In this document: piece by piece, positions 1-64,000 of the stretch | Layout: every line of letters begins with the position of its first letter | Position numbering within the stretch: the first letter of the stretch is position 1 | DNA from: Fibrobacteria bacterium | Lineage (GTDB): Bacteria; Fibrobacterota; Fibrobacteria; UBA11236 | DNA: 64,000 nt | Direction of reading: 5' to 3' | Assembly (NCBI GenBank): GCA_043745805.1 | Contig: JAYTSD010000004.1 | Span: 94,543-158,542, forward strand | Notes under the pieces: generated by a model | Database searches by the model: none | What the model saw: the letters and a program-made list of their open reading frames with translations, nothing else | Told to the model about the DNA's origin: nothing | Translations under genes and position numbers: made by a program

Positions 1-1061
1 AGGGTAACATTGTAGGGACGCCCCATTATATGTCACCAGAGCAAATCAATGGCCAAAGTTTAGATGCCCGCAGCGATTATTTTTCTTTAGGTGTTTTATT
101 GTATGAACTCTGTTCTGGAAAAAGACCTTTTGAATCCGAACATTTAGCTGCACTCATGTGGAAAATCGATGCCGGAAAATACGAACCCTTGCATAAACTT
201 CGACCTTCTATTTCACCCCTTACCGAAGAATTAATCGATCAATTACTTTCGCGTGATGTTGCGCATCGACCGGCTTCCGCCAAAGAAATTTGTGCAACCT
301 TACGCATTAGTTTGCAAACTTTGAATCAATGGGGTAATGGCGCAAAGGTGAAAGTACCTTTTTCCCTCAAACGTTACTATTCTTTAATTGCCTTGAGTCT
401 TTCCAGTATCGCGCTATTACTTTCGATATTTAATTTTTTTCGTGGCAGCTCCTTTTTACATCATGCGCCTAGCTATTCACAAAGTCATGATCATTATGCA
501 GCCCTCTTACAAAAAGGGGTGCAAGCCGAAATAAAAAAAGATATAACCGAAGCCCAATCCATTTATGAATTAATTCCTGCGCCCGAAGCCGGCGGTGATC
601 CCGATATTTATTTGGAAAGCCAATTACGCTTGGCCGTCATTTATTTTAAGCAAAAAGATCAATTAACTAAGGCCAGAAATTTATTGGAACAATTGCATCG
701 CAAATATGAAGATGCCGCCATTGAGGGTTACTTAGGTCAATTGTATTTCAATATGGCACTCTATTTAGAAGCCCAAGAAAAATTAGAAGTCTCCATTAAA
801 AACCAGCACCCCACGGTGTTAAAGAATTCCTCCTACTTTAATCCTAATGAATTTGAAAAAGAAAACCGGTATTTTTATGCCAATGCTCTAGATGGTCAAT
901 TCACCTATATCGAACAAAAGCCCGAAATTTTATCCCTTGCTATAAATGCTTGGCAAAGTTTTATTGAGTTTTCATCCTGCACCACCGATACCGAAGAAAA
1001 ACGCTGTCGTTTTGCGGAAAAAAGATTAGGTGAATTGAAAGCCTTAGTAAAACACAATTAA
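1..1061 (+). CDS. Hanks-type Ser/Thr protein kinase, 5'-partial (C-terminal catalytic subdomains + TM segment + TPR-like tail)
   Basis: Frame is open from base 3 (GNIVGTPHYMSPEQ = kinase subdomain VIII; DYFSLGVLLYEL = subdomain IX). Hydrophobic segment followed by a helical repeat region. The gene begins upstream of the window. Confidence 0.6.
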   Translation, partial: GNIVGTPHYMSPEQINGQSLDARSDYFSLGVLLYELCSGKRPFESEHLAALMWKIDAGKYEPLHKLRPSISPLTEELIDQLLSRDVAHRPASAKEICATLRISLQTLNQWGNGAKVKVPFSLKRYYSLIALSLSSIALLLSIFNFFRGSSFLHHAPSYSQSHDHYAALLQKGVQAEIKKDITEAQSIYELIPAPEAGGDPDIYLESQLRLAVIYFKQKDQLTKARNLLEQLHRKYEDAAIEGYLGQLYFNMALYLEAQEKLEVSIKNQHPTVLKNSSYFNPNEFEKENRYFYANALDGQFTYIEQKPEILSLAINAWQSFIEFSSCTTDTEEKRCRFAEKRLGELKALVKHN

Positions 1062-1118
1062 TCGCTTTTAATCCTTAACTTTTTCCCCAATCTTTGCTAA
1101 AAATGTTACAATAAGGCC

Positions 1119-3551
1119 ATGCCAAAAAAACTTCGTCAAGCGCTTCGCCGCTGTAGCATTTCCCTAATTCTCACCTTGGTTTTTTTCATCGTTTTAAGTC
1201 AACGATTTGGGTTCGTCCCGCCCATGGGAAAATTCCTCGATCCTTTTCAAGGCTTTTGGCAAAATGCGGAAGCCTTTCAACACTCTACAAAAAGCATATC
1301 CCTTAATGGATTACAAAAACCTGTCGATATTGTTTTTGATTCCTTAGGTATTCCCCATATTTTTGCTCAGGCAAATGAGGATTTGTTTTTTGCGCAAGGT
1401 TATGTTACGGCTCGCGATAGACTTTGGCAAATGGAATTTCAAACTCAGGCTACTGCTGGTCGACTTTCGGAAATCATTGGCCCCGCAGCCATTGAATATG
1501 ATAGGCATCAAAGACGTTTAGGCATTCCCCATGCGGCTCAGCTCTCATTGGAATTGATGGAAAAAAATCCCGAAACCAAAATGGCCTTGGAAAACTATGC
1601 GGCGGGCGTTAATGCTTATATACAAAGCCTGAACACTGCAAGTTACCCCCTTGAATACAAATTACTGGACTATGCCCCTGAAGAATGGACGCCTTTGCAA
1701 ACGGCCTTGCTATTAAAATATATGCAATGGACTTTAAGTGGGGCCAATGATGAAATGGCCTTGAGCAATACCTTAAATAAATTTGGACCCGTATTTATTG
1801 AAAAATTTTATCCCTTACATCCGCAAGGCGTAGATCCTATTATCCCCCCCGAAACACCTTGGAATTTTACCCCCATAGCCAAACCCAATGTGGTGAACAC
1901 TTTTACACCTGCCTTAGTGGGCCAATGGACGGGTCCCGATAAGCATAATGGAAGTAATAACTTTGCTGTGAATGGAAAAAAAGTAATTGGAGGAGGAACC
2001 ATTTTAGCGAATGATCCTCATCTTGATTTATCCTTGCCTTCTATTTGGTATGCCATTCATTTACATGCCCCCAACTATAATGCCAGCGGCGCTTCATTAC
2101 CAGGCACGCCCTCCATAGTCATCGGCTTTAATAATGCCATTGCTTGGGGATTAACTAATGGCAAAGATGATGTGCTCGATTGGTATCAATTAAAATTTAA
2201 AGATTCTACACTGGCAGAATATTGGCATGAGAATCAATGGAAAAGAACTACGCCTACTTTAGAAGAATTTAAAGTTTATGGAGGGGAAGACATTTATGAC
2301 ACCGTAATTTATACGCATCATGGTCCAGTGGTTATAAAACCAGGCGAAAAAGCCTTTGATAATAAAATGCCTCCCGCACAAGCTATGCATTGGATAGCGA
2401 ATACGCCTTCTAATGAATTACTGGCTTTTATCCATATCAATCAAGCTCAAGATGAAAGTAGTTTTGTGGCGGCCTTAGCGCCGTATAATTGCCCCGCGCA
2501 AAATTTTGCTTATGCGGATAAACAAGGCCATATTGCCTTAATCCATGCTGGCTTATTTCCTTTACGCTGGACCGGACAAGGACGCCTGATTTCCGATGGC
2601 ACCGATGCCCGCTTCGACTGGAAGACTTGGGTTCCCGCAACCCACAATCCGCAGGTTACGGATCCGGCTCGTGAATTTATTAGTTCTGCCAATCAAGACA
2701 TTACCGATAGCACTTATCCTTATTTTTTAGCTGCGGATTTTTTAGACCCCGATCGCGGCAATCGCATTAATCAAAGCCTGAGTGAAAGCGAAAGTTTAAG
2801 TGTGGCGGATATACAGAATATACAATTGGATAATCTCAGCCTGCATGCACAACTCATTTTACCCTTCATGTTACAGGCTTTAGATACCTTGGCTATGGAT
2901 GAAATTTACCGTCCGGCCATTGCGGACTTAAGGCATTGGGAATACCATTATGTTAATCAACAGGCGGCCCCAAGCCTTTTTGATTTATGGTGGAGTAACT
3001 TGTATGTGTCCATTTGGAATGATGATTTTGGCAATGACTCGACTCGATATATATGGCCCACAAAAGCCAGAACGCGCCAACTCCTGCTCGAAGAGCCGAA
3101 TTCACTTTGGTATGATGATCTTTCCACTCCGGAAAAAGAAAACTTGGGCTTGCTCCTGCGCCGCAGTTTTCTAAAAGCCTATGCCACCTTAAAAAGCCAA
3201 AATGGAAACTATGGAAGTAATTGGCATTGGGGTAAAATTCATCGCGTCAATATTAATCATTTAGCCCATATCCCTGCTTTTGCTATTACTAATCTTACTC
3301 CAGGAAGTTGTTCGGATTGCATTAATGCGCAGCGCGGTACCAATGCCCCTTCTTGGCGAATGGTCGTGCAACTCGGTAAAAACTTTCAAGCTTATGGCAT
3401 TTATCCCGGTGGGCAAAGTGGAAATCCTGGCTCTCCTTTTTATGCGAATTTCATTGCGGATTGGAGCAATGGGAAATTACGGCCACTAAACTTCCCTAAT
3501 AAAACCGAAGATTTAAAATCTCTGTATACTTTGCATTTGGGAGCACATTAA
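1119..3551 (+). CDS. Penicillin amidase/acylase family protein (S45 Ntn-hydrolase; possibly an acyl-homoserine-lactone or beta-lactam acylase)
   Basis: 810 aa with an N-terminal signal/TM segment. GSNNFAV nucleophile-like motif and the overall length are typical of two-chain penicillin acylases. Confidence 0.7.
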   Translation: MPKKLRQALRRCSISLILTLVFFIVLSQRFGFVPPMGKFLDPFQGFWQNAEAFQHSTKSISLNGLQKPVDIVFDSLGIPHIFAQANEDLFFAQGYVTARDRLWQMEFQTQATAGRLSEIIGPAAIEYDRHQRRLGIPHAAQLSLELMEKNPETKMALENYAAGVNAYIQSLNTASYPLEYKLLDYAPEEWTPLQTALLLKYMQWTLSGANDEMALSNTLNKFGPVFIEKFYPLHPQGVDPIIPPETPWNFTPIAKPNVVNTFTPALVGQWTGPDKHNGSNNFAVNGKKVIGGGTILANDPHLDLSLPSIWYAIHLHAPNYNASGASLPGTPSIVIGFNNAIAWGLTNGKDDVLDWYQLKFKDSTLAEYWHENQWKRTTPTLEEFKVYGGEDIYDTVIYTHHGPVVIKPGEKAFDNKMPPAQAMHWIANTPSNELLAFIHINQAQDESSFVAALAPYNCPAQNFAYADKQGHIALIHAGLFPLRWTGQGRLISDGTDARFDWKTWVPATHNPQVTDPAREFISSANQDITDSTYPYFLAADFLDPDRGNRINQSLSESESLSVADIQNIQLDNLSLHAQLILPFMLQALDTLAMDEIYRPAIADLRHWEYHYVNQQAAPSLFDLWWSNLYVSIWNDDFGNDSTRYIWPTKARTRQLLLEEPNSLWYDDLSTPEKENLGLLLRRSFLKAYATLKSQNGNYGSNWHWGKIHRVNINHLAHIPAFAITNLTPGSCSDCINAQRGTNAPSWRMVVQLGKNFQAYGIYPGGQSGNPGSPFYANFIADWSNGKLRPLNFPNKTEDLKSLYTLHLGAH

Positions 3552-4015
3552 TGAATTTATTAATATTAATTATACTGAGTGCTCTTTTTCAATGGATCGG
3601 AAGCTGGTGGGCTATGGCTATACCTGCTTTTGGAATAGGATTTTATCGCTACAAAAGTGGTAAAAATGCTTTTAGCATGGGGTTTGTCGCCTTGGCCTGT
3701 TTATGGTTTGCCTATGCAGGTTACCTTGATATTCGCAATCAGCATTTATTATCTACAAAAATTGCTGCACTGTTACATTTACCCAATTCTATTTGGTTAA
3801 TTGGTGTTACCATTATTATCGGTGGATGCGGAGGCGGACTAGCCACTTGGCTCGGTTGCGAATTTCGAAAACTTTGGGATGAATTGTCTTTGTTACTTCA
3901 AGATAAAGCCACCATACGTCCCGAAACCTCAGGCCGTGCAGAAAAATCCGAGACCATGGACGAAAAAAATATTGAACCAAGCATTGAGCCCAATAATAAT
4001 GAAGATGCGCTTTAA
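3551..4015 (+). CDS. Small membrane protein, hypothetical
   Basis: TAATG overlap with the acylase stop. Several hydrophobic helices and an acidic C-terminal tail. Confidence 0.4.
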   Translation: MNLLILIILSALFQWIGSWWAMAIPAFGIGFYRYKSGKNAFSMGFVALACLWFAYAGYLDIRNQHLLSTKIAALLHLPNSIWLIGVTIIIGGCGGGLATWLGCEFRKLWDELSLLLQDKATIRPETSGRAEKSETMDEKNIEPSIEPNNNEDAL

Positions 4016-4025
4016 TTAAAAAAAA

Positions 4026-4628
4026 TTATTCCTGATTTTTAAACATAATTTTTTCAATACGTTTATCAGGAATTAACCACATAATGGCGACTAGAACATA
4101 TAAACTACAGGCTATCCAAACATTATAAAAGGATAAGGGAAAAGCTACCGCATAAACCACAACGGAAGTCTTTCCTTTGAAATCACCGCCTATGGCTTGC
4201 CCCAAAAGGGATTCTTTACCATGATGAGATACTAAAACTTGGGCAAGAATATAATAAGCCAAGCCAGCCAATAATAAATTGATTCCATAAAGCGCTACCG
4301 GCCAATTGGCAAAGTGATTTTCACCCATCCAACTGGTGGTAAAAGGGATTAAAGACAACCAAAAAAGCAAATGCGAGTTAGCCCATAAAGTTCGTCCATT
4401 AATATGCTTGGTAACTTGCAATAAATGATGATGATTATGCCAATAAATTCCGATATAAATAAAACTCAAGGCATAGCAAAGAAAAGTAGGTAATAAGGGT
4501 TTTAAATCTTCTAAAGCACTCCCATGGGGTACTTTTAATTCCAAGACCATGATAGTGATAATAATGGCTAAAACACCGTCACTGAAGGCTTCTAATCGAC
4601 CCTTGCCCATAAAGTTTTTTTCATTCAT
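4026..4628 (-). CDS. TMEM175/DUF1211-family membrane protein (K+ channel-like)
   Basis: N-terminal RLEAFSDGVLAIIITIMVLE motif diagnostic of DUF1211. Six predicted TM segments. Confidence 0.6.
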   Translation of the reverse strand: MNEKNFMGKGRLEAFSDGVLAIIITIMVLELKVPHGSALEDLKPLLPTFLCYALSFIYIGIYWHNHHHLLQVTKHINGRTLWANSHLLFWLSLIPFTTSWMGENHFANWPVALYGINLLLAGLAYYILAQVLVSHHGKESLLGQAIGGDFKGKTSVVVYAVAFPLSFYNVWIACSLYVLVAIMWLIPDKRIEKIMFKNQE

Positions 4629-4663
4629 GTTAAAAAAGTAATAACTCGAAGCAACTTGTTCTA

Positions 4664-5968
4664 TTAATGTATTTCATTTGATATTTCCTTCTTCGTGGAT
4701 TGCCGGATAAATATCAAAATCATTGGCAAGGTCGAAACACCTAAGGCTATCCAAGCCATTCCTGAATAGTGGATTGCCGAAAACATAAACCCGCCTGAAC
4801 CACTGGCTATGGCTGAGCCCAAGTTAACCATACTTTCATTCATGCCTAATATTTTTCCACGATTAGCGCCTTGTAATAAACTATTCAGTTCGGTAGAGGC
4901 CGAGAGGAAACAACAATTCCAACCTAGGCCCAGTAAAAACAAAGCAATGCCTAAGGACACTGACGTTTCGGCATAAGGCGCTAATAAACAAGCACTGATG
5001 AGTAATAAACTGCCTAAAGCAATAACAATGCGTTTCCCCACTTTATCGATTAACCAACCAATAGCAAAGGCCAAACCAAACATACCCGCAAAATGCGCGG
5101 AGATAACGCCTGATATAGCTGGAATGCTATGATGTTCACATTGCATATGCAAAGGAGTAATCGCCATAATCAACACCATGGCCCATTGCGCGCAAAATAA
5201 AGTGGCCATACTAAAATAAACTTTGCGATCTAATTTTCCCTGACTCAATATCGAAGTCGCTTTTGCTTCCGACTTGGGTGATGCGCCCTGTTTTCGCCAG
5301 TAACTTGCAAGTTTTCTTGGTTCCGGTCTTAATCCAAAAAATGCAAAAACAAAAACCATGAAAAACAAGCAAGCCGTACCCACCCAAGCCCCACCTGCTG
5401 CGGGACAATGCAATATCTTCGCAAAATCCATACTTACATGCGTTAAAGAAGGTCCCAATATGGAACCCACTACCGCTCCCCAAATCACAAAGCCAATTGC
5501 TCGCCCTTGTTTTTTAGGAGGATTAGATTCCGCCGCCGCATAGCGACTCATATCAATGAATCCACGTGCGATACCAAATACCGACATGCCTAATAAAAAT
5601 AAAAGCAAAGAAGAATTTACCGCACCCCAAATAGAGAGTAGTGAAGCGGTTACCCCAATGGCATAGGCAGATAGTAATACTGGTCTATAACCATAACGCT
5701 GCGATAAGCGTCCCGAAAAAAATGCCGTCAGCGAAGCAAAAATTAAACTTAAGGTTAAAGGGGCTCCCGTCCAATGCGGGTTACCTCCTCCCAACTTCAC
5801 CACCAAAAGAGAACTCGCCACAAAACTCATTGACAATGCCGAAGCAATAAATGCTTGTGCGATACAGAGCACTAAACTGATTTTTTTTCCGGCTTTTTCG
5901 ACCGCTTCAGAACTGGTTAAATCTTCCCAAGCCTTAACCTGAGAGTTAAAAAGTGAGGAAAACTTCAT
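4664..5968 (-). CDS. MFS transporter
   Basis: 12-TM hydrophobic profile. Start chosen at MKFSSLFN (ATG 5968), which makes an ATGA overlap with the upstream EamA stop. The ORF-track N-terminal extension is probably spurious. Confidence 0.7.
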   Translation of the reverse strand: MKFSSLFNSQVKAWEDLTSSEAVEKAGKKISLVLCIAQAFIASALSMSFVASSLLVVKLGGGNPHWTGAPLTLSLIFASLTAFFSGRLSQRYGYRPVLLSAYAIGVTASLLSIWGAVNSSLLLFLLGMSVFGIARGFIDMSRYAAAESNPPKKQGRAIGFVIWGAVVGSILGPSLTHVSMDFAKILHCPAAGGAWVGTACLFFMVFVFAFFGLRPEPRKLASYWRKQGASPKSEAKATSILSQGKLDRKVYFSMATLFCAQWAMVLIMAITPLHMQCEHHSIPAISGVISAHFAGMFGLAFAIGWLIDKVGKRIVIALGSLLLISACLLAPYAETSVSLGIALFLLGLGWNCCFLSASTELNSLLQGANRGKILGMNESMVNLGSAIASGSGGFMFSAIHYSGMAWIALGVSTLPMILIFIRQSTKKEISNEIH

Positions 5969-6870
5969 GTTGCCTTCTCCTGACGCATCGATAAACTGGC
6001 ACCCACGACGATAATCATTCCCACAAACTGAGCCCATCCCGGTATTTCATTCAATACCGCCCAACCCCAAAACAAAGTCATAATGGGACCGACACCACTT
6101 ACAATGGCAGTGCGACTAGCACCAATCTGCAACATACCCGCATTTAGCATGTAACTGGGAAGTACCGTACAAAAAATAGCGAGAATCAAGGCTAATAAAT
6201 AAACCACTAAGGGTTGCTGCAAATCCTGTAATGGATGCGTTATGGCGAAATGAATAAGTACTGCCAGAGTGGAAACATACATACTATAAGACGTAACTCT
6301 TTCGCTACCTAAGGTTTTCATGATCCGACTAATTCCGGTTAAATAAACAGCGTAGACCAAAGCCGCTAACCCAATAAGAATAGGACCTATCCAACCATTT
6401 TCGCGAATATGCGCATCGCCATAAAAAGAAAGAAATAATCCTCCATAAATACATGCGAAGGGTAAAAAAAGTTTTTTCTCAGCTTTTTGTTTATAAAATA
6501 CCAGTGAAAGTAAAACCACCATACTGGGATAAGTGTACAGTATTAATCGTTCCATGCCCGCAGATACATATTGCAAACCCGTTAAATCGAGAACGCTAGA
6601 TAAATAATAGCCGAGTAGCCCATATAAACTTAAGGATAGCGCCGTTTTAAGGTTTAACTTCTCTCGCATTTTAGAGCTTACCTTATGCGCTTGATACCAA
6701 GAAACCGCAATAAAAAAAGGCAAGGAAAATAATAGGCGATAAACCATTAAAGTAATAGGCGCCACATGATACACATAAGCCATTTTAATAAATATGGATT
6801 TGGAAGAAAACAATAAAGAAGCGACCAGCACATAAATTATGCCTTGGCGCATTTTTAAATAATTAAACAT
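5965..6870 (-). CDS. DMT-superfamily (EamA-like) transporter
   Basis: 10-TM profile with duplicated EamA-like halves. The ATG at 6870 is preceded by an AAAAGGAAAA RBS. The track start at 6894 is a TTG. Confidence 0.65.
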   Translation of the reverse strand: MFNYLKMRQGIIYVLVASLLFSSKSIFIKMAYVYHVAPITLMVYRLLFSLPFFIAVSWYQAHKVSSKMREKLNLKTALSLSLYGLLGYYLSSVLDLTGLQYVSAGMERLILYTYPSMVVLLSLVFYKQKAEKKLFLPFACIYGGLFLSFYGDAHIRENGWIGPILIGLAALVYAVYLTGISRIMKTLGSERVTSYSMYVSTLAVLIHFAITHPLQDLQQPLVVYLLALILAIFCTVLPSYMLNAGMLQIGASRTAIVSGVGPIMTLFWGWAVLNEIPGWAQFVGMIIVVGASLSMRQEKAT

Positions 6871-6892
6871 TTTTCCTTTTCTGGAATACAAC

Positions 6893-6930
6893 AAAAAGGC
6901 CCGCTCTTGTGAAAGCGGGCCTTTTTGTTT
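6893..6930. terminator. Bidirectional rho-independent terminator hairpin (AGGCCCGCT..AGCGGGCCT + T-run)
   Basis: Perfect 9-bp GC-rich stem with an A-run on one side and a T-run on the other. Downstream of the aldolase gene. Confidence 0.5.
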
Positions 6931-7145
6931 GCATTACCTTTTTTTAGTTACGCAAATTAAGTACCCGCTCCTTGACCCATAATAATATGCGCCGCAAGCC
7001 ATAGCACAGTTTTAACTGAAGCTTGGGAAGCAGGTTTGGTCATAGGTTTACAGGCGAATTTCAATTGCATGTTAACAATTATAAACAATAAAAAACAAAT
7101 GTCAAGGAACTATTTTCTCACAGCCTCATTTTTTTGTTAAGCATC

Positions 7146-7865
7146 TTATTGCTTATGCTTATCATGAATTCTGCGAATATGATCAATGTGGAGATATTTG
7201 GGTCCACCTAAACTTGCAGCCCCCATCCAAATACGCGCCGCCTTTTCCATCATTAAAGTGGTCGCGAGTACCGCCTCAGCCGAATGACCCAAAGCAATGA
7301 GTCCATGATTTTCTAAGAGTATCGCACGTGGTACCCCATATTTTTGCATATGGCCTTCGCAATAACGACGAATAGATTGCGCCAAGGGCAAGCCTGGATC
7401 TTTATAAGGAATAAATAAAGAAACCGCCCCGCAATAAATAATTTCTTCGGGAAAGCAGCGATTATCCGCAAACTCTTTGGCGCGTGCAGAACAAAGAATT
7501 TGATTCACCGTCACCGGATGTGTATGTGCCACAAAGGTTACCCCTGGCAACATGAGTAAATAAGCATGCAACAAAGTCTCTGCCGAAGGTTGTTTAGCCG
7601 CAGAATCCACTCGCGCTTCCGCTAAACAAATTTCCACCTGCGCTTCATCGAGGGAGGTTCTATTTAACAATGGCAAAGTTTTATCAAAAAGACATTCCAC
7701 TAAATCGTCCTGTTGCAATTGCGCAAGATAAGGTCTCCCAGCATTTACCCAAAAACTTGTGGTATTGATTTTAGCCGAAGCATTGCCTTCATTAGCGACT
7801 ACTAAGCCTCGAGCCTCATTTCCTAATTCATGACACAATTGCAATAAATTCATTTTTTCGTCCAT
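7146..7865 (-). CDS. Class II aldolase/adducin-family protein (fuculose-phosphate aldolase / ribulose-5-phosphate epimerase-like)
   Basis: HTHPVTVNQIL and LLENHGLIALG motifs of the class II aldolase fold. Confidence 0.7.
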   Translation of the reverse strand: MDEKMNLLQLCHELGNEARGLVVANEGNASAKINTTSFWVNAGRPYLAQLQQDDLVECLFDKTLPLLNRTSLDEAQVEICLAEARVDSAAKQPSAETLLHAYLLMLPGVTFVAHTHPVTVNQILCSARAKEFADNRCFPEEIIYCGAVSLFIPYKDPGLPLAQSIRRYCEGHMQKYGVPRAILLENHGLIALGHSAEAVLATTLMMEKAARIWMGAASLGGPKYLHIDHIRRIHDKHKQ

Positions 7866-8080
7866 ACTGTCCTTTTATGCCATACGGCATCATATGGGTT
7901 ATTTTACTCTGCTCATTCGCTGCTGCGAACTTTATTTAATTTATCATTTATCCCAAAAACCTTCAGCGTATAAAATCAAATGGCAGTAATTAAAACACAG
8001 GTCTCGGCTCAATTTTTTTATGTTTACCCTAAAGACCTTTTACTTTAAACTCGCAAAAATTAACGAAGTACGATTAGCTT

Positions 8081-9355
8081 ATGAAATCATTTTTTTCTCT
8101 CTTTGTATGCCTTGCAAACTGTGTGACAAACACTATAGCTTCAGTCTTTCCTATTTTTACCTATGAAAAAATCGAGGCTCCCAGCGAAAATTATCGAGAG
8201 TCCATGCAAATTTTTGATATGGATAAAGATGGTGATTTAGACTTTACTTCCGGTGGCGGAATAGCAGGCAAAGAATTTTGGTTCGAAAATAAACAAGGCA
8301 CTTGGATTCGACATGTTTTACATAATAGCATCAATGATGCCGATGTCGGTGCCATAGTCGCTGATTTTAATGGCGATGGTTGGATGGACTTAGCAAGCGG
8401 TTCAAATGTTTATCTGCATCCAAGTATTCATCACGATCAAGAATTTATTGCCGTCAAAACCGGTGCCATGGATTTTACCCATGATATGTTTGCTGCGGAC
8501 ATTGACAAGGATGGAAAAACCGATATTGTTACCCTTGATTATAGCGGATTATATTGGTTTAAAAACGTTCTTCCCGACACCTCACAACTATGGACGAAAA
8601 CTCAAGTTGAAGGACGGCGTTTCGATCAACCTCATGGAGGCTTAGCCTTGGGTGATATAGATAATGATGGCGATATTGATATTGCGCGTGTCGACCGATG
8701 GTTTGAAAATGTAGATGGCAAAGGAGCGCAATGGAAAGAGCGCGACAGTTTAGACTTCGGACAAATAAGTAGTTGGGGGAAATCAGGAAAAACTCGTTTA
8801 GTTGATCTGGATAAGGATGGAGATCTTGACTTAATGCAATCGGATTGCGATGTACCCAATGCCCAAGTAGCTTGGTTTGAAAATTTAGATCATGGAAATA
8901 GCTGGAGTAAGCATTTAATCAAGGACAGCACCGACTTCCAAGACTTTCACACTTTGAACATTAACGATTTTAATGGGGATGGAAATCTCGATATACTCGC
9001 CTGCGGTGGACCCATAACCGACAGTGTTCCCAAATGTTATATCTGGGAAAATTTAGGACAAGCTAAAAGCTGGCAAGAACATATTATTTATACCGGCAAA
9101 ACCAATTGCCATGAAGGAATTGCCGGCGACTTCGATGGAGATGGCGATTTGGATCTGCTTTGTAAAGGCTGGCTTAATTTCCATTATATTTTAAATAATC
9201 AACTCATCCCTTCGAGTATTGCCACAAAATCCACACGCGCAAAATTAGCGCCGTCCTTAATGAAAATTATGCGAAATGGAAAAGTTATTTTTTCTTGGGA
9301 ACAACAATTCAGAGATTTGCAAGGCAAAACAATTCCCCAAAAAATCGATAAGTGA
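8081..9355 (+). CDS. Secreted FG-GAP/VCBS-repeat beta-propeller protein
   Basis: Signal peptide. Multiple DxDGDGxxD / FNGDGxxDL calcium-binding-like FG-GAP repeats. Confidence 0.6.
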   Translation: MKSFFSLFVCLANCVTNTIASVFPIFTYEKIEAPSENYRESMQIFDMDKDGDLDFTSGGGIAGKEFWFENKQGTWIRHVLHNSINDADVGAIVADFNGDGWMDLASGSNVYLHPSIHHDQEFIAVKTGAMDFTHDMFAADIDKDGKTDIVTLDYSGLYWFKNVLPDTSQLWTKTQVEGRRFDQPHGGLALGDIDNDGDIDIARVDRWFENVDGKGAQWKERDSLDFGQISSWGKSGKTRLVDLDKDGDLDLMQSDCDVPNAQVAWFENLDHGNSWSKHLIKDSTDFQDFHTLNINDFNGDGNLDILACGGPITDSVPKCYIWENLGQAKSWQEHIIYTGKTNCHEGIAGDFDGDGDLDLLCKGWLNFHYILNNQLIPSSIATKSTRAKLAPSLMKIMRNGKVIFSWEQQFRDLQGKTIPQKIDK

Positions 9356-9411
9356 ATACCCAAACTCAAATCTATTTTTAATAGTAACATCCACATCCAC
9401 TTAATCGTCTT

Positions 9412-10079
9412 ATGAATACTATGAAGCATGCGCTTTTCTATTTAATACCCTTTCTCGCTTTATTTCACTTAAGTTGCATAGAATATTCTTTGACGCGAGT
9501 TGATTATCTACACACTCAATACGCTTCCCCTCAAGGATTGAAAACCGCGAATAATATTGATAAAGGCTTACATGCAAGCTTAACTTCCAGTATTAGCACT
9601 CAAGATACTATCACCACTACTACCAAACACACTACTGTTGGAGGAGATGATGATAAGCGAGTTGAACCAACCCAGGCTAACAACTATTCGACTCTCAATG
9701 AAAATAAATCGGCAGAATTATCTCTGATTTATGTCGACAAAAGTTATGCGCTGGGAACAAATCTGCAGTTTTCGCAAGTGGGAAAGGAATTATTTCAGAT
9801 ACCGCCATAATTGAAGGCAATGGCAAAATATTACCCAATTTCAGCTTATACTTTAACAGAACCGTTTTCGACAAAATCAATATGTGCTATGGAATTGGGA
9901 TTTATTATTTCCCAGACAGTTATAATTTGGGTGCGAACCTGTTCTATGTTCCCATAACCTTGAACATTGGTTTAAGAACGAGCTATGTCATCAATCCGAT
10001 GATAGGGATTAGTTATGCCTTAAATAGCATAGACGGTAAATCACATGTCTTTCATTTTACCGCTGGGTTTGAGTATTGA
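9412..10079 (+). pseudogene. Putative small outer-membrane beta-barrel protein split by a frameshift (signal-peptide N-terminal ORF plus a C-terminal ORF ending ...FHFTAGFEY)
   Basis: ORF 9412-9810 has a signal peptide. ORF 9882-10079 is in a different frame and ends with an aromatic terminal residue typical of OMP beta-barrels. Both frames are open across 9708-9810. Confidence 0.3.
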
Positions 10080-10581
10080 TTTTATAACCCTTCTTTGAAA
10101 ATGTAAACGCTATAGGTTTTGTAAAACTAATAAGGTTTGCGAGATATATTATAAGAGACTAATTACACACACCTAATCAAGGTGCAGAGTTGAGCGTTTT
10201 TTCAAAAAAGAAGACCAGAGTTTTAAGAACTCATCTAGGGATATTGGCTCCCCCTTTGTCGATAAATCCCAGGCATCAACAGCTCCCGATCCCGATGGCA
10301 CTCTGATAGAAACCCCACCATCCTCAGACATAGTGACTACAGCAGGCTTACCGCCAACAGAAAAGAATCTTTTACCCTTTGAAAGCGACCTAGGATCCAA
10401 CAGTTCCGGCATATGAAATAATTTAACTCCTGCGTTAGAAAAATGCTGAATTTGGGCTCGAATTGTTTAGGTACAGTGTTTCCTAGGATATGTGGAGAAT
10501 GTGCTAAAAGAAGGTGCCTTATGCCCCTCTCTCGCACAGAATAAAAATGCATCTAAACAAAAAACCAGTAATTGTTTTGTC

Positions 10582-11009
10582 GTTTCAACTCACGCACTCA
10601 TAAAGAGCGCGACATAAGTCCACTAAAGGCGGCTTCGATGTATTCCTGTTTCAATCCATGCGCTCGTGAAGAGCGCGACTTGGCTGTTACCTGTTTTTCC
10701 ACCGTGTTGGTCGGTTTCAATCCACGCGCTCGTGAAGAGCGCGACACGAACAATAGGCGTACCAACCAGACGCCTTTTGGTTTCAATCCACGCGCTCGTG
10801 AAGAGCGCGACGATGTCTTTAACTGTCTTCAGCGCCGCTTTATTGGTTTCAATCCACGCGCTCGTGAAGAGCGCGACTACCTTTCCATTTATATCAGCCG
10901 ACAATTCAAAAGTTTCAATCCACGCGCTCGTGAAGAGCGCGACTTTATGCTTTCTGGTTTAACATCCGAGAGATCGAGTTTCAATCCACGCGCTCGTGAA
11001 GAGCGCGAC
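10582..11009 (-). CRISPR. Type I-C CRISPR array: 7 repeats of 32 bp and 6 spacers of 34 nt. Transcribed repeat GTCGCGCTCTTCACGAGCGCGTGGATTGAAAC. The leader-distal repeat (10582-10613) is degenerate.
   Basis: Exact repeats at 10714, 10780, 10846, 10912 and 10978, plus a 1-mismatch copy at 10648 and a degenerate copy at 10582. The internal hairpin GCGCTC/GAGCGC and the GTGGATTGAAAC 3' end match the I-C repeat family. Spacers are uniformly 34 nt. Confidence 0.92.
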
Positions 11010-11176
11010 TCCTTACTTCTAAGCTTAGTTAATACCTGCACTTAGAAGTGTAGATCCGCTGACCTACGTTAAATATGTAAGAGATTATTTCAAAGAACTC
11101 AAGAGTGCCCAAATGCGCTCTGATTTCGGTGCGCTAAGCCTATGTGATTTTGTGTCAGCTTTAGGTTAGCGATTGA
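11010..11176 (-). promoter_or_regulatory. CRISPR leader (between cas2 and the first repeat)
   Basis: Non-coding 167 bp between the cas2 stop and the leader-proximal repeat. The degenerate repeat lies at the opposite end of the array, as expected. Confidence 0.5.
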
Positions 11177-11467
11177 TTAAATGATCAAAGGACCATGAAG
11201 ATCTGCTGTAGGCTTTGAACCAAAATGTTCGACTCGACGTTCCCAATTACTTCCTAGATAATAAAATCGAAGACTATCTTCCTCCGCCTTATAAATCGCA
11301 AGAAGTTTACTTTTTAATAGTTCCCATTTTGCAGGTTCAACTTCGCATTCAAAAACCGAAAATTGTGCGCGTTGTCCATAATCTTCGCAACATTTCGCAA
11401 TACGACGTAACCTACGTTTACCACCTAAAGATTCGGTTTTAACGTCATAGGTTACCAGCACTAACAT
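11177..11467 (-). CDS. cas2: CRISPR-associated endoribonuclease Cas2
   Basis: 96 aa with MLVLVTYDV...FSVFECEV motifs. Confidence 0.9.
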   Translation of the reverse strand: MLVLVTYDVKTESLGGKRRLRRIAKCCEDYGQRAQFSVFECEVEPAKWELLKSKLLAIYKAEEDSLRFYYLGSNWERRVEHFGSKPTADLHGPLII

Positions 11468-11470
11468 TTA

Positions 11471-12499
11471 TTATCTCCAAATATAAGGTGGATAATAATC
11501 CATATCTCCGCGAATAGTTCGAGCTAGCAATAATGCCTGCACATGAAATAAAAGACCCATCTCCACTTTTTCATTTAAGAACGGATGAGTGATTTCTTCA
11601 CTTTTTCTTTTTTGATAAGCAATAAGAACTGCTTTTCGTGTACCGCTTTCCATTTCAACAGCACCATTTGGCGAAATAATAAAACCATTACTATCAACTT
11701 GTTTGAGGTTAACCAAGCTAAGTGCTAATCGATCTGCAAGACAAGCACGAAACTCTTCAATAATGTCTAAAGCTAAACTAGCGCGACCGGGTCTATCCGT
11801 ATGAAGAAATCCTGCCGATGGATCAAGTCCCACACCTTGTAAAGCAGATTCAATATCATTAGTAACAAGCGCATATATAAAAGACAGTAAACAATTTATT
11901 CTATCAAGAGGAGGTCTTCGGTTACGTCCTGAAAAATTAAATTCTGGTTTTTGATGAAGTATAAGGTGATTAAAAACACTAAAATATACGCTTGCGGATT
12001 CCCCTTCAATACCGCGAGCTATCTCAATATCCTGACAACTTTTAACTTTTTGCAGATAATGTCCAAGTCGAGTAATTGCGATTTGAATTTTTCCTTCATC
12101 TTCAAATTCGTGATTGCGTAAGGCACGCATTAACACGGCGCGAGAATTTCCAATCTTTGCAGCCAATAAAGCTTGAACATAGCGAATGCTCTGTTGCTTA
12201 TCATCGGCAATACGATATTGATGTTTGCGAAGCAAAATATTTCCACTTTGCGGCCCCACAACACGACCAAGAAACCTTCCTCTTTCAGTAAAGAAGGCTA
12301 ATCCAACATTATTTTCAGCACAAAATCCAATAGCGAAAGGAGAGATTAAAACATTTCCAAAACACACTACATTCCAAATACCGTGAATAGGAATTTGAAA
12401 AACTTTTTTACCATCGTGTTCAATAATTAAGGTCTCGCGTTGTTTATGCACATAACTGCCTTGGGTCGTTATGTATAAGGTATTGAGATGCTTTTTCAT
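11471..12499 (-). CDS. cas1: CRISPR-associated integrase Cas1
   Basis: 342 aa in Cas1 context, with a 4-nt overlap with cas4. Confidence 0.9.
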   Translation of the reverse strand: MKKHLNTLYITTQGSYVHKQRETLIIEHDGKKVFQIPIHGIWNVVCFGNVLISPFAIGFCAENNVGLAFFTERGRFLGRVVGPQSGNILLRKHQYRIADDKQQSIRYVQALLAAKIGNSRAVLMRALRNHEFEDEGKIQIAITRLGHYLQKVKSCQDIEIARGIEGESASVYFSVFNHLILHQKPEFNFSGRNRRPPLDRINCLLSFIYALVTNDIESALQGVGLDPSAGFLHTDRPGRASLALDIIEEFRACLADRLALSLVNLKQVDSNGFIISPNGAVEMESGTRKAVLIAYQKRKSEEITHPFLNEKVEMGLLFHVQALLLARTIRGDMDYYPPYIWR

Positions 12500-13158
12500 A
12501 AATCAAATAGGGACTGAAAATATTTTGATGAATGTGATATTGGATTCCAAGGCAGGCAAATATTTTGCAGCGAACATGCTTTACATTTTTCTCCAGGTTC
12601 AGCGGGTGGTGTTTTCCCTTCGCGAAATAAAACATGTAAGCGTTCAGCTGTTTCAAACGTTTTTTGACGCAATTCAGCATCAAGTAATACAATTTGTCTT
12701 CGCCGAGTTTGATGATAAAAAAGGTCTGCTTCTGTTAATGAAATATTAAACGCTTCTTCTAAACAAATTGCTTGAGCGCAGAGTTGTACATTGTCGTAAG
12801 GACCAGTTTTAACCTTTCCACGTTTATATTCTACAGGCCTTGGGAGCCAAAGACCCGTTAGTCCAAACTTTTCCAAACCGATTCCATGGATAGTATCTTT
12901 TGTGGTTCGACGAAATTCAACCACATCCGCTTTACCACTTACTTTTAGCTGCTGACTTTTGATAGGAAGAGATCGCGTAACATACAAGTCACTGCGTTTT
13001 TCATCCTTACCACTATCAACTTTTTCGTGCAAAATTTGACCTTGTATTGTGAACGTATTTTCCTCCCATGCGCGCTCCAAATGGATCAATGCGCATTGAC
13101 GCTCGCAGAACAAAATGTGCTGGAGCGCCGAAATGGGGAGGAAATCTTCTTCGTTCAT
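12496..13158 (-). CDS. cas4: CRISPR-associated exonuclease Cas4 (RecB-like nuclease with a C-terminal Cys cluster)
   Basis: 220 aa with a CERQCALIHLE N-terminal Cys and a C-terminal CKACSLQNIC Fe-S motif. Confidence 0.85.
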   Translation of the reverse strand: MNEEDFLPISALQHILFCERQCALIHLERAWEENTFTIQGQILHEKVDSGKDEKRSDLYVTRSLPIKSQQLKVSGKADVVEFRRTTKDTIHGIGLEKFGLTGLWLPRPVEYKRGKVKTGPYDNVQLCAQAICLEEAFNISLTEADLFYHQTRRRQIVLLDAELRQKTFETAERLHVLFREGKTPPAEPGEKCKACSLQNICLPWNPISHSSKYFQSLFDL

Positions 13159-13191
13159 TATGGCTATTGCTATTTTAAATAGCGATATTGA

Positions 13192-14133
13192 TCACGCCAT
13201 ACGAATTAATTTTACACCATTTCCCAAGTCTCTATTTGATCCTACATCTGGAAGTGGTTTACCATCAAATAGAACGTCATAATCATTAAATGATCTAGCT
13301 GGGCCAGTACTTCCTTCTCTGCGCTTGACTTCAGCACGTTCAAATAAAGTATGAGCGGGAGAATTACCAAGGGCAGAACTGTGTTCAAATACAAGGAGTG
13401 GTCGTGTGGACATAAGGCCTCTTGCAGCCGATCGATCATGCTCAAACATATTTTTTAGTGCTTCCCAAAAAACTGTAAGATCATCTTCAGTAAATTCTGT
13501 TTGTGCTGCGAGATGCGCCGAGATGAATCCATGTGAGCGATAAAGCCCATACGGAATTGTAAATTTACGACCCATAGTACGATTATCTCCACCTTGCTTT
13601 TCAGCATCAGCTTCAGTAGTTACCGCCATACGAGTGATGCTATGCTCTAACACTACAACTGGCTCGATTGAACGAGCAAAAGTCATTTGAATAGGTCCAC
13701 GAACTTGTCCAGCATTTGCACCTGTACTCATAACAGCACCGAATGTTCGAATATCAAAATATGTTTTGCACATACGTGATCGGCCCTTGCTTATTTCGCT
13801 TCCTTGAGCATCACCTTTACTATTACGTTTCTTCCCGTCTTTAATATCCTGAGGTTCTTTCTCAAGGTCTATTCCAAGATCAGCGTAGGCACCAGCTATT
13901 TTTTGATTTAATATAGCCTTCTCTTTTACGAAAATATCATACGTTGGTTTACCTTCATTTGTAAGTGAAACAAAATTCCGCACCTTGCGCTTGAGGCAAA
14001 CATCTGTTACTAGCCCCATTCCTGTTTCTGCATCTATACGAGGAAGATTACCGGCATCTGGATCGCCATTTGGATTTCCATCTTGCACATCGAATAATAA
14101 AATGAAATCGTAACGTTTGTTAATAGTGCTCAT
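13192..14133 (-). CDS. cas7: Cas7 (Csd2) type I-C backbone subunit
   Basis: [28 protein letters not shown] signature of Csd2. Confidence 0.9.
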
Positions 14134-14139
14134 GTTTAA

Positions 14140-15870
14140 TTATCCTTCTTTTGTTGGTTGTTCTGGTTTTTCAGATTTTGTGAAAAATGCTTGACGTTGA
14201 TGATAATAACCAATCGCAAAACGCGCTTGATCTTCCATAGATAGATGACTTGGCATATCTGGAAGCATTCCTCCAAAAATTTCCCCAAGGCGTTTTTCAT
14301 GTGCGCCTCGAAATGCATGATTTTCCAATTTCGCTAAATGATGATTCTTTAGTTTTAGTAGTTGCGGAAAAACACTTACTGGACTAGAACTTGCTGCTCC
14401 ATAAAAGCGGTCACGAATAGTAGCATTAATTCCTGGTTGAGCATCTTCTTGAATTTTTTCGAGCGCAGCAAAAAGTCTTCCTAGCCTATACCCGGGGTTA
14501 GTATTAGTGGAATCAAGTGCCATAGTTATCTCCTGCTGTATTGAATTGAGTTGTATGTTTCGTTTTCGATTAAGGCAACCTTTCAAAAGAGATGCCTGTG
14601 TACGTTTCACTTCACGGTTGGCCCTGATTCGGCGAACAACTTGTTGTAAAAGTGTTGTAGGAAATGGTCCACCTGTTAGGATAGAGCGCATGACGTTTCC
14701 CGCCAGATTTGGAGGAATGTTTTCAATTTTATTTTGAAGCGCTATATCAGAAAGCAAGAAGAAGAGAGCGTAACTTCCTTTGTCTCCATTGGGCTTCACA
14801 ATTTCTAAGTCTTTAAAATATTTTTGAAGATTTTCAGAGAAATCAGCTACTGTACCAGTATGCCAAAACCGTACAGATACTCTAGCCGCATTGGGCGAAA
14901 GTCCTAAAACAAAAAAACGTGCGTCTTCATTTGGAAGACTAGATCCTGTATAGGGACTTTTCAAAAGCGTTTCAACTGCTTTTATATCTCTATCGGGATC
15001 ATCTTTACTCACACTCCAGTAAGAAAAAAAATCTTCCTCTAGCGATGTTTTTTTGTCGGACCAAAATACTGTAGTAGCATCGCCAACCTGAACTTTGTTT
15101 TTCGAATCGCGACTGAGTAGCATATTTAGAGCTGTCGTATAGGCAAAAGTTGCAAAGTTACTGATCGGAGCGTTCTTATTTTGTTCTTTTCCATAGGAAC
15201 GGAAAGCCGATAAATTAAAGGAACTTATTGCTCCTCCTGCTGGTTGCGCATCTCGAACACCTTTGATCGCTGGATGGAGTTGCGATATAGGCGATTTCTT
15301 TCCCAATATTAGGCAAATGCCTTCGCTCGATGAATTAATCGAAACGATACTAGAAGCGAGGGTTTCGCAAATTGAAGTTGATTCTGATCCGTCAATTCTA
15401 AATACAACATTAGAATTGGCATTAACCTCGCACATCTCTTTCCAGATGTTAGCATCTTTGGAACTGGCTTCGATTTGTAAGATAGGATTAGAATCGAGAA
15501 ATCGAATAAGGGCATCGCGATCAGGATGATCAATAAGATTGGTAATCAAACGATTTCGAAAAGCTAAATGTCGAGATGCAGCATCATCTCTTCCGCGGGG
15601 GTTGGCTCCAAGCGCATATTCAATATTATCCCATAAGAGATTAGCTTTTATACCTGATGCTCTTTTTTCTCCGGCTGGAACTAAGAAAGAACGAGTTCGC
15701 CTTTTTTTTCCTTCCCCTTCTCTAGTATCTTCTAATGCTATAAATTTTCCGTCACGATTTATTACTACTACAAATGAGATATCTTTCCATTCAAAACCTT
15801 CGGGTGCGATTCCGCTTTCTGGATCTAATGCCTTTCTTTGATAATAATCATAAAGAGCTTGCAGAATCAT
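14140..15870 (-). CDS. cas8c: Cas8c (Csd1) type I-C large subunit
   Basis: MILQALYDYYQR N-terminus typical of Csd1. 576 aa. Confidence 0.9.
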   Translation of the reverse strand: MILQALYDYYQRKALDPESGIAPEGFEWKDISFVVVINRDGKFIALEDTREGEGKKRRTRSFLVPAGEKRASGIKANLLWDNIEYALGANPRGRDDAASRHLAFRNRLITNLIDHPDRDALIRFLDSNPILQIEASSKDANIWKEMCEVNANSNVVFRIDGSESTSICETLASSIVSINSSSEGICLILGKKSPISQLHPAIKGVRDAQPAGGAISSFNLSAFRSYGKEQNKNAPISNFATFAYTTALNMLLSRDSKNKVQVGDATTVFWSDKKTSLEEDFFSYWSVSKDDPDRDIKAVETLLKSPYTGSSLPNEDARFFVLGLSPNAARVSVRFWHTGTVADFSENLQKYFKDLEIVKPNGDKGSYALFFLLSDIALQNKIENIPPNLAGNVMRSILTGGPFPTTLLQQVVRRIRANREVKRTQASLLKGCLNRKRNIQLNSIQQEITMALDSTNTNPGYRLGRLFAALEKIQEDAQPGINATIRDRFYGAASSSPVSVFPQLLKLKNHHLAKLENHAFRGAHEKRLGEIFGGMLPDMPSHLSMEDQARFAIGYYHQRQAFFTKSEKPEQPTKEG

Positions 15871-16592
15871 TTGCGCACCTCATCGCTGTCCCACGACGGT
15901 AGATTGATTATTCCATTTTTTATGGTTGGTCGAAAAAAAGTAGGTTTGGGATCGGTTGCATCTGAAAAATCCATATCATATAACATGAATCCTAAGTCGC
16001 GTGATTCTGCTATTGGTGGATTCTTAGCTTGCTCTTCAGCTAGATTAGCTTCGCTTAATAAACGGAAAGCACAACTAAATTCACGACAACCTAAATAAGG
16101 TTGATTAAAACATTGTCCTTTAGTGGCTCTGCGCTCAAACATTGCATTGTATTTACCTGGATTCTCATCTTTAGCCCAATCAATACGCTCTTCAACCTCC
16201 ACCAATTCTTCTGAAACTGGGTTCATTATTTTAGGACGCTTCGGTGGTGGTATAAATTCCATTTCAGCATAGAGACGGTAAGCGATATCTCGAAGAAAAA
16301 GCCCTGCACGTTGTTGCCGTTCATCTTCAATTAGAATACCATCACTTCCTGAAGAAGCTATTTTACCGATTTCGTTACGACGCACAGATATCCATCGAAT
16401 TGGATTTAATACTTCAATTTTATTAATTCTCCATACTATTGCGGGCTTCCAAAATATAGCTTCGAAAATAGCACGCGCTGCCGATGGAGTAATAACATCA
16501 TAACTGACGCGCTCTACTTTCATTTCTGGGCGCGTGAAGCAAGCATAGTCGCCTCGAACTTCTAAACAAAATGATCTATTTTTGTAAATCAA
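15867..16592 (-). CDS. cas5: Cas5d (type I-C Cas5 with pre-crRNA processing role)
   Basis: LEVRGDYACFTRPEMKVERVSYDVITPSAARAIFEAIFWKP signature. ATGA overlap with cas8c. Confidence 0.9.
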   Translation of the reverse strand: MIYKNRSFCLEVRGDYACFTRPEMKVERVSYDVITPSAARAIFEAIFWKPAIVWRINKIEVLNPIRWISVRRNEIGKIASSGSDGILIEDERQQRAGLFLRDIAYRLYAEMEFIPPPKRPKIMNPVSEELVEVEERIDWAKDENPGKYNAMFERRATKGQCFNQPYLGCREFSCAFRLLSEANLAEEQAKNPPIAESRDLGFMLYDMDFSDATDPKPTFFRPTIKNGIINLPSWDSDEVRK

Positions 16593-16613
16593 AACAAGGA
16601 CCGTCCTTTCTTT

Positions 16614-18899
16614 TCAATAAATAAATTCCGTACCATCATACACTGGCCCATCAATGCGTAAGCCAAAAGTGTAGTCGTACAAGCCGGAAACACATTGTGC
16701 CCATAATCCAAGAGCACCTTCTGGGCCTATCACTTCCATGATGACCCCTTGATCTCGAAGTTTTTGCCAAACAATTTGAGGCACATTAACTGTGAATCGC
16801 TGAAGACGCCGCATCCGCTCCCGAGTCGGACCATATTTTGTGACTTCTTCTATAATTTCCTGACTAGTAAATTTACTAGTCGCATGCCACACCACAATTC
16901 CACGATACCCTTGCTCATCTATAAGCTGATACCACAAGGCAGCAGACCGAAATTGAAACTGACATCGTCCTGCATCCACTATCAAATGCTGTTTGAATAT
17001 ATCTTTACCAAAATCGTTAACACGTCCATAAAAAAAATGGAAATAGCGTTGAAAAGCTTCCGGTGCTAAACGATGAGCCAGTTCTGGTGCAGTGCGCATC
17101 ACTTCTGCGCCAGCATCTTCCCCTTTACGCAAAAGACCTTGCGGGGATGGCTTTGGTGGATGAAAGATTACTACGTCACCCAGTTTCCCATCCAAATTTA
17201 ATCGACCTTCTCGATTGCATCGTCCAGCAGCTTGAGCGATACTATCAAGTCCGGCCATTGCCCGATAGACAACAGGAAAGTCAATATCCACTCCCGCTTC
17301 GACAAGTTGGGTACTTATGACTCGTAAAGGATTTCCTTTTTGCAAATCGTCTTTAATCTGAGCCACCACCTGTGAGCGATGAACTCCACACATAAGTGCG
17401 GATAAATGCACTGGTGTTTCTCCAGTATGTTTCTGGACAGCTTCCCAAAGGTCACGGCAATCTTGCCGTCGATTAACAATGCACAATACTTGTGAGTGCT
17501 TCGCAAGGGATTGTGACAAAGTCGCCCAATCCACTCGTTCATCACTGTATACACGAAGGGCTACTCGCCTAAGAGTGTGCGCCAAATTAATAGGATCGCG
17601 AATGATTTCACGTACATTATTTATACCATTAAATTTAACTTTGCCGGATCCAATATCCCCAATCAAAGCAGGCTGAGTAGCTGTACACAATACAACCGTG
17701 CATCCAAAATGAGCCACGAGACCTTTTAAGACCGAAAGAGTAGGAGCTAGTTTTTCCGGAGGTAACATCTGCGCTTCGTCAAGGATAATGACTGAATTTG
17801 CAAGATTATGAAGCTTTCTACATCGACTAGTTCGTGCTGCAAATAATGACTCAAATAATTGCACATTAGTAGTAACTACAATAGGTACATCCCAATTCTC
17901 AGATGAAAGTCGTCCTTTTGGTGTCTCTCGATCTAAATCGAGATTACTATGATGCTCCAGAACATTTACTGATCCAAAAATCTTTATGAGCTCTTGTGCG
18001 GTCTGCTCAATTATACTTGTAAATGGAATTGCTACTACTATACGACGCTTATTATGCTTCAGAGAATGTTCTAATGCAAAGGCCACAGAAGAAAGAGTTT
18101 TCCCACCACCTGTTGGCACTGTTAGAGAAAAGAATCCTGATTCCAGCTTTCCTGCCCCTATACAATCTTCTAATACTTGTCTGCGAATTTTGTTTACAGG
18201 AAGATCAAAGAGTTTTTTTTCTTGAAGTTCAATATTCCTTTCTGCATTCCTAATATTAAAAACATCTAAAAGCGCCTTTAGGTTAGTGGTAGAACCACGC
18301 AAAGCCGATTTTTTCGGATCCATAAAGGCTTCTGTGTCTAAAAAATCGGCATCAACTAATGAGGAAAAAAGCATTCTAATCCATAAATGTGCATGCTCAG
18401 GATCAGGAGGTGGCCTGGATTTGGGCATTGCTGCATTTAAAATTTCTTCGGGTATCGGAGCTTTTTTTGTTTCTTCTAAATGCTGTTTATCATTTAATCT
18501 CTCTTCAAGCCCTCGACCTTCTGCCTCCGCTTTTAACCAATCAGGGAGACCCGCATGATGCCCTGCAATTAAATACGCCAAGATTTTCCCTACTCCCCCG
18601 TGACGTGATACAGCATGAATGGCACCCGCTGTACTATGATCAACCTTGCCTGGTGTATTTTCCAAATGAGCGTCTGGATTATAGCCGCTAGCAGAACGAA
18701 TATAGGTTTGAAAATCAGATTTATACTTTCCTAAGTCATGCCAAATTCCAGCTAAGAACGCCCATTCAGCAGAATCAAATGTTGATGCAAAGTTTTCTGC
18801 TAATGTTGCTACTGCTTGAAGATGTTCTTCCAAAGAATGCTGGATCCAATTCCCATTCTCATCTTTCCGAACATGAGCTAAATAATTTGACATACCCAA
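16614..18899 (-). CDS. cas3: Cas3 HD-nuclease/helicase
   Basis: N-terminal HD motifs (HSLEEHL, WHDLGKY), Walker A VPTGGGKT and a DEAQ box. 761 aa. Confidence 0.9.
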   Translation of the reverse strand: MGMSNYLAHVRKDENGNWIQHSLEEHLQAVATLAENFASTFDSAEWAFLAGIWHDLGKYKSDFQTYIRSASGYNPDAHLENTPGKVDHSTAGAIHAVSRHGGVGKILAYLIAGHHAGLPDWLKAEAEGRGLEERLNDKQHLEETKKAPIPEEILNAAMPKSRPPPDPEHAHLWIRMLFSSLVDADFLDTEAFMDPKKSALRGSTTNLKALLDVFNIRNAERNIELQEKKLFDLPVNKIRRQVLEDCIGAGKLESGFFSLTVPTGGGKTLSSVAFALEHSLKHNKRRIVVAIPFTSIIEQTAQELIKIFGSVNVLEHHSNLDLDRETPKGRLSSENWDVPIVVTTNVQLFESLFAARTSRCRKLHNLANSVIILDEAQMLPPEKLAPTLSVLKGLVAHFGCTVVLCTATQPALIGDIGSGKVKFNGINNVREIIRDPINLAHTLRRVALRVYSDERVDWATLSQSLAKHSQVLCIVNRRQDCRDLWEAVQKHTGETPVHLSALMCGVHRSQVVAQIKDDLQKGNPLRVISTQLVEAGVDIDFPVVYRAMAGLDSIAQAAGRCNREGRLNLDGKLGDVVIFHPPKPSPQGLLRKGEDAGAEVMRTAPELAHRLAPEAFQRYFHFFYGRVNDFGKDIFKQHLIVDAGRCQFQFRSAALWYQLIDEQGYRGIVVWHATSKFTSQEIIEEVTKYGPTRERMRRLQRFTVNVPQIVWQKLRDQGVIMEVIGPEGALGLWAQCVSGLYDYTFGLRIDGPVYDGTEFIY

Positions 18900-18944
18900 A
18901 ACCTAACTCCCCACACTCTCAAAACCTGATAGTGAAACAAAAAA

Positions 18945-19913
18945 TCAAACATATTTTTTCGCCGCCGCCTTCAACGTTCCCAACACTTTCGCTCGCAAAA
19001 AAAGCGGATCTACTACTTCCACCTCATCCCCATACCGCAGAATATCCATTAACAATTCCCTTTCATCCCCAAAAGGAAGTTTCAAACGATAACTTCCATC
19101 AGCCAACCACTCTCCAATTTGCTTTGGATGCCATTGCTCTTGCGATACAAATCTCGCTGCTGTTTTATGAAAAATTAATTCTGCTATATGCTTGGCCTTA
19201 CCTGCAAAAATTCCGTACGACTCGGTAAAGTGATCCTGCAAAATATTTTTATCCTCAGAGCGAGCTTTGCTTTTTAAAACTTCTACTCCAGTAATTCGAT
19301 TTAAAGCAAATGATCGAAGACCCTGCCGAAAATGACACCATGCGTCCAAATACCAATTGTCGCGATAACGAACTAAACTTTGTGGACATACCGTGCGCAG
19401 GGTAGCGGTTCCATCGCTACCTCTTATATAATTCAACTTTAATTGCTTACGAAGGAGTACACCTTCGGCGATAGATTTAAAAATACCCTCGCCAATCTTT
19501 CTTGTGCCCATAGGCAAAAGACGTATGCGATTTTCCCAATTGGAAAGTGGAATTTCATTTTCATTTAATAGCTTGGTAAGTTTTTCACGCAAAGGAGCAA
19601 ATTGTTCTTGCAGTATATCGGCGTGCATTTCGCGTAAAATATTTTCTAAGGAAATTAAGGCGGCTAATTCCTCGCCACTAAACCATAAACCAGGTAACTC
19701 ATAAGTTTCCGCATCTGCAAGATCATAACGATACCCCTTATATTTCCTATCGCACAGAATGGGCGCGGCCAGCTTGTCGCGCATGAATTTAACTACACGA
19801 TAAAAAGTAGCCGAAGAGCAATGCAATTCTTTTTGTATTCGCATTGCGGGCGTAGCATATCGATGTTGCATTAAATAGCGATGCAAAGCATAAACCATTT
19901 CAAATCGTACCAT
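18945..19913 (-). CDS. WYL-domain transcriptional regulator (N-terminal HTH, central WYL domain), 45 bp upstream of cas3
   Basis: HTH-like N-terminus (SSATFYRVVKFMRDKL). A literal DNWYLDAW motif within a WYL-like domain. Same strand as the cas operon. Confidence 0.7.
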   Translation of the reverse strand: MVRFEMVYALHRYLMQHRYATPAMRIQKELHCSSATFYRVVKFMRDKLAAPILCDRKYKGYRYDLADAETYELPGLWFSGEELAALISLENILREMHADILQEQFAPLREKLTKLLNENEIPLSNWENRIRLLPMGTRKIGEGIFKSIAEGVLLRKQLKLNYIRGSDGTATLRTVCPQSLVRYRDNWYLDAWCHFRQGLRSFALNRITGVEVLKSKARSEDKNILQDHFTESYGIFAGKAKHIAELIFHKTAARFVSQEQWHPKQIGEWLADGSYRLKLPFGDERELLMDILRYGDEVEVVDPLFLRAKVLGTLKAAAKKYV

Positions 19914-19966
19914 GAACCGGCCCTCATCTAAGGAATATGAATGCTAGTAACTAATTGAAATATCAA

Positions 19967-20029
19967 CTTCATACATTTTGATTACAAATGAATTATTTGC
20001 TTGCGTGTTACTCGGCACTTCGACAGGCT
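19967..20029. repeat. 63-bp direct repeat, copy A (1 mismatch to copy B), upstream of the WYL-cas operon
   Basis: CTTCATACATTTTGATTACAAAT[G/A]AATTATTTGCTTGCGTGTTACTCGGCACTTCGACAGGCT is present at 19967-20029 and 24598-24660. Confidence 0.85.
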
Positions 20030-20039
20030 TGCATGTCCC

Positions 20040-20918
20040 TTATTCGGCTTCTTCGTAGTAGTAGGAATAGTCAATTCCCTTCATGAACATTTCCCGGTCA
20101 TGAATTTTATCGGTTAATGACTTGGTGATCAATTTTTTCAGCATGGAGTTATCCGTCACACTGAGTCTCACGGCTTCCAGATATTTATTTTTATTGATCT
20201 TGCTCCAGTCAACACAGCGGGCATGTTTTTTCTTTAGCATCAAATCCAGCCAGATCCTTGCCGTTCTGCCATTGCCTTCCATGAAAGGGTGGGCAATATT
20301 CATTTCGGTATATTTGTTGATGACATTTTCAATCGAATCTTCCAGCATTTTTTCTATTGCAACTAGCGTAGTTGGCAGAAACCCGGCTGCGGCAAATTGA
20401 AAACCACCTTTGCTGATATTTTTTGTGCGAATTAAACCTGCAAAATCATACAAGCCGCCAAAAAGATAGGCGTGTATTTGCTGCAAACCCTTAACTGTAC
20501 CCACTTCAATACTGTCGATAAAAGAACTTTCAAAAAGAGCATAGGCTTTTGATTTGCTCTTGCCGTCGATCGTTTCTTCGCTGTATAAAAACCACTCAAT
20601 AAAGCGATTTGACTTAGTGTTGGGAAGGTTTTTTGCGAGCGTTATTACACCATCGGAATCAATCACATCGGAAAGCCGTTTTTTTCCATCAGGTGCCAAC
20701 AATTTCAACTGGTTAGTGCCACTACCCAGTTGAAGGTTTTCTTTTTTCAGCTTTGCTTTTAAATATTTCCAGTAATTACGGTTTTTTTCGTAATTTTCCT
20801 GGTCATTTAATACACCCACAATGTCCAGTACGGAAAACCACCAACGAGACCCTGTATCGTTCCACACCGCGCGGACTTCTCGGTCATTAAAAAACCGGAT
20901 GGAAATTTTCTCTTTCAT
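20040..20918 (-). CDS. Fic/Doc-family protein (AMPylation/phosphocholination-type toxin fold) with a Bro-N/DinD-like N-terminal domain
   Basis: Perfect Fic motif HPFMEGNGRTAR. N-terminus RFFNDREVRAVWNDTGSRWWFSVLDIVGVL resembles the Bro-N fold. Confidence 0.8.
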   Translation of the reverse strand: MKEKISIRFFNDREVRAVWNDTGSRWWFSVLDIVGVLNDQENYEKNRNYWKYLKAKLKKENLQLGSGTNQLKLLAPDGKKRLSDVIDSDGVITLAKNLPNTKSNRFIEWFLYSEETIDGKSKSKAYALFESSFIDSIEVGTVKGLQQIHAYLFGGLYDFAGLIRTKNISKGGFQFAAAGFLPTTLVAIEKMLEDSIENVINKYTEMNIAHPFMEGNGRTARIWLDLMLKKKHARCVDWSKINKNKYLEAVRLSVTDNSMLKKLITKSLTDKIHDREMFMKGIDYSYYYEEAE

Positions 20919-21745
20919 GATTTGCCACCCGTTTCGAGCAATTTTCGTTCTGCTATCCGCTCGCGCACCTCAATGAGTGCGTTGTGCAGTTTTTGTTCAA
21001 GCAATTCTTTAGGTGGAAGATTTGTCCAATATTCGGCAACCATTATGTTGTCTTTTTGCATATTGAGCAGTTCCACAAATGCAAAGGAATTTCCCAATTC
21101 CAGGATGAAAAGCTCCAATTCTTTTAGAATTGCATTTTCTAATTCATTTTCAAGGTAGCCTTCTTTCAGACCCAGAAAATCGAGAAAATAAGGATCTTTA
21201 AAATTTCCAGTAAGGTGATTCGCATTCGCTAAGGTTAGTTTTGTATCCGCAATTTCGGTTCGTTCAAATGCTTTACGTTCTATTTGATCCTTTAAAACCC
21301 GCTTGCTCCAGTGTAATTCACTCGCCATGCGGGCATAAAAAAAACGAGCTTCAGGAGGTTTTAAAGGAATTAGCAATAAAAAATGCGACTAGGTTAATTG
21401 TCGTGCCAGTGGAACGACAATCTCGAAATCAGAAAAAACCTCCGCAAACTGCATCATTCGACGAAGATTTTTCGCCTCAAAGCTTTTGCCATAAAGCAAG
21501 ATTAGCTCCTGCGCCAGAGACTCCACAACCTGTTTGCCGTATTCGGCCCGCTCACCCTGTAAAATAGATTCGTTGATCCGTTTACCCACATGCCAATAGG
21601 TTGTTGTAAGAGCATTGTTGACCGCTACAATCGCCTGACGACGACCTTGATCAATAAGCACCTTTAAATCGTGCACCAAATCACCATTGACTATTACAAA
21701 GTTTTGCGCGCTTATTGCAGAGTCAGCTTTTATTTCGTCATTCAT
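20915..21745 (-). pseudogene. DUF1016/YhcG-like (PDDEXK nuclease-family) gene interrupted by one in-frame TAG (21389-21391) at a conserved Trp position
   Basis: ORFs 21389-21745 and 20915-21376 are in the same frame. The junction reads ARQLT*SHFLLL where family members have LTWSH. Otherwise full length. Confidence 0.7.
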
Positions 21746-21758
21746 AATTTAATCCTAA

Positions 21759-22357
21759 TTATCCATTAGTTTCCGGCTTAGGAAAGGTGAGCAGCATTTC
21801 ACGGTAGTAGTTGTATTGCTTTTTGCGGGCTATAAGCTCGGTGAAGGTGTCCAAAATGCGGACGATTTCGGATTGGATTTCGAGGGATTTTTTCGGGTTG
21901 TCGGGGCATGGAACAGGGACTCGGTACTTGTCAGTATCTGGAGTTGCAATCTGTGGCATTTGCATTTTGCTGCCGAGATTCTGAAAGTACGGTTCATTCA
22001 GTTTAAGAAAATGATATAAATACTTGATATGGATAAACTCATTTTGTGAATGATATGACCACATTTCATTCTTGTGCGAAAATGGTTTATCGTAATATTC
22101 AAACTCAATATTACCACGAGATTTAACGACGATAGAAGGCTCTCTATTTATATCCTTCTCTGGAATATCGTTAAAATCGAAAAAGGAAATTGTTTTGCCA
22201 CCTGCAAAAATTTTTAATGGGGCATCATCTTTGTGTAAGACCTTCATTTCACTAGCGGTAATTTTTGTGCCTTTAGTACGCACAAGCACCCCCCCAAGGC
22301 CTTCCACTCTACCGCCACACCTTCAAGCAGTGCTTTCATTGGATTCTGATTACTCAT
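21759..22357 (-). pseudogene. hsdS: Type I R-M specificity subunit HsdS, single-TRD form, frameshifted at a poly-C7 tract (22288-22294)
   Basis: Conserved HsdS start MSNQNPMKALLEGVAVEWKALG is in one frame. The downstream TRD ORF (MEGLGGVLVRTKG...) is in another frame across a C7 run. Confidence 0.6.
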
Positions 22358-23210
22358 GCTTGCCTCTATGCATTTTTTTAACCCCTAGGTCATCGGTAAG
22401 CAAACGCATTTGGTGTATGGCTGTACGGTTCAATAGCTTTATTCTTTCTGATTGTGGCAATCCCTGCTGTATTAAATGAGCATTCAGGTTTTCAAGGTTG
22501 GCAAGACACACCAGATGTGAGACATTTGCATAATCTCGAATGTTACCATTTTTACCATGGTTCTCATCACGCCATTGCTTTGCGGTTTTCCCGAACAGTG
22601 CCATATTCAGCAGATCAGCCTCTGAAGCATACACAAGATTCATTTGCTGATTGGTTAATTCCGCCGGGATCAGGTTTTCTTTGATGGCATCGGTGTGAAT
22701 TCGGTAATTGATTTTAGTGAGTTGGCGTTTGAAATCCCAACCAAGTTTTTTCTGCTCCTCTTCTTTGAGTCGCTGGAACTCTTTAATGAGATAAAATTTC
22801 AGTTCCGGAGAAATCCAGGTAGCAAATTCAAAAGCGATATCCTTATGAGCATAGGTACCGCCATAGCGTCCAGCCTTGGAAATAAGTCCTATCGCATTTG
22901 TTTTTTCAATCCATTGTTTTGCAGAGAGAACATAGCCATTACTGCCACTTTCATTTTTAATGTAACTGAATTCCGTTAGATTAAAATTCGGGTTGCTCAC
23001 GCGTTCCCAAATCCCCATAAATTCAATAGTGTAGCGGGTACTAAGCCAATGAGAAATAACAACACCGGTATGCTCAGCGTTCTTATGTTTGGCCAAATCC
23101 GTCAGCGAGATATAATCTTCAGCCCCCTGATTAAAAAAGGTCACATCACTGCCGATTATTTCAATTTTTTTGTTTTTATCCATTATAGAAGCTTCCTTAA
23201 CGGCTTCCAC
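22350..23210 (-). CDS. KilA-N domain protein (inserted within the hsdS region)
   Basis: About 280 aa, with an architecture typical of KilA-N proteins found in type I R-M loci. The likely true start is MDKNKK at 23183. The C-terminus ...GKHE* runs into the conserved hsdS 5' segment. Confidence 0.55.
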   Translation of the reverse strand: MEAVKEASIMDKNKKIEIIGSDVTFFNQGAEDYISLTDLAKHKNAEHTGVVISHWLSTRYTIEFMGIWERVSNPNFNLTEFSYIKNESGSNGYVLSAKQWIEKTNAIGLISKAGRYGGTYAHKDIAFEFATWISPELKFYLIKEFQRLKEEEQKKLGWDFKRQLTKINYRIHTDAIKENLIPAELTNQQMNLVYASEADLLNMALFGKTAKQWRDENHGKNGNIRDYANVSHLVCLANLENLNAHLIQQGLPQSERIKLLNRTAIHQMRLLTDDLGVKKMHRGKHE

Positions 23211-23260
23211 TCCACCGTCGCCCCATCAAGCAGTCTCTCCATTAAATTCTGATTACTCAT
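23183..23260 (-). pseudogene. Second, truncated copy of the hsdS conserved 5' segment ([25 protein letters not shown])
   Basis: About 67-bp similarity between 22300-22366 and 23204-23270, with the last 25 bp identical. Confidence 0.45.
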
Positions 23261-24002
23261 GCTTGCCTCCTAAATTCCCCTCTTGAGGGGTGGCAGGCTG
23301 CAAGACTGACGGGGTGGATGCATTAAGCATGTAAAAGACAGAAGAATCCACCCCGCCCTTCGGGCACCGCTCAAGAGGGGAATTTTTTTGGGAACTAAGT
23401 TCAGCAGAATTCTTAAGCGTACTCGCTACGGCGTTTATTTCATCTTCACGTATTTTAATAGCTGCAACAACTTTTTCTTTTACAGAAGAGATAAACTTCT
23501 TAACTTCCAAATCAGTGAAATGAATAACTTCTAATTGCAGGCCGCGCAAAATTGCTTCGCGTTGTGCGTCGTACTCCTGTTTAAAATCGTGACTACTCCC
23601 ATCTATTTCAAAGACCAGTCCCAATTCGGGAATAAAAAAATCGACGATGAAATTTCCAATAATGACTTGCCTGTCTATATCATAGCCCAAGGATTTTTTG
23701 TATTTGAACGCTTGCCAGAATAGTACTTCTGCCAGATTTCCAGCTTTTCGAAGCTCTCTGGATCTTTGAGTGAGTTTTTTATTTTTTGGGAGCGCTAAGT
23801 AGTTGAATATCCGCCTCTCAGGAGGGGAATTAAGAAAATGCGACTCTATGTATTTATTCCCCTCCATTGGAGGGGTGGCCGACAGGGCGGGGTGGTAGAA
23901 ATTGGTTTTAAATGTTTGGGTTATCGACCCAAGAATCTTTGGATATACCGTATAGAACTTCTGGATGGTTTCGACGAGGTGGTTAAAATTTAGGATGTTC
24001 AT
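23253..24002 (-). CDS. DUF559 (Vsr-like endonuclease fold) protein with probably non-native N- and C-terminal extensions
   Basis: Core [23 protein letters not shown]...EIDGSSHD...VIHFTDLEV matches DUF559. The ORF tail overlaps a GC-rich hairpin cluster. Confidence 0.55.
23277..23393. repeat. Nested GC-rich inverted repeats (TCCCCTCTTGAGGGGTG ... CACCGCTCAAGAGGGGA, with inner GGGGTGGAT...ATCCACCCC). A related motif CCCCTCCATTGGAGGGGTGGC occurs at 23865-23885.
   Basis: Read directly. These are GC-rich palindromic motifs on both sides of the DUF559 core in otherwise AT-rich DNA. Confidence 0.5.
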
Positions 24003-24408
24003 CCTTCACTGCCATTTTCAATCTCAGCAACAATGGCATCAATATCCGCGCGGAGTTTGTCAATTTTCTTCACTGTGATTTGTATCTCTGAATTAAGTTT
24101 TGTGATATTTATCAATTCGCGTGTGTCTTCGGCAACCACATAGGAGCTCACAGATAGATTGTATTCATTGGCTTCAATGGCATCAAAGTCAACCGATTTC
24201 GCCATATACTCAATATCGACTTTACGATCGAAGGCATCCATGATCTGAGCAATATGATCATCGGTGAGGGTGTTGTTATTTGTCTCTTTTTGAAGAGCGT
24301 GCCGAGTACATATTGCTTAAAATCCCATCCATCGATGGAGCCACGCACGTCGTTTGCAATTTTCCAAATTTGGGATTGTAATTCGGCTCGTTGTGCGGCA
24401 CTTGTCAT
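23999..24408 (-). pseudogene. hsdM: Type I R-M methyltransferase HsdM remnant: about 35-aa N-terminus, frameshift, then about 60-aa C-terminus, with >1 kb deleted internally
   Basis: [39 protein letters not shown] (HsdM N-terminus) and [10 protein letters not shown]...EIENG (HsdM C-terminus) lie in different frames only about 400 bp apart. Confidence 0.65.
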
Positions 24409-24597
24409 TTGTAAAACTCCAGTTTATATAAGAAAATAAATATAGCCTCGTTCCAAGTTGGTTTTCAGGTTTTTCTTTCCGGCGCGTGGATTTATTCTTT
24501 TTGTTAGGAGCGGTTTTTGAAATAAATTTTTTAATGTGGAGCATTGCATGCAACTATCGCTTGCATGAATCGTTTATCATTCATTCACAAAAAAAAT

Positions 24598-24660
24598 CTT
24601 CATACATTTTGATTACAAATAAATTATTTGCTTGCGTGTTACTCGGCACTTCGACAGGCT
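24598..24660. repeat. 63-bp direct repeat, copy B
   Basis: See copy A. Confidence 0.85.
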
Positions 24661-24722
24661 CAGTGACCGAGCAACACGTTCGGGCATAGTGTATACTTCG
24701 GTCACTGAGCCTGTCGAAGTGA
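24647..24722. repeat. Perfect 24-bp-arm inverted repeat (CACTTCGACAGGCTCAGTGACCGA / TCGGTCACTGAGCCTGTCGAAGTG) with a 28-nt spacer. The left arm overlaps direct-repeat copy B. A third partial arm lies at 24847-24880.
   Basis: Read directly. No ORF covers it. Confidence 0.7.
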
Positions 24723-25006
24723 CCAAGATGCAACCGAAATGTTTACGTTCGCAAATTTTCGAATATGTAAGGGCGCTGTGAACGAACCCCACATGCATAT
24801 CGAAAGGGTAGACGAGGATCACGCGAGTTAACACGGTATTTCGTATCTCGGTCACTGAGCCTTTGTCGAAGTGAACGAAACGTGAGTGTTAAATCGTGAA
24901 GCCGAGGCTAGGGGAAGACTTTCCCCTTTATCAAGTAGCCATACATAACCAAGAAGAAAATTTCCCTGCTAGCCAAAACTTCGCTTTTATAGCATAATAT
25001 CAACTT

Positions 25007-25822
25007 ATGGAAACACTAATCGAAGCCCCAATAAATGTCGTGATTTTTTTTGCCGGAATTTTTGGTTTAATGGTGGGTTCATTTTTTAATGTCGTAATAT
25101 GGCGTATGCCTCGTGAGGAAAGCGTGGTATTCCCTCCTTCGCATTGCACGCGTTGCGGCTACAAAATAAAGTTTTATGAAAATATTCCAGTACTCTCTTG
25201 GCTATGGCTAAAGGGCAAATGCAAAAGCTGCGGCGTCTCTATTGGATTCATTTATCCCTTGGTAGAAATATTTACGGGCATTTGTGCGGCGCTTTGTGCC
25301 TATTATTTTTTATATCACCCGACACTCTATCCCTTAGATTTCATGCTCGGCATGACTTTTTTGATTTTGGTGAGCATCCCTATTTTTGTTATCGACTTTA
25401 AACATTATCTCATCCCTGATGTTTTGGTTTTTCCTGGCATGTTGATTGGGTTAGGATTAAGTTTTTTACGGGGAGGACAAACTCCTTTGCAGTCATTATT
25501 AGGGTTAATCGGGGGTGGCGGATTTCTTTGGTTAATCGGATTTGTGTCGAGCAAAATTTTAAAAAAAGAAGCCATGGGTTTTGGCGATGTTAAACTTTTG
25601 GCCATGTGCGGAGCTCTCTTTGGGGTGAAAACTGCACTTTTAGGGCTGATGGCGGCATCTTTTTTAGGAACTTTTTTTGGGCTGCCTATGATGTGGTTGC
25701 GACGCTTAAATTCCGAACGGCAAATCCCCTTCGGGCCCTTTATATGCTTGGGTGTGATGCTTGCCGGTTTTTTTGCGGAACGATTTTTACTCTGGTATTT
25801 AGGCCTCGGATCGGGTGAATAA
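25007..25822 (+). CDS. pilD: Type IV prepilin peptidase (A24 family)
   Basis: N-terminal CxxC...CxxC zinc motif (CTRCGY...CKSCG) and an 8-TM profile. Confidence 0.8.
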   Translation: METLIEAPINVVIFFAGIFGLMVGSFFNVVIWRMPREESVVFPPSHCTRCGYKIKFYENIPVLSWLWLKGKCKSCGVSIGFIYPLVEIFTGICAALCAYYFLYHPTLYPLDFMLGMTFLILVSIPIFVIDFKHYLIPDVLVFPGMLIGLGLSFLRGGQTPLQSLLGLIGGGGFLWLIGFVSSKILKKEAMGFGDVKLLAMCGALFGVKTALLGLMAASFLGTFFGLPMMWLRRLNSERQIPFGPFICLGVMLAGFFAERFLLWYLGLGSGE

Positions 25823-25943
25823 AAGATCCTTTTTCAGGGTTTGGGTTTCAAAAACGGCAAAATTCCCCAATATTTATTATCTTTACCGAACATTTTTGAC
25901 ACTTATTTAACTTAGCACACCGAACCAGAAATGGGGAGTTGCG

Positions 25944-28691
25944 ATGGCCAATATTCTAAAACTGGATGAGAATTGGGACTTTTGTTTTGACCCCGTTGAT
26001 GCGGGTCTGATAGATCAATGGTACCGAAAAAAGCCTCTTTCCGTAAAAAAAGTAAAGATTCCCCATGTGTGGAATTTGGAAAACAATGAAGAAGACGCGC
26101 ATATTGCTTATTACTTCAAAGAGTTTGCCGTAGATAAAAAAGAAAGCCCTAAGCGCTTTTTTATTCGTTTTGAATCGGTGCATCATCATGCTACCGTATG
26201 GCTCAATGGCGAAGAAATCGGCATGCATATGGGCGGATCTAGCTCTTTTGAAGTCGATGGTTCGCGTTTTGTACGCATTGGCGAAAGCAATTTTTTAACT
26301 ATTCGCGTACAAACCCTTGATAGACAAGGCAAAATCGGTGAACTTACCGGCCCTGAAATCGCATTAGGTGGACCTCATGCACGCGGTGCCTTTGCTGGAT
26401 TAACCGGCGATGTGTATTTGATGATGGTGGGTAAAGCCGGCATTCGCTGCTTAAATGTATTTACGGATTATGAAGCCGATCGCATTTCTATCGAAGCTAA
26501 ATTTTGGAATCCAAAAGGCTTTCAAGCGGAATTAGAATATGAACTCACAAGCCCTTCCGGCGATGTGGGACTCATGACTAAAAGCATAAAATTCGAGCGT
26601 GAAAATGCAGAATTAAAATTGCAATTAGTCCTCGACAATGTACGCCTATGGACTCCTGACCAACCTTGGCTATACCAATTAAAAGTACGTCTATTAGGCT
26701 CCTATCCGGTTTCGCTACAATTCGGTATGCGCGGCACCGATGTGGAAAAGGGAACCTTCAAACTCAATCAAAAGAATTTGAAAATTAAAGGCGTAAGTTA
26801 CCCTTGGTTTTTCCCAGTGGGCCATGGCTTACCTGTTTTTCCTGTCGATATCAAAAAAGAAATTTTGTTATTAAAAGACGCAGGCATCAATTTGTTACGC
26901 TCAGGCGGAGCACCTTTGCCTAAGCCTGTGCTGGATATTTGTGATGAAGTGGGAATGATGGTTTTGCAAGAAACTACTTGTTACAATCAAAAATCCAGTC
27001 GCGATAGTTTAGAAGTTTTAAAAACGCAAATTCAAAACCTTATTGATTGCGATGGTAGTCATCCCAGTGTTTTTGGTTGGGTTATTGGATCCGAAAATGG
27101 ATCGATGGTTTTAGAAAACGGTAATAAGCTTTTGCGTTATGCTGCCGAACTCGATCCCACACGACCTATATTCTCTAATTTCTGCTCCGTAACTATGGAT
27201 AATATGGGCGGTGGAAAAATTGATTTAGGCAAAGCCTTTCAACCTTCGGCCCAAGCCATTAGCCCTTTTGAATCGCATCGCTTAAAAATTGGCTTTCCGG
27301 TTTCGGTACGAACCTTTTCCATGTTGGCTAGCTATTGCACCTCAAAAGATGGCAAAACCATTGCCGATGGTGTACATGGAAGCAAATCATTTTGGGAACG
27401 TTACAATTATCTCAAAGATGATTTAGATGGTAAAGTGATTGTCGATGGCTTAGGTGCTTGTATGCCCGAAAGCTTAACGGAAATTTTAGAAGGCGCGAAA
27501 GCGTATGCGCAACAATCTGATGTTAAAGATGTGCAACAATTACAAAATGAATTGACACAAGGCCTCAAAGAAAATGGCTTAGACATCTGGAAAGATGCCG
27601 AAAGCTTTTGGAAAGAAGCGGCTGCTTTAGGCCGTCAAGGCTTACTAAAACAAATCGACGCGCTCATGAGCAATACGCAAATTTCTGGCTATATGTTAGA
27701 CAGTACAGCGGATGCCGGTTTAAACTTTTCGGGACTTTTAAATTGGTTCCGTAAACCAAAACCTATTCTCGAAGCCTTGAAAAAAGTCAATGGTCCCATT
27801 CACATGATTGCCGAAGCCGAGGAACGTACACCTTATATTGGCACATCTGCGGCCATTAAAATTCATTTGATAAATGAAGACGACTTAGGCGAATATAATT
27901 TACAGCTGCGCGTCAAAGGCCCTAATGGTCGAGTTTTGCATCAAGAAAGCATGCCTGGTAAAGCTAAGGTAGGCGTTAATTCTTTGGGTCGTTTTAAATT
28001 TCCTGTGGGTTTTGAAAAAGGCAAATTCTCCTTTGATCTCACTTTATCCAAAAGCAATAAAGAAGTTTTACGCACTGAAGAAAACTTTTTTGTTCCTCCT
28101 GAAATAAAATTGGATGCGGTGCTTAAACAAGTGCAGCTCATAGGTAACTTTCCCGATACCTTAACCATTTCCACTTCCAATGATGCCTCAACCCTAGTGG
28201 TTATAGATATTGCGAATCTGGATAATGTTAAGCTCAAAGTGATGTTCGATAAAGTGCAGCAGGGAGCTACTTTAATTCTGGGCTGTCTCACGGATGAAGA
28301 TGCGCGTAAATTAAATGGTTTGAAATTCCTTCCGCAAGCCTTGAATTGCTTCCGCGCTTCTGGTGCGGTAAACGGCAGCTTTCATTTTGCAACCAATGCA
28401 CCTGAGTTTAAAGACTTGCCTTCGCAATGCTTGCTCGATCAAAACTATGCGGATATCATGCCTATGTGGAGCTTAGAACCTATTGCCAATACCAAGGTTG
28501 CGGCGGGTAGTGTAACCATGCTTCCTAGTGTGCACGACAAAGCTAAACTCAAATGGGGTGTGGATATTGCAACGTTACCTTTAGGTAAAGGAAAAGTGGT
28601 ATTTTATCAATTGGATATTTTTACCAAGCTCGGTAAAAATGCTTTGGCCGATGCCCTATTCTCCAACTTGATTAATGCCTTAAAAAAATAA
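25944..28691 (+). CDS. Large glycoside-hydrolase family 2-like protein (beta-galactosidase/mannosidase-type N-terminal sugar-binding domain)
   Basis: 915 aa. N-terminus LDENWDFCFDP...W.F...F pattern of GH2. The assignment is tentative. Confidence 0.45.
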   Translation: MANILKLDENWDFCFDPVDAGLIDQWYRKKPLSVKKVKIPHVWNLENNEEDAHIAYYFKEFAVDKKESPKRFFIRFESVHHHATVWLNGEEIGMHMGGSSSFEVDGSRFVRIGESNFLTIRVQTLDRQGKIGELTGPEIALGGPHARGAFAGLTGDVYLMMVGKAGIRCLNVFTDYEADRISIEAKFWNPKGFQAELEYELTSPSGDVGLMTKSIKFERENAELKLQLVLDNVRLWTPDQPWLYQLKVRLLGSYPVSLQFGMRGTDVEKGTFKLNQKNLKIKGVSYPWFFPVGHGLPVFPVDIKKEILLLKDAGINLLRSGGAPLPKPVLDICDEVGMMVLQETTCYNQKSSRDSLEVLKTQIQNLIDCDGSHPSVFGWVIGSENGSMVLENGNKLLRYAAELDPTRPIFSNFCSVTMDNMGGGKIDLGKAFQPSAQAISPFESHRLKIGFPVSVRTFSMLASYCTSKDGKTIADGVHGSKSFWERYNYLKDDLDGKVIVDGLGACMPESLTEILEGAKAYAQQSDVKDVQQLQNELTQGLKENGLDIWKDAESFWKEAAALGRQGLLKQIDALMSNTQISGYMLDSTADAGLNFSGLLNWFRKPKPILEALKKVNGPIHMIAEAEERTPYIGTSAAIKIHLINEDDLGEYNLQLRVKGPNGRVLHQESMPGKAKVGVNSLGRFKFPVGFEKGKFSFDLTLSKSNKEVLRTEENFFVPPEIKLDAVLKQVQLIGNFPDTLTISTSNDASTLVVIDIANLDNVKLKVMFDKVQQGATLILGCLTDEDARKLNGLKFLPQALNCFRASGAVNGSFHFATNAPEFKDLPSQCLLDQNYADIMPMWSLEPIANTKVAAGSVTMLPSVHDKAKLKWGVDIATLPLGKGKVVFYQLDIFTKLGKNALADALFSNLINALKK

Positions 28692-28710
28692 TTCCTTTAT
28701 TTTTTATTCA

Positions 28711-28757
28711 TAAAAAAATCCTCCGAGAATCTATAAAGTCTCGGAGGATTTTTTTTA
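28711..28757. terminator. Bidirectional rho-independent terminator between convergent genes
   Basis: A7 - ATCCTCCGAGA ... TCTCGGAGGAT - T8. Confidence 0.65.
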
Positions 28758-28777
28758 CGCAGATTTAAAAATTAAGC

Positions 28778-29839
28778 TTAATTTTCAGCTTTCTTCTTCG
28801 TCGCTGCTTTTACTTTTTCACCTTTTTTCTTGGTCGTATTTTTTTCAATAGATTTTTTGGCTGGCTCTTTTTCAGGCTTATCTTTCTTAGCGATATCTTT
28901 TGCAATGTCTTTGGGACCATCCTTACTAACTTCCTTATTCACCACTTTAAGCGTGTCCTTTACCATTTCTTTCTTAACGGCATCAAGGGGCTTAATCTCT
29001 AAGGGAAATTGCGGAATGGAATCGAGATGCGCTAAGCTATCTATTGCTTTGAGCGGTAAATTATCGCTGTTAATTTTTAAGGAATCTTTTTTAAGCAGGC
29101 TACTATCTATCTTAGGAGTAGTCACAATGTTATTATTTGCACGACTCCAACTTGGAATTAAACGATCCGATTCTGCCTTTTCAATTTTAGGATGCGAAAA
29201 GCGAATTTCAAACCAAGCATATATAAAACGTAACCACTCTTCTAACCAAGTTTTACGGCTATTCCTATCACTCCACCAAGCATTAGGTTCATACGACGAA
29301 AATTCAGCGCCATATAATTGAATAACAGGATTTCCATTTGCTAATTTTTTAAAAATCATAGCTGAGCGCGCCGAATGGAAATTAGAAGTAATCACTAAGA
29401 GGGTATCGATTTGCATCAGACGCGCTTGTCGCAAAATCAATGTGGCTTCTTCAAAAGTCGAGTATGCATCTTGATGAAATTCAAATAATTTATTTCGGGA
29501 ATATCCGGCTTTTATCATTTCCTCGCGAATATATTCGCTGCCATAATGCGTTTTGTAAATCGGAGTAGCGGATAATATTAATGAATCGATGCGCCCTTCG
29601 AGAAAAAGTTTAACCGAGGCTTCGGAACGTTCACAATTTCGCGACTCTCCCGCTAATACCACCGCCCAAGCACGATGTTCAAAAGCATCATTGTGAACTA
29701 AGGCATTACCACTTTTCCAAAGTAATATACCGATTAATAAGAATAGTAGTAGAAGAGTGATGAGGGCAATGATTAGCCGAAATCCCCAGCCACCAGAGCT
29801 TTTTTTAGCTTTCGGATTAGTGCGGGGACGTAACGGCAA
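28778..29839 (-). CDS. DUF218 (YdcF/SanA/ElyC-like) membrane-anchored protein with a Lys-rich C-terminal tail
   Basis: N-terminal TM and a DUF218-like core (VVLAGESRN...ITSNFHSARS). Confidence 0.5.
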   Translation of the reverse strand: MPLRPRTNPKAKKSSGGWGFRLIIALITLLLLFLLIGILLWKSGNALVHNDAFEHRAWAVVLAGESRNCERSEASVKLFLEGRIDSLILSATPIYKTHYGSEYIREEMIKAGYSRNKLFEFHQDAYSTFEEATLILRQARLMQIDTLLVITSNFHSARSAMIFKKLANGNPVIQLYGAEFSSYEPNAWWSDRNSRKTWLEEWLRFIYAWFEIRFSHPKIEKAESDRLIPSWSRANNNIVTTPKIDSSLLKKDSLKINSDNLPLKAIDSLAHLDSIPQFPLEIKPLDAVKKEMVKDTLKVVNKEVSKDGPKDIAKDIAKKDKPEKEPAKKSIEKNTTKKKGEKVKAATKKKAEN

Positions 29840-29883
29840 AGGGACCTCGAAGTTAAAGGGTAAAAAGCGGCAAGCCGCCGCGC

Positions 29884-30378
29884 TTAATCTTCAAATATGG
29901 TAACAGACATTTCCACGGGATTCACAGGATTATCGCGAAAGTCTTTATCTTCCGCCACGATAGCATCCACAGCATCTAAACCTTCAATCACTTTACCAAA
30001 AGCGCTGTATTGTCCATTTAGGTGAGAAGAATCCGAAGTCATAATAAAAAATTGTGAGGAAGCCGAATTAGGATTGGCGGCGCGCGCCATGGAAACAATG
30101 CCGCGAACATGCGACACATCGCTAAATTCCGCCTTAATATTTTTACCCGATCCACCCGTACCATGTAATTGACGGTCTTTTAATTTGCTATTGGGGTCGC
30201 CACCTTGAATCATGAATCCAGGAATCACGCGATGAAATAAGCAATTTTCATAAAAGCCTTTTTCTGCCAATTCAATAAAGTTTTCCACATGATTGGGCGC
30301 TTTATCACTGAGAAACTCAATAACAATATCTCCATGTCGTGTTGCAATTTTAGCCTTCTTCATGCCATCCTCTTTCAA
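29884..30378 (-). CDS. ppiB: Cyclophilin-type peptidyl-prolyl cis-trans isomerase
   Basis: HRVIPGFMIQGGDP motif. 164 aa cytoplasmic form. The start may be the internal MKKAKI. Confidence 0.8.
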   Translation of the reverse strand: MKEDGMKKAKIATRHGDIVIEFLSDKAPNHVENFIELAEKGFYENCLFHRVIPGFMIQGGDPNSKLKDRQLHGTGGSGKNIKAEFSDVSHVRGIVSMARAANPNSASSQFFIMTSDSSHLNGQYSAFGKVIEGLDAVDAIVAEDKDFRDNPVNPVEMSVTIFED

Positions 30379-30454
30379 AATGCCTCAATATTAAAAAATA
30401 CCTTGCCGACCCTCAAGCATAGGGCGCTGATACTTTTAAGTATTTTCTTAAAGC

Positions 30455-30970
30455 TTAAAGTCTTAAGCTCATTAATACCGCGTCTTCCTGTTTGTCGCTA
30501 TAATAACCTTTTCTTAGGCCCGTTTGCTTAAATCCTAACTTGTCATAAAATGCTAGGGCCGCACTATTTCCAGCACGTGCTTCTAAATGAACGATGCGAT
30601 ATTGCGCCGCTTCGGCCCAAGCTATCATTTGCATTAATAGACTACTCGCCAAACCTTGTCGCCTTTGGGAAGCGTGAATTGCCAAGTTTTGTATTTCTAT
30701 TTCATCTCCCACACCTGAAAAACACAAAAACCCTTTAAACGCTTCCTGCGAGGGTATTTGTTTATTTTCCAAAACCCATCCTTGATAAATAGCATGACTA
30801 AGTGGCGAGACAGCGTTGACCGGAAGGTTACCGGTAATGAATTGTTCCTTCTCACTCAAAAAGGCTTCGAAATGCTCCCAAACCCAAGGTTGAGAATTGG
30901 CTTCACATTCTAGGTTTAATACGTAGGGGCCATCTGCAGCAACCATTGAACGTATCATGGGCGGACTCAT
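30455..30970 (-). CDS. rimI: GNAT N-acetyltransferase, RimI-like by context
   Basis: GNAT Q/RxxGxG/A motif (QRRQGLASSLL). Directly follows tsaB. Confidence 0.55.
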   Translation of the reverse strand: MSPPMIRSMVAADGPYVLNLECEANSQPWVWEHFEAFLSEKEQFITGNLPVNAVSPLSHAIYQGWVLENKQIPSQEAFKGFLCFSGVGDEIEIQNLAIHASQRRQGLASSLLMQMIAWAEAAQYRIVHLEARAGNSAALAFYDKLGFKQTGLRKGYYSDKQEDAVLMSLRL

Positions 30971-30976
30971 CGATTA

Positions 30977-31612
30977 TTATAAAAGGGATAGATTACGTTT
31001 TTGTTCAGCAGCGGAAGCCATAGCATAATTAGGCTTAATGATACCCTTTAGTATGGGATCCTTTTGCATAGCCATTTTAGCGATAGCCGAAAAATTTACT
31101 TGCTGCGAAAATTCCCTTTGCTGCGCAAAGGATTTTACCAATTCAGCTTTTCCAGTCCATTCCCCTGATGTGAGTATTGTCACATATTTATTCGAAACGT
31201 GTTTCAATTCCAGTTCGGTAAAAACTTGTTCCGACAAATCCTGCGCCGCCACAAAAAAATGTCCGGCATTCCCCGGAATAACTGCCAAGGTGGAAGACTC
31301 CGCACAGATTAACATCGACTGCAAAGTGGAAAAAGGATAAATGGGAAGTTGTTTCGCAAAACATAGTCCTTCTACTGCGGCAATGCCCACGCGCACACCA
31401 GTAAAGCTTCCCGGTCCCGTCCCTACACAGGCTAAAGTGAAATCGGCATAGCACAAACCTATTTCCTGCAAGCCGGCCGCAAGCAAATCCAAAACGCTAT
31501 CGCCTCTTTGTCCTGGACAAATTTTTTCCAATAAAGTATTCGAGGTTTCATCAAGCACTGCCCAATAAGGCAGTGCTGAAAGGTCAATTAATAAAGCAAT
31601 TTTGGAGGACAC
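30977..31612 (-). CDS. tsaB: tRNA t6A biosynthesis protein TsaB (YeaZ)
   Basis: 211 aa Kae1/YgjD-like N-terminal half without the metal ligands. tsaB-rimI context. Confidence 0.65.
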   Translation of the reverse strand: MSSKIALLIDLSALPYWAVLDETSNTLLEKICPGQRGDSVLDLLAAGLQEIGLCYADFTLACVGTGPGSFTGVRVGIAAVEGLCFAKQLPIYPFSTLQSMLICAESSTLAVIPGNAGHFFVAAQDLSEQVFTELELKHVSNKYVTILTSGEWTGKAELVKSFAQQREFSQQVNFSAIAKMAMQKDPILKGIIKPNYAMASAAEQKRNLSLL

Positions 31613-32655
31613 TAATTAAACCGCTGCAAACTCTCATGCAAAATATGATTGAGTAATTCTGTATACGAAAGCCCCACGCAAGCAGCTTGCTGGGGTAACA
31701 AAGACATGGGAGTAAATCCTGGCAAATTATTCGTTTCTAAAACAAAAAGTTTATCGCCAACTATGCGAAAATCAGTGCGACTATAAACTGATAATTGCAA
31801 AGCGTGATGACAAGCGCGCGCGATTCGCTGAATTTCTAAAGTTATGGTTTCGGAAAACGGAGCAGGAGTAATTTCTTCGGTACGTCCCTTGGTGTACTTC
31901 GCTTCGAAATTAAAAAAGCCATCTTTAAGTGGTCGAATTTCCGTAGGTGGCAAAGCTTGCCAATGATCAAGCACTCCACAAGTGGCTTCGCCACCGGCTA
32001 AAAAGGCTTCCAATAAAAGTCGTGGGGAACTGCTCAATTTCTTAACCAATGCTTCCAGTTCAACTCTATCTTTGGCGATACCCATGCCCAAACTGGATCC
32101 GCCTAATGGATCTTTAACCACAATGGGATAATGCAAAGTTTTTTCGGCCAAATTTAAGTACTGCGCATTGGCATATTCAGCTTTCAAAAGTATTTGATAA
32201 GGCGCCGTGGGAATACCATTTTGCTGATAAATTTGCTTGGATAAAATTTTGTCCATAGACAAAGCGGAACCGATACTGCCACTGCCCGTAAAAGGCTGTT
32301 GCATCAGCTCGAATAGCCCTTGCAAACGACCATCTTCCCCCCCAATGCCATGCAGGCCAATCAAAAAAATATCGCAGCGGGGGAAGTCCGCGAAAAAAGG
32401 AAAGCGTAGACGTTTCCAATTTGGGGGTGGCGATTGCAAAATAGCTTTAGCTTTTTCGGGAGTAAAATCCACGAATTCACCCGCCTTATAAGTGCTTGGC
32501 CAAATCCATTCATTCTCAAGGGAAATGAGTACCGGAAAGCCAGTGAAACGAGTGGTATCGAGCGAACGCAACATGCCAGCTCCCGAAACTAAAGAAACCG
32601 GCTGTTCCGAAGAAATCCCCCCGAACAAAACTCCAACCGAAAGTGGTGTGGACAT
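31612..32655 (-). CDS. ddl: D-alanine--D-alanine ligase
   Basis: ATP-grasp motifs. HGIGGEDGRLQGLFELMQQPFTGSGSIGSALSMDK is typical of Ddl. Confidence 0.8.
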   Translation of the reverse strand: MSTPLSVGVLFGGISSEQPVSLVSGAGMLRSLDTTRFTGFPVLISLENEWIWPSTYKAGEFVDFTPEKAKAILQSPPPNWKRLRFPFFADFPRCDIFLIGLHGIGGEDGRLQGLFELMQQPFTGSGSIGSALSMDKILSKQIYQQNGIPTAPYQILLKAEYANAQYLNLAEKTLHYPIVVKDPLGGSSLGMGIAKDRVELEALVKKLSSSPRLLLEAFLAGGEATCGVLDHWQALPPTEIRPLKDGFFNFEAKYTKGRTEEITPAPFSETITLEIQRIARACHHALQLSVYSRTDFRIVGDKLFVLETNNLPGFTPMSLLPQQAACVGLSYTELLNHILHESLQRFN

Positions 32656-32657
32656 CT

Positions 32658-32867
32658 TTACCCCAAGTCTAAAATACTGCCCGCTGGTTTATCACTTTCA
32701 AAAAAGTCTTCTTTAAAATAATTAAAGCCTTCTTCATCGTTGGAATAGCCCGTAGCGGCATAATTTTGGAAAAAAAATCGTAAAGCCGCATCTCGGGTAT
32801 CGAGTTCGACCAATTGGTGAATGAGTAGACTATCAGCATTCATAAAAGCAATAACATATTTAGGCAT
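32658..32867 (-). CDS. Small hypothetical protein (69 aa) coupled upstream of ddl
   Basis: Only 2-nt gap to the ddl start. No recognisable motif. Confidence 0.3.
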   Translation of the reverse strand: MPKYVIAFMNADSLLIHQLVELDTRDAALRFFFQNYAATGYSNDEEGFNYFKEDFFESDKPAGSILDLG

Positions 32868-32942
32868 AGCAATAAAGATAAACAGTTATTTTCCATCTTC
32901 CGAGACCTTGTCTTCAGGTTTTCAAAATGGCATGCTTAGTCC

Positions 32943-33101
32943 ATGTTAATTTCAGAATTCCATCAAAAATTGGCAGCGATACGCCAAAAAGTAAATGCTC
33001 AACAAGAAATCACCGAGGAGGAGCGCAAGCTTTGGTTATGCGCCTTACTCCTCGAAAAATCAACCCAGCAAGAACGCCAGTATCAAACTAAAAGCGCATG
33101 A
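32943..33101 (+). CDS. Small helical ORF (52 aa) whose TGA overlaps the ATG of the downstream GT9 gene (ATGA)
   Basis: MLISEFHQKLAAIRQKVNAQQEITEEERKLWLCALLLEKSTQQERQYQTKSA. Translational-coupling geometry. Not in the ORF track because it is shorter than 60 aa. Confidence 0.3.
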   Translation: MLISEFHQKLAAIRQKVNAQQEITEEERKLWLCALLLEKSTQQERQYQTKSA

Positions 33102-34633
33102 AAATTCTACTGATACTGCCACATAATCCGGGTGATGTTTTAATGGGTTTGCAAGTGGCTAAGCTTTTGCATTATTATCCCGCTGTATCCATTGATTTTA
33201 TTGTGGGCGAAGAAAGCCAAGAGTTAGTGCAGGGATTCAGTGGTATTCAACACGTTTGGGTTTTGCCGCGTAAAGAAATAAAAAAAAACGCCGCAGAAAA
33301 TAACTTTGATAATGCGATAAATATCACAACACGTTTTGTCGACCAACTTGCCAATCAGCATTATGATTTATCCGCCAATTTATTCCAAGAAACTTATGGA
33401 GGCGTATTACAAAGCTTAATCCATGCCGAAGTTAAAATTGGTCTCGAATGGGAAGATGGCGCCTTACAAGTTAAATCCCGCTGGATGGAACATTTATTTG
33501 CTATCCCCGTAAATCGCTCCCAAAATCCTTGGCACGTGGTCGATATTTTTCATTTGGCCATCAAGCAAGCTTTGAATTTAAAAATCCAACATTCTCTGCA
33601 AAATGCTTTGCATTTTTTTAGGCCCATAGATTATTTTGTCGCTTTACCACAAAAGCCACCGTTTGAGTTACCTGCCTTATATACGGTACTCCATATAGGT
33701 GCAGCTTGGCCTGGCAAACGTTGGCCGCTTTCTCATTGGGCAGAATTAACTTATTTGTTTTTGCAAGATCAGCAGAATTTAGTTTTTACCGGCACGCAAG
33801 AAGAGCTTAATCTTTTCGATGAATTAGTGCAATTAGTACAACCGATGAAAGGATTTTCTTTTCAAAGAATTGTTAAGGCTATAGGAAAAACGTCTTGGAA
33901 GGAAAGCGCCTATATTCTTAAAAATGCGCAAAGAGTGATCACCGGTGATACAGCGGTTATGCATTTAGCAGCAGCATTTACTACACCATGCTTTTGCCTG
34001 TTTGGTTCGTCCAATCCAGTAGAAACTGGGCCATATGGCGAAGGCCATTTTATTCTGCAAAATAATATTGAAATTCCCGAAAATTTACCTTGGGAAAAAC
34101 CATCGCCGGATCTGGCCGCCATTAGTCCACAAGTCCTTGCCGATTTGATTTTAAAACGACGCATCCCCAAAAATATTTTTTATTGGGAAAGTAAATGGAA
34201 CAAAGAAAATTTCACTTTAGAATTATATGATGCGCAAGAAAAACGTCATCCTTTTCAAATCCCAAATACGAGTTTTCAAAAAATAATGCAAAATCAATTT
34301 GTGAAATTATCCCATGCCTCCCTCTCCTCAGTAGGCTTAGCTAATAGACTGGAACAAGCGAAACCGCAATCCCATTCCGAAAGATCTCACTTTGATCTTG
34401 CGCAAGCTCTATTGCGGCAATTAGAGATAGCCATAGCCAAACCCTTGCCGGAAGTTTTAGCCCTCTTAGAGGATTTGGAAAAAAAATGGGCCGAAGCCAC
34501 TTATCAGGAATGCATTTGGGAAGCCTATCGCATCGCCTTAAATGGCATGCCGATGAAAAATTTACTGGATTATTTAAAAAGCCGACAACAGCGCTTTTTA
34601 CAAGCCTTTGACGAAGCCCTACTATTATTTTAA
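33098..34633 (+). CDS. Glycosyltransferase family 9 (heptosyltransferase-like) with a C-terminal helical extension
   Basis: MKILLILPHNPGDVLMGLQVAKLL N-terminus and a ...GDTAVMHLAAA motif of GT9. Confidence 0.65.
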   Translation: MKILLILPHNPGDVLMGLQVAKLLHYYPAVSIDFIVGEESQELVQGFSGIQHVWVLPRKEIKKNAAENNFDNAINITTRFVDQLANQHYDLSANLFQETYGGVLQSLIHAEVKIGLEWEDGALQVKSRWMEHLFAIPVNRSQNPWHVVDIFHLAIKQALNLKIQHSLQNALHFFRPIDYFVALPQKPPFELPALYTVLHIGAAWPGKRWPLSHWAELTYLFLQDQQNLVFTGTQEELNLFDELVQLVQPMKGFSFQRIVKAIGKTSWKESAYILKNAQRVITGDTAVMHLAAAFTTPCFCLFGSSNPVETGPYGEGHFILQNNIEIPENLPWEKPSPDLAAISPQVLADLILKRRIPKNIFYWESKWNKENFTLELYDAQEKRHPFQIPNTSFQKIMQNQFVKLSHASLSSVGLANRLEQAKPQSHSERSHFDLAQALLRQLEIAIAKPLPEVLALLEDLEKKWAEATYQECIWEAYRIALNGMPMKNLLDYLKSRQQRFLQAFDEALLLF

Positions 34634-34722
34634 TGCTCTGAATTAAAACGTTAATCGCTTTAAGATGACTCCATCCTAAAACTAAAGTAAAATTACCTTA
34701 TTGGAAATTAGGAAGGACTCTC

Positions 34723-35826
34723 ATGTTTAGTAATGGCTGGAAAACCATTACCTTGTACTTACTGCTTTTAGTAGCCGCAATACTGCTTTGCCATTTTTCC
34801 CAACCCACCCATTTTATTTTAGCCTATAGTTTAATTTTATTGCTCTGCGTCTTAGTGATTGTTTTACATCGCATGGCCAGCCAGTTTTTAGAAAATTATC
34901 AAACCGCTTCGCTCAACAAAAAACGCTTAGAAACCAAAGCATGGTATTTTGAATCGGTTATCGCCAATTCTGGTAACATTATTTTCACCACCGATATAGA
35001 TCATCGCATTCTCAAATTCAATCGGGGATCCGAAAAAACTTTTTTGCAATTGCAAACCGAAGCCTTAGGCAAAGAGGTATTCACCTTATTTGAAAAACCC
35101 GATGAAATAAAATCTTTATTAGAAAAAGTCGAAAAAGAAGGCTTTGCCGAAATTCCAGAATTACAGATCACTCGTCCTGGCAGTGAAAAGATTTGGATCT
35201 CGGTGAGCATTTCGCGTATGTATAATCGTGAACAACAAATTATGGGTGAAGTTTTTAATTGCGCCAATATTACCCAACGCAAATTATTAGAAGAACAATT
35301 GCAAATAAAAAATGATCAACTACTACACTTGTCTATTACCGATGGTTTAACGGGTTTATTTAATATTCGCCATTTGCATCAAGAATTAGAAAAGCTGACG
35401 AAGACTTTAAAACGTTTTCCCGATCGCAAACTTTCGCTAGCTTTAATCGACGTCGATCATTTTAAAGATTATAATGACAGCAAAGGCCATCAAGCGGGTG
35501 ATTTATTATTGATTCAACTTAGTAATATTTTTACTACTACTTTACGCCTAGATTTAGATTCGGCTTATCGCTATGGTGGAGATGAATTTGTACTACTCCT
35601 GCCCGACACCAATGCCGAAGGCGCGCAAGTCATTTGTGAAAGAATTTTATCCGTCTATCGCAAAGAGCAAAATGCGCCTACGTCTTTATCTATAGGGATT
35701 GCACAGTTCTCGGAAGTGGAAATAAGCAAGGACAATGGGAAAATGGTGAAGGATTTTATTGAGCAGGCGGATGCCGCGATGTATAAGATTAAATGTGCAG
35801 GCGGAGATGGGGTGCGGGTGGTTTAG
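34723..35826 (+). CDS. PAS-GGDEF diguanylate cyclase (2 N-terminal TM segments)
   Basis: GGDEF active-site motif YRYGGDEFVLLLPD. PAS-like segment. Confidence 0.8.
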   Translation: MFSNGWKTITLYLLLLVAAILLCHFSQPTHFILAYSLILLLCVLVIVLHRMASQFLENYQTASLNKKRLETKAWYFESVIANSGNIIFTTDIDHRILKFNRGSEKTFLQLQTEALGKEVFTLFEKPDEIKSLLEKVEKEGFAEIPELQITRPGSEKIWISVSISRMYNREQQIMGEVFNCANITQRKLLEEQLQIKNDQLLHLSITDGLTGLFNIRHLHQELEKLTKTLKRFPDRKLSLALIDVDHFKDYNDSKGHQAGDLLLIQLSNIFTTTLRLDLDSAYRYGGDEFVLLLPDTNAEGAQVICERILSVYRKEQNAPTSLSIGIAQFSEVEISKDNGKMVKDFIEQADAAMYKIKCAGGDGVRVV

Positions 35827-35856
35827 CGAAATCTCGCTTCTTTCCTCTGCGCAAAT

Positions 35857-37005
35857 TCAATTCAATCGCTTACGCCTATTCTTAGTATAATCCACAAAAA
35901 TCGATTCGCCCAATTTATCCAACCCCGTAAAAAAAGCTTGGCCTGCGCAGAGCTTGCTAAACTCCTCCACAAATTCAATTAGATAAGCATCCTGCGCCAC
36001 CATAAAGGTACAGACACGAATGTTTTGCTTGCGGCAATTACGCGCCTCCGCATAAGTTTTGGAAAGCACAAGCGGATCTAAGCCAAAAGAATTTTTATAC
36101 AAGCGACCGCGATCAAAGACCGCAGAGGGTTTCCCATCAGTGACCATAAAAATTTGCTTATTCCCATTGGGGCGGCGACGTAACAATTGTTGAGCTAAAC
36201 GCAAACCATCGCAAGTATTGGTATGAAAAGGCCCTACCGCAACATGCGCGATACTGTCCGCAGGAATCACTTTTGCTTCGTCCCCAAAAGTAATAACATC
36301 AATACTGTCTTGCGGATAATGGCGACGAACATGCTCCACCAATGCAATGGCAGTCATCTTGGCAGGAGTAATGCGGTCTTCGCCATATAAAATCATACTA
36401 TGGCTAATATCTAACATTAAAACCGTAGAACAATTGGAAAGATTTTCTCTTTCATACACTTCAAAATCTTCATCACGTAAAGGATCTTCTTCGCGATAAA
36501 TTCCAAAACTCTCCGCTTCTTCGGCAGCACCAAAAGTATTTTCAACATTGGGAATAGTGCGCTTGAAATAATTTTCATAGCTGGTTTTAAAATCCACATC
36601 GCCGGCCGCATCGCCAAAGCGATAGGGACGAGTTTCCGCTTGTCGCTCTCCCCCATTACCAAGTTTCCCGGTATTGTGGCCGCCTTTAAAACCTTGTCTT
36701 AAGCCTTTAAACAAATGATCGTAAACCGAATTGCGCAACAAAGTATTGCCCTTAGGCGTAAGATTTGCACCGTCTAAATCGCGTTTTAAAATACCTTTTT
36801 CTTCTAGCTCTTGAAGTATATCCTCAAAGGTGCGGTCGCGATTAGTAATGCCGTATTGCTCTGCGATGCGACGCAGCCATTCCAAAGCTTGCTCGGCATT
36901 TCCATTACTACGCAAATAAAGTTGCATGAAAAGATCGGCAACATCTATCGGTTCCCCTTGCAAAGGCATCGGTAAATCTTGCTGTTCTGAATAACGAATC
37001 TCCAT
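35857..37005 (-). CDS. von Willebrand factor A (VWA) domain protein, ChlD/CoxE-like partner of the upstream AAA+ ATPase
   Basis: MIDAS DISHSM (DxSxS). 382 aa. Confidence 0.65.
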   Translation of the reverse strand: MEIRYSEQQDLPMPLQGEPIDVADLFMQLYLRSNGNAEQALEWLRRIAEQYGITNRDRTFEDILQELEEKGILKRDLDGANLTPKGNTLLRNSVYDHLFKGLRQGFKGGHNTGKLGNGGERQAETRPYRFGDAAGDVDFKTSYENYFKRTIPNVENTFGAAEEAESFGIYREEDPLRDEDFEVYERENLSNCSTVLMLDISHSMILYGEDRITPAKMTAIALVEHVRRHYPQDSIDVITFGDEAKVIPADSIAHVAVGPFHTNTCDGLRLAQQLLRRRPNGNKQIFMVTDGKPSAVFDRGRLYKNSFGLDPLVLSKTYAEARNCRKQNIRVCTFMVAQDAYLIEFVEEFSKLCAGQAFFTGLDKLGESIFVDYTKNRRKRLN

Positions 37006-37006
37006 G

Positions 37007-38521
37007 TTACCCTCGCATAATATCCATCATCATGTCGCGATAAACAAAACCTTCGGTTAAGTTTTCCTTACTTAAACGCGCATGTGAAGACAAGCCTTCT
37101 AAGAGAAATTCTCGCAATACCTGGCGCGGACCGAGGGTATCCAGCGCGATACCTGGCAAAATAGCTTTCGCTAAAGTGTCATCTAATCCACTGACTTCTT
37201 GAATGGCTGTGGCATAGGCATTTTCCTGCAAAGTGTCGCTCATGGTTAAGCTATTGCCTTTAGCAAACCAAGACAGTACCGCATAATAAGGATTTTCTTC
37301 GGGAGATTTTTCCTTCTTATTATAGGGATCGCGGAAGTAATTATGAAACACGGTTTTAACCGCTCGCGCAATTAAGGCACGTGCAATATTCGCAGGGCCT
37401 TCTTGCTCCCCCGCATACACCAATTCTAATTTTCCGGTTAATGCCGGCACTACACTTTCTAAATCCATAAAGCGGGCAGTAGCTTTCTTTTCATTATTTT
37501 TCCGCGCCCGTAATTCCACTGAACTCGCTAATAATTCATAGGCGGCAATGGATAACCTCGCGGATACCCCAGATTTTTGATCCACATAATCTTTGTCTGC
37601 ACGCGCTTCAAAAGCAATTTGCTCGGCTACTTGTTGAATCAGTTTAGGAATTTCAATCACCAATCCCTCAGGATTTAAATTGACCGCTGCTTCTTGTTGC
37701 GTAATTTCCATCGCCGTTTCTACATTTTTAGGATAATGCGTAATGATTTGTGAATCAATACGATCTTTAAGTGGAGTGATAATATTACCCCGATTCGTAT
37801 AGTCTTCAGGATTAGCGGAAAAGGCCATCATCAAATCCAAAGGAAAACGCAAACGAAAGCCGCGAATTTGAATATCACGCTCTTCCATAATATTAAGCAA
37901 TGCCACTTGTATACGCGCCTGCAAATCAGGCAATTCATTGATCACAAAAATTCCACGATTGGTGCGCGGAATAATTCCAAATTGAATAATGCCTTCATGT
38001 CCATAAGTCAATTTATGCTGAATCGCTTTAACCGGATCAATATCTCCAATCAAATCTCCAATAGAGACATCAGGGGTTGCCAGTTTTTCCCCATAACGTT
38101 TATCGCGCCCAATCCATTCAATAGGGGTCTCGTCACCATGGGATGCGATTTGATCGCGACCAAATTTTGAAATAGGCGCTAAAGGATCATCATTGACTTC
38201 GCTGCCTGCAATAATGGGGATTTGTTCATCTAAAAAATCCACCAGCTGACGTAACAAGCGTGTTTTCCCTTGTCCGCGTAAACCTAATAATAAAATATCA
38301 TGCTGCGCCAATAGGGCATGCTGTAATTGTTTTTTAACCGTGTCTTGATAACCTAAGAGGCCTGGTAATAAAGGCTGCCCACTTTTTAATTTCTCAATCA
38401 AATTGTCACGCATTTCTTGCTTCACTGTTTTGGAACGGTAACCGCTGCGTTTCAATGCGCCTAAAGTTTGCTGGCTGGCAATTAATGCGCTAGTGGATTT
38501 GGTATTAACCATAGATGCCAT
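37007..38521 (-). CDS. ChlI/BchI-family (Mg-chelatase-like, Lon-related) AAA+ ATPase
   Basis: Walker A GLRGQGKTRL. ALLNIMEERDIQIRGFRLRFPLDLMMAFSANP matches the ChlI sensor/arginine-finger region. Confidence 0.6.
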   Translation of the reverse strand: MASMVNTKSTSALIASQQTLGALKRSGYRSKTVKQEMRDNLIEKLKSGQPLLPGLLGYQDTVKKQLQHALLAQHDILLLGLRGQGKTRLLRQLVDFLDEQIPIIAGSEVNDDPLAPISKFGRDQIASHGDETPIEWIGRDKRYGEKLATPDVSIGDLIGDIDPVKAIQHKLTYGHEGIIQFGIIPRTNRGIFVINELPDLQARIQVALLNIMEERDIQIRGFRLRFPLDLMMAFSANPEDYTNRGNIITPLKDRIDSQIITHYPKNVETAMEITQQEAAVNLNPEGLVIEIPKLIQQVAEQIAFEARADKDYVDQKSGVSARLSIAAYELLASSVELRARKNNEKKATARFMDLESVVPALTGKLELVYAGEQEGPANIARALIARAVKTVFHNYFRDPYNKKEKSPEENPYYAVLSWFAKGNSLTMSDTLQENAYATAIQEVSGLDDTLAKAILPGIALDTLGPRQVLREFLLEGLSSHARLSKENLTEGFVYRDMMMDIMRG

Positions 38522-38526
38522 AAAGA

Positions 38527-39510
38527 TTAACTCCTCTCGGAATGCGCTCTATACGCCTTCCATGTGGTGGATAGTAAAGTATGCACATCACTATATTGTG
38601 CCTTCCAACCTAACAATTCATGGGCTAAAGCGGAAGTGGCCACGGTTTTAGCGGTATCGCCAGGTCGCCGCCCCACCATTTCATAGGAAATTTTTCTTCC
38701 ACTAATTTCTTCCGCGCATTTCACCATTTCTAAAACGCTTAAGCCATTTTCCGAACCTAAATTCACGGTTATACTTTTTCCCGACTTCACTATGGCTTCT
38801 AAGGCTAATTTATGCGCGGAAGCCAAGTCATTCACATGCACATAGTCGCGAACGCCGGTACCATCGGGTGTAGCATAGTCATTACCAAATATTTGCAATT
38901 TAGCGCGCGTGCCCATTGCCGCTTCCATAATCACCGGAACTAAATTAGCTGGGTTTTGTTCCAATCCACAAAGCTCACCTTCCACATCATATCCTGCCGC
39001 ATTAAAATAACGCAGAGCCGCAAATTTTAAGCCTTTTAATTTATCATACCATTGCAAAAAATGTTCAATCGCCAACTTGGTATAGCCATAATAATTATCT
39101 GGATTTTGCGGATGTTTTTCATCGATAGGCAAATAGGTTGGCTCGCCGTAAACTGCTGCCGAAGACGAAAACACAAAATTTTTGATGCCATTTTCAATGG
39201 CGGCATGAATAAGATTTAAAGATCCAGAAATATTATTATTAGAATATTTTTCCGGCACTAACATGGATTCACCCGCGGCCTTAAAAGCGGCCAAGTGAAT
39301 TAAAGCGTCAAAGCGAAATTCTTTACAAACGCACTGCAAGGCCAAAGGATCCAAAATATCTCCATGACGGAAAATGGATCTGGGTAAAATATTTTGCCGT
39401 AAGCCACTGGAAAGATTATCAAATATCACTACTTCATAATTACTCGCTAATAATGTTTTGCAAACATGAGAACCAATATATCCGGCTCCGCCTACAACTA
39501 AAACTTTCAC
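38527..39510 (-). CDS. galE: UDP-glucose 4-epimerase
   Basis: MKVLVVGGAGYIGSHV Rossmann motif and YxxxK. 327 aa. Confidence 0.8.
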   Translation of the reverse strand: MKVLVVGGAGYIGSHVCKTLLASNYEVVIFDNLSSGLRQNILPRSIFRHGDILDPLALQCVCKEFRFDALIHLAAFKAAGESMLVPEKYSNNNISGSLNLIHAAIENGIKNFVFSSSAAVYGEPTYLPIDEKHPQNPDNYYGYTKLAIEHFLQWYDKLKGLKFAALRYFNAAGYDVEGELCGLEQNPANLVPVIMEAAMGTRAKLQIFGNDYATPDGTGVRDYVHVNDLASAHKLALEAIVKSGKSITVNLGSENGLSVLEMVKCAEEISGRKISYEMVGRRPGDTAKTVATSALAHELLGWKAQYSDVHTLLSTTWKAYRAHSERS

Positions 39511-39619
39511 AAAAGCTCCTTATAAATCATTGAAGGGATAAATTAGCAAATGTTAATCCTTGGAAGTTAAGCAACAGACTTTGAAATTAAAGTCCCTGAT
39601 TTTTTTGGGGGGCTACGGC

Positions 39620-41365
39620 CTACCTTTTGATTGCGAAAATACTAATATCGTCCATATTTTGCCGGCCTTCAGAAAATCTGTCTCGATCTTCTTGCACCCG
39701 GATAATGGTGGATTCCGAGCCCTGTGCCGCATATTTTAAAATCACTGCATCTAATCGCTTGCGGCCATAGAGCTCTTCTTTGGAGTTGAAACTTTCGTTC
39801 ACACCGTCGGTATACACAAATAATAAATCGCCAGGGTGAATGACAGTATTTTGCGTAGCGTATTGATTGTCTTCAAACATACCTAAGAAAAATCCACTGC
39901 GCATTTGTAAATGCTCTAAGGACTTTGTAGCACTCCGATAAATAACCGGATAAGGATGACAGACTCGGCAATAGCTTAAATTACCCGTACTTTGTTCTAA
40001 GATCCCTGCAAAGGCCGTTAAATAATGATCGGTTTTAACCGCTGCGCATAAATCACGATTCACTCGCGTTAATATTTCCGAAACACTTAAGCCTAATTTT
40101 ACATGTCTATCAAAAGCCATTTTTGCCATGGCTGTCACCAAAGCCGCAGGAACTCCATGTCCAGAAACATCGGTCATAAGCATGAAAATATGATCTTCAT
40201 CGAGTTGAATGAAATCATAAAAATCGCCACTTACCTTACCCGTCGGTACATAAGCCGCTGCGATTTCGTATCCGGGTAATTGCGGTAAATTTTTAGGTAA
40301 CATTCCTTGTTGCACTTGCTTGGCCATGTCCAATTCAATTTCGGTTTCATGTGAAGCTTGCTCTAGATTTTGTTTTACTCTTTCTAATTCTTGATATTGA
40401 ATAGAAAGCTGTTCCGTGCGTTCATGCACTTTATGTTCCAGCTCTTGCGCCGCTGCAACTAATTTTTTTTCCATTTCTTTAAACTGACTCACATCGGTTA
40501 CAAACCAAACACGACCTATGATGCGGCTATGTTCGTCTACAATGGGTCGCGTGTAAATTTGAAAGGTTGCAGGATAAGGCAAAACCATATCAAAGATTTT
40601 TTCCATATGTGCTTGCGGCTCTTTATGCAAAGTGGAATAAAAATCCATAAACTCTTGCGGTTGCTTAAAATGATATTGTAATAGATCCGCTGCAATCTCA
40701 AATTGCATTCCATTAAATTGTCGCCAATTCAAACCAAATAATTTTCCAAAACGACTATTAGTAGAACTAATCACGGCGGCTTCATCTACTAAAGAAATTC
40801 CATCTTTGGAGGAGCCAATAATCGCCTTCACACGACTTTCAGAAATACGTAATTCGGTAATTTCTTGAATGGAAATGATGCGAATACTATTTAAAAGAAT
40901 ACTACGAAAATGGTAATAATGCTTTTCGCCTCCATTGGGCATGGGAATTTCTTTTTCCCATTCGCTTTCTTTGCCTTCCGGTTCGAGATAATATTCAATG
41001 TCTCCAAAAATAGGTCGCCCGCTTTGCGAATGCATGCCTACTTCTTTAATCAATCGTCCCAAGGCTTTATCATTACCAATGCCTAAAATACCCAAAGCAA
41101 ATTCATTGATTTTCACCACGCGCAATTCTTTATCAATCTGGATAATACCGGTTTGGCGCTCCAAGAAATCGTCCTGTTTAGCTGATTCGCTAAGTATACT
41201 TTTGGTATTTTGTAGCTCTTGTTGAAAACGCGTGATTTGTCGCATTAAGCTGGGGATTTCTACCTCATCTTTATATTTCAAGATATGCTGCAGCTGAATA
41301 GCCTGCTGCTTCAGTTTGTATGCCTCAGGGCCAATATCGTCATTTGAATTTAATTGTAAATCCAC
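39620..41365 (-). CDS. PAS-domain PP2C-type (SpoIIE/RsbU-like) serine phosphatase
   Basis: C-terminal DVSGHGVPAALVTAMAK ... VYTDGV PP2C motifs. N-terminal coiled-coil/PAS. Confidence 0.75.
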   Translation of the reverse strand: MDLQLNSNDDIGPEAYKLKQQAIQLQHILKYKDEVEIPSLMRQITRFQQELQNTKSILSESAKQDDFLERQTGIIQIDKELRVVKINEFALGILGIGNDKALGRLIKEVGMHSQSGRPIFGDIEYYLEPEGKESEWEKEIPMPNGGEKHYYHFRSILLNSIRIISIQEITELRISESRVKAIIGSSKDGISLVDEAAVISSTNSRFGKLFGLNWRQFNGMQFEIAADLLQYHFKQPQEFMDFYSTLHKEPQAHMEKIFDMVLPYPATFQIYTRPIVDEHSRIIGRVWFVTDVSQFKEMEKKLVAAAQELEHKVHERTEQLSIQYQELERVKQNLEQASHETEIELDMAKQVQQGMLPKNLPQLPGYEIAAAYVPTGKVSGDFYDFIQLDEDHIFMLMTDVSGHGVPAALVTAMAKMAFDRHVKLGLSVSEILTRVNRDLCAAVKTDHYLTAFAGILEQSTGNLSYCRVCHPYPVIYRSATKSLEHLQMRSGFFLGMFEDNQYATQNTVIHPGDLLFVYTDGVNESFNSKEELYGRKRLDAVILKYAAQGSESTIIRVQEDRDRFSEGRQNMDDISIFAIKR

Positions 41366-41670
41366 TAAATACTACCCATAGAAAAGAATGAAAAGGAAAT
41401 TATGAGGCTAAGTTTACCATTATTCACAGGACAAATTGGATAGTCTTTGTAAAAATTGGCCTGACTTCTATCCATTTTTTGAGTCCTGATGTTTAATGCC
41501 TTTGGAATCGTGTCTCGGAATAGTGTCCCCTTGAAAGGCTTCTTCAAGTTCTTGATTAATAATTATACAATATAATTTTGCCAGACCTTAATCTACATTT
41601 ACCGAGAAATAGAATAGACTGGTCAAAAGTGTGGTCAGGCTTGTATTTTATTAGAAAAGGAGATTCACTT

Positions 41671-42231
41671 ATGTTCAAGAGTTTTAACCGTCTAGCTGTT
41701 TTAGTTTTCTGCGGAATGGTTTTTGTGAAGGCCGAAAATCAACCGGCCATGCAAGGACCAATAGCCCCCGAGCCCCCACCATCTTATGAATTAGATAAAA
41801 AAACCGGCAAGCGTGCCCATATCGATTTCAATTTAATGGTCAAGCCTCTTTCCGATGCGAATATGAAGTTCAGCAGCTTCGGTTCTCGTAAACTGATGTT
41901 ATTTTATTTTTCGGCCAAATGCCCGCATTGCCAACATGCCTTTCCTTATGTGCAAAAATTAGCAGATGAATTAGCACCCAAAGGCGTAACAAGCATTGCC
42001 TGCGCCATTAAAATGAATACTGAAGATGAAGTGCGCGAATTTGTGCGTGACTTCAAATGTAAAATGCCGATGTTCTATGATGATCAAAGAACACTCGGTG
42101 AAAATTATGGAACAGGATCCATTCCTTTAATCTTAGTGATCAATGAAAAAGGCGAGTATATCCGCTATAAATCTTTCGAACCTCTTGAAACACCCAAGTG
42201 GATTAAAAGCGAATTCGAATTACTCAAATAA
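41671..42231 (+). CDS. Secreted thioredoxin-fold thiol-disulfide oxidoreductase (TlpA/redoxin-like)
   Basis: CPHC active site. Signal peptide from MFKSFNRLAVLVF. The ORF-track N-terminal extension is unlikely. Confidence 0.65.
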   Translation: MFKSFNRLAVLVFCGMVFVKAENQPAMQGPIAPEPPPSYELDKKTGKRAHIDFNLMVKPLSDANMKFSSFGSRKLMLFYFSAKCPHCQHAFPYVQKLADELAPKGVTSIACAIKMNTEDEVREFVRDFKCKMPMFYDDQRTLGENYGTGSIPLILVINEKGEYIRYKSFEPLETPKWIKSEFELLK

Positions 42232-42283
42232 TATTTCGAGGCCATGCCATGTTTTTTATAAGCATTAACCATGGTCTTTTTTT

Positions 42284-43300
42284 ATGCCTATAATTAATTC
42301 TTCCTTTACCTCGCAATTACGTGGCTTACCCAAATCTTTATCGCTCATTGATTTTCTTTCACAACGATTCTTTTATCATACTAGAGAAGAATGGAAAGCG
42401 CTAATTCATAAAGGACGATTAAGTCTTGATGATCAACTTGCAAGCGCGGAAGATATTCTCAAAAATGGACAAAGCCTGCGTTTTCAAGTCGTCGATTATT
42501 TTGAACCCGATTTACCTTGTGATTTTAAAATCGTCACGCAAAACCAGCATTTAATGTTGGTACATAAACCTGCGGGTTTACCAGTGCATCGAACCGGAAA
42601 AATTTTCTTTCAAACGCTGGCGAATTTAATTCGTGAACATTTAAAGGATCAAGAATGGTCGCCTCTAAATCGCTTAGATCGCGATACCTCGGGACTTGTC
42701 GCCTTTGCTAAAGGTAAAGCGGCGGCATCATTGTATTCACCGCAAAATGTGGAAACTCATTGGAGTAAAATTTATGTGGCCGTGATACGAGGAGATTTAC
42801 CCAAAGGGTTGCAAAGTACTAGCTTGCCTTTAAAGGAAAATGTTAAAGCAGCGATTCGCAGTAAAATGGAAGTAGATGAAGAGGGGAAAGTTTCTCATAC
42901 TTTGTGGCAAAAAATCGCTTCCGAAAATGGTTATAGTTTAGTAGTACTCTCTCCACTAACTGGCCGCAAACATCAGCTGCGAGCACATTTGGCAGCATTA
43001 GGATATCCGATGGTAGGCGATAAAATGTATGCCCATGATGGCATCTATTATCTCAAGCAATTAAATGCCGAATTAAGTGCCGAGGATTTTTCGGTACTAG
43101 GCGCGCATCGCCATTTACTGCATTCTTGTTTTTTGAATATCTCGCTAGGAAAACATTCGATGTGCCAGGCTTGGGATTGGGATTGGCCCGAGGAATTTAC
43201 CCACTACTTTGAGTTTTCCACTTGGCAAAATTGGATGACTTCCGCTGCCGGAGACACTTTTAAAGCACAGGTTTGGGAAGCGCGGAATATAAATCCTTAA
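42284..43300 (+). CDS. RluA-family pseudouridine synthase
   Basis: LNRLDRDTSGLVAFAK catalytic-Asp motif. Confidence 0.75.
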   Translation: MPIINSSFTSQLRGLPKSLSLIDFLSQRFFYHTREEWKALIHKGRLSLDDQLASAEDILKNGQSLRFQVVDYFEPDLPCDFKIVTQNQHLMLVHKPAGLPVHRTGKIFFQTLANLIREHLKDQEWSPLNRLDRDTSGLVAFAKGKAAASLYSPQNVETHWSKIYVAVIRGDLPKGLQSTSLPLKENVKAAIRSKMEVDEEGKVSHTLWQKIASENGYSLVVLSPLTGRKHQLRAHLAALGYPMVGDKMYAHDGIYYLKQLNAELSAEDFSVLGAHRHLLHSCFLNISLGKHSMCQAWDWDWPEEFTHYFEFSTWQNWMTSAAGDTFKAQVWEARNINP

Positions 43301-43571
43301 CTTTCGCTTCAATCGCATCAATATCTTGGGCCTCCACTTTTTGTAACCAAACGCGCTGCGGATAAATCATCACATTCGGACCTTGCGCACAAGGGCCAAT
43401 ACAGGCGGTGCGACTAATACGCACAGGTAACTTGGCCTTTTTAAAACGCTCTTTGAGTTGCACGGCCAAATCCGCATTCACCGACGTGTCTCCACAGCTT
43501 TGACTACCATCTTCACGGGTATTGGTGCAAAAAAATAAATGAATTTCATGAGGAGTAATATCTATATGCAT
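43260..43571 (-). CDS. Thioredoxin-like [2Fe-2S] ferredoxin-domain protein
   Basis: CxxxxC...CIGPCAQGPNV Cys pattern of NuoE-like ferredoxins. 103 aa. Confidence 0.55.
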   Translation of the reverse strand: MHIDITPHEIHLFFCTNTREDGSQSCGDTSVNADLAVQLKERFKKAKLPVRISRTACIGPCAQGPNVMIYPQRVWLQKVEAQDIDAIEAKVKDLYSALPKPVL

Positions 43572-43719
43572 GAAATAAAGGTAAGAATAAAAAACCCAAA
43601 CCTTCTATTTCAATTATTCAGACTATCCTTCAATCCTTCCTTTAACCTTCCTCGACTTTCCAATGATTTTGTTTCGACTTTATTCTTACAATAAGCTAGG
43701 GAGTTTTTAACTTGCAAGC

Positions 43720-44448
43720 ATGACTATGAAAAAAGCCTATTTCATTTCCGATTTACACTTTGGCGCCCATTATGGAAAATCGCATCCAGGCCGCGAAGAA
43801 AGTTTTCATCGCTTTTTAAAAACCATTACACCGCAGGCGAGTCATATTTTTATTCTAGGTGATTTATTTGAATTTTGGATGGAGTATTCCCATTTCATTC
43901 CAAAAGCGCATTTCGCTACCTTGCGAGCCCTTGCCGAGGCCGCCAGTGCAGGCATAGAAGTTCATTATCTCTGCGGCAATCATGATTTTAATTTAGGGTC
44001 TTTTTTTGATGAACATTTAAAAATAAAAACCCATTCGGAATCCTTATCGATTACTTTGCAAGAAAAAAAAGTTTTTCTGATTCATGGCGATGGCTTAGCC
44101 AAATCCGATTGGAAATATCGCATTACGAAAAAAATAATCCGTCACTCACTGTCTAATTTTCTCTTTAAACTCATTCATCCCGATTGGGGCATGCGTCTCG
44201 CTTTCTTTGTAGGCAAAGCTTCCCGCGATCAACATGATTGTAGGCCACGATTATTAGCAGAGTATCAAGCCGCTTCGGTGGCGCTTTTGAAATTGGGACA
44301 TGATATGGTGATCCATGGCCATACTCATGCCGCTTTTGTGAAGGATTTACCTGAAGGGGTTTATATCAATAGCGGGGATTGGCTGCAACATCAACGTTAC
44401 GTGGTGATAGAGCATGGGGTTTGTCGTCTAGAAGAGTTTGGTGGTTAA
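43720..44448 (+). CDS. LpxH-like UDP-2,3-diacylglucosamine hydrolase / calcineurin-like metallophosphoesterase
   Basis: DLHFG, GDLFEFW and GNHDF motifs. Confidence 0.65.
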   Translation: MTMKKAYFISDLHFGAHYGKSHPGREESFHRFLKTITPQASHIFILGDLFEFWMEYSHFIPKAHFATLRALAEAASAGIEVHYLCGNHDFNLGSFFDEHLKIKTHSESLSITLQEKKVFLIHGDGLAKSDWKYRITKKIIRHSLSNFLFKLIHPDWGMRLAFFVGKASRDQHDCRPRLLAEYQAASVALLKLGHDMVIHGHTHAAFVKDLPEGVYINSGDWLQHQRYVVIEHGVCRLEEFGG

Positions 44449-44462
44449 CAAAGTTTCATTTT

Positions 44463-45347
44463 TCACAACAGCGCGATTTGCTTTTTAATTTGCTCTAACT
44501 TTTCATAATCCTCTTTTTGCAAAGCCTCAACCTTAGCGACCAACAATTCCAATTTTTGCAATTCCTTGTTATGCAAAGAACCGCTTTCAATCAATTGCAC
44601 AATTTGCTGGGTGTCCTCAGGATAGCCAAAATCGCTCATAAAGGTTTGAAACTGTTCTAGAGCCTTGCTGTATTCATTTTTATCCTCACGGCTATAAATC
44701 ATTTTGGGTAACAATTCTTTGAGTAAAAAGGTTTTAATATCCCCTTTATAGGTTTGGATTTTTATTTCTTCATGCTTTGTTTGCGCTGGCAAGCGTGGAT
44801 CTTCGATATTATTTAAAAGCAAAGCAATTTCATTTTCTAAGGCGCGATGTTCTTGTTCGCGAAAACAAGCTTGATACATAATGGGAAAAGAGTTTACGCA
44901 TAAATGCGCATGACTTAAAACAGTAAAGACTCCCAAATAAAATACATCGGCTTCACCGTGCATCATCTCTTCTTCACTATTAAAATACGCCACCTTAGCT
45001 GGGATAGGAATAAAATCGGCATTCTTCATCGACTCCAAACGTTCCCTTACCGCTTCAGGATCTAAAGCACCTTCGAGGCCACCCATATCCTTGGCTTGCT
45101 CAATAACTTCTTGAATCCCTTTTTCCAGAGACACGCCAAATTCCGCACGAAAAAAATCGCGAATGTTTCTTTGATCAACATAATTTGCTTGAATTGCGAG
45201 TATGCCATTGCGCACCATATGCGCTAAGGGATTGGGAGCATCCGGCCTTTCAATCATATCGCCATGCACATGTACATAAGCGATGAGTTTGCCTTTTAAA
45301 TATTCCGGATTACCTTTTTTTTGTTCCACATGCATAGCAAGACTCAT
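44463..45347 (-). CDS. Hypothetical protein (294 aa) immediately downstream of larC
   Basis: Long ORF with consistent codon usage. No recognisable motif. Confidence 0.4.
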   Translation of the reverse strand: MSLAMHVEQKKGNPEYLKGKLIAYVHVHGDMIERPDAPNPLAHMVRNGILAIQANYVDQRNIRDFFRAEFGVSLEKGIQEVIEQAKDMGGLEGALDPEAVRERLESMKNADFIPIPAKVAYFNSEEEMMHGEADVFYLGVFTVLSHAHLCVNSFPIMYQACFREQEHRALENEIALLLNNIEDPRLPAQTKHEEIKIQTYKGDIKTFLLKELLPKMIYSREDKNEYSKALEQFQTFMSDFGYPEDTQQIVQLIESGSLHNKELQKLELLVAKVEALQKEDYEKLEQIKKQIALL

Positions 45348-45392
45348 TAATACTCATTTCAAATAACTAATTGTTTCGGCTAATAATTTTCC

Positions 45393-46616
45393 CTAATGTT
45401 CTACGGAATCATCTTGGGGATTTTTCAATAAGCTCTTCTTCCAATGTACAAGGCATTGCGCCGCTTCGGCATAAATTTCTGATAAAGTTAAACCGGCAAC
45501 TTGAGCCAAAGTCTTACAGCTCTCATATTCTGGGGTATAGCGAGTAATAGTGGGTTCAGTAAAATCAATTTGCTTAAACTCCAGCTCCCCCCAACGGGTT
45601 TTTATCATAAATTTGGTTTTTTTTCCAATTTTTCGATGCACCGGAAAATAGCGTACTCCACCCGTATTGGTTTCTTGAATGAATGTCGATAAAGCTAATT
45701 GTAAGTTTTTTTTTTCTACCAAGGCATTTAGTTGCGTAGCTGCGCGTCCCTTTTTCATCACAATAGAATTTTGCCAAACATCCAAACAACCACTTTCCAA
45801 TAATTTTTCTGCGGCGTACGCCAAAGCTTCGGGTGTCATGGAATCTAAATTGCATTCGATTTGAAAAACTTGATCGGGAAAAGAATTTCCTGTATTTTCT
45901 TCGGTTTGCATTTGACATAGACGTAACACATTCGCTACCCCAGGGTATTCGCGCGATCCGGCTCCATAGCCTATTTTTTCCAAAATCATATCCGGTGCTT
46001 CGGAAATAGGACGAGCAAAATGAGTCGCTATCGCCATGCCTGTGGGCGTACAAAGTTCGGCCTCTAAAGGAATACGGCGCGAGGGAAAGCCCTGCGAAAG
46101 CGCTAGACTGGCGGGTGCCGGCTCCGCCAATTGACCATGCATGATTTTAATTTTTCCCAAACCAAAAGTAAAAGGGGTAACATAAAATTTTTCAAAACCT
46201 AAAAGCTGAAATCCTAAACAAACACCTACTATATCCACAATAGTATCCATAGCGCCTAATTCGTGAAAGTGCACATCCTCTAAGAGAATAGCATGGATTT
46301 TTGCTTCCACTTCGCCTAAACGCGTGAAGATTTGACTTGCCTGTTGTACCACCTGTTTATCTATGGGCAAAGTATTTATCAATTGTAAAATTTCTTTTAA
46401 ACCACGATGTTGATTTTGTTTTTCGTAATGGATTTTAATCTGCGTTGCCGCAATTCCTTCGCGCGAAACTTTTTCTTGCTGAATTTCCCAAGGAGGCAAA
46501 GGCAATTTAAGCATTATCTCTTGCCATGCTTTAAAATCAAGGCCCAAATCAAATAAGGCGGCAAGGATCATATCCCCCGAAATGCCGGTATGGATGTCAA
46601 AAAGTAAAACCTTCAT
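45393..46616 (-). CDS. larC: LarC-family (DUF111) nickel insertion protein
   Basis: MKVLLFDIHTGISGDMILAALFDLG N-terminus is characteristic of LarC. Confidence 0.7.
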   Translation of the reverse strand: MKVLLFDIHTGISGDMILAALFDLGLDFKAWQEIMLKLPLPPWEIQQEKVSREGIAATQIKIHYEKQNQHRGLKEILQLINTLPIDKQVVQQASQIFTRLGEVEAKIHAILLEDVHFHELGAMDTIVDIVGVCLGFQLLGFEKFYVTPFTFGLGKIKIMHGQLAEPAPASLALSQGFPSRRIPLEAELCTPTGMAIATHFARPISEAPDMILEKIGYGAGSREYPGVANVLRLCQMQTEENTGNSFPDQVFQIECNLDSMTPEALAYAAEKLLESGCLDVWQNSIVMKKGRAATQLNALVEKKNLQLALSTFIQETNTGGVRYFPVHRKIGKKTKFMIKTRWGELEFKQIDFTEPTITRYTPEYESCKTLAQVAGLTLSEIYAEAAQCLVHWKKSLLKNPQDDSVEH

Positions 46617-46732
46617 TTCGTACTCTTATTTATATGTAAATGGGAAAGGTAAAAAAGCGAGGAAGGCAAAAAACAGAAACAGAATAAAATAACGTCTTAA
46701 TATGTCCTTAGAATGTGAAAGGCGAGAAATGC

Positions 46733-47593
46733 CTAAAAATCAAAGGAGGCTTGGAATTTTTTTATCTCTTCGGGAACCATTTTTTTAACATCTTCAACTT
46801 CTTCTGGAGTAAAGCCTAATAGTTGAACAAAGGGTAAATTAATTTCGGGTTTACGATCCAAATCCGGCATACAATAACCCATATCATAGGCCAAGCCATC
46901 GGCATAATGCACTAGCGTAATCATTTCTTTATTGGTTTCCGCTTTATGTGGTAAATGATGATGAATAATAGGAATGCGAATATCCTGTGGCAATTCCCAT
47001 CGGGCGGTAAGCCAATCCCCTACTTGCGTATGATCAAATTCAAAAACATCTTTTTCGGCTTGTACTAAAGAAATTTTTTCAGCTTTCGCTTTTTGTAATG
47101 CTTTTACAAATTCTTCGTGAAAATATTGATCCAATACAATACGCCCCAAGTCATGAATAAGGCCGGCGCAAAAACATTCTTCCGGATCGAAAAGCGTAAT
47201 CTTTTTCATTTTCATGGCGAGCTGCTTCGCAATCACACCACAAGCTAGGGAATGTTCCCAAAATCTTTTACGACTAAAAAGGGCAGATTGTCCATCAGCA
47301 GGAAAAAGTTTCACAATACTAATACTGAATACCATAGTATTAATCACTTTTAATCCTAAAATAACCACGGCATTATGTACCGTAGTCACCGTGCGAGGTA
47401 TGCCATAGAAAGCAGAATTGGCTAAGCGTAATACCTTAGAGGTTAAGGCCACATCCTGTGCAATAAGTTGCGCCACATCGGCTGCCGAAGTAGTAGGATC
47501 ATTAATGATCTTAATCAGTTTATTTGCCACCTCCGGTAAGGTTGGTAAATTCTCAATTTGTTCTATTCTTTTTTGAAAAGCGCTTTTTGTCAT
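46733..47593 (-). CDS. HDOD-domain signalling protein
   Basis: LPTLPEVANKLIKIINDPTTSAADVAQLIAQDVALTSKVLRLANSAFYG = HDOD. Start chosen at MTKSAF (47593) rather than the track's longer ORF. Confidence 0.7.
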   Translation of the reverse strand: MTKSAFQKRIEQIENLPTLPEVANKLIKIINDPTTSAADVAQLIAQDVALTSKVLRLANSAFYGIPRTVTTVHNAVVILGLKVINTMVFSISIVKLFPADGQSALFSRKRFWEHSLACGVIAKQLAMKMKKITLFDPEECFCAGLIHDLGRIVLDQYFHEEFVKALQKAKAEKISLVQAEKDVFEFDHTQVGDWLTARWELPQDIRIPIIHHHLPHKAETNKEMITLVHYADGLAYDMGYCMPDLDRKPEINLPFVQLLGFTPEEVEDVKKMVPEEIKKFQASFDF

Positions 47594-47678
47594 TTGAAAC
47601 AAGTGTATAATGAAAAAGGGTTTTAGGTCAATAAAGGAAACAAAAAACCCTCTATAACCATTAATTATATTTGAACCT

Positions 47679-48722
47679 ATGAAAAAACTGCTTAAATCAC
47701 TTGCTCCCCTACTATTTTTACCCTCAGCTTTTGCCCTTAGCACCCAAGATGGTTTTCCTGGCTTGCAGCGTATTTATTCGGCGCAAACCCAAGGCCATTT
47801 GGTGTTTAGCACGGGCATTAGCGGTGATGGCTTTATAGACCCAGGTATGCTACAAGGCCAACATATATTTAGCTATGATCCCGATTCCTTAAACTCCGCT
47901 CCCGACACTCTTTCTTTGGATAATTTTCAATCTACTACTTTAAATGTGAATTTAAATATGGGTTTATCGGACTACTTAGATTTGGGTGCAAGCATAGCTT
48001 TCCATGGAGAGCTGGCAGCGGATGACATTGGAAATAAACTTGCTGGCACTGGGTTAGGCGATTTAAAATTAGCCGCAAAAGTACAACTCCCTTTTCATCC
48101 CCATTCCCATGTTTTGGATTTCGCTTTATTTGCAGGTTTAAATATTCCCTTAAATGAAAAAAGTCGCGGCGTTTTCGCCAAAGAACCCAATTATTTTTCT
48201 GAAAAAGTTAACCTGCAAAAAAACTTTTTTAGCCAAGGTAACCCTTCGGAAACCTTTTTAATGCTTTGGACATTCGACCCATATTTACTGGAAGCCAAAA
48301 TCCCTTTTCGTTGGCATTTAAATTATGGCTTACTCAATATTCAATCCAATGACTATGATAATCGTTTTTTACTTTCGAGCGCAGTTGAATGGTCCATTGC
48401 TTATTCCCTTAACTTATATGTGGAATGGAATACACAAACTACTACTCCGCATTTAAAAGAAGGTTCGATTGGAAAAGACTTTCAAATTATATCAGGAGGA
48501 ATGGGCATTAAAGCCTCGGAGAATTTTACAGTTACCCTCGGCATAGATAAAGCCTTTGGTGAACGTCAATCTTTTGCCCTCGAAAAATATTCAGCCGATG
48601 AACAAAAAATTTATCGCTATAAGTCTTATGCTTATCCTGATATAGCCTTTCGCTTTGCTATTCACTGGACGGGTTGTTTAGGGGATGACAAGAAAGAACA
48701 AAATCCCGAGGAATTTAAATAG
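47679..48722 (+). CDS. Secreted hypothetical protein (possible outer-membrane protein)
   Basis: Signal peptide MKKLLKSLAPLLFLPSAFA. Alternating amphipathic beta-like segments. Confidence 0.45.
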   Translation: MKKLLKSLAPLLFLPSAFALSTQDGFPGLQRIYSAQTQGHLVFSTGISGDGFIDPGMLQGQHIFSYDPDSLNSAPDTLSLDNFQSTTLNVNLNMGLSDYLDLGASIAFHGELAADDIGNKLAGTGLGDLKLAAKVQLPFHPHSHVLDFALFAGLNIPLNEKSRGVFAKEPNYFSEKVNLQKNFFSQGNPSETFLMLWTFDPYLLEAKIPFRWHLNYGLLNIQSNDYDNRFLLSSAVEWSIAYSLNLYVEWNTQTTTPHLKEGSIGKDFQIISGGMGIKASENFTVTLGIDKAFGERQSFALEKYSADEQKIYRYKSYAYPDIAFRFAIHWTGCLGDDKKEQNPEEFK

Positions 48723-48808
48723 CACGAGACCAATCAAAAAAAAGACCCGCTTATGCGGGCCTCCTTTAAACTTTAAAAAAATTAAAGTAATGAATTTATT
48801 ACTCCTTA

Positions 48809-49513
48809 TTAGAAATAGCGCACATAGCCAAAATTAATGGCCACATTGATAAAATCAGTAGGTTTTAATCCCTCACCAATTTTCAAATTCAGCACCGGTT
48901 CAAAAACCAATCCATTAAATTCACTGATTTTATAATTCATTGGGACGCTTCCGGTGATTGTATGCCATACCAAATCTTTTTTCGGGAAGCGGCCAACTTT
49001 AACGCCAGCAGAATCAATCGTATATTCAGATTTAGATTTTCCAATGCCCAAATCATAGCCGACAGTGGGTATAAGCGCAAAAGTTTCACTGGTTAAAAAG
49101 CGAAAAGCAAATTGCGGTCCACCATGAATTAAGTAACGAGAGAAAGTGTGCAAATTATTTTCTGGCGCGGTTGCCCCAGCATAAGAAAATCCCGCCTTAA
49201 CGGCGAAACTAAAAGTGTTTACTAAGGACGGTTCCACAAATTCAAAAACAACATAAGGATCCACACCAAAACCTTTTAAGGTATTATCAAAAGTAAGCGT
49301 GTCCTTCATTGGCTTTAAATAGGTGCAACCCAAAGTAGTGCGGCCTTCAATATTATATTCAAAAGTTCCAGTGATATGGGAAATCTGGCTATTCCATTCA
49401 AATCCAATTTTTGGCACTATACCACTCATATCCTGTTCAAAAAGTTGAACTTGAGCAAAAAGCGGCGCGGCCATTAATATCAGAAATGAAGGAACGGATT
49501 TTTTTAAATTCAT
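48809..49513 (-). CDS. Outer-membrane beta-barrel protein (C-terminal ...FGYVRYF)
   Basis: Signal peptide from MNLKKSVPSFLILMAAPLFAQ. Terminal Phe. Confidence 0.5.
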   Translation of the reverse strand: MNLKKSVPSFLILMAAPLFAQVQLFEQDMSGIVPKIGFEWNSQISHITGTFEYNIEGRTTLGCTYLKPMKDTLTFDNTLKGFGVDPYVVFEFVEPSLVNTFSFAVKAGFSYAGATAPENNLHTFSRYLIHGGPQFAFRFLTSETFALIPTVGYDLGIGKSKSEYTIDSAGVKVGRFPKKDLVWHTITGSVPMNYKISEFNGLVFEPVLNLKIGEGLKPTDFINVAINFGYVRYF

Positions 49514-49654
49514 TTTATCGATTACTCCTACGAAGGTTGTCCCAAAAGGTAAGGCATATAATCTACCCCCTAAACCTCTTATACACAAAAAGGAAATTGC
49601 AAATCTAAAAAAAAACTCAGCTTATGCTTCGAATTTGGAAAATAATTGGGTCGA

Positions 49655-51346
49655 CTAGTGATCTAGTTTGAATTTGAACTCTCGACGAAAGCCCGGAGTC
49701 ACATTCACCGTCGTATCAAAAGGAGGATGTAAGCGATGAATAATTTCAATATGGCATTTGCCGACAGGCACTTCTAAATAATTTGCCATAGGTGTTTCAC
49801 CTTGAGGTCTCCCATTAACAGTCAGTGCTGCAAAGGGAGGGGCCGATTTAACCATTACAAATCCGGTTTGGCCTGAGGTCAAAATGGGATCATCGTCAGG
49901 GACTTTTGGATTGGGAGTTTTAGTCGGAAAAGTCGTGGGCGAAGGGATAGTTACAGGCTTTGGTTCAGGTCTATGGAATTCTTGACGAGCAGAATTATGA
50001 TCGATCATAGACGATACATTTTTGGGTTCTTTAACGGGAACCTTAACCAGAACGGGTTCAGCAACGGGCTGTGGATCGACAATTGGAGATATTGTTGATG
50101 GAGGAACTTTTGTTGGTTCCACCGTGGTTGCCAGTGGCTTTATTAAAGGTTTGTTAATCACAGCTATGGGTTGCGGAGTGTCAGATTCCCCGATGCCCAT
50201 GCGCGTCCAAAAAATAACTCCCGCCAAAACCAAAAGACAAATTGAAATTAATACTCCTATCCAAAGTACGGGACTTCGCATAGAAGGACCCATAGCTCCA
50301 GTAGTCGCATTATTGGGCCCTTGTGGCGCATAATCAAAAGTGGAACGTCGTTCAGAGCCAGTTGAGTTTCGATTAGCACTCGATTGCGATTGTCTTGGGA
50401 CTACACCGCTGGTCCTTTTCCCCATTCCAGAACCGGAACTCATCGGTGGGCTACCCTCGGCCATGGTTCGATTTGATTCTAGACCTAAGCCACTTAAAAA
50501 GGTGCGCACGCGCTCCACGTTATCTACTATCCCTCGGCTATTGAGATACGAGCGCAGCTGAAAAGAAAGCCAGCGTGCCCCTTCACCGCGATCGCTAGGA
50601 TTTTTTTGTAATAATACACCCACTAAACTCACCAAAAAGGGATCGGCCTCCGGATTTAATTCCAAAATAGAGGGTTGCGTATGATCACAAATATTACGCA
50701 TGGTGACCGGAATACTCGGGCCGGTAAAGGGTAACTTACCGGTTAAGCAATAATAAAATACTCCGCCTAATGAAAATAAATCGGTTTTGTGGGAAGGCCG
50801 TAATCCTTCGATTTGTTCGGGAGACATGAAATTGGGGGAACCCAATACAGTGCCTGTTTGGGTTCGGTTTTGTTCATCTGCTATATGCGCAATGCCAAAG
50901 TCCGCAATCTTTAAAATGCCTTCGGAATTAAATAATAAATTTTCAGGTTTAATATCGCGATGCACCACGCCGTTTCGTTCGGCGGAAGTTAAACCTTCGG
51001 CAGCCTGACAAATAATGGCAGCGCATATTTCATTGGACATGGGACGTCCTACTAAGGCCTGACAAACCAATTGTAAATTTTGGCCATCAATAAATTCCAT
51101 AACCAAATATTGCGCATTATCCTGAATACCAAAATCAAAAACTTCAACGATATTCATATGGCGTAAGGCCGCAATGGTTTTAGCTTCTACGGTGAAACGA
51201 TCGACAAGACTAGCATTGGCCGCTAAATGGGATTGAATAACTTTAATCGCGACAAGACGATTTAACATGGGATCTTCGGCTAAGTACACGGTAGCCATGC
51301 CACCCTGCCCAAGTTGACTCAGTATTCTATACCGGCCGTATTCCAT
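49655..51346 (-). CDS. Hanks-type Ser/Thr protein kinase with TM and a C-terminal periplasmic extension
   Basis: VAIKVI, HRDIKPENLL, DFGIA and SPEQ motifs. One TM after a Pro/Ser-rich linker. Confidence 0.8.
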   Translation of the reverse strand: MEYGRYRILSQLGQGGMATVYLAEDPMLNRLVAIKVIQSHLAANASLVDRFTVEAKTIAALRHMNIVEVFDFGIQDNAQYLVMEFIDGQNLQLVCQALVGRPMSNEICAAIICQAAEGLTSAERNGVVHRDIKPENLLFNSEGILKIADFGIAHIADEQNRTQTGTVLGSPNFMSPEQIEGLRPSHKTDLFSLGGVFYYCLTGKLPFTGPSIPVTMRNICDHTQPSILELNPEADPFLVSLVGVLLQKNPSDRGEGARWLSFQLRSYLNSRGIVDNVERVRTFLSGLGLESNRTMAEGSPPMSSGSGMGKRTSGVVPRQSQSSANRNSTGSERRSTFDYAPQGPNNATTGAMGPSMRSPVLWIGVLISICLLVLAGVIFWTRMGIGESDTPQPIAVINKPLIKPLATTVEPTKVPPSTISPIVDPQPVAEPVLVKVPVKEPKNVSSMIDHNSARQEFHRPEPKPVTIPSPTTFPTKTPNPKVPDDDPILTSGQTGFVMVKSAPPFAALTVNGRPQGETPMANYLEVPVGKCHIEIIHRLHPPFDTTVNVTPGFRREFKFKLDH

Positions 51347-51471
51347 GTTTTATTTTCCGTTCCTGTTCTGGAATCGATTAGACGAAGCTATTGTTTAAAT
51401 TGTTCCAGTTATTAATACCAGAACTTTAAAATTACCAATAAATTAATCTTTTGAGGTGAAGAACTTGCGGA

Positions 51472-52323
51472 TTAATCGAGTTCTTTTAACACTTTTTGAA
51501 TGCGAGTCATAGCCTGCGCTTCGCTAGCCGCCTCCAAACATTGGGCATTCTTGCCGCGCAATCCCCATTGTCGATGATTATTGTCCTTGTATAAGCCTAA
51601 AGTTTTGGTACCGGTAATTGCAGCTAAATGGCTAACTCCGCTATCATTACCGATGAACAAAGAGGCACTCGAAATAAGCTTAGCCAAAGCTGTACAAGAT
51701 TCTGGCCGCTCAATACTAAATCGTTTTTCAAAAACCGGTGAAAGATCGTGCTCATTAGGACCCAAAACAATGCGTACATCGGGGAAACGGGTGCTTTTTA
51801 ACTCCTGTGCCAAAAACCCATAAAATTCAGCGGCATAGTTTTTCTGTGGGCTTCCTGAACCTGGATGGATAAGTGCATACTTTTCTCTTTTACCGGCTAA
51901 AGGCATGTAAATAGCCGATTCGGTTGGCAATGGAAGAGAGAACTTTTCCAAAACTTGTTGATGATAATCCATCACATGCAATCCATCTGAAGGGAATGGA
52001 TTATAAAAAGCACCGATGCCTTTGCATTTGGCACTAAGCATAGATTTTAGCGCGAGATTTTCGTCCATCCAAAGCACAGCGCCTTCCACGACACCTAAGA
52101 AAGTGGGCCATTCTTCACCTTGATAAAAAGGCAATAAAGCAGCGGATTCACAATCATAAAAGTCATCGACTAAACAAAATTCTTTCGCCATTTGCATATA
52201 GTCCGGCTTACCCAAACCAATAAACCGACAATCATGGAAATTTGTTCTTAAAGCCAATAGTGTGGGCCAAGTGAGAATAAAATCACCCAATGCTCCGCGA
52301 TGAGAAAATAAAAAAGTTTTCAT
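51472..52323 (-). CDS. Glycosyltransferase family 9 (heptosyltransferase-like), short form
   Basis: IHPGSGSPQKNY and GNDSGVSHLAA motifs. Confidence 0.6.
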   Translation of the reverse strand: MKTFLFSHRGALGDFILTWPTLLALRTNFHDCRFIGLGKPDYMQMAKEFCLVDDFYDCESAALLPFYQGEEWPTFLGVVEGAVLWMDENLALKSMLSAKCKGIGAFYNPFPSDGLHVMDYHQQVLEKFSLPLPTESAIYMPLAGKREKYALIHPGSGSPQKNYAAEFYGFLAQELKSTRFPDVRIVLGPNEHDLSPVFEKRFSIERPESCTALAKLISSASLFIGNDSGVSHLAAITGTKTLGLYKDNNHRQWGLRGKNAQCLEAASEAQAMTRIQKVLKELD

Positions 52324-52330
52324 AACCCTT

Positions 52331-53494
52331 TCAGTACTTGGAAATGGGACGCCAACGAGGATTTTTAGAAGACATATCTACTGAATAAAAATTCTTTTCG
52401 AACTTAGTAGCATTCATATTAAAATATTGTAGTAAGAACTTTACTATCCATTTCTCAATTTTTAATACCACCATTTTTTTACGCAAGCGACCTTGTGTAT
52501 CGCGATTTAATATGGAAGGAATGGTGTTAAAGGTAAGGATTTCGTCGACATCCCTAGAATTCAAATTTTCTCGCGCTTCGGGAGAAGAATAAAAATGCGT
52601 AACACCAAAGCAAATGCGATTGGGTTTTCCTTGCCGTAATAAACCACAGCATTCCACCACCGTGGAACCCGTGCGTACCATATCATCCAACACAATAACA
52701 TCTTTGCCTTCGATTTCTGAAAGCGATAAATCGGAATCAGGATGAATAGAAACAGAAACTTTACGTTCTCCACTGCGCGTTTTTTCCATCCAAATACGTC
52801 GCGTTTTGGGCAAATTCAAGGCGTCATATACGCCATTCATAAAGGGAATGCCCCCTTTATCGGGAGAACATAAAACCAAATTATTACCGTCTTTGCCAGA
52901 AACTACCATATCCGAAAATTTAATGTAGTCGGCATATACTTCATGCGGCAGAAGATTATAAAACTCACCCGCAAAAGATTTACTAAACAGCTCTTGCACC
53001 TTAGTACTGTGATTATGCACCGTAACCACTACGTCAACACCCGCCGCTTTTAATAGTTCTGCGTATAAGCGAGATGTAAAAGGTTGGCCATCAAACTTTT
53101 TCATGTCTTGTTTGCTGCGACCCGCGACGCGCTCTTCTTCAGTCGCTATCGGACCTCGATCTTGGGCGCTATAAAATAAATCCGGTTCTACCAAAACCAC
53201 TTTAGCAGCGCCATTGTCTTTGGCAGCACGCGCTAAAATCAAATTACGCATGGCTTGCGAATCTCGGCCTTCCATGCCGGAAGTAGAACAAATAACGACT
53301 ACTTTACCAAGCATGCCCTTACCGATTCGCTCCATATCGCTTTCATCGCTAATAAAGCGAGGGCAAAATTCAGTGTTCGCATAACTTTTTAAAGCAATGA
53401 GATCGCTGACTTCTTCAACTTGCCCGCACATATGTCCAATGTCTATGGCAAATGGATCATCCGACACATTTCCAATGATTATGAAAGGGCTCAT
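52331..53494 (-). CDS. Ribose-phosphate pyrophosphokinase (PRPP synthetase)-family protein with a ~70-aa C-terminal extension
   Basis: VEPDLFYSAQDRG (like PYFGYARQDRK) and the VIVLDDMVRTGSTV PRPP-binding loop. 387 aa against about 315 for canonical Prs. Confidence 0.55.
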   Translation of the reverse strand: MSPFIIIGNVSDDPFAIDIGHMCGQVEEVSDLIALKSYANTEFCPRFISDESDMERIGKGMLGKVVVICSTSGMEGRDSQAMRNLILARAAKDNGAAKVVLVEPDLFYSAQDRGPIATEEERVAGRSKQDMKKFDGQPFTSRLYAELLKAAGVDVVVTVHNHSTKVQELFSKSFAGEFYNLLPHEVYADYIKFSDMVVSGKDGNNLVLCSPDKGGIPFMNGVYDALNLPKTRRIWMEKTRSGERKVSVSIHPDSDLSLSEIEGKDVIVLDDMVRTGSTVVECCGLLRQGKPNRICFGVTHFYSSPEARENLNSRDVDEILTFNTIPSILNRDTQGRLRKKMVVLKIEKWIVKFLLQYFNMNATKFEKNFYSVDMSSKNPRWRPISKY

Positions 53495-53527
53495 GAGATC
53501 AAAACTCCAAAAACCGTCTGATTTAGC

Positions 53528-56014
53528 TTAATCCTCGGAAAATGCAATAGTAACCGCGGGAGCATTCCAAATGTCTTTATTATACTCTGCAATAGTGCGA
53601 TCGGAAGAAAATTTTCCCATACGCGCCACATTTAAAATGGCTTTTTCCGTCCATAAGTCCTGATTTTGATACATATCACTCACCTTTTGTTGACAAGCTA
53701 TATAATCGGCAAAATCCGCCATCAACATATATTCATCCGTAGCAATCAAACTATCAATCAAGGGTAGGAATAATTGAGGATCCTCGGGTGCGAAATAAGT
53801 CGTGCGGAAAAGATCCATAACGGCCATTAAACGTGGATCTTTGTTCAAGTATTCTACGGGTTTATAACCTGATGCTTTTTTAGCAAAAACTTGTTCTGCC
53901 GTAAGTCCAAAGATGAAAATATTTTCATCCCCTACTTCTTCTTTTATTTCAATATTTGCGCCATCCAGCGTACCTATGGTTAAAGCCCCATTAATAGAAA
54001 ACTTCATGTTACCTGTACCACTGGCTTCTTTACCTGCTGTAGAAATTTGTTCGGATAAATCGCTAGCAGGAAAAATCTTTTCCGCTAAAGAAACACGATA
54101 GTTTTCCAAATAAATCACTTTGAGAATATCCCGCGTTTCTGGATCATTATTAACCACGTCCGCTACGGAGCACATAAGCTTAATCATCAGCTTGGCCATT
54201 TGATAGCCTGGTGCAGCCTTACCACTGAAAATAAAAGTACGCGGCTGAACCTTATGGCCTGCTTTAATTTCATTGTACAAATGAATCACATGTAACACAT
54301 TTAAAGTTTGGCGTTTGTATTCATGAATACGTTTAATTTGTACATCGAATAAAGTATCGGGATTTAAAACTATATCTTGCGATTGCAAAACATATTCCGC
54401 GAGTAAAACTTTATTATGACGCTTCACCACTTGCCATTTACGAATTAATTCTTTGTCTTTAGCAAACTTTTCCAATTTGTTAATTTGACTAAAGTCTTTA
54501 ATCCATCCGTCACCAATATATTCCGTAATCAAATTGGATAAACCCTTATTGGATTTAGCAAGCCAACGTCTTTGCGTAATCCCATTGGTTTTATTGTTGA
54601 ACTTTTCGGGACTTAATTCATAAAAATCTTTGACTAAATGTGATTTAATTAAATCGGTATGTAATTGAGCCACCCCATTTACCGAATGCGATCCCACAAT
54701 AGCCATAAAGGCCATCCGGATAGAGCGTTCACCACCTTCTTCGATTAAAGACATGCGACGTAAACGTTCAATATCATTCGGGTATTTCCAAGAGACTTGC
54801 TTGAGGAAACGATAATTTATTTCGAAAATAATTTGCAAATGACGAGGCAATAAACGACCCAGTAATTCTACGGACCATTTTTCTAAAGCTTCCGGTAATA
54901 AAGTGTGATTGGTATAAGCAAATACGCTTTGCGTAATTGCCCATGCCTGTTCCCAAGAGAAGCCTTCCAAGTCGACTAAAATCCGCATCATTTCTGGAAT
55001 AGAAATAGAAGGATGGGTATCATTTAATTGAATGGCCACTTTTTCATCCAGACGACTGCAATCTTTATGAATTTTTTTATGGCGACGAATAATATCATGC
55101 AAAGTTGCCGCGCACATAAAATACTGTTGCTTGAGACGTAATTCTTTGCCATTCATGGAGCTGTCATTAGGATATAATACTTTGGAAATACTTTCAGCCA
55201 AAGCAATATCCTTGCTTGCCTCTAAATAATCGCCACTATTAAAATAATGTAATCCAAATTCATCCGCAGATTTCGCCGACCAAAGCCGCAAAGTATTAAC
55301 CGTATTGTTACCGTAACCTGGAATGGGACTGTCATAAGGGCAAGCCAAAACATTTTCTGTATCGACCCATTCGAAAAGAGTCACGCCTTGGGGGTTTTTG
55401 CGCGAGACAACTCTTCCTTTAAAAGGAATCTCTACCGTGTATTCGGGACGTGCAATTTCCCAAGGATTGGTTAAGCGTAACCAATTATCGGGCAATTCTT
55501 GTTGAAAACCATTTTTAATCACCTGATGAAACATGCCATAATCATAACGAATTCCGTATCCATATGCCGGCAATTCCAAAGTCGCCATCGAATCTAAAAA
55601 GCAGGCGGCTAAACGGCCTAAGCCTCCATTACCTAAACCTGCCTCTAACTCCAAATTACGTAGCTCTTCGAGGTTGAGGCTCAGGTCATATAAAGCATTT
55701 TGTACTTCTTCTTCCAAGCCTAAATTGAGCAAGCTATTACCTAGAGAACGGCCCATCAAAAATTCCATGGAAATATAGTAGATGCGCTTTGCATCTTGAC
55801 GGTAATAAGTCTGCTGCGTTTGTATCCAACGCTGTATCAGTCTATCTCTTACCGTATAGGCCAAAGCCAAATATTTATCATAAGCAGTTGCAGAATACTT
55901 GTCTTTGCCAAGGGAATATTTAAGATGATGAAAGAATGCTTCTTGAATACTTTCTTTCTGTGCGATTTCGCTAACAGGTTTTTCTTTGTCGATTGCTTTT
56001 GTTACTTTGCTCAT
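53528..56014 (-). CDS. glgP: Glycogen/alpha-glucan phosphorylase
   Basis: PLP-site motif EASGTGNMKF. 828 aa. Confidence 0.85.
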   Translation of the reverse strand: MSKVTKAIDKEKPVSEIAQKESIQEAFFHHLKYSLGKDKYSATAYDKYLALAYTVRDRLIQRWIQTQQTYYRQDAKRIYYISMEFLMGRSLGNSLLNLGLEEEVQNALYDLSLNLEELRNLELEAGLGNGGLGRLAACFLDSMATLELPAYGYGIRYDYGMFHQVIKNGFQQELPDNWLRLTNPWEIARPEYTVEIPFKGRVVSRKNPQGVTLFEWVDTENVLACPYDSPIPGYGNNTVNTLRLWSAKSADEFGLHYFNSGDYLEASKDIALAESISKVLYPNDSSMNGKELRLKQQYFMCAATLHDIIRRHKKIHKDCSRLDEKVAIQLNDTHPSISIPEMMRILVDLEGFSWEQAWAITQSVFAYTNHTLLPEALEKWSVELLGRLLPRHLQIIFEINYRFLKQVSWKYPNDIERLRRMSLIEEGGERSIRMAFMAIVGSHSVNGVAQLHTDLIKSHLVKDFYELSPEKFNNKTNGITQRRWLAKSNKGLSNLITEYIGDGWIKDFSQINKLEKFAKDKELIRKWQVVKRHNKVLLAEYVLQSQDIVLNPDTLFDVQIKRIHEYKRQTLNVLHVIHLYNEIKAGHKVQPRTFIFSGKAAPGYQMAKLMIKLMCSVADVVNNDPETRDILKVIYLENYRVSLAEKIFPASDLSEQISTAGKEASGTGNMKFSINGALTIGTLDGANIEIKEEVGDENIFIFGLTAEQVFAKKASGYKPVEYLNKDPRLMAVMDLFRTTYFAPEDPQLFLPLIDSLIATDEYMLMADFADYIACQQKVSDMYQNQDLWTEKAILNVARMGKFSSDRTIAEYNKDIWNAPAVTIAFSED

Positions 56015-56162
56015 AGCTACATCCTAACTTTATCCAAAATAATTCCTATTATCCTAGCATTTACCGAGCCAAGATTTCCACATTCATTCCATCCGAAAGA
56101 AATGAGTTAAAAAAACTCATCGGAGTTGGCTTTCGATTTCATTTCAGTAGTATATTCCTGCG

Positions 56163-56918
56163 ATGTTATCATTAAATCCAATTTTTTTAGAGTTTACTCC
56201 GTTGGGGCTAGCCATTTCAACATGGAAGGAATCCCTCGCCCGAATAGAAAATAAAATCTCTGCGGAAGATTATGCGATTTTTTTGAGATTACACCAAAAT
56301 TTTTCGGCTTATTCTTCGACAGGAACACTGACAAAATTTTACAACTTCGTTTATGTTCATCAATTGCAATTCGAGATCAATGGACCGCGCCTATTACGCA
56401 TTCAATGCCTGTTTGAAATCATTAAGCCCACTTTGCTCCAAAATCAAACTTACCTTGATGTGGGTGCCGGTGCAGGAATATTTGGAGAATTAGTCCGTCA
56501 ACAATTTAATCCCACTGCCTATTATATAACGGATATTGTACCTGCTGTTGAAACTTATTTAGCCGGTCGCGGATTTAAAATTTGGAGACAACAAACAGCA
56601 AATATCCCATGCAACAAAATATTTTGCATAGATAGCTTAGGCGAAATAAATGCCGATGAAGATAAGCAATTATTAACCGCATTGGAACAGAATGCCCCTG
56701 ATGCAGAAACATTGCTAATGGAAAGATATGGGCTCGAAGAGAAACTGAATTTATGGAAAAAATCACTGCACCCCGATGGAATACTTTATCTCAGCGAACC
56801 CGTTGCTAATGTGGAATTCTTTAAAATGCTTGCAAAAATTTTAACTCGATCCGGCTGGAAATGCGATTTAATCGAAGCTGGAGAGACTTTTCTGCTCAAA
56901 CTTAAACCGAGCAATTGA
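56163..56918 (+). CDS. Class I SAM-dependent methyltransferase
   Basis: LDVGAGAGIFG motif I. Confidence 0.55.
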   Translation: MLSLNPIFLEFTPLGLAISTWKESLARIENKISAEDYAIFLRLHQNFSAYSSTGTLTKFYNFVYVHQLQFEINGPRLLRIQCLFEIIKPTLLQNQTYLDVGAGAGIFGELVRQQFNPTAYYITDIVPAVETYLAGRGFKIWRQQTANIPCNKIFCIDSLGEINADEDKQLLTALEQNAPDAETLLMERYGLEEKLNLWKKSLHPDGILYLSEPVANVEFFKMLAKILTRSGWKCDLIEAGETFLLKLKPSN

Positions 56919-56974
56919 TTTCACATTATTGTTTTTATATTTGTAGACATTAATCATTAAAAAAGGACATCATT

Positions 56975-57565
56975 ATGGCAGTACTAGTAGCAAAAGAAGC
57001 CCCCGATTTTATCGCAGCAGCTGTGGTTGACGGTAACAAATTTGACAATGAATTCAAATTATCGAGTTTTCGTGGGAAAAAATACGTGGTATTATTCTTT
57101 TATCCTCTCGATTTCACCTTTGTTTGTCCTACGGAACTACATGCTTTTCAAGAGCAATTAAAAGAATTCGAAGCCCGTAATACGGTGGTTGTAGGCGTTT
57201 CTGTTGATTCCAAACATACGCATTTGGCTTGGCTCAATACCCCAAAAAATCAAGGCGGTATTCAAGGTATTACTTATCCAGTCGTTTCCGATTTAAGCAA
57301 AAAAATCGCTGCTGATTATGATGTTTTAAAAGGTGGCGAATTAGCTTTCCGCGCTACTTTTATCATAGATAAGAATGGTATTGTGCAATCCGAACAAGTG
57401 AACAACAATGACTTAGGTCGCAATGTTAATGAGACCTTACGTTTAATCGATGCTTTGCAATTCAGCGAAGAACATGGCGAAGTTTGTCCTGCAAATTGGA
57501 CTAAAGGCGACAAAGCTATGAAACCTAATCGTGATGGCGTTCAAGCCTATTTTAATAACAAATAA
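56975..57565 (+). CDS. Typical 2-Cys peroxiredoxin (AhpC/Tsa family)
   Basis: FTFVCPTEL peroxidatic Cys and a C-terminal resolving Cys (EVCPANW). Confidence 0.85.
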   Translation: MAVLVAKEAPDFIAAAVVDGNKFDNEFKLSSFRGKKYVVLFFYPLDFTFVCPTELHAFQEQLKEFEARNTVVVGVSVDSKHTHLAWLNTPKNQGGIQGITYPVVSDLSKKIAADYDVLKGGELAFRATFIIDKNGIVQSEQVNNNDLGRNVNETLRLIDALQFSEEHGEVCPANWTKGDKAMKPNRDGVQAYFNNK

Positions 57566-57584
57566 TTAAAACTATTTATTGTGT

Positions 57585-57617
57585 AAAAAAGCCCGCTATC
57601 AGCGGGCTTTTTTATTT
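57585..57617. terminator. Bidirectional rho-independent terminator (AAAGCCCGCT..AGCGGGCTTT + T-run)
   Basis: Read directly. Lies between convergent peroxiredoxin and hisG. Confidence 0.65.
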
Positions 57618-57660
57618 TCTCTTTGCGAGTATGGGTTTTAAAAAACTAATTCGCTCCAAA

Positions 57661-58503
57661 TTAAATGCGCGCACTTTCGATGGACATTAAAATAATCCCT
57701 TTGCAACCAAGCTTCGCGAGTTCATCTAATTTATGATGGGCTTCTTTTTTACGAATCATCGCTTTAATGGAAAGCCATTCTTTGTTTTGTAAAGGAATTA
57801 CCGTAGGGGATTCAATACCTGGAGTGAGTTGACAGGCCGCATGTAAAAGGCTTGCAGGGCAGTCATATTCTACCATCATATAAGCAGAAGCTAAAAGTTT
57901 TCCTTCTAAGCGATTTTTCAACACTAAGATTTCGGCTTGAAGCTCTCTACCCGGATGTGCATACAAGGCGGCTTGTGAATGAAATAAAGGTTCACCGATT
58001 ATTTCCAAACCCGCTTGCTTTAAAGTGGTCCCAGTTTCCACAATATCAATAATGGCATCAGCAATTCCCAACTTAATAGAGATTTCCACCGCCCCTTCAA
58101 GCTCCACTAAATTATCATGTCCACCAAAAAATTGCCGAGTAATATTTACAAACGATGTTGCAATGGTATTATGCTTCAAATCTTTTACCATCAAACCCTT
58201 AGCCTTCTCGGCGGGAACAGCTGCACAAAGTTTAGAATGCGCGTAATTAAGATCCAGTAAATGCACTGGACTCACCCCTTTTTCGGCAACAAAGTCTTTT
58301 CCGGTTATACCCGCATCGAGTAAACCATTCGCTACATAAACAGGAATATCGCCGGGACGTAAAAAATAAAATTCGATTTGATGTTCACTATCAAGAGTAC
58401 TCAAGCTGCGCAATGACTTATTGACTTTATAGCCACAAGCCGAAAGCATATCCATAGTGGGTTCAAACAATTGACCCTTATTTGGCAAAGCAACTTTAAT
58501 CAT
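57661..58503 (-). CDS. hisG: ATP phosphoribosyltransferase, long form
   Basis: MIKVALPNKGQLFEPT N-terminus. 280 aa with a C-terminal regulatory domain. Confidence 0.8.
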   Translation of the reverse strand: MIKVALPNKGQLFEPTMDMLSACGYKVNKSLRSLSTLDSEHQIEFYFLRPGDIPVYVANGLLDAGITGKDFVAEKGVSPVHLLDLNYAHSKLCAAVPAEKAKGLMVKDLKHNTIATSFVNITRQFFGGHDNLVELEGAVEISIKLGIADAIIDIVETGTTLKQAGLEIIGEPLFHSQAALYAHPGRELQAEILVLKNRLEGKLLASAYMMVEYDCPASLLHAACQLTPGIESPTVIPLQNKEWLSIKAMIRKKEAHHKLDELAKLGCKGIILMSIESARI

Positions 58504-58766
58504 AATTTACGATACACTTCTTCGAGGGTGAGATTTTTTTCGGCCATCATACAGGCCACATAATATAAAACTTGGGAGAGTTCTAAAGCAAGGTCGTCTT
58601 GACCTTCGAAGCGTGCGGCCATCCAACTTTCAGCGGCTTCTTCCACCAATTTTTTACCAATGCCATGCGCCCCTTTCTCAAATAAAGCGGTAGTCGATTT
58701 TCCCTCGGGCATTTCCAGCTTACGCGATTTAGCTAATTCTACTATTTCTTCAAAAGTCATGGGCAA
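58500..58766 (-). CDS. hisE: Phosphoribosyl-ATP pyrophosphatase
   Basis: 88 aa. KKLVEEAAE...EL MazG-like HisE motif. 4-nt overlap with hisG. Confidence 0.7.
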   Translation of the reverse strand: MPMTFEEIVELAKSRKLEMPEGKSTTALFEKGAHGIGKKLVEEAAESWMAARFEGQDDLALELSQVLYYVACMMAEKNLTLEEVYRKL

Positions 58767-58868
58767 AGAATAGCAAAAGTGCTTAGGAATGGAAATCTTT
58801 ACCCTAGCTTTTACCGAACATAATGAAGTATTGTTATTGTTAAGTGTGCATTTTCGTTACAGAAAAAC

Positions 58869-59297
58869 TTGTCATATAAGTATGGAAGAAAGAGGGTTGG
58901 AATGATAGATTTATCCAAGAATCAGCAAACAGCTCTCGATCAAAAAAATCGTCCGCTACAACCTAATCAGGAGCGAAAAATGTGGGAGCCAGCTCCAATC
59001 ACTGAACTCTATACCAAAATTATTCAATCCGAGAGTAAAATGACTGCACCGGAACATCGCTTCTGGAAAATGATAAAAATCGATCCAGAAAAATGGGCCC
59101 TTCATCCTGATGGTGATGGTGGCGGCGGATTTTGGGTAGTCGGTCTCTTAGGTAAATCGTGTATTTGGTACAATGATGTTGAACTTGGTTTTAATGCCAC
59201 TGGCTACGACTATCAAGGCCAAATCAATGAATACCGCAATAGCCCCACGGAACTGATTGCCCTTATTCAAAGTTTTTTAATTGAATTCGAAAAATAA
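58869..59297 (+). CDS. Hypothetical protein
   Basis: ORF only. Likely start at MIDLSKN (58902). Confidence 0.35.
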   Translation: MSYKYGRKRVGMIDLSKNQQTALDQKNRPLQPNQERKMWEPAPITELYTKIIQSESKMTAPEHRFWKMIKIDPEKWALHPDGDGGGGFWVVGLLGKSCIWYNDVELGFNATGYDYQGQINEYRNSPTELIALIQSFLIEFEK

Positions 59298-59341
59298 GTT
59301 TTTTTAAGGTATTCTTCTAGTCTTCTAACTTAAGAGGGTTT

Positions 59342-59980
59342 ATGATTTTTCCCCAAAATATCTTTTACGGTTTGTTATTTCTGTTATTCACTTATGCGTC
59401 GGCAAGCACTTCTGAATTAGCCAATTCCCTCATCAAAAAGTACGGGATGGAAAATTTTAAAAATGTTAAAGAAATTCATTTCACCTTTAATGGGAAGTTA
59501 TTGGGCTTAGGACCCTCTCGCAGTTGGATTTGGAAGCCCCAAAGTGACAGCGTAACCTATGTCGATGAGAAAAAAAGTTATTCACGTAAAACTATGGATT
59601 CCAGTTTCAAAGCTATTGATGCAAAATTTATTAATGATCAATATTGGTTAACGTTTCCTTTCCATTTGGCTTGGGATAAAGAAATTCGAATTACCCAAGA
59701 GGATAGTTTAATGGAATCGCCGATCAAGAAAGAAAAACTAAACAAATTAGTGATCACCTATGCTCAAGCTAAGGGATATACTCCCAATGATATTTACGAA
59801 TTATTTATAACTCCCGAGGGAGAAATAAAAGAATGGATTTATTATAAACAAGGAAATATGAAAGGGGGATACTCCTTTACCTGGGAAAAAACGGCCAACT
59901 TTTCAGGCTTACTCTTTTCCCAAGAACATAAAGGTCCTGCAGGTTTCCGAGTTTACTTTACCGATATTTTGGTAAAATAA
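59342..59980 (+). CDS. Secreted hypothetical protein
   Basis: Signal peptide MIFPQNIFYGLLFLLFTYASA. Confidence 0.4.
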   Translation: MIFPQNIFYGLLFLLFTYASASTSELANSLIKKYGMENFKNVKEIHFTFNGKLLGLGPSRSWIWKPQSDSVTYVDEKKSYSRKTMDSSFKAIDAKFINDQYWLTFPFHLAWDKEIRITQEDSLMESPIKKEKLNKLVITYAQAKGYTPNDIYELFITPEGEIKEWIYYKQGNMKGGYSFTWEKTANFSGLLFSQEHKGPAGFRVYFTDILVK

Positions 59981-59993
59981 ACTCGCCGGCGAA

Positions 59994-61955
59994 TTAATCT
60001 TCTTCGGATGACCGTAACTTTGCGAGTACGGATAAATCTTCCAAGGTGGTCATATCCCCTTTACTCTCTACACCATTGGCGACATCGCGTAATAATCGAC
60101 GCATAATTTTTCCCGAACGTGTTTTAGGTAAAGCATCAGAAAAATGGATTTGATCCGGCGCCGCGATAGGGCCAATGGTATTACGCACATGATTTTTTAA
60201 ATCTTCTTTGACGCGATCACTTTTTTCCGCATGCTTGGCTAAGGTCACAAAGGCTGCTATGCCTTCCCCTTTAATATCATGCTTAAAACCTACTACGGCG
60301 GCTTCAACCACGGCATCATGTCCTACTAAAGCACTTTCGACTTCCATAGTCGAAAGCCGATGACCCGATACATTAAGTACATCATCAATTCGGCCCAAAA
60401 TCCATATATAACCGTCCTTATCCCGCACGGCACCGTCACCGGCAAGATACCACCCCTTTGCAGCAAAACGACTCCAATAGACTTCTTGAAATCTTTCATT
60501 ATCGCCATATAAGGTCCGTAACATAGAAGGCCAAGGCTGCTTAATAACCAAAAATCCACCTTGCCCCAAAGGCAACTCTTCACCTTTTTCATTGGCTATG
60601 GCGATTTCTACCCCAAAGAAAGGAAATGTCGCCGAACCTGGCTTGGTACTAGTTATGCCGGGCAGTGGTGTGATCATAATAGCGCCGGTTTCAGTTTGCC
60701 ACCAAGTATCCACAATAGGACAGCGTTTCCCACCTATTACTTCATGATACCACATCCAGGCTTCAGGATTTATCGGCTCACCCACGGAACCAAGGAGACG
60801 TAAACTAGTTAAGTCATGTTTCTTGGGATGTTCATCTCCCCATTTCATAAAAGCACGAATCGCCGTAGGCGCGGTATAAAAAATATTCACTTTATAACGT
60901 TCCACAATTTTCCACATGCGATCAAAGTCTGGAAAATTAGGGGCACCTTCATACATTAATGTGGTCGCTCCATTATTAAGCGGCCCATAAATCACATAAC
61001 TATGGCCGGTGACCCAACCAATATCGGCAGTACACCAGTAGGTATCTGCTTCTTTAAGATCAAAAATGTACTTCGTAGTTAAGTACGTACCCACCATGTA
61101 ACCTGCCGTACTATGCAAGATACCCTTAGGTTTACCCGTACTTCCCGAAGTGTATAAAATATACAGAGGATGTTCGGCATCGAGTTCCGCAGCAGGGCAA
61201 TGCGTGGAGGCATTCGCCATTAAATCGGCATACCAAAAATCGCGGCCGGTTTGCATTTCCACTTGATTCTTAGCGCGTTTTACCACCACACAGCTTTTCA
61301 CGGTAACGGTTTGTTTTAAAGCTTCATCGACTACGGCTTTTAAAGGAATAATCGCTCCACGACGAAATCCACCATCAGCCGTGATCACCATTTTGCAAGC
61401 ACAGTCATTAATTCTATCCACTAAAGCTGGTGCCGAAAAACCTCCGAAGATGATAGAATGCACTGCACCAATACGCGCACAAGCCAGCATGGCAATGGCC
61501 AGTTCAGGAATCATCGGCATATAAATCGCAATGGTATCGCCGGCAACAATGCCTTGTGCCTTAAGAACATTGGCGAATTGACAGACTTGAACATAAAGTT
61601 CTTGATAGGTGAGCATCACACGCTCACCCTCGGGTTCACCTTCCCATAAAATGGCGGCTTTATTTTTACGGGCCGTGGTTAAATGCCGGTCTAAGCAATT
61701 GTAAGTTAAATTGGTTTTACCTCCTTCAAACCATTTGGCGAAAGGAGGATTATCCCAATTGCGAACTCGATCCCATTTTTTAAACCAATGTAATTGGCTG
61801 GCAATATCTCCCCAAAATTTTTCTGGATTTTGAATCGATTCTTGATATAACTTTTCATATTCGGCTTGAGAGGATAAGGTCGCTTGGGCTGTAAAAGCAG
61901 CGGGCGGAGCAAAGGTTCTGCTCTCATTCAAAACGCTTTCAATATTTCCTGACAT
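59994..61955 (-). CDS. acs: Acetyl-CoA synthetase (acetate--CoA ligase)
   Basis: [14 protein letters not shown]-binding motif. 653 aa. Acs-specific N-terminal region. Confidence 0.85.
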
Positions 61956-62075
61956 AGGTACAGCCCTTCGATTTAAGAAAAAAAGTGATATTCTTTGGCG
62001 TAAAAATTAGCACAAAATATGCATAACCTACAGCCGCCTATCCCTTTTTTTATTCCCACCAATTATCTTTAATTC

Positions 62076-62432
62076 ATGAATTGGATCAAAGTGGCAGGAA
62101 CATTGGGATTTACCGGAGTGGCCTTAGGGGCCTTTGGAGCGCATGCCTTAAAAGCCAAGCTTCCGCCCGACATGTTAACGGTCTATCATACTGCTGTGCT
62201 TTATCATTTAATTCATGCCCTAGCCTTGCTCGCCTTGGCTTTTTATGGACGTAGCGCCAATGTTAACATTCAATTTGGGGCCATAGGTTTTTTAGGTGGT
62301 ATCATTTTATTTTCGGGCAGTTTATACGCGCTCGCGCTGACGGGATTTAAACCATTAGGCGCGATTACTCCACTGGGAGGTTTATGCTTTCTCATTAGTT
62401 GGGCCTGGATTGTGCTTCGATTAAAAACATAA
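62076..62432 (+). CDS. DUF423 (YgdD-like) membrane protein
   Basis: GAFGAHALK motif. 4 TM segments. Confidence 0.6.
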   Translation: MNWIKVAGTLGFTGVALGAFGAHALKAKLPPDMLTVYHTAVLYHLIHALALLALAFYGRSANVNIQFGAIGFLGGIILFSGSLYALALTGFKPLGAITPLGGLCFLISWAWIVLRLKT

Positions 62433-62450
62433 TCTTGGGATTTTTTCTGC

Positions 62451-63791
62451 ATGGAAAATTTCTCGATCTCGCGTTTCTCGTCCCCATCCATCTGTCCACC
62501 TTCTTTTAAAAACGCTTTTCGTTTTTGGCTCAAATTAGGTTTTATCAATTTCGGTGGGCCTGCGGCGCAAATTGCCATTATGCATCAAGAGCTAGTGGAA
62601 AAGAAAAAATGGATCGATGAAACACGTTTTTTATATGCGCTGAATTATTGCATGTTACTCCCTGGCCCTGAGGCACAACAATTATCTATTTATATTGGCT
62701 GGCTCTTGCATGGCATACCCGGCGGCCTCTGTGCGGGTACCTTATTTGTGTTGCCAGCGGTTTTTGTATTATGGGGATTGAGTTATGCTTATGCGGCCTT
62801 CGGACATATTTTTTGGGTAGCGGGATTTTTTGCGGGATTAAAACCCGCCGCATTAGCGATTGTAATATGCGCTTGCTTACGTTTAAGTAAAAGCTTAAGT
62901 AAAAAAGCTACACCCCAAAAAGCCACTTGGTTATTGGCCGCACTTTCTTTTATCGGATTATTTTTTCTGCATATTCCTTTCCCGCTTATTATTGCTTGTG
63001 CAGCGGGCCTAGGATTTATCGATGCATGGAAAAGTTTGGGTTTATTTTCTTCCGGCTTAAAAGCTAACGCCTTGGATGAATCCTCGAATAAATTATCGGA
63101 GATTCACTCTCCTCTTAAAATAAATTATGGGAAAAATTATACTTGGAAAATTTTGAGTGTAGGATTGATGCTGTGGTTTTCACCTTTCTTGGCACTTTAT
63201 TTGTGGAAAGATGCAGCAGCTATTTTGCGGCCCTTAGGTATTTTTTTTGGTAAGGCAGCGTTGGTTACTTTTGGTGGTGCTTATGCTGTTTTGCCTTATG
63301 TGGCCCAGCAGGCGGTAGAACATTATGCTTGGCTCAATGCCGATCAAATGTTAACGGGGCTGGGTTTAGCGGAAACCACACCAGGACCATTAATTATGGT
63401 GGTTCAATTTGTAGGGTTTATGGCGGCATGGAATCATCCTGGAGATTTGCCGGCTTGGTTAGCGGGATCGCTGGGAGCTTTTTTGACCACTTGGGTGACC
63501 TTTGTGCCAAGCTTCCTCTATATTTTTTTAGGAGCACCTTATGTGGAAAAATTACGCCAGAATAAAAATTTAAGCTCTGCTTTGACTGCCATTACAGCCG
63601 CGGTGGTCGGTGTTATTTTCAATTTATCCATTTGGTTTGGCTGGCATACGCTTTTTGTAAATGGGCATGCGGACTATTTTGCATTGTGCTTAAGTATTAC
63701 TGCCTTCTTGGCGATTTGGAAATGGAAGTGGAATATTATCCCCGTAGTGATGTGCTGCGGGGTAATCGGTATGTTACGGTCTATCCTCTAA
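62451..63791 (+). CDS. chrA: Chromate transporter ChrA (two CHR domains)
   Basis: FGGPAAQIAIMHQELV and a second FGGAYAVLPY CHR repeat. Confidence 0.75.
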   Translation: MENFSISRFSSPSICPPSFKNAFRFWLKLGFINFGGPAAQIAIMHQELVEKKKWIDETRFLYALNYCMLLPGPEAQQLSIYIGWLLHGIPGGLCAGTLFVLPAVFVLWGLSYAYAAFGHIFWVAGFFAGLKPAALAIVICACLRLSKSLSKKATPQKATWLLAALSFIGLFFLHIPFPLIIACAAGLGFIDAWKSLGLFSSGLKANALDESSNKLSEIHSPLKINYGKNYTWKILSVGLMLWFSPFLALYLWKDAAAILRPLGIFFGKAALVTFGGAYAVLPYVAQQAVEHYAWLNADQMLTGLGLAETTPGPLIMVVQFVGFMAAWNHPGDLPAWLAGSLGAFLTTWVTFVPSFLYIFLGAPYVEKLRQNKNLSSALTAITAAVVGVIFNLSIWFGWHTLFVNGHADYFALCLSITAFLAIWKWKWNIIPVVMCCGVIGMLRSIL

Positions 63792-63820
63792 ACCTTATCA
63801 CCAAATTAAGCCACCAAATC

Positions 63821-64000
63821 CTAGCCACTAAAAGCTTTACTATCTTCCACAAAGGCTCTCATGCCTTCGCTGGTTAAAACATGATCTGCCACCGTGGCTA
63901 ATACATTGGCTGGCACAGTTAAAATATCGGCTCCTGCCAGTAAACATTCAGTAAGCTGAACTTGATTGCGAAAACTTGCGGCTAAAATTTCGGTAGTGAT
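63821..64000 (-). CDS. Transaldolase/fructose-6-phosphate aldolase family, C-terminal part (5'-partial, continues beyond the window)
   Basis: Minus-strand translation ITTEILAASFRNQVQLTECLLAGADILTVPANVLATVADHVLT matches the Tal/FSA C-terminal region. Stop at 63821-63823. Confidence 0.5.
   Translation of the reverse strand: MTTEILAASFRNQVQLTECLLAGADILTVPANVLATVADHVLTSEGMRAFVEDSKAFSG

Follow-up and report, generated by a model that had tools for sequence, protein, structure and literature searches.

The gene for a WYL-domain protein directly ahead of a type I-C CRISPR-Cas operon raises the question whether this protein is dedicated to the operon and, if so, at which site and in which direction it acts. 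The gene occupies positions 18945..19913 on the minus strand of the analysed window, a stretch of 64,000 nt, and encodes a wHTH-WYL-WCX regulator of the YafY family with 322 aa, as derived from ORF translation, Pfam, PADLOC and an AlphaFold model. It opens with an ATG, preceded at a distance of 7 nt by the Shine-Dalgarno sequence GAGGG, and closes with a TGA at 18945-18947. The interval of the original prediction, 18900-19966, comprises the WYL-cas3 gap, the WYL gene and a part of its upstream region.

The domain anatomy agrees with the original prediction of an HTH-like N-terminus and a WYL domain with a literal DNWYLDAW motif. The WYL domain, an Sm-like beta-barrel (residues 144-212; 19278..19484, minus strand), matches PF13280 at 1.2e-18 with 67 bits (cut-off 21.8) over profile positions 2-70 of 70, and the motif lies at residues 185-192. 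The WCX domain (residues 244-318; 18960..19184, minus strand) matches PF25583 at 3.5e-13 with 50 bits (cut-off 23.9). For the winged helix-turn-helix (residues 1-65; 19719..19913, minus strand) the HTH_11 profile PF08279 reaches 3.2e-4 and 21 bits over residues 10-62, which is below its 25-bit cut-off. Despite this sub-threshold match, the assignment finds support in the AlphaFold model, which has three helices and a beta-hairpin wing there (helices 3-15, 23-30 and 34-47, strands 52-55 and 60-63, pLDDT 80-91), and full-length Foldseek alignments to DriD cover the wHTH. PF08279 is likewise matched in most homologues, and positions C32, S33, T36 and R39 vary little or not at all among homologues. 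The model as a whole, computed for a monomer, has a pLDDT of 77 with linker helices of low confidence; the protein is presumably a homodimer. It is a singleton at 50% clustering, its next relative being 50% identical, and NCBIfam holds no model for it. The PADLOC profile "WYL, CAS-associated" PDLC01457 matches residues 7-305 at 3.5e-35, and PDLC01652 matches at 4e-30.

The neighbouring type I-C locus is complete, with the gene order cas3-cas5c-cas8c-cas7c-cas4-cas1-cas2 followed by an array, and has no cas6. All its parts lie on the minus strand. The first gene, cas3 (16614..18899), encodes the HD nuclease and helicase (PADLOC Cas3c at 1.3e-210; Pfam Cas3_HD, DEAD and Cas3-like_C_2) and is followed by cas5c (15867-16592), cas8c (14140-15870) and cas7c (13192-14133), whose NCBIfam matches to Cas5c, Csd1 and Csd2 all exceed their cut-offs. 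The genes cas4 (12496-13158) and cas1 (11471-12499) were assigned by the Pfam families Cas4 and Cas1, and cas2 (11177-11467) by its translation. The genes are tightly packed, with gaps of 21, -4, 6, 33, -4 and 3 nt from cas3 through cas2. The array (about 10582-11009) consists of seven repeats of 32 nt at a 66-nt period with 34-nt spacers, and the degenerate repeat is the one farthest from cas2.

As had been predicted, the regulator is co-oriented with this operon and separated from cas3 by 45 bp, if the cas3 ORF is taken to open at the TTG at 18899. The ATG at 18893 widens the gap to 51 nt and is favoured by the gene call on an identical public contig and by the aligned N-termini of relatives. 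In the related locus L089 an in-frame TGA directly follows the TTG, so that the TTG start of cas3 is not universal.

The position of the regulator recurs among its relatives. At 13 of 80 genome loci a homologue with 41-48% identity precedes a cas operon in the same orientation, and three of the four closest metagenome proteins whose context was inspected are placed likewise. The cas genes behind them are of the types I-C, I-E, I-F, I-G and I-B-like. Viewed from the side of cas3, five of the seven closest loci have an adjacent WYL gene. An annotated plasmid record of Synechococcus elongatus UTEX 3055 places a WYL gene 3 bp before cas6-cas3. The predicted link between regulator and cas genes is thus supported by relatives in the same position before several type I subtypes. 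The arrangement itself is known: WYL genes beside type I cas operons form a recognised ancillary class (Makarova 2014), which the regulator resembles in its PADLOC match and cas adjacency, and from which it differs in being a separate gene where some loci have a fusion. Cas adjacency is nevertheless not a family-wide trait, since many homologues that are just as similar, including ones spread over Xanthomonadales, lie away from cas genes.

The original prediction went further and regarded the WYL gene as the first of the cas transcription unit. This could not be upheld: the genes upstream of it (Fic/Bro-N and others) are co-oriented with it and no terminator was found in the 126-nt region between (19914..20039, minus strand), and a first position in the unit can therefore not be established. 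A scan of 16400-22500 for sigma-70 promoters and intrinsic terminators detected none on either side of the WYL gene, in the gap to Fic or in that to cas3; sigma-70 rules may not apply here because the host is probably a member of Fibrobacterota. Stable RNA structure was likewise found neither in the Fic-WYL gap (folding z -0.42) nor in the WYL-cas3 gap (z +1.69), and Rfam gave no match, either at the gathering threshold in the entire window or, with the limit relaxed to E 1, between 18800 and 20100. Co-transcription is also no requirement of the family, as WYL gene and cas3 are divergently transcribed both in L088, a close relative, and on pSYSA of Synechocystis.

The best candidate for a control site lies in the gap between the WYL stop and cas3. 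It is an imperfect palindrome, CACTATCA-GGTTT-TGAGAGTG (18914..18934, minus strand); when the 45-nt gap is shuffled 1000 times, an inverted repeat of this quality appears twice. In the related loci L087, L089 and L090 the form CTATCA-N5-TGATAG is perfect and occurs solely directly upstream of cas3; the palindrome is also present in L171. A search of other proteobacterial cas-linked loci recovered it in L064 only, as CACTATCA-TGAAA-TGCGAGTG. In the 400 bp that follow WYL genes, the relaxed pattern TNTCA-N5-TGANA was met three times (expectation 0.22), and upstream of WYL genes not once; perfect palindromes enumerated upstream and downstream of more than 80 homologues revealed no family-wide operator. 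The palindrome follows the cas3 lineage and not the WYL lineage: L090 carries it with no WYL gene within the 3.3 kb examined upstream, and this regulator shares only 36-41% identity with its counterparts in L087, L089 and L171.

Between the palindrome and cas3 lies a second conserved element, GGAG-T-TAGGTT (18900..18913, minus strand), identified by alignment of related loci, four of which keep the form GAG-YTAKGTTTTG, as does L171. Two readings of this block suggest themselves: it may serve the TTG start as its Shine-Dalgarno sequence, or it may contain a TAnnnT hexamer resembling a -10 element. In the latter case TAGGTT (18900-18905) stands 8 nt past the palindrome and 6 nt before the ATG at 18893, and the promoter-like layout palindrome-N8-TAGGTT has no -35 element. 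In the former, GGAG-N7-TTG reads equally well as ribosome-binding site and start codon, which would place the palindrome in a transcribed leader and suit a protein that represses or acts as a roadblock, or a hairpin in the RNA. Since the palindrome is conserved before cas3 in related loci and is followed by the TAnnnT hexamer, cas3 may possess its own regulated promoter or operator within the 45-nt gap. The original prediction had proposed the fragment 19914-20040 as the binding target; the segment 18900-18944 is probably the better choice. No copy of the palindrome was found upstream of the WYL gene itself, and the DriD/DdaA box CGAC-N7-GTCG is absent, on a reading by eye, from both flanking gaps.

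Comparison with characterised WYL proteins places the regulator closest, by sequence and by predicted fold, to the ssDNA-activated activators DriD and PafBC and further from the repressors CapW and BrxR. In a PDB search PafBC (5.9e-13) and DriD (about 1e-8) are the nearest solved relatives; CapW/BrxR structures follow at 3.6e-4 (7tb5), 0.012 (7qfz) and 0.09 (7t8k, 9c5g), matching in the WYL region only. The Foldseek ranking is led by DriD (E 2e-16), followed by PafBC and then by CapW/BrxR at 12-14% identity, and the C-terminal half of the modelled regulator superimposes on the DriD C-domain with a TM of 0.73-0.76. For DriD, PafBC and CapW alike, the WYL domain is where ssDNA is bound (PMC9186387, PMC11804915, PMC11662680). 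Eight of the 11 ssDNA-contact positions of DriD are conserved or conservatively replaced (Y162, S166, R173, Y188, R200, F202, F236 and R285, the first six within the WYL domain and the last a WCX residue aligned with DriD R288), while T171, G198 and A203 differ. On account of these retained contacts the signal originally proposed, DNA damage or phage infection, appears plausible.

The wHTH-WYL-WCX architecture is shared with DriD, PafBC and DdaA, the last a WYL protein of the gammaproteobacterium Acinetobacter that activates DNA-damage genes, and the regulator has the PafC-like motif DNWYLDAWC. PafBC recognises a -26 motif in place of the -35 element (PMC11804915), and promoters under DriD control have no -35 element (PMC13004042); the possible -35-less promoter before cas3, with a site just upstream of its -10, would parallel both. 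Identity to DriD and PafBC is nonetheless limited to 21-26%, the regulator stands at a CRISPR-Cas operon instead of in a DNA-damage regulon like those of DriD, PafBC and DdaA, and the candidate site CTATCA-N5-TGAKAG takes the place of the DriD/DdaA box. CapW and BrxR share with it the domain order and the position heading a defence operon, and CapW the putative ligand type, ssDNA, and BrxR homologues are reported to adjoin CRISPR-Cas in 10% of associated systems; the RWHVR motif that defines this repressor class (PMC11662680) is replaced by RDNWYLD.

With a confidence that falls somewhat short of even, we favour the interpretation that this wHTH-WYL-WCX factor is dedicated to the adjoining type I-C operon and acts, in an ssDNA-dependent manner and by activation, at the palindrome in the gap. 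Short ssDNA, as arises when phages replicate, DNA is damaged or Cas3 acts, would be bound by the WYL/WCX half, and this binding would alter the geometry of the two wHTH domains. The regulator would then act at the conserved palindrome between its own stop codon and cas3, where it would activate a cas3-cas2 promoter inside the gap whose transcript would have next to no leader or lack one altogether. A basal level of cas expression might be contributed by transcription that runs on from the WYL gene. Apart from the domain anatomy and the gene context, these are steps that we infer. Activation is preferred because DriD and PafBC are the closest relatives and because the palindrome-N8-TAnnnT arrangement without a -35 element lies just before the cas3 start. 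Against this interpretation count the descent of the palindrome with cas3, the alternative reading of GGAG-N7-TTG, the three differing contact positions, the missing DriD/DdaA box and the many homologues away from cas genes.

The most serious alternative, possible but on balance unlikely, is a repressor released by its ligand. According to this scenario the WYL protein sits on the palindrome and blocks initiation, or elongation from the WYL promoter, until ssDNA de-represses the cas genes. All characterised WYL regulators of defence systems (BrxR, CapW and Sll7009) are repressors. The palindrome, at about 20 bp, has the operator size reported for BrxR and lies 7-8 nt from GGAG, and if GGAG-N7-TTG, which is good as Shine-Dalgarno sequence and start, is used as such, the site falls within the transcribed region. 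Furthermore, the divergent WYL/cas3 gap of L088 carries two related palindromes (TCTCA-N5-TGAGA), one of which is located 12 nt from the WYL start, as autorepression would predict. The absence of the RWHVR motif and the low identity and weak E-values to CapW/BrxR argue against repression, as do the nearer kinship with activators and the upstream region of the WYL gene, which has no copy of the palindrome. Sll7009, the repressor of the type I-D CRISPR1 system on Synechocystis pSYSA, is the sole WYL regulator of a type I system for which we found experimental work in the literature, and is encoded, like the gene studied here, directly beside a type I cas3. It differs in subtype and in its divergent orientation to cas3, and shows no detectable pairwise similarity (BLASTP E 2.2).

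A far less probable explanation is that the WYL module acts mainly on the Cas3 protein, perhaps by sensing or loading ssDNA and thereby modulating the helicase-nuclease, the gene pair representing a split HTH-WYL-WCX-Cas3 fusion. Continuous in-frame ORFs of this composition, about 1080-1110 aa long, exist in six related type I-C loci, WYL-Cas3 fusions were noted by Makarova (2014), and a PADLOC Cas3c profile includes the WYL/WCX region ahead of Cas3. A direct effect on an effector also has a parallel in WYL1, an accessory protein cited in the literature as boosting Cas13d; the resemblance of our regulator to WYL1 amounts to a distant fold match to 6oaw (E 4e-6, 11% identity), with no sequence match at E up to 1. 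Fusions were absent among the 120 closest Cas3 proteins and the 150 best WYL representatives and occur solely at more distant cas3 loci, and the fused modules are just 24-33% identical to the WYL proteins of the query panel. The retention of a well-conserved wHTH speaks against such a role, as does the divergent orientation in L088 and pSYSA. Moreover, members of the same clade precede cas1 (I-F) or a Cas_GSU0053-family gene (I-G), or adjoin toxin-antitoxin pairs without Cas3.

The protein might also be a YafY-family regulator with general chromosomal tasks, controlling for instance a DNA-damage regulon as DdaA or DriD do, and lie beside cas by chance. This is in accordance with the activating role of DdaA and with the about 67 of the 80 best genome homologues (chiefly from Xanthomonadales) that stand among housekeeping genes and appear vertically inherited, but is just as improbable as a role on the Cas3 protein, given the recurrence of cas adjacency in five type I subtypes and several phyla with the same polarity (L088 excepted), the match to the CAS-associated PADLOC profile, the gap of merely 45-51 nt and the existence of Cas3 fusions.

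The favoured activation at the palindrome can be extended into a more specific, and doubtful, proposition: that a DriD/PafBC-like activator drives the type I-C operon from a -35-less promoter with the palindrome in place of that element, that ssDNA from Cas3 or the invading replicon feeds forward onto the interference and adaptation genes, and that the module can be exchanged between subtypes of type I and is in some cases joined to Cas3. A literature search yielded no report of a CRISPR system under such -35-less control by a WYL activator. How CRISPR-Cas expression is coupled to infection is still poorly understood, and the only type I WYL regulator studied is unrelated to this one in sequence. 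The locus offers a compact test case: about 1.1 kb bring together a regulator from the ssDNA-sensing class, the first cas gene and, as candidate operator, a palindrome of 21 bp. Should the regulator turn out to activate, CRISPR immunity would be tied directly to sensing of the DNA-damage type; a repressor would extend the logic of CapW and BrxR to a protein that looks like DriD. In either case the regulator remains ordinary and of modest interest, belonging to an already catalogued type of cas-associated gene.

The region upstream of the WYL gene holds two further motifs that we considered and discarded. The inverted repeat ATTCATTT-N7-AAATGTAT (19971-19993) is weak and at chance level, with 404 of 1000 shuffles as good, and GACA-N8-TGTC beside the Fic stop belongs to a REP-like repeat and is no specific site. 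The same region contains the duplicated segment of the original prediction, which is real and longer than the 63 bp given: it is a direct repeat of 72 nt (19958..20029, with the second copy at 24589-24660), the copies being 93% identical with a 64-nt core that has one mismatch. The two copies flank a 4.6-kb block of defence-island-type genes.

The original prediction of a WYL regulator upstream of cas3 is borne out by an ORF of 322 aa on the minus strand (18945..19913; stop codon 18945-18947), by Pfam matches to WYL (PF13280, 1.2e-18, residues 144-212) and WCX (PF25583, 3.5e-13, residues 244-318), by the motif DNWYLDAW at residues 185-192, and by the co-oriented type I-C operon downstream. The gene is real and was correctly recognised. 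While the expected WYL profile was recovered, HTH_11 reached only 3.2e-4 and 21 bits, under the 25-bit cut-off. We nevertheless regard the N-terminal wHTH as credible, because an AlphaFold2 model (39-sequence input, mean pLDDT 77) folds it into three helices and a beta-hairpin wing (pLDDT 80-91), full-length Foldseek alignments to DriD cover it, and most homologues match PF08279. The exact protein is found on one NCBI contig and one Logan contig. Earlier work has described WYL genes located at CRISPR loci, fusions of WYL to Cas3 (PMC4012209), BrxR homologues adjoining CRISPR-Cas (PMC9122601) and WYL genes close to cas1 in I-F systems (PMC12887000), and PADLOC has a profile for CAS-associated WYL proteins, which the protein matches at 3.5e-35. 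The gene is thus of a kind already known and catalogued as cas-associated. New here are its placement on an activator-like branch of the family and, between it and cas3, a conserved site that is a candidate for control.

Downstream, cas3, cas5c, cas8c, cas7c, cas4, cas1 and cas2 are tightly packed on the minus strand and followed by an array of seven 32-nt repeats, whose minus-strand repeat terminates in ATTGAAAC. GC content is uniform across the locus (0.38-0.43). A 157-aa ORF at 10572-11045 (+) is no gene but the array read as protein (FNPRAREERD repeated).

The protein is a member of a very large family, with more than 4100 matches in a 90% clustered database and, in a 50% clustered library, 7130 representatives at E<=1e-3, 2127 at E<=1e-10 and 423 at E<=1e-30, whose source names include YafY family, WYL domain-containing and "proteasome accessory factor C". 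At 50% clustering it is a singleton, its nearest relative being 50% identical. Among solved structures it lies close to DriD and PafBC, on the activator-like branch: by sequence PafBC ranks first (5.9e-13), followed by DriD and PafC (about 1e-8) and CapW/BrxR (3.6e-4 to 0.09), and by fold (Foldseek) DriD leads (E 2e-16, C-domain TM 0.73-0.76, rmsd 3.2-3.7 Å) before PafBC and CapW/BrxR, with WYL1 far behind. In a HMMER alignment to DriD combined with a published contact list (PMC9186387), the DriD contacts Y168, S172, R178, Y192, R204, W206, Y240 and R288 fall on Y162, S166, R173, Y188, R200, F202, F236 and R285, and three others are not kept (R176, K202 and R207, replaced by T171, G198 and A203). 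Sll7009, the only experimentally studied WYL regulator of type I CRISPR found in the literature, has no pairwise similarity to the protein (E 2.2).

The cas3 ORF opens at TTG 18899, 45 nt from the WYL stop; two observations favour ATG 18893 instead (51-nt gap), namely the gene call on the identical public contig and how related proteins begin (MSNYLAHV versus MAEQYLAH). Taken as a mere spacer in the original prediction, the gap holds a conserved palindrome, CACTATCA-GGTTT-TGAGAGTG (18914-18934), and an equally good inverted repeat arose in two of 1000 shuffles of the gap. Perfect CTATCA-N5-TGATAG occurs three times in 1.86 Mb of fetched loci, each time immediately upstream of cas3 (the close type I-C loci L087, L089 and L090), and is also present in L171. 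A Burkholderiales locus (L064), with a WYL protein 43-44% identical to ours, carries CACTATCA-TGAAA-TGCGAGTG between the WYL gene and cas3, with an internal asymmetry like that of the window site, and two related sites (TCTCA-N5-TGAGA) lie in the 173-nt intergenic region of L088, where the WYL gene is divergent. The relaxed pattern TNTCA-N5-TGANA, with 8 occurrences in 1.2 Mb, was observed three times in the 400 bp that follow a WYL stop, against 0.22 expected, and not at all upstream; the patterns were derived after the sites had been seen, and these statistics are indicative only. No terminator, stable RNA structure or Rfam match was found in the gap, and the window site shares an uncompensated mismatch with that of L064, which is weak evidence that the site acts as DNA and not as a hairpin in RNA.

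Downstream of the palindrome follows a conserved block, GAG-YTAKGTTTTG, which allows two readings. It may be GGAG, 7 nt and a TTG start of cas3, to which the TTG followed by an in-frame TGA in L089 runs counter. Alternatively TAGGTT (18900-18905), separated from the palindrome by 8 nt and from the ATG by 6-9 nt, may be the TAnnnT -10-like hexamer of a candidate promoter; this promoter would then lack a -35 element, and its leader would be very short. Such a promoter would resemble those of PafBC, with a -26 motif in place of the -35 element (PMC11804915), and of DriD, with no recognisable -35 element (PMC13004042).

We tentatively favour a reading in which the protein would activate transcription, in a ligand-dependent way, from a promoter inside the gap; its binding to the palindrome, ssDNA as its ligand and the sign of regulation are inferred. 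Second, and less likely, comes a repressor or roadblock of CapW type at the palindrome. CapW/BrxR repressors are marked by RWHVR (PMC11662680), where the window protein has RDNWYLD in a context (DNWYLDAWC) resembling PafC, and they share 12-14% identity with it in the fold comparison. If either the activator or the repressor model is true, ssDNA would raise cas expression.

The closest Cas3 relatives (67-72% identical) are much closer than those of the WYL protein. A WYL gene lies directly upstream and co-oriented in four of the seven close cas3 loci (L087, L089, L171, L172) and is divergent in L088; none was found in the upstream DNA examined in L090 and L173. Because these WYL proteins are less similar to ours (36-41% identity in L087, L088, L089 and L171; 18% in L172) than are proteobacterial cas-linked members (43-50%), the regulator has either diverged at a much higher rate than Cas3 or been replaced. 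The public call of the L087 gene (283 aa) lacks the HTH; its reading frame runs on upstream of the called start (5003-5124, ISDDRLSDLAALLKSGHRRLTRKYLETRWNCSTPTVHRIV), probably from a TTG start, so that the protein is full length. Among about 52 more distant metagenome cas3 loci (32-47% identity) with enough upstream DNA, seven have a WYL module, fused in frame to type I-C Cas3 in six. The fused ORFs are continuous, of about 1080-1110 aa, with a complete HTH-WYL-WCX (L128 2978-6238; L131 503-3787; L147 462-3791; L153 2960-6208). The fusions, which keep the HTH, suggest that the regulator might work directly with Cas3 at the protein level, a possibility that we consider improbable. The closest type I-C loci have a Bro-N domain gene between cas7 and cas4 (L087 11706-12539; L088 12736-13569; L089 11698-12531; L090 9037-9876); this gene is missing from the window, where a fusion of Bro-N to Fic is encoded upstream of the WYL gene, the Bro-N parts being 22% identical (E 2e-6). 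In L088 cas3 and cas5 are separated by an inserted UPF0175/DUF3368 pair (8279-9014), toxin-antitoxin-like and encoded on the opposite strand.

Of the 80 genome loci that match best (41-47% identity), 13 have cas genes downstream, co-oriented every time, which belong to subtypes I-C, I-C-like, I-B-like and I-G (Cas_GSU0053 + Cas3). Among the four closest metagenome proteins looked up, one precedes a type I-F operon (cas1, cas2-3, csy1-3), two precede type I-E operons and one an MNT/HepT toxin-antitoxin pair. Annotated records likewise place WYL genes ahead of cas genes; on a Synechococcus elongatus plasmid, for example, only 3 bp separate a "WYL domain-containing protein" gene from the cas6-cas3 that follows it. 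As cas-linked members are dispersed among non-Xanthomonadales branches of a neighbour-joining tree, the regulator behaves as a module repeatedly joined to different type I systems. A large Xanthomonadales clade has the gene amid housekeeping genes. A general regulator adjoining cas genes by chance is, in our view, quite unlikely. A different inverted repeat, TGTGTC-N7-GACACA, directly follows the WYL stop codon in the I-F/I-E-linked relatives (L084 about 1425-1450, L085 about 8625-8650, L086 about 8980-9000).

In the 126 nt upstream of the WYL gene (19914-20039) we found no terminator, no inverted repeat above chance and no sigma-70-like promoter, a consensus that may not be that of the probable host, an uncultured Fibrobacterota. 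Glycogen phosphorylase, encoded by a housekeeping gene in the window, points to this host, its nearest named relatives (72-79% identical) belonging to Fibrobacteres/Fibrobacteria MAGs. The distal 72 nt (19958-20029) recur at 24589-24660 with 93% identity, and the two copies bracket 4.6 kb (20030-24588) of co-oriented defence-island-type genes: Bro-N/Fic (PADLOC PDC-S04), YhcG/DUF1016 split into two ORFs, an HsdS fragment, KilA-N and a DUF559 endonuclease. The block, in which no integrase was found, has the appearance of an insertion upstream of the WYL gene, or of a type I restriction-modification island that has decayed there. Transcripts of its genes could extend into the WYL gene, and the predicted position of the latter as first in the unit is therefore not decidable from sequence. 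A perfect 24-nt inverted repeat (CACTTCGACAGGCTCAGTGACCGA; 24647-24670 / 24698-24721) abuts the second 72-nt copy, and at a distance of 150 nt there is a partial third arm (about 24847-24862). This inverted repeat is reminiscent of REP or MITE elements, and a fragment of it forms the distal end of the 72-nt repeat. Within the block, 71-nt repeats (82% identical) at 22296-22366 and 23199-23269 mark the junctions before the KilA-N and DUF559 genes and suggest a cassette-like arrangement.

Follow-up and report, generated by a model that had tools for sequence, protein, structure and literature searches.

An integrated genomic island is classically recognised by near-identical direct repeats of some tens of base pairs on either side of accessory DNA. 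Foreign DNA reportedly also enters genomes during natural transformation, with no need of a dedicated recombinase, through a one-sided homologous anchor combined with a nearby illegitimate join, and classical joins of the latter kind usually show 3 to 10 nt of microhomology. REP elements are said to have served as the join-points of tandem duplications in Salmonella. Among defence loci governed by regulators of the WYL/BrxR type, the BrxR island carries two related boxes that control two promoters, and the pEFER boxes are 11-bp repeats that match each other only partly (PMC9122601).

The locus described here, which lies in a 64-kb window (the whole stretch of DNA that was analysed), resembles each of these systems in part. 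Like the attL/attR pairs of genomic islands and prophages, it has a near-identical direct repeat with sharp edges and accessory, horizontally acquired genes between the copies; unlike them, it has no integrase or excisionase, its target is an intergenic hairpin, its cargo is a truncated operon, and a second occurrence was not found in the collections searched. It shares with REP/BIME join-points an intergenic cluster of alternating imperfect palindromes with a rearrangement breakpoint inside one unit, but the cluster occupies one place in 64 kb, no RAYT transposase occurs in the window, and the outcome is a 63-bp duplication around an insert rather than a tandem gene duplication. The cargo itself follows type I restriction-modification (R-M) operons with embedded accessory genes (Fic, RhuM, KilA-N, DUF559, DUF1016/YhcG and PrrC-type) in its order of hsdM, accessory genes, hsdS and Fic, but it differs from intact operons in lacking hsdR and in having an internally deleted, frameshifted hsdM, a half-size hsdS and a broken DUF1016.

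The repeat and the segment that it brackets

The 63-bp repeat, to which no strand is assigned, occurs at 19967–20029 (copy A) and 24598–24660 (copy B). The copies are identical at 62 of 63 positions, with G at 19990 against A at 24621 as the sole difference, and the rough expectation for such a pair in 64 kb by chance is ~5e-24. The sequence, coordinates and identity given in an earlier sequence-only reading are all exact, and the repeat is real. When up to 3 mismatches are allowed, a 37-nt sub-pattern matches copies A and B alone in the window (shuffled sequences give 0 matches), and blastn-short returned no third, diverged copy of the 63-mer in the 64 kb. The edges are sharp: alignment of the 200-nt flanks of the two copies, on the left as on the right, is no better than that of shuffled sequence. 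The repeat combines 37 bp of AT-rich sequence with the left arm and loop of a hairpin (the final 26 nt of the repeat), and by itself it folds no better than shuffles.

Copy A begins 10 nt beyond the Fic stop codon and lies 54 to 116 nt upstream of the start codon of a WYL gene, and copy B lies 190 to 252 nt upstream of the start of an hsdM remnant, positions that agree with the earlier placement of the copies ahead of WYL-cas3 and of the hsdM remnant. Three features to the left of copy A are all on the minus strand: the WYL/WCX/HTH regulator gene (18945–19913), which is first in the cas operon and has 50% identity to its best homologue from any other organism; a type I-C cas operon (11177–18899) of cas3, cas5d, csd1/cas8c, cas7, cas4, cas1 and cas2; and a CRISPR array (10582–11043) of 7 repeats with a 66-nt period. 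The first backbone gene on the right encodes a prepilin peptidase (A24; 25007–25822, plus strand). Synteny with the only detectable relative, a distant one (L119), begins at the prepilin peptidase and extends rightwards, breaking exactly at the repeat-bearing intergenic region. The window contains no tRNA.

The bracketed segment (20030–24597, minus strand, 4,568 bp) is one fragment of a type I R-M operon that begins with the leader, lacks hsdR and ends 10 nt beyond the Fic stop codon. All of its genes lie on the minus strand. The 189-nt leader (24409–24597), which has a promoter-like site at 24468→24439 and shows no homology with the loci and plasmids compared, precedes the hsdM remnant ("mini-hsdM," 23999–24408), in which the first 39 codons are fused to the last ~98. 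Relative to an intact homologous locus (L112), this gene has a 1,136-nt internal deletion at an LF/LF microhomology, and it carries a −1 frameshift in an A5 run (24287–24291). A DUF559 gene (23253–24002) with a Vsr-like endonuclease fold has a start that overlaps the remnant's stop by 4 nt. A KilA-N domain gene (22350–23183; 277 aa as called on assembly contig L003) lies between two copies of the hsdS 5' end that have diverged (22296–22366 and 23199–23269; 71 nt, 82% identical), and hsdS itself is half-size (21759–22307; 182 aa, one Methylase_S domain). The DUF1016/YhcG pseudogene (20915–21745) consists of two open reading frames (ORFs) and matches its nuclease-domain profile at positions 4 to 46 of 157 only; the Bro-N/Fic gene (20040–20918), with its HPFMEGNGRTAR motif, is apparently intact.

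The gene content bears out the earlier statement that the repeat brackets accessory genes only. The gene list offered at that time stands with three refinements, namely, that DUF1016 is split and has lost the greater part of its nuclease domain, that the hsdM pieces are a single deleted and frameshifted gene, and that hsdR is absent. An intact type I R-M system was rejected on the state of hsdM, the single target-recognition domain of hsdS and the lack of hsdR in the bracketed segment. The locus is dead as a restriction system, and Fic, KilA-N and DUF559 are the sole genes in it that look intact. No integrase, transposase or recombinase came up in Pfam scans that covered every cassette ORF and the majority of window ORFs with 150 aa or more, as the sequence-only reading had reported for the first two, and the 4,568 bp are wholly taken up by R-M-operon genes and leader, leaving no room for an integrase remnant. 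A transposon or IS target-site duplication was also rejected, since 63 bp is too long (2 to 15 bp expected) and the scanned ORFs include no transposase. The ends of the insert, ATTTTTTTTG... and ...GGGACATGCA, are not inverted repeats.

Relatives of the cassette

The Fic protein is 91% identical in amino acids to its best database match and 85 to 91% identical to database proteins, some of which are named Syntrophaceae. Its gene shows 86% nucleotide identity to two independent Fic loci (L109 and L111); this homology starts at the ATG and stops 10 nt past the Fic stop codon (GGGAYATGCA), at window position 20030, which is the base adjoining copy A. The intact relative L112 has the order hsdM, KilA-N, DUF559, an unnamed ORF, hsdS', Fic and hsdR, with hsdR following Fic at a distance of 13 nt, and the P0129 contig has a similar arrangement. 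Because hsdR directly follows Fic in intact relatives, the cassette is a truncated operon, and its cut end is the repeat boundary.

The hsdM and hsdS sequences have ~73% nucleotide identity to enterobacterial plasmids, and the best amino acid identities of resident genes to available sequences are 46 to 66% (no more than 50% for WYL and 46% for the peptidase, and 66% for GH2). Close relatives of the cassette genes in other phyla, as opposed to the distant ones of the resident genes, fit a recently imported cassette beside a resident WYL-cas locus. The higher identity of Fic and HsdM to proteins of distant taxa could come partly from slow evolution of both families.

A 22-mer from the repeat has 0 exact matches in 185,579 species-representative genomes (596 Gb) and 0 in JGI metagenomes, and two further pieces have 0 exact matches in IMG/VR. 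The proposal that the repeat is a reusable docking sequence for defence cassettes is thus not upheld, as there are two copies in the window only and the pieces lack an exact match in three large collections.

A hairpin cluster beside copy B

Copy B passes unbroken into a complete cluster of three REP-like hairpin units. Unit 1 (24635–24678) is an imperfect palindrome, CGTGTTACTCGGCAC-TTCGACAGGCTCA-GTGACCGAGCAACACG, whose left arm and most of whose loop are the last 26 nt of the repeat. Unit 2 (24698–24721) and unit 3 (24848–24874; TCGGTCACTGAGCCTTTGTCGAAGTGA, with a 2-nt insertion) lie with it in the divergent intergenic region, and unit 1 is oriented opposite to both. Units 1 and 2, in opposite orientation, form a perfect 24-bp inverted repeat with a 27-nt spacer (24647–24721), whose fold energy has a z-score of −8.6 as RNA and −7.1 as DNA. 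None of these elements is assigned a strand.

Copy A, in contrast, breaks off within the loop of the first unit and leaves it truncated (...CGTGTTACTCGGCACTTCGACAGGCT|, an ending also given as ...GACAGGCT). Since copy B is continuous with all of unit 1 and with units 2 and 3 and copy A stops in the unit 1 loop, copy A is a partial copy of the copy B context, with one breakpoint in the hairpin.

Clustered imperfect palindromes in alternating orientation make the three units a local REP/BIME-like cluster; the dispersal typical of REP/BIME is not seen in the window, where blastn-short found no further unit in the 64 kb. A 21-mer core of the unit recurs in ~5 unrelated phage contexts in IMG/VR, all of them coding-like (TSTGSVTG-type repeats) and without the hairpin. 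Two known kinds of element were rejected: a MITE, as the palindrome does not extend past its 24-bp arms and has no more copies in the window, and an integron cassette (attC), as no integrase was found and the complete hairpin adjoins the copy B end only.

Origin of the duplication

We consider the 63-bp repeat a junctional duplication, the scar of one recombination event and neither a mobile nor a reusable element, and assign this reading a probability of roughly 0.5. The starting arrangement would have been the prepilin peptidase gene, the hairpin cluster, AT-rich promoter-proximal DNA and WYL-cas3. That intergenic region would then have received 4,568 bp of a type I R-M operon that is widely transferred (leader and hsdM through Fic, without hsdR), with the Fic-side join in the loop of the first REP-like hairpin, so that 63 bp of local DNA (left arm, loop and 37 bp of AT-rich sequence) would come to stand on both sides of the insert. 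The most likely route would be recombination without a dedicated recombinase. It may have been homology-facilitated illegitimate recombination, anchored by homology in the peptidase, hairpin and repeat region and joined illegitimately at the hairpin, or a circularised fragment already carrying the repeat may have entered by a single crossover. We infer both the direction of the event, from cassette into resident WYL-cas locus, and its enzymology.

Homology-facilitated illegitimate recombination accounts for the form of the scar, in that a join inside the anchor would duplicate the stretch from the join to the end of homology, as is seen here. What sets this locus apart from that process, and counts against a junctional duplication, is that the Fic/copy A junction has no microhomology (GGGACATGCA|AGCC versus CACTG|AGCC). 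Either route, anchored recombination or single crossover, needs incoming DNA that carries the repeat, implying that the donor belonged to this species and had an R-M allele here; such a donor is hypothetical, and none was seen. Also on the opposing side, the 62/63 identity could reflect selection or gene conversion.

Sharp repeat edges would also suit true attL and attR repeats, the identity segment of attP and attB, around an islet inserted by a tyrosine or serine integrase that acted in trans or has since been lost, and the k=31 graph topology of an independent read assembly accords just as well with an empty site together with a circular form. This origin is nonetheless unlikely: neither the cassette nor the scanned window ORFs contain an integrase, excisionase or remnant of one, the target is an intergenic hairpin and not a tRNA or conserved gene, the repeat 22-mer (genomes and metagenomes) and the two other pieces (IMG/VR) are without exact matches, and the cassette, as a truncated operon ending at the normal Fic/hsdR boundary, is unlike an element with its own ends. 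The copying of 63 nt from the copy B region as filler, during break repair that replaced hsdR with WYL-cas or the reverse, would likewise work without a recombinase; the copying would have halted where the polymerase ran into the hairpin. Such a template switch (MMBIR/FoSTeS-like; the model is described in PMC2621351) would have one end of the copied segment within a very stable hairpin and only 4.6 kb between source and copy, but microhomology is seen at neither junction and most documented cases of the model come from eukaryotes and from stress-induced amplification in E. coli, so we regard it as quite unlikely, although one genome cannot separate it from a junctional duplication. An assembly artefact, by which a cassette from another strain, another locus or a circular molecule was threaded in through the shared 39 to 63 bp, is very unlikely. 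The window is part of a metagenome-assembled contig (277 kb). Three Logan contigs from SRR23617279 (L001, L002 and L003) are 100% identical to the window and each end exactly 30 nt into a shared 39-mer, which matches the expectation of a k=31 graph for a two-copy repeat and indicates that both copies are present in the independent read assembly. Because these contigs break within the repeat, they do not confirm the pairing of left with right arms, and the cassette contig stops in Fic at ~20439, so that the Fic/copy A junction is not independently seen; against an artefact, all four arms of the repeat node occur at 100% identity in that data set, the G/A difference lets assemblers with k of at least 41 phase left with right arms, GC content is uniform across the junctions, and the alternative threading would be a 4.6-kb circle without a replication gene. 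It is highly improbable that the cassette is flanked by chance by two copies from a dispersed family such as a MITE or REP. The last third of the repeat does belong to a REP-like unit with three local copies, and the hairpin core recurs in those ~5 phage contexts, but the phage matches are coding-like and lack the hairpin, blastn-short found neither repeat nor hairpin unit in the other ~59 kb of the window, no terminal-inverted-repeat structure extends past the 24-bp arms, and neither the 596 Gb of genomes nor the JGI metagenomes contain an exact match to the 22-mer.

A selected regulatory duplication, in which the repeat would be the WYL operator plus an upstream promoter element and would place DUF559, KilA-N and Fic under cas3-like WYL control, is as doubtful as an att origin. 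Its appeal lies in the 62/63 identity retained despite decay of the adjoining genes and in the location of the repeat 54 to 116 nt upstream of the WYL start, a position where WYL/BrxR-type regulators bind. As in BrxR/CapW-type systems, a WYL-HTH gene heads a defence operon, with a candidate palindrome between the upstream DNA and the gene. This AT-rich 15-bp palindrome (CAAATGAATTATTTG; 19985–19999, no strand assigned) is a perfect 7+1+7 in copy B (24616–24630) and has 1 mismatch in copy A, where the A/B difference at 19990 disrupts one position of an arm. This candidate operator barely exceeds chance, with 4 matches at up to 2 mismatches in the AT-rich window versus 1.74 expected, and this weak palindrome in a 63-bp duplication is unlike the pEFER boxes of BrxR. 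The suggestion of a duplicated promoter/5'UTR module finds no support in its elements: TTGTAA is in the repeat, but TGATAT, the proposed −10 (19960–19965), is outside it and present at copy A only, the copy B equivalent being ATTTTT. The pair scores 7/12, below the 9/12 threshold of a promoter scan that placed no site inside either copy, and the leaders of WYL and the hsdM remnant fold no better than shuffled sequence. Copy B, moreover, stands at least 190 nt from the hsdM remnant, a frameshifted pseudogene that is the first gene downstream of it and whose own promoter-like site lies ~130 nt further along from copy B, and one third of the repeat is half a hairpin unit, which is unexpected for a regulatory module.

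On the reading of the repeat as a junctional duplication, copy A would retain any promoter or operator used by WYL-cas3, and copy B would be a passenger upstream of a dead hsdM with its own promoter. With 1 mismatch in 63 bp and several inactivating lesions across the 4.6 kb, the locus fits one event of fairly recent date and neutral decay since then.

The repeat and the hairpins beside it

The 63-bp direct repeat lies exactly where the sequence-only reading had placed it, at 19967-20029 (copy A, beside the WYL regulator gene) and 24598-24660 (copy B, beside a prepilin-peptidase gene), and with the identity (62/63) reported there. The sole difference is a G at 19990 in copy A versus an A at 24621 in copy B. 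By a rough estimate, the chance expectation for such a pair in 64 kb is ~5e-24, and shuffled sequence gave 0 matches to the repeat pattern, indicating that the pair did not arise by chance. Its edges are sharp: the 200-nt flanks on either side align no better than shuffled sequence, which rules out an older, larger duplication with residual flank similarity. No third copy, diverged copies included, occurs within the 64-kb window. Copy A is adjoined on its Fic side by TGCATGTCCC and copy B on its hairpin side by CAGTGACC.

Three Logan contigs assembled independently from SRR23617279 (L001, L002, and L003) are 100% identical to the window, and each ends exactly 30 nt into a 39-nt stretch that is identical between the two copies, as a k=31 graph behaves at a repeat node with two entries and two exits. 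This pattern of breaks implies that both copies are present in the reads; it speaks to the existence of the copies and not to the pairing of left arms with right arms.

The repeat is composed of two dissimilar parts. Its first 37 nt are AT-rich and contain a 15-bp palindrome, CAAATAAATTATTTG, which is perfect in copy B and which, in copy A, contains the one mismatch between the copies; this palindrome is marginally above chance (4 matches versus 1.74 expected). The last 26 nt (CGTGTTACTCGGCACTTCGACAGGCT) take in the left arm of an imperfect palindrome and the larger part of its loop; this palindrome is the first of three hairpin units between copy B and the peptidase gene. This unit is complete at copy B (24635-24678) and is cut off within its loop at copy A, indicating that copy B sits in the original context and that one breakpoint fell within the hairpin. 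Together with an inverted second unit, it forms a perfect 24-bp stem (24647-24721) with fold z-scores of -8.6 for RNA and -7.1 for DNA; a third unit, at 24848-24874, carries a 2-nt insertion. The palindrome ends at the 24-bp arms, ruling out a MITE or extended palindrome, and no further units occur elsewhere in the window.

A truncated restriction-modification operon next to cas genes

The gene order, followed along the minus strand, starts beyond the divergently transcribed prepilin-peptidase gene (25007-25822) and the hairpin units. Copy B is directly followed by a 189-nt leader, the hsdM remnant (24408-23999), a DUF559 gene (24002-23253), 71 nt left over from an hsdS 5' end, a KilA-N gene (23183-22350), a half-size hsdS (22307-21759), a DUF1016/YhcG gene that is split and lacks most of its nuclease domain (21745-20915), and an apparently intact Bro-N/Fic gene (20918-20040). 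The earlier annotation was largely correct. Copy A lies 10 nt beyond the Fic stop codon and 53 nt before the WYL regulator gene (19913-18945), beyond which lie a complete type I-C cas operon (cas3, cas5d, cas8c, cas7, cas4, cas1, and cas2) and a short type I-C CRISPR array of 7 repeats (10582-11043). The window contains no tRNA, ruling out a tRNA target for insertion, and its G+C content is flat (38-44%), ruling out a compositional island signal.

The bracketed genes are a single truncated type I restriction-modification (R-M) operon. In L112, an intact relative whose Fic protein is 86% identical to that of the window, the order is hsdM (516 aa), KilA-N, DUF559, an unnamed open reading frame (ORF), an hsdS fragment, Fic, and hsdR (1032 aa), with 13 nt between the Fic stop and the hsdR start, and Fic likewise lies between hsdS and hsdR on the P0129 contig. 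The window hsdM aligns to that of L112 only at its first 119 nt and last ~280 nt, having lost 1,136 nt internally; the deletion places ...GTLF next to KKETNNN..., with an LF/LF microhomology at the junction. The remnant has a further -1 frameshift in an A5 run (24287-24291), hsdR is absent from the entire window, and the locus is dead as a restriction system.

The limit of the cassette at copy A can be placed to the base. Two independent Fic loci, L109 and L111, align to the window at 86% nucleotide identity, starting with the Fic ATG and continuing for exactly 10 nt beyond its stop (GGGAYATGCA), and this homology stops at 20030, copy A beginning at 20029. Cassette-derived DNA thus directly abuts the repeat at the usual position of the hsdR start. 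At the other end, the hsdM leader has no homologue in the relatives or plasmids searched, homology beginning only at the hsdM start codon.

The organism belongs to an unsampled FCB-group lineage. Exact-protein look-ups matched only contigs of the same sample, and among genome representatives the best peptidase matches, at ≤46%, are to Fibrobacterota, Zixibacteria, and Marinimicrobia MAGs; the nearest WYL homologue shares 50% identity and stands at the head of an unrelated MNT/HEPN islet. Unlike these genes, those of the cassette are closely related to sequences from other phyla: Fic shares 85 to 91% amino acid identity with database proteins, and hsdM and hsdS are ~73% nucleotide-identical to enterobacterial plasmids, which fits a cassette that is the newcomer and a WYL-cas operon that is the resident. 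The one syntenic relative from a GH2 search of JGI metagenomes, L119 (60% G+C; GH2 66% identical), is far too distant for an empty-site comparison. Its synteny with the window runs from the peptidase gene rightwards for ~10 genes, and its genes to the left of the peptidase are unrelated, which makes the intergenic region with copy B and the hairpins a synteny break.

Origin of the duplication

The simplest account of the repeat, the cassette boundary, and the truncated hairpin is one recombination event, in which a foreign R-M fragment, running from leader to Fic, would have been inserted upstream of WYL-cas3, in the intergenic DNA that holds the hairpins, so that 63 bp of local sequence came to lie on either side of it. 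This could have proceeded by a homologous anchor combined with an illegitimate join within the hairpin loop, or by a single crossover of a circularized fragment already carrying the repeat. Three points count against this account: the Fic/copy-A junction has no microhomology, routes that depend on homology would require the repeat to have been present in the donor beforehand, and phylogenetic affinities are the only indication of the direction of the event. In a close variant, which we regard as distinctly unlikely, template switching, on the model described in PMC2621351, would have copied the 63 nt as junction filler.

Host-mediated recombination is favored over site-specific integration because the insert has no ends of its own and no recombinase is encoded. 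An att-like duplication, as proposed from the sequence, is possible but unlikely and has no recombinase to support it: domain scans of every cassette ORF, and of a set of the window ORFs, gave neither integrase nor transposase domains. That the duplication was created in assembly is very improbable; the independent contigs do not cover the Fic/copy-A junction, but an artifact would demand an implausible 4.6-kb circle.

The repeat had also been read as a duplicated promoter/5'UTR module with a minus-strand TTGTAA/TGATAT pair. The -35 element (TTGTAA) is inside the repeat, but the -10 element (TGATAT, 19965->19960) is in the unique flank of copy A, where copy B has ATTTTT. The pair scores 7/12, and a promoter scan requiring 9/12 found no site in either copy. 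The hsdM remnant has a promoter-like site of its own (24468->24439), ~30 nt upstream of its start, and both leaders fold no better than shuffled sequences, which, with no Rfam match within the window, rules out a structured or riboswitch-like leader. On these results, the repeat is not a self-contained promoter/5'UTR module, and the promoter reading is incorrect in its details. Lying at -54 to -116, copy A may nonetheless overlap the actual promoter or operator of WYL. A selected duplication of a WYL operator would have a precedent in the two R-boxes of a BrxR island (PMC9122601); we consider it unlikely, since a long stretch separates copy B from the pseudogene downstream, which has a promoter-like site of its own.

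The suggestion that the repeat is a docking sequence for defense cassettes gained no support. TTACTCGGCACTTCGACAGGCT, a 22-mer across the junction of the AT-rich and hairpin parts, was matched exactly neither in 185,579 species-representative genomes nor in JGI metagenome contigs, and two other pieces of the repeat, TTATTTGCTTGCGTGTTACTCGG and CATACATTTTGATTACAAATRAATTA, had no exact match in IMG/VR, so the search for other islands marked by the repeat came back empty in scans that were limited to exact matches and to collections from which the organism is evidently absent. More elaborately, the repeat and hairpin cluster might be the fixed upstream boundary of a defense slot, with type I R-M and WYL-CRISPR-Cas cargos as alternative alleles that start directly after the repeat, any docked cargo coming under WYL control through an operator in the repeat, and the window holding two cargos stacked by recombination between alleles. 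This is highly improbable. Nothing observed points to the repeat as a common boundary of, or operator for, alternative defense cargos. Population data showing it to be either would give the locus larger significance.

Under the single-event account, the locus is a new instance of a familiar kind: within a defense island, a decaying fragment of defense genes that was acquired horizontally is bounded by a junctional direct repeat. At single-base resolution, and in an FCB-group lineage that is poorly sampled, it shows a fragment of a promiscuous type I R-M operon stacked beside a CRISPR-Cas operon. Stacking of this kind, without a recombinase and with one breakpoint inside a hairpin, is a small data point on the growth of defense islands, with little significance beyond the locus.

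Other features of the locus

The independent cassette contig L003 (window 24651 -> 20439) ends in the middle of Fic, at ~20439, and the exact Fic protein is not on record, though neighboring proteins are; strain variation in Fic, or k-mers common to other Fic genes in the sample, may account for this end. The closest Fic relatives with available DNA (L108-L111; 89% amino acid identity) are solitary genes without hsd neighbors, located after a DJ-1/PfpI gene beside housekeeping genes; in L109, a DDE transposase comes next. The stretch conserved among them begins at the Fic ATG and extends 10 nt beyond the stop codon, with limits that match those in the window. In the CRISPR array (10582-11043), the degenerate repeat is the one furthest from cas2, which fits a leader on the cas2 side.

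A 21-nt hairpin core, ACTTCGACAGGCTCAGTGACC, has exact matches in 24 IMG/VR contigs (L084-L107; for example, L085 4653-4673 and L089 2332-2352) in approximately five unrelated flanking contexts, the chance expectation, roughly estimated, being well under one match. The viral matches are non-palindromic, occur without the hairpin, and apparently encode Thr/Ser/Gly-rich repeats of the TSTGSVTG type.

Short HsdM proteins (113 to 236 aa, in frame) recur on many contigs (for example, P0243, P0244, P0251-P0253, P0257, P0258, and P0265; loci L114-L118), a pattern that includes window 23999-24408. They keep approximately the first 37 and last ~100 residues with differing deletion end-points, and P0244 (63% identity) has the identical GTLF/KKETNNN junction. 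The mini-hsdM of L116-L118 overlaps the RhuM gene downstream of it, with neither hsdS nor hsdR to follow. By keeping both hsdM ends in frame, such genes may maintain transcription of the embedded accessory gene and its translational coupling; the short proteins may instead be functional scaffolds.

A second direct repeat (22296-22366 and 23199-23269; 71 nt, 82% identical) brackets KilA-N and consists of a ribosome-binding site and the first ~20 hsdS codons (MSNQN...VEWK), such that KilA-N has what is left of the 5' end of one hsdS allele on one side and, on the other, a second hsdS of half size. This arrangement, an insert between two copies of a 5' region, is similar in geometry to the 63-bp repeat but smaller in scale. 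The DUF559 domain core has hairpins on both sides (23272-23292/23365-23385 and 23811-23834) with the motif ATTCCCCTC...GAGGGGAAT, which also occurs at 23856. The hairpins are translated within an extended 249-aa ORF (as PPMEGN/PQEGN peptides), and the L112 homologue has only 102 aa and lacks the motif, a comparison that suggests a small palindrome-flanked insertion around DUF559.

Follow-up and report, generated by a model that had tools for sequence, protein, structure and literature searches.

The intact gene described here probably encodes a stand-alone, self-inhibited class III (NmFic-type) Fic adenylyltransferase that carries an N-terminal Bro-N domain of the DNA-binding, winged-helix-like type. 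The gene lies in a 64-kb stretch of DNA from a Fibrobacteria bacterium (the window), as the last gene to survive from a type I restriction-modification (R-M) operon. It is an ordinary added copy in an abundant, already catalogued family and a candidate phage-defence gene. Table 1 lists the features of the locus.

Table 1. Features of the Fic gene and the decayed R-M operon, in window coordinates
Feature	Position	Strand	Description
72-nt direct repeat, left copy	19958..20029	+	Abuts the Fic 3' flank, at the hsdR start point of related loci
Bro-N/Fic fusion gene, intact	20040..20918	-	292 aa; from the ORF list; PADLOC PDC-S04
FIC domain, class III (NmFic-type)	20043..20573	-	Residues 116-292
C-terminal inhibitory helix motif S285-Y-Y-Y-E289	20052..20066	-	Aligned to NmFic SYYYEG
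Catalytic motif HPFMEGNGRTAR	20256..20291	-	Residues 210-221; H210...R221 correspond to NmFic H107...R118
Bro-N domain, N-terminal	20583..20918	-	Residues 1-112; beta3-alpha2-beta2-alpha2, winged-helix-like
DUF1016/YhcG pseudogene	20915..21745	-	N-domain and C-terminal tail kept, nuclease core deleted; PADLOC PDC-S02
Deletion junction FAFVE/RQKR...EQVE/LLNMQ	21071..21076	-	231 nt = 77 codons, in-frame
Amber codon, TGG to TAG	21389..21391	-	Replaces the Trp that is conserved in (S/T)W(S/A)HF
hsdS, single target-recognition-domain size	21759..22366	-	Pfam Methylase_S; PADLOC Specificity_I PDLC03198, E 1.2e-78
KilA-N passenger, apparently intact	22350..23210	-	PADLOC PDC-S22; Pfam KilA-N, E 7e-19; PDLC04962, E 2.5e-128
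DUF559 passenger (Vsr-like endonuclease fold)	23253..24002	-	Pfam DUF559, E 6e-21
hsdM remnant	24014..24408	-	Residues 1-41 fused to 420-513 of a 516-aa HsdM
72-nt direct repeat, right copy	24589..24660	+	Upstream of the hsdM remnant

The assignment to the Fic family is supported by several profiles. The open reading frame scored 47.5 bits with Pfam PF02661 (gathering score 24, E 3.2e-12), exceeded the cut-off of NF046029, the curated equivalog for class III Fic proteins, and also matched the NmFic fold. Direct reading and alignment with NmFic showed that HPFMEGNGRTAR satisfies the signature HxFx(D/E)GNGRxxR, in agreement with the perfect catalytic motif reported in the first-pass annotation. 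That annotation had proposed an AMP or phosphocholine transferase. The protein does look like a competent AMP-transferase, but phosphocholine transfer is not favoured; the nearest characterised relatives, NmFic and EfFic, are AMP-transferases.

NmFic (Neisseria meningitidis NMB0255; PDB 2G03, 3S6A, 3SE5, 5CGL) is a class III AMP-transferase that shares 57% identity with the protein described here. NmFic consists of one domain (191 aa), whereas our protein has an additional 112-aa N-terminal Bro-N domain. Residues S285, Y286 and E289 align with S182, Y183 and E186 in the NmFic inhibitory helix. The published class III motif is (S/T)xxxE(G/N), and NmFic has G after the inhibitory Glu. E289 is instead followed by E, and a G or N was absent at this position here and in all 42 relatives checked, which carry E or Q. 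No small antitoxin gene adjoins the Fic gene: the DUF1016 pseudogene lies upstream, and the direct repeat and then a WYL regulator gene on the same strand lie downstream. The lack of an antitoxin had been viewed as a puzzle, which disappears because the class III inhibitory helix is part of the Fic chain itself and is predicted to hold the enzyme in check.

EfFic, a class III enzyme from Enterococcus faecalis (PDB 5NV5, 6EP0), matched residues 120-289 with an E-value of 3e-57 and, unlike the protein here, has no Bro-N domain. Solo Fic relatives are common on Enterococcus plasmids. EfFic is reported to be bifunctional and to catalyze both AMPylation and de-AMPylation; the net in vivo activity of its Bro-N-fused relative is therefore uncertain. 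The class I pairs FicT/FicA and VbhT/VbhA have the same FIC fold and likely share the target class (GyrB, ParE), but their inhibitory helix comes from a separate antitoxin gene rather than from within the molecule. The class I toxins VbhT and EcFicT resemble our protein weakly (E about 1e-9 to 1e-12). SoFic (class II) is likewise a single-gene Fic-domain protein that appears on defence-system lists. However, its inhibitory helix is N-terminal, its 361-aa chain has another architecture, and its PADLOC model gave a marginal match to our protein (E 3.7e-5) that was confined to the motif region.

The N-terminal domain scored 24.7 bits with Pfam Bro-N (PF02498) over residues 14-111 (E 3.8e-5), slightly below the gathering score of 25.6, and close relatives of the same domain scored 27-41 bits, above that threshold. 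The Bro-N-type N-terminus proposed from the first reading of the sequence is supported. Members of this domain family are also found in phage antirepressor-type proteins (Bro-N/KilA-C), DinD-like proteins and PDC-S13, whose model matched residues 1-110 (E 1.5e-26). The C-terminal effector of the protein here is a Fic enzyme, which distinguishes it from these other Bro-N proteins. The earlier hint of a DinD-like domain was reasonable: an N-domain 47% identical to this one is fused elsewhere to a C-terminal region with a weak match to the DinD model, an arrangement found in a relative of 285 aa. The DinD NCBIfam model did not match the N-domain in the window.

The protein belongs to a large family. 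PADLOC model PDLC04841 (PDC-S04, 292 positions) matched the Fic protein over positions 1-292 of 292 with an E-value of 1.8e-155. We found at least 8000 relatives, the best of which is 91% identical, and the Bro-N/Fic architecture occurs in at least 585 species. NCBI names these relatives "protein adenylyltransferase Fic", and the exact protein sequence from the window was already present in an NCBI-derived protein collection. Every residue that is invariant in the family is kept here, S285, Y286 and E289 among them. Of 42 members checked, 41 have the catalytic motif; the C-terminal tail reads SYYYE(E/Q) in 41 of 42 and SYHYEQ in one. Conservation is the same in the N-domain as in the Fic domain, with a mean pairwise identity of 77% for each among 42 relatives. 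Sequences from different phyla, one archaeon included, are about 70% identical, which argues for strong horizontal mobility. We considered a phage origin, as Bro-N domains are typical of phages, and ruled it out: the 50,697 phage records searched contained no full-length relative, and 2.9 million viral contigs yielded a single one. By this distribution, the Fic gene is cellular rather than viral.

The genes surrounding Fic are the remains of a type I R-M operon. The methyltransferase core of HsdM (residues 42-419) has been lost, as judged from tblastn searches in which HsdM from L087 and from L085 served as queries and from Pfam matches to end fragments of HsdM_N and N6_Mtase. Translation of hsdS placed its 5' end (MSNQNPMKALLEGVAVEWKAL) out of frame with the body of the gene across a C7/G7 run at 22289-22295. 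No match to hsdR was found anywhere in the 64-kb window. The 72-nt repeat occurs in only two copies in the window, which bracket the R-M remnant, and the right copy runs into a perfect 24-nt hairpin (24647-24670 / 24698-24721). Homology to the related loci L003, L087 and L001 is lost about 8-14 nt past the Fic stop codon. The KilA-N gene is 62% identical over its full length to its counterpart in a Marispirochaeta type I R-M operon. From its gene content, the R-M operon is dead, and the Fic and DUF1016 genes form its 3' end. The first-pass annotation had placed this gene pair between CRISPR-Cas and R-M remnants, which was imprecise, as the pair is itself part of the R-M remnant. The locus illustrates the decay of a type I R-M operon while embedded passenger genes stay intact.

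The gene upstream of Fic had been described as a DUF1016/YhcG nuclease-like gene that is full length apart from one in-frame TAG. The family identity and the amber codon stand, but the gene also carries a 77-residue in-frame deletion. The DUF1016 N-terminal domain is present (PF17761, E 4e-26, with a second match of 1.8e-8 across the amber codon), and the Pfam YhcG_C match is truncated to profile positions 4-46 of 157. The closest DUF1016 relatives are 76-80% identical and 345-350 aa long, compared with 276 codons here. An alignment that took in P0121, P0124, P0125, P0127 and P0138 showed that the deletion removes the PD-(D/E)xK core (D...ExK; ...DGEDFYLDLLF...VAIELK...), with "VE" microhomology at both ends. 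At the column of the amber codon, W is found in all five intact relatives that were aligned. We rejected the idea that TAG is a recoded sense codon: it is an ordinary stop in the window that terminates 7 of 49 long ORFs, the TGG that it replaces is conserved, and the core of the same gene is deleted as well. The DUF1016 gene is thus doubly inactivated, a dead remnant that has no predicted part in Fic function.

We examined the genomic habit of the Fic family in 80 species loci. Repeatedly, the gene is found as a lone passenger within type I R-M operons, in the order hsdM-Fic-hsdS or hsdS-Fic-hsdR. This embedding was seen directly in L003, L008, L031, L045, L049, L059, L087, the P0007 locus and a Treponema RefSeq record. 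Genes of the hsd type lie nearby in about 16 of the 80 loci, and roughly 80% of loci fall outside recognisable R-M operons. Single-sequence and iterated HMM searches for hsd genes in the 80 loci probably miss some divergent HsdR and HsdM proteins; as a cross-check, Pfam scans of the genes next to Fic gave similar proportions. Many neighbours are defence genes (HEPN, PIN, Abi, TIR, Mrr, KAP NTPase). By the published definition, the members of a PDC family are genes that lie inside BREX, DISARM or type I R-M loci (bioRxiv 10.1101/2024.01.29.577857). PDC-S04 is therefore a candidate class by guilt-by-embedding, and it includes solo Fic sub-models too. The protein here shares the PDC-S04 habit of occurring as a single gene in type I R-M operons and shows no structural difference from that class.

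The first-pass annotation suggested that Fic might pair with the upstream DUF1016 nuclease-like gene as a two-gene defence or toxin module. Translational coupling of such a module would run through the ATGA overlap. The 4-nt overlap is real (20915-20918), both families are PADLOC candidates (PDC-S04 and PDC-S02), and a single type I R-M operon contains the two families in L068 and again in L086, where, however, Fic and Bro-N are encoded by different genes. We nevertheless regard such a module as highly improbable. The DUF1016 gene here has a nonsense codon and no catalytic core. Among the other 80 Fic loci, DUF1016 shares the locus in two and is adjacent to Fic in none; it lies one gene from Fic in L068 and 6 kb away in L011. 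Elsewhere the same ATGA overlap joins Fic to upstream genes of other, unrelated kinds (a RhuM fragment, hsdS, hsdM). The upstream neighbour varies among hsdM, hsdS, RhuM fragments and unrelated genes, and the loci become homologous at the DNA level from the Fic start codon onward. Finally, the closest intact relative of the DUF1016 gene resides in an R-M operon without Fic. These patterns indicate that Fic and DUF1016 travel as passengers in type I R-M operons independently of each other.

Two further explanations concern the role of the Fic gene itself. It could be a growth-control or addiction-type element, a horizontally spreading NmFic-like gyrase modulator for which R-M operons are merely a permissive landing site. 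The literature describes NmFic as a growth regulator that acts via GyrB rather than as a defence protein, and the high mobility of the family and the large share of loci outside R-M operons fit this explanation. In addition, deleting a PDC-S04 member in E. coli NILS69 caused no defence phenotype with the phages tested (10.1101/2024.12.20.629700), though that member probably belongs to a different PDC-S04 sub-model. We consider a pure growth-control role unlikely, given the recurrent tight operonic embedding with hsd genes, the many defence neighbours and the fact that this Bro-N domain also occurs joined to different C-terminal modules, a pattern that a sensor-effector design would predict. 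It is quite unlikely that the gene is a silent relic, intact by chance and unexpressed since its carrier operon collapsed. The inactivation or loss of hsdM, hsdS, hsdR and DUF1016 is consistent with such a fate. Promoter and terminator sites predicted across 19850-24800 were no more numerous than in shuffled sequence, and the premature stop in the upstream frame means that overlap-based translational coupling has been lost. On the other hand, the coding sequence keeps every family-invariant residue, the intact KilA-N and DUF559 passengers suggest selective retention, and a purine-rich GGGTGG lies 8-13 nt before the Fic ATG.

A self-inhibited class III enzyme with an N-terminal Bro-N domain remains our preferred interpretation, and homology with NmFic suggests how it might work. 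In NmFic, control by the inhibitory Glu, autoAMPylation of Y183, a tetramer-monomer transition and the GyrB Tyr109 target have been described (PMC3667792, PMC12894286). In the resting state, the C-terminal helix would set E289 to block productive ATP binding. A trigger would displace this helix, for which the precedent in NmFic is monomerisation followed by cis-autoAMPylation of Y183. The activated enzyme may then AMPylate the ATPase-lid tyrosine of GyrB and/or ParE, a target predicted from the 57% identity to NmFic. Such modification would halt DNA supercoiling and replication. More speculatively, the Bro-N domain might bind DNA or a component of a phage and so provide the trigger or localisation, and the protein might act as a growth-arrest (abortive-infection type) back-up to restriction. 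We tentatively put forward a model, possible though not the likelier outcome, in which Bro-N/Fic serves as a back-up to type I restriction, working as a single-protein abortive-infection effector. Bro-N would recognise a phage DNA structure or protein, the helix would be displaced or an inactive oligomer broken, and AMPylation of GyrB and ParE would freeze host and phage replication. This Bro-N sensor would also serve other effectors (DinD-like C-domains, PDC-S13).

The copy in this window adds little by itself, being so close to its nearest relative in a catalogued family. The family as a whole is of broader interest, since few passengers of type I R-M operons are as common as the Bro-N-fused class III Fic proteins, which have spread across phyla and reached archaea. 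If the abortive-infection model is true, topoisomerase AMPylation would gain a defined immune role and the widespread Bro-N domain a sensing function. A direct test of the family could show whether AMPylation of gyrase or topoisomerase IV serves as an immune effector mechanism, and to what Bro-N domains respond.

The Fic gene codes for a Bro-N/Fic fusion. Its catalytic motif is canonical, and its intramolecular inhibitory helix, its autoAMPylation tyrosine and its Bro-N domain are all conserved. Residues 142-228 score above the Pfam gathering threshold for Fic (E 3.2e-12), and residues 210-221 (HPFMEGNGRTAR, window 20256-20291) match the canonical HxFx(D/E)GNGRxxR, in agreement with the HPFxEGNGR-type motif of the first-pass annotation. 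The NCBIfam equivalog model for NmFic, the class III Fic AMP-transferase of Neisseria meningitidis, aligned over positions 3-177 of 177 with residues 116-290 (NF046029; score 247 bits, cut-off 230). Searching PDB sequences with phmmer returned NmFic chains (E ~4e-59) and EfFic, the Enterococcus faecalis counterpart (E 3e-57). This alignment reaches the extreme C-terminus, where ...GIDYSYYYEE lies opposite ...GIEQSYYYEG of NmFic. Numbering differs by 103 residues between the two proteins: H210, R221, S285, Y286 and E289 correspond to NmFic H107, R118, S182, Y183 and E186. E186 of NmFic, on the C-terminal helix, prevents productive ATP binding, and the enzyme is activated by E186G or by helix deletion (PMC3667792). 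NmFic activity on GyrB Tyr109 is governed by Y183 autoAMPylation and a tetramer-monomer equilibrium (PMC12894286). Judged by its sequence, the Fic protein is a class III Fic with its inhibitor built into the same chain (S285...E289), and the absence of an antitoxin gene, raised earlier as a puzzle, is thereby accounted for. The published inhibitory motif, (S/T)xxxE(G/N), has G or N after the Glu, whereas Bro-N-fused Fic has E or Q: E in the Fic protein, and E or Q in 42 of 42 relatives inspected. C-terminal tails in the family alignment read SYYYE(E/Q)... in all Bro-N-fused members checked except one (SYHYEQ); the solo NmFic tail, SYYYEG, was consistently absent from them.

The first-pass annotation was also correct about the Bro-N-type N-terminus. 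The Pfam Bro-N match at residues 14-111 falls narrowly below the gathering score (24.7 bits against 25.6), and relatives of the same N-domain, 47-69% identical, reach 27-41 bits. In an AlphaFold2 model (mean pLDDT 80.6, pTM 0.81) the domain has a beta3-alpha2-beta2-alpha2 arrangement. HMMER recovered 4606 clusters at E<=1e-3 for residues 1-114 from 1.84 billion representatives, and PADLOC PDC-S13 matched residues 1-110 (E 1.5e-26). The domain recurs elsewhere joined to other C-terminal parts. One relative, of 285 aa, has at its C-terminus a weak match to the DinD model, and another bears a HATPase_c_4 domain. Mean pairwise identity within the family is 77% for the N-domain and 77% for the Fic domain.

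Bro-N/Fic proteins form a family that is very common and has already been catalogued. The PADLOC-DB model PDLC04841 (292 positions), for the phage defence candidate (PDC) family PDC-S04, matched residues 1-292 (E 1.8e-155), and RefSeq names the product 'protein adenylyltransferase Fic'. A protein search gave at least 8000 matches; the best 120 of these are 70-91% identical and nearly all ~290-300 aa, with three shorter fragments. Scanning one genome per species placed relatives in at least 585 species, at ~66-74% identity across Bacteroidota, Pseudomonadota, Spirochaetota, Fibrobacterota, Bacillota, Lentisphaerota, Patescibacteria, Coriobacteriia and one Methanoplasma archaeon. The archaeal copy, full-length and 66% identical, lies in a termite-gut MAG of Candidatus Methanoplasma porotermitis (locus L083, 9953-10903) and points to horizontal transfer between domains of life or, possibly, to a contaminated bin. 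Among 50,697 phage records there was no full-length match; 2.9 million viral contigs gave a single one, as did 72,556 plasmids, where it lies on a 424-kb Treponema replicon. The gene is cellular.

The Fic gene is the last in a minus-strand series of hsdM remnant, DUF559, KilA-N, hsdS, DUF1016 pseudogene and Fic. The entire window contains no match to hsdR. In the closest relatives 13 nt separate the Fic stop codon from the hsdR start, and similarity of the window to hsdR-bearing loci stops ~8-14 nt past the Fic stop codon, where the 72-nt repeat starts. With the hsdM core gone, hsdS out of frame and hsdR absent, the R-M system is dead; DUF559, KilA-N and Fic are left as three intact passengers. 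The hsdM internal deletion and an in-frame 77-codon deletion in DUF1016 show that the locus has repeatedly lost internal segments, as opposed to decaying through scattered point changes. A C7 run at 22289-22295 (G7 on the coding strand) directly follows the hsdS 5' end at the frame shift, and may reflect decay, phase variation at the tract or a MAG assembly error. The 249-aa DUF559 ORF, with its domain at residues 76-182 only, may be a fusion or extended; a 21-nt inverted repeat (23272-23292 / 23365-23385, 95% complementary) lies within its 3' end. Third-position GC is 0.40-0.45 in the three intact island genes, 0.23-0.30 in the adjacent cas genes and 0.31-0.40 in most others, which fits a foreign origin of the island (20040-24002).

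Features of the R-M remnant and its surroundings
Feature	Position	Strand	Details
Fic gene	20040-20918	minus	292 aa; ORF list
DUF1016/YhcG pseudogene	20915-21745	minus	276 codons; Pfam, alignment
hsdS	22366-21759	minus	5' end and body in different frames across G7 run
KilA-N gene	23210-22350	minus	intact
DUF559 gene	24002-23253	minus	intact
hsdM remnant	24408-24014	minus	residues 1-41 fused to ~420-513 of 516-aa HsdM
72-nt direct repeat	19958-20029, 24589-24660		93% identical, two copies only in window
71-nt direct repeat	22296-22366, 23199-23269		82% identical, flanks KilA-N gene
CRISPR array	10579-11009		at least 7 repeats of 32 nt, 66-nt spacing
WYL/WCX/HTH regulator	18945-19913		adjoins cas3

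The 72-nt repeats flank the entire remnant, the second copy being upstream of hsdM. The right copy continues into a perfect 24-nt inverted repeat (24647-24670 / 24698-24721); the left ends 14 nt into the inverted-repeat arm, precisely at the hsdR start position of related loci. This arrangement suggests that the element was used in hsdR deletion or island insertion. Both 71-nt copies encode an hsdS 5' end on the minus strand (MSNQN...EWK.L), and KilA-N is therefore a passenger with an hsdS start on either side, as though it had arrived by recombination via the hsdS flanks of another operon. Directly downstream of the Fic gene are a WYL/WCX regulator and a CRISPR-Cas locus of type I-C, running from cas3 to cas1. 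The locus (10579-19913) looks complete, with cas1, cas4, cas7, csd1/cas8c, cas5d and cas3. Because the acetyl-CoA synthetase of the host shares ~80% identity with Fibrobacteres sequences, the host is probably a Fibrobacterota MAG.

The DUF1016 gene had been described as full length apart from one TAG. It does contain one in-frame TAG (21389-21391), an ordinary stop codon in the window, but its nearest relatives (76-80% identical across shared parts) are ~345-350 aa, and alignment with five close relatives revealed two lesions, one nonsense and one deletion. The TAG sits at the invariant Trp of (S/T)W(S/A)HF and represents one TGG-to-TAG change. The deletion is a clean in-frame loss of 77 residues, from the FAFVE-RQKR... 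junction to ...EQVE-LLNMQ, with 'VE' microhomology at each end. The lost segment is the PD-(D/E)xK core (...DGEDFYLDLLF...VAIELK...), which is why Pfam YhcG_C is covered at positions 4-46 of 157 only. The gene is a pseudogene, and the earlier full-length description was wrong.

Its frame overlaps the Fic start by 4 nt, as first reported, the stop sharing bases with the start codon in ATGA (20915-20918), and the two genes had been proposed to form a module. We surveyed 80 species-level loci and several closer relatives using an HMM from 120 DUF1016 proteins and tblastn. DUF1016 was found in only two Fic loci, one ordered DUF1016-hsdS-Fic (L068) and one with a DUF1016 fragment 6 kb off (L011). 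Pfam scans of immediate neighbours on both sides of Fic in 72 loci were heterogeneous; the commonest were HsdM (7 upstream), HsdS (2 upstream, 5 downstream) and HsdR (3-4 downstream). The ATGA overlap also occurs with unrelated upstream genes, namely a RhuM fragment (L003), hsdS (L087 and the locus of relative P0007) and hsdM (L008, L020, L031), and the Fic start codon is where inter-locus DNA similarity sets in. The closest intact DUF1016 relatives likewise lie inside type I R-M operons, one with RhuM and KilA-N and without Fic (L085), another in which a solo Fic (201 aa) and a Bro-N protein (297 aa) are encoded by two separate genes (L086). Given the rare co-occurrence, varied neighbours and shared R-M habitat, we conclude that Fic and DUF1016 are not partners; each recurs independently as a passenger of type I R-M operons. 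This genomic context essentially excludes the two-gene module, which we consider extremely improbable.

In L086 (Desulfamplus magnetovallimortis LT828541.1, 3193-4654), solo Fic is directly followed by the overlapping Bro-N gene, then hsdS, DUF1016 and hsdR; these two genes may represent the fused protein in split form. The nearest relatives of Fic, with identity of at least 90% (L090 13339-14196, L091 5502-6359), occupy a small defence-like island together with DUF6602, a DUF5343 / HEPN_Swt1 pair and a stand-alone Bro-N protein of 285 aa. A 65-aa ORF alone is left there at the expected hsdR start.

By analogy with NmFic, the Fic protein would rest in an auto-inhibited state and be activated by displacement of the C-terminal helix; the active enzyme would AMPylate the lid tyrosine of GyrB or ParE, leading to replication arrest. 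More speculatively, the Bro-N domain could act as a sensor or tether and Bro-N/Fic as an abortive-infection back-up to restriction. Bro-N/Fic is repeatedly embedded in type I R-M operons, and the PDC families were drawn up as candidates from genes that lie within BREX, DISARM and type I R-M loci ('guilt by embedding'; bioRxiv 10.1101/2024.01.29.577857). Deleting one PDC-S04 member in E. coli NILS69 produced no defence phenotype (10.1101/2024.12.20.629700). We think it unlikely that Bro-N/Fic serves growth control outside defence or is a selfish element. A slightly smaller chance is that the Fic gene in this genome, intact in a dead R-M system, is a silent relic. The Bro-N/Fic family overall is a defence candidate, worth one direct experiment.

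Follow-up and report, generated by a model that had tools for sequence, protein, structure and literature searches.

Remains of a probable type IC restriction-modification operon with surviving embedded genes

One of the closest described systems is NgoAV of Neisseria gonorrhoeae, a type IC restriction-modification (R-M) system, the half-size HsdS of which is active and recognises GCA(N8)TGC (PMC9577141). Genes for DUF1016, RhuM and Fic proteins were described between the core genes of type I systems (PMC9881135). Payne et al. (2024, bioRxiv 10.1101/2024.01.29.577857) defined the PADLOC families PDC-S22 and PDC-S04, which contain candidate defence genes located inside defence operons; they regarded the biological meaning of embedding as a matter for future study and offered the 'genomic sink' hypothesis as sole explanation of its origin. 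R-M genes have been described to insert with long target duplication (PMC2853133; Nobusato et al. 2000; Furuta, Abe and Kobayashi 2010).

The window, i.e., the whole stretch of DNA that was analysed, comprised 64 kb. Its segment 24408-20040(-) very probably represents the remnant (approximately 4.6 kb) of a horizontally acquired R-M operon of type IC (EcoR124 family), as judged from its sequence, with R-M function lost through ordinary mutational decay. At least five lesions were counted in the R-M core (hsdM deletion, hsdS frameshift, DUF1016 nonsense mutation and deletion, hsdR loss), and KilA-N, BroN-Fic and a DUF559 ORF survived at full length. The GC content of the region did not contrast with that of the flanks and does not flag a foreign origin. 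Promoter and terminator scans gave background level only, no tRNA genes were found at the borders, and no integrase or transposase genes were detected in the insert by Pfam search. The adjoining type I-C CRISPR-Cas locus, already pointed out in the first-pass annotation, looks complete (cas3-cas5c-cas8c-cas7-cas4-cas1-cas2 plus 7 repeats).

Related operons were used for comparison. In L003 and L004 the order is hsdM (516 aa) - RhuM - hsdS 5' fragment - BroN - KilA-N - hsdS (210 aa) - DUF1016 (346 aa) - hsdR (1033 aa, EcoR124_C), and in L009 it is hsdM - KilA-N - hsdS - BroN - hsdR. The common layout of the intact relatives L003, L009 and L095 is hsdM - embedded genes - KilA-N - half-size hsdS - DUF1016 - (BroN) - hsdR. 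HsdR is present in L003, L009, L095 and L091 (the NgoAV locus), and the HsdR proteins of the relatives carry the EcoR124_C domain. Collinear DNA was found between window positions 22919-21070 and L003 (70% identity over 1.9 kb) and between 23215-22294 and L009 (83%).

The remains of hsdM consist of two pieces.

24292-24408, minus strand: hsdM 5' remnant, approximately 40 codons (MTSAAQRAELQ...GTLF), followed by out-of-frame read-through; Pfam HsdM_N
23999-24294, minus strand: hsdM 3' remnant, ending in AEIENGSEG (stop), 1 nt out of frame relative to the 5' remnant; Pfam N6_Mtase

The 5' remnant covered positions 1-33 of HsdM_N in ORF 24148-24408(-), was 88% identical to amino acids 1-41 of the L003 HsdM and could be aligned to positions 6157-6285 of L009; the 3' remnant covered positions 269-310 of 311 of N6_Mtase in ORF 23999-24241(-). 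When the HsdM of an intact relative was compared to the window by tblastn, only amino acids 1-41 (24408-24286) and 422-515 (24295-24014) were matched, the C-terminal part with 60% identity. Relative to L009, 1144 bp are missing, and the methyltransferase domain is gone. At the deletion junction CTCTTC is joined directly to AAAAAG, and the relatives have CTCTTC...TTCTTCAAAAAAG; the microhomology is 6 nt long. Across the junction the frame is shifted by 1 nt, with A5 here and A6 in the relatives. The first-pass annotation had correctly placed the two ends of hsdM in different frames. The gap of approximately 400 bp that it had put between them was not found; the remnants abut at 24292-24294 and amount to 410 bp in total, and approximately 40 N-terminal and 94 C-terminal residues survive instead of approximately 35 and 60.

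The reported lack of hsdR was corroborated: tblastn revealed neither an hsdR-like sequence nor a further hsdM across the 64-kb window. At the former place of hsdR, the sequence joins a truncated REP-like hairpin 10 nt past the Fic stop, and only TAAGGGACATGCA is left (20030-20042). With regard to type IC membership, the conserved N-terminal and central regions of HsdS are present (phmmer to EcoR124II HsdS), the N6-adenine methyltransferase catalytic domain of HsdM is absent at the locus, and an HsdR with EcoR124-type C-terminal domain is absent from the window (tblastn). On these sequence features the locus is to be read as the remnant of a type IC member, not as a working system. Since neither methyltransferase nor endonuclease is left, it would be able neither to modify nor to restrict DNA.

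The genes between hsdS and the former hsdR are the following.

20915-21745, minus strand: DUF1016/YhcG pseudogene with an in-frame TAG (21389-21391) and an in-frame 228-bp deletion
20040-20918, minus strand: BroN-Fic, 292 aa, intact; Fic motif HPFMEGNGRTAR; PADLOC PDC-S04

In DUF1016 a TGG codon has changed to TAG (QLSW in the relatives, QLT and stop here). The 228-bp deletion is in frame, lies at a 7-nt microhomology, GT(A/G)GAAC, and has removed most of the PD-(D/E)XK domain, the nuclease core. Only positions 4-46 of 157 of Pfam YhcG_C were covered, and tblastn with the protein of a relative matched amino acids 16-219 and 296-343 of 346. BroN-Fic matched the entire PDC-S04 profile (positions 1-292 of 292, E=1.8e-155), and no record was obtained in an exact-protein look-up. 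The prediction of a non-functional R-M core, made initially from the loss of hsdM, agrees with an hsdM without catalytic domain, a frameshifted hsdS and a missing hsdR; the DUF1016 pseudogene comes in addition.

For hsdS, the following features were recorded.

21759-22366, minus strand: hsdS, half-size, single-TRD type IC gene with ribosome-binding site (RBS); contains 5' copy A (22296-22366) and a frameshift at G7
22288-22294, minus strand: G7 homopolymer (C7 on the plus strand); G8 would give ...EWKALGGVLVRTKG...

The gene has one TRD, as annotated before (Pfam Methylase_S). It matched PDB 7bst_A (EcoR124II HsdS residues 1-200; phmmer, E=1.7e-30) and the PADLOC profile Specificity_I of 208 positions (E=6e-83), and its central region TEL-IARKKQYNYYRE was 87-94% identical to L009 at the DNA level. 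The conserved start MSNQNPMKALLEGVAVEWKALG is indeed out of frame with the TRD at the C7 tract (22288-22294), and the frame is restored by G8 (or G5). Downstream of the tract, the TRD and the conserved regions are undamaged. The single TRD had been taken as a sign of decay, which was not upheld: the intact L003 encodes an HsdS of 210 aa that likewise has a single TRD and the TEL-TARKKQY junction, with the same DUF1016 next to it downstream, and the 208-aa HsdS1 of NgoAV, 64% identical, is functional (PMC9577141). The half-size architecture, with N-terminal conserved region, one TRD and terminal central region, is present here as in L003 (210 aa) and P0086; here, the ORF is broken by G7. By analogy, a half-size hsdS is a natural form that can be functional, and single-TRD hsdS genes should not be counted as decay. 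For its origin, recombination of the central with the C-terminal conserved region was considered and rejected. Truncation after the central region was favoured, because the counterpart of this region in L009 is 87-94% identical to it and L003 has the same end, LLTFPK(P/K)E.

The G tract could also belong to a live phase-variable hsdS, ON with G8 and OFF with G7, that partners HsdM and HsdR from elsewhere in the genome. A G7 homopolymer inside the hsdS ORF is what a phase-variable type I system would have, G7/G8 is a length also seen in known contingency tracts, and the sequence 3' of it is undamaged. Homopolymer switching is documented for the related half-size hsdS of NgoAV (PMC9577141), and many type I genes contain SSRs (PMC7383803). 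This explanation is nevertheless very improbable. The neighbouring cognate hsdM is destroyed, so that a functional methyltransferase for switching is absent at the locus, hsdR is absent, and DUF1016 has decayed too, which argues for locus-wide decay; no second hsdM or hsdR was found in the 64-kb window. The tract arises from LGG codons, in place of which the retrieved homologues have LGK, LGE or LGD, and thus does not represent a conserved switch. The NgoAV tract, moreover, is located at the 3' end of hsdS1, not behind the N-terminal conserved region (PMC9577141), and the other available assembly (Logan) also has G7. In principle, a second hsdM/hsdR outside the window could use hsdS after slippage back to G8. 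Decay of the operon remains the preferred reading.

The region between hsdM and hsdS contains the following features.

22350-23183, minus strand: KilA-N, 277 aa, intact; Pfam KilA-N; PADLOC PDC-S22
23183-23269, minus strand: hsdS 5' copy B, with RBS and a 25-codon mini-ORF (23260-23183); upstream arm of a 71-nt direct repeat
23253-24002, minus strand: DUF559 ORF, 249 codons, with a complete DUF559 domain (aa 76-182, Pfam E=5.8e-21)
23272-23385, minus strand: GC-rich extended hairpin on the 3' side of the DUF559 domain (-61.6 kcal/mol, z = -4.9)

KilA-N matched positions 1-275 of 281 of the PDC-S22 profile (E=2.3e-128) and was 68% identical to the L003 and 89% identical to the L009 protein. Its AlphaFold model was poor (mean pLDDT 53), and PDB sequences gave no match in a profile search. 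The start of the DUF559 ORF overlaps the hsdM stop (ATGA), its 3' end enters copy B, and motifs related to the hairpin, CCCCTC..GAGGGG, occur 5' of the DUF559 domain (23811-23880).

A second, truncated copy of the hsdS 5' segment, as noticed before, is present in the form of a direct repeat (22296-22366 and 23199-23269) of 71 nt with 82% identity, the last 24 nt of which are identical; the local-alignment score was 27 SD above shuffles. The KilA-N and DUF559 ORFs both end in GKHE and stop, as had been seen, because both enter the identical block GAGGCAAGCATGAGTAA. The TAA of the mini-ORF in copy B overlaps the ATG of KilA-N (TAATG). Insertion of both genes at the duplicated segments had been proposed. 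This holds for KilA-N, which lies between the copies, and not for DUF559, which follows the hsdM 3' end and precedes the upstream copy. Similarly, the repeat can be regarded as an insertion footprint of the described kind, insertion with long target duplication (PMC2853133), whereas the shuffling that had been suggested along with it was not supported. KilA-N is no recent graveyard cassette either: the intact L003, L009 and L095 likewise have it directly 5' of hsdS, the stop of one gene overlapping the start of the next. The truncated copy does not testify to shuffling, since the same junction (...EWKxLxxxx and stop, TAATG) is found in decayed form in L009 and L095 and is therefore an inherited scar. 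Nor does the locus resemble a shufflon, as the hsdS copies are direct and not inverted, and no recombinase is encoded among the ORFs of the 4.6-kb block. As far as the aligned sequences indicate, the hsdS start was duplicated by an old insertion and has since been inherited as a scar; it does not serve for active shuffling. Across 80 loci, a regular expression for hsdS remnants of the EWKxLGE type had matches 5' of KilA-N in no locus but the window (present a second time as copy L001) and L009; matches in the L003 family were the intact downstream hsdS start. As a general scar test the motif did not generalise over these 80 loci, and a motif-free repeat test was used instead.

In this test, flanking direct repeats were found at 19 of 72 KilA-N homologue loci (26%) and at 14 of 218 control genes (4-6%; Fisher p = 2e-5). 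Repeat lengths in the relatives were 40-1700 nt. Upstream neighbours of the homologues included HsdM (10/74) and type III Mod (9/74), downstream neighbours HsdS (12/69) and Res/helicase (13/69). KilA-N genes with 80-90% identity occurred in type IC operons, in operons of another type I family and in BREX operons.

Active cassette shuffling would imply that the hsdS 5' segment serves as a recombination sequence and that KilA-N and DUF559 are swapped via circles and re-integration. The direct repeats of 71 nt on both sides of KilA-N would suit it, as their perfect block of 24 nt has about the minimum length for RecA-type exchange, and so would the repeat enrichment at KilA-N loci and the occurrence of closely related KilA-N genes in different operon types. 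Shuffling is, however, very improbable. Identity between the hsdS 5' copies is no more than 82%, and L009 and L095, the KilA-N of which differs by 17% in DNA, already show a decayed version of the same junction, so the insertion event is old. DUF559 is not bracketed by a repeat, and a recombinase gene and inverted repeats are lacking. No conserved cassette termini were recognised when 70 nt up- and downstream of more than 70 KilA-N genes were inspected, and the embedded BroN gene of the NgoAV locus is not surrounded by an hsdS 5' duplication.

Beyond the inherited scar, it may be supposed with considerable reserve that KilA-N (PDC-S22) is a hitch-hiking mini-cassette that spreads among type I, type III and BREX operons by insertion with long target duplication, whereby the RBS and first codons of the downstream host gene are re-created. 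The host operon would thereby stay intact and the passenger would be translationally coupled. If this is true, the hsdS 5' duplicate is the best-preserved scar of this kind and provides a concrete mechanism for embedding in defence systems. The repeat enrichment and the preserved duplicate tie the embedding of defence genes to long target duplication and suggest a route for it.

The remnant as a whole is flanked by a further pair of repeats.

24589-24660, no strand assigned: 72-nt direct repeat, right copy; runs into a perfect hairpin with 24-nt arms (24647-24721, REP-like)
19958-20029, no strand assigned: 72-nt direct repeat, left copy; ends inside a hairpin arm

The two copies are 93% identical and the only ones in the window (0.00 expected by chance); an Rfam search with the perfect hairpin gave a sub-threshold chance match only. 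They represent either a scar of target duplication for the operon in its entirety or a local REP-like element present twice. When metagenome contigs were scanned with the exact pattern of the 72-nt repeat in search of an empty site, 0 matches were obtained, and exact-protein look-ups of HsdS and the WYL protein retrieved only Logan contigs of one run and no second strain.

The direct repeats of 71 and 72 nt, together with a source that is apparently a metagenome-assembled genome (among named homologues, those of Fibrobacteres MAGs were closest), raise the question of an assembly artefact, in which a repeat-rich locus was collapsed and the real hsdM and hsdR are intact. Such an artefact is extremely improbable. 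The hsdM and DUF1016 deletions join no repeats of assembler-relevant length but 6-7-nt microhomologies that are visible in the intact relatives, and the independent nonsense codon in DUF1016 fits real decay. A Logan contig of SRR23617279, a read set from which the genome itself may have been assembled too, was 100% identical over 20439-24651 (4213 bp), including both deletion junctions and G7. This contig ends inside the 72-nt repeats, and the Fic-repeat-WYL join is seen in the genome assembly alone.

If the locus has decayed as preferred here, the following history may be proposed. The ancestral order, as reconstructed from the intact relatives, would have been hsdM - embedded gene(s) - short hsdS 5' scar - KilA-N - half-size hsdS - DUF1016 - BroN protein - hsdR, with genes translationally coupled via overlapping stop and start codons. 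The hsdS 5' copies would be the arms of a long target duplication that arose when KilA-N was embedded in the ancestor of the operon clade. Loss of 1.14 kb between two CTCTTC-like microhomologies would have removed the methyltransferase domain of hsdM and left the ends out of frame; hsdS would have been knocked out by G8 to G7, DUF1016 by the TGG to TAG stop and the 228-bp in-frame loss between 7-nt repeats, and hsdR would have been lost entirely. KilA-N, BroN-Fic and the DUF559 ORF are probably still active independently, as candidate defence or regulatory genes, presumably under the old operon promoter. In itself, the locus is one further pseudogenised R-M operon and carries little weight. 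The survival of KilA-N and BroN-Fic, two of the three embedded candidates, beside a dead host R-M system fits embedded genes that work independently of the host system.

With the type IC systems EcoR124I and EcoR124II the locus shares the N-terminal and central regions of HsdS, and the end remnants of HsdM are 88% and 60% identical to the HsdM of a relative. It differs as a remnant without methyltransferase domain and hsdR, with a frameshifted hsdS of one TRD and with extra genes between the core genes. NgoAV has in common with it a half-size HsdS of approximately 200 aa with a 64% identical TRD (P0074), a G tract in hsdS and a BroN-family gene embedded between hsdM and hsdS (L091). The NgoAV tract, however, lies at the hsdS1 3' end and switches specificity by hsdS1-hsdS2 fusion, whereas the tract of the remnant lies behind codon 22 and acts as a plain knock-out, with hsdM and hsdR non-functional. 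The PADLOC families PDC-S22, PDC-S04 and PDC-S02 were matched over full length by KilA-N, BroN-Fic and DUF1016, the latter via the intact L003 copy; in contrast to the embedded candidates of PADLOC, the defence role of which is itself a candidate one in the source paper, the host system is dead here and two of three passengers survive. Published long target duplications concern whole R-M units and were proven by empty sites, whereas the inner case here is a single embedded gene within an R-M operon. Common to both are an insert free of transposase and integrase and direct repeats of more than 30 bp and variable length, with 71 nt for KilA-N and 72 nt for the whole remnant in the present case.

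The restriction-modification (R-M) remnant is a pseudogenised operon of type IC that carries known kinds of embedded genes. All of its genes lie on the minus strand and were read from 24408 to 20040; every gene assignment was upheld by Pfam.

Features of the R-M remnant and source of the assignment
24408-24292, minus strand, HsdM N-terminal remnant (Pfam)
24294-23999, minus strand, HsdM C-terminal remnant (Pfam)
24002-23253, minus strand, 249-codon ORF with a DUF559 domain (Pfam)
23260-23183, minus strand, 25-codon hsdS 5' mini-ORF
23183-22350, minus strand, KilA-N gene (Pfam)
22357-21759, minus strand, hsdS with one TRD (Pfam)
22288-22294, G7 tract in hsdS (C7 on the plus strand)
21745-20915, minus strand, DUF1016/YhcG gene in two pieces (Pfam)
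20918-20040, minus strand, BroN-Fic gene (Pfam)

Downstream of the remnant, a WYL regulator is followed by a type I-C CRISPR-Cas locus (10573-11027 and 11177-19913) with cas3, cas5c, cas8c, cas7, cas4, cas1, cas2 and seven 32-nt repeats, which looks complete. The WYL-domain gene adjoins cas3 directly upstream; the array has only these seven repeats, and the outermost (10582-10613) is degenerate. No hsdR-like or second hsdM-like sequence was found in the whole 64-kb window. The source is probably an uncultured member of the Fibrobacteres; for its glycogen phosphorylase, the nearest named homologues (72-79% identity) come from Fibrobacteres MAGs.

Intact relatives were sought with the frame-corrected HsdS as query, and more than 1000 homologues were returned. 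Many are naturally about 200-210 aa long with a single TRD (63-74% identity; E. coli, Neisseria, Moraxella, Kingella). One of them, protein P0034, is encoded in an intact operon (loci L003/L004) with the order hsdM (516 aa), RhuM, a 34-codon hsdS 5' fragment, BroN, KilA-N (274 aa), hsdS (210 aa, single TRD), DUF1016 (346 aa) and hsdR (1033 aa, EcoR124_C domain). The window is collinear with L003 from KilA-N through DUF1016 at 70% DNA identity over 1.9 kb. The KilA-N genes most similar to that of the window (89% amino acid identity) were those of L009, a locus of a Desulfuromonadaceae MAG (hsdM, KilA-N, two-TRD hsdS, BroN, hsdR), and of locus L095 (hsdM, 87-aa ORF, KilA-N, two-TRD hsdS, hsdR; no BroN gene). 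The window HsdS matched the solved EcoR124II HsdS at E=1.7e-30, a match that assigns the family to type IC.

Lesions were defined by comparison with the L003, L009 and L095 operons. From hsdM 1144 bp are missing, with the junction CTCTTC/AAAAAG between the GTLF codons (aa 36-39) and FKKETNNN (about aa 420). In relatives, the first site reads CTCTTC and the second TTCTTCAAAAAAG or CTGTTTAAAAAAG; the loss is a microhomology deletion. The junction reads A5 in the window and A6 in the relatives, so that the two hsdM parts are 1 nt out of frame; they had been described as 400 bp apart, but in fact abut (24292/24294). The hsdS frame requires G8 (or G5), whereas the window has G7. In DUF1016, a TAG stands at the Trp of the relatives' QLSW, and a 228-bp in-frame deletion between two GT(A/G)GAAC heptamers has left YhcG_C profile positions 4-46 of 157. 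The hsdR gene is missing: the Fic stop codon is followed, 10 nt on, by a truncated copy of a hairpin-containing repeat. These lesions are of the typical spontaneous kind. The Logan assembly of SRR23617279 was identical to the window over 20439-24651, which argues against misassembly of the remnant. The features reported in the first-pass annotation are all real, and its reading of a decayed locus is borne out by the hsdM deletion, the hsdS frameshift, the DUF1016 stop and deletion, and the absence of hsdR. Putative phase variation at the G7 tract is biologically moot without hsdM.

The hsdS 5' segment is duplicated around KilA-N as a 71-nt direct repeat (22296-22366 and 23199-23269; 82% identity), whose alignment score lay 27 SD above shuffled controls. 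Its last 24 nt are identical (GAGGCAAGCATGAGTAATCAGAAT) and comprise the RBS, the start and five codons; the DUF559 ORF and KilA-N share the ending GKHE* as a result of reading through it. Both genes had been taken as insertions at hsdS 5' copies. Of the two, only KilA-N is bracketed by them; the DUF559 ORF occupies the stretch from the hsdM 3' end to the upstream copy. In L009 and L095, a decayed hsdS 5' remnant (...DVDWKSLGEIT* and ...VE*KSLGEIA*) precedes KilA-N and shares with the window the TAATG overlap with its start. A similar fragment (...VEWKSLGE) precedes BroN-KilA-N in L003, where KilA-N and the RhuM gene ahead of the fragment both end in GKS*. Given the same junction in L009/L095 and the similar fragment in L003, the duplication is ancestral to this operon clade. 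KilA-N, with or without BroN, would have been embedded just past the hsdS N-terminal conserved region, the copy of RBS and start being regenerated downstream. The repeat had been read as a footprint of cassette insertion or shuffling; since the junction is already present in L009 and L095, it is inherited, a scar left by insertion of a kind already described.

Further observations concern the same segments. In L003, a small palindromic insert encoding LSACL(S/P)..RQ is shared by both hsdS 5' copies (8329-8403 and 10016-10086), within the N-terminal conserved region. This points either to gene conversion or to a duplication later than the arrival of the insert. In P0001, a partial HsdS homologue from E. 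coli, the half-size unit is duplicated in tandem and in frame, the central region being followed by a second N-terminal conserved region and by the same TRD again; this is a further sign of the N-terminal conserved region as a recombination point. Between hsdM and KilA-N, L095 (6701-6964) and L009 (7722-8000) keep only the first ~85 RhuM codons, joined to the hsdS 5' remnant, whereas L003 has a full RhuM. Embedded genes of this operon clade therefore also decay through internal deletion.

Two embedded genes of the window are full length: KilA-N (PADLOC PDC-S22, 2e-128) and BroN-Fic (PDC-S04, 2e-155), which has kept the Fic motif HPFMEGNGRTAR. The intact form of DUF1016 matches PDC-S02. As defined by Payne et al. 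(2024), the PDC families consist of genes found embedded in operons of BREX, DISARM and type I R-M systems, and DUF1016, RhuM and Fic genes were already known to lie between type I core genes (PMC9881135). In 74 loci of KilA-N homologues, upstream neighbours included type I HsdM (10 loci) and type III Mod (9 loci), and downstream neighbours included HsdS (12 loci) and Res-type helicases (13 loci). Homologues with 80-86% identity to the window's KilA-N were found in a further type I family and, in BREX, between brxC and the gene that follows it. This recurrence beside type I, type III and BREX genes shows that KilA-N is a regular passenger of defence operons and no intruder into a graveyard; its presence is not a sign of decay or shuffling. 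L098-L100 are BREX loci with KilA-N after brxC; in L097, a type I locus with an EcoEI_R_C-type hsdR, the gene lies between hsdR and hsdM, and in L037 and many other type III operons between mod and res. KilA-N genes in such loci are 60-86% identical to that of the window, usually with overlapping stop and start codons, and the family comprises at least 8000 clusters at E <= 1e-10.

Flanking repeats were surveyed in the KilA-N loci (L010-L088) with a motif-free test for direct repeats shared by the stretch just past the stop codon and the stretch ahead of the gene; similar-sized genes in the same loci served as controls. Repeats flanked KilA-N in 19 of 72 loci, compared with 14 of 218 controls (Fisher p = 2e-5) and 6 of 138 controls more than 3 kb away (p = 7e-6). 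They are locus-specific, 40-1700 nt long and 73-100% identical, and the downstream copy begins within ~50 nt of the KilA-N stop codon (e.g. L026, 7909-8015/8865-8971; L018, L023, L030, L046, L083). In L046 (7490-9709), the Mod 3' end, KilA-N and the first 12 codons of Res lie inside the panC 5' end with a 113-nt duplication. There, mod and res are of type III, and the res start continues in frame into the downstream panC ORF (MVIHPSFPNSPY-MQLIKTIKD...). That the embedding of genes may be tied to long target duplication, as seen around KilA-N, is a modest lead that merits systematic study.

The DUF559 ORF takes up exactly the space from the hsdM stop to the hsdS 5' start. Its domain (aa 76-182) is bordered on both sides by short GC-rich hairpin motifs (CCCCTC..GAGGGG) encoding Pro/Gly-rich peptides; for the 3' structure (23272-23385), the folding energy is -61.6 kcal/mol (z = -4.9). 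A similarly bordered DUF559 domain is part, in frame, of a large ORF that immediately precedes KilA-N in L037 (5529-7829; 766 aa) and L039 (5296-7896). To judge from its sequence, from the Res-type gene downstream and from the nine upstream neighbours of N6_N4_Mtase type, this ORF is apparently a type III Mod gene. The exact fit in the window and the in-frame position in L037/L039 suggest that DUF559 may be a small mobile in-frame insertion.

The entire 4.6-kb remnant is bracketed by 72-nt direct repeats of 93% identity (19958-20029 and 24589-24660). The right copy extends into a perfect hairpin (24647-24721; arms of 24 nt), with a partial arm at 24847-24873; the left copy is cut inside the hairpin arm, so that the hairpin is complete on the right only. 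No integrase, transposase or tRNA gene was found in the remnant block. The repeats may have arisen by long target duplication when the operon first inserted, or they may be two copies of a REP-like element. Recombination between them would delete the remnant.

The single TRD had also been counted as decay. The window hsdS shares the junction FTEL-(I/T)ARKKQY and the terminal LLTFPK(P/K)E with the intact 210-aa gene of L003, and over this region its DNA matches the central conserved region of L009 at 87-94% identity. The 208-aa HsdS1 of NgoAV is active and recognises GCA(N8)TGC (PMC9577141). The half-size hsdS therefore predates the decay and is no part of it. NgoAV HsdS1 is also half-size, with a TRD 64% identical to that of the window, and its locus likewise has a BroN gene between hsdM and hsdS.
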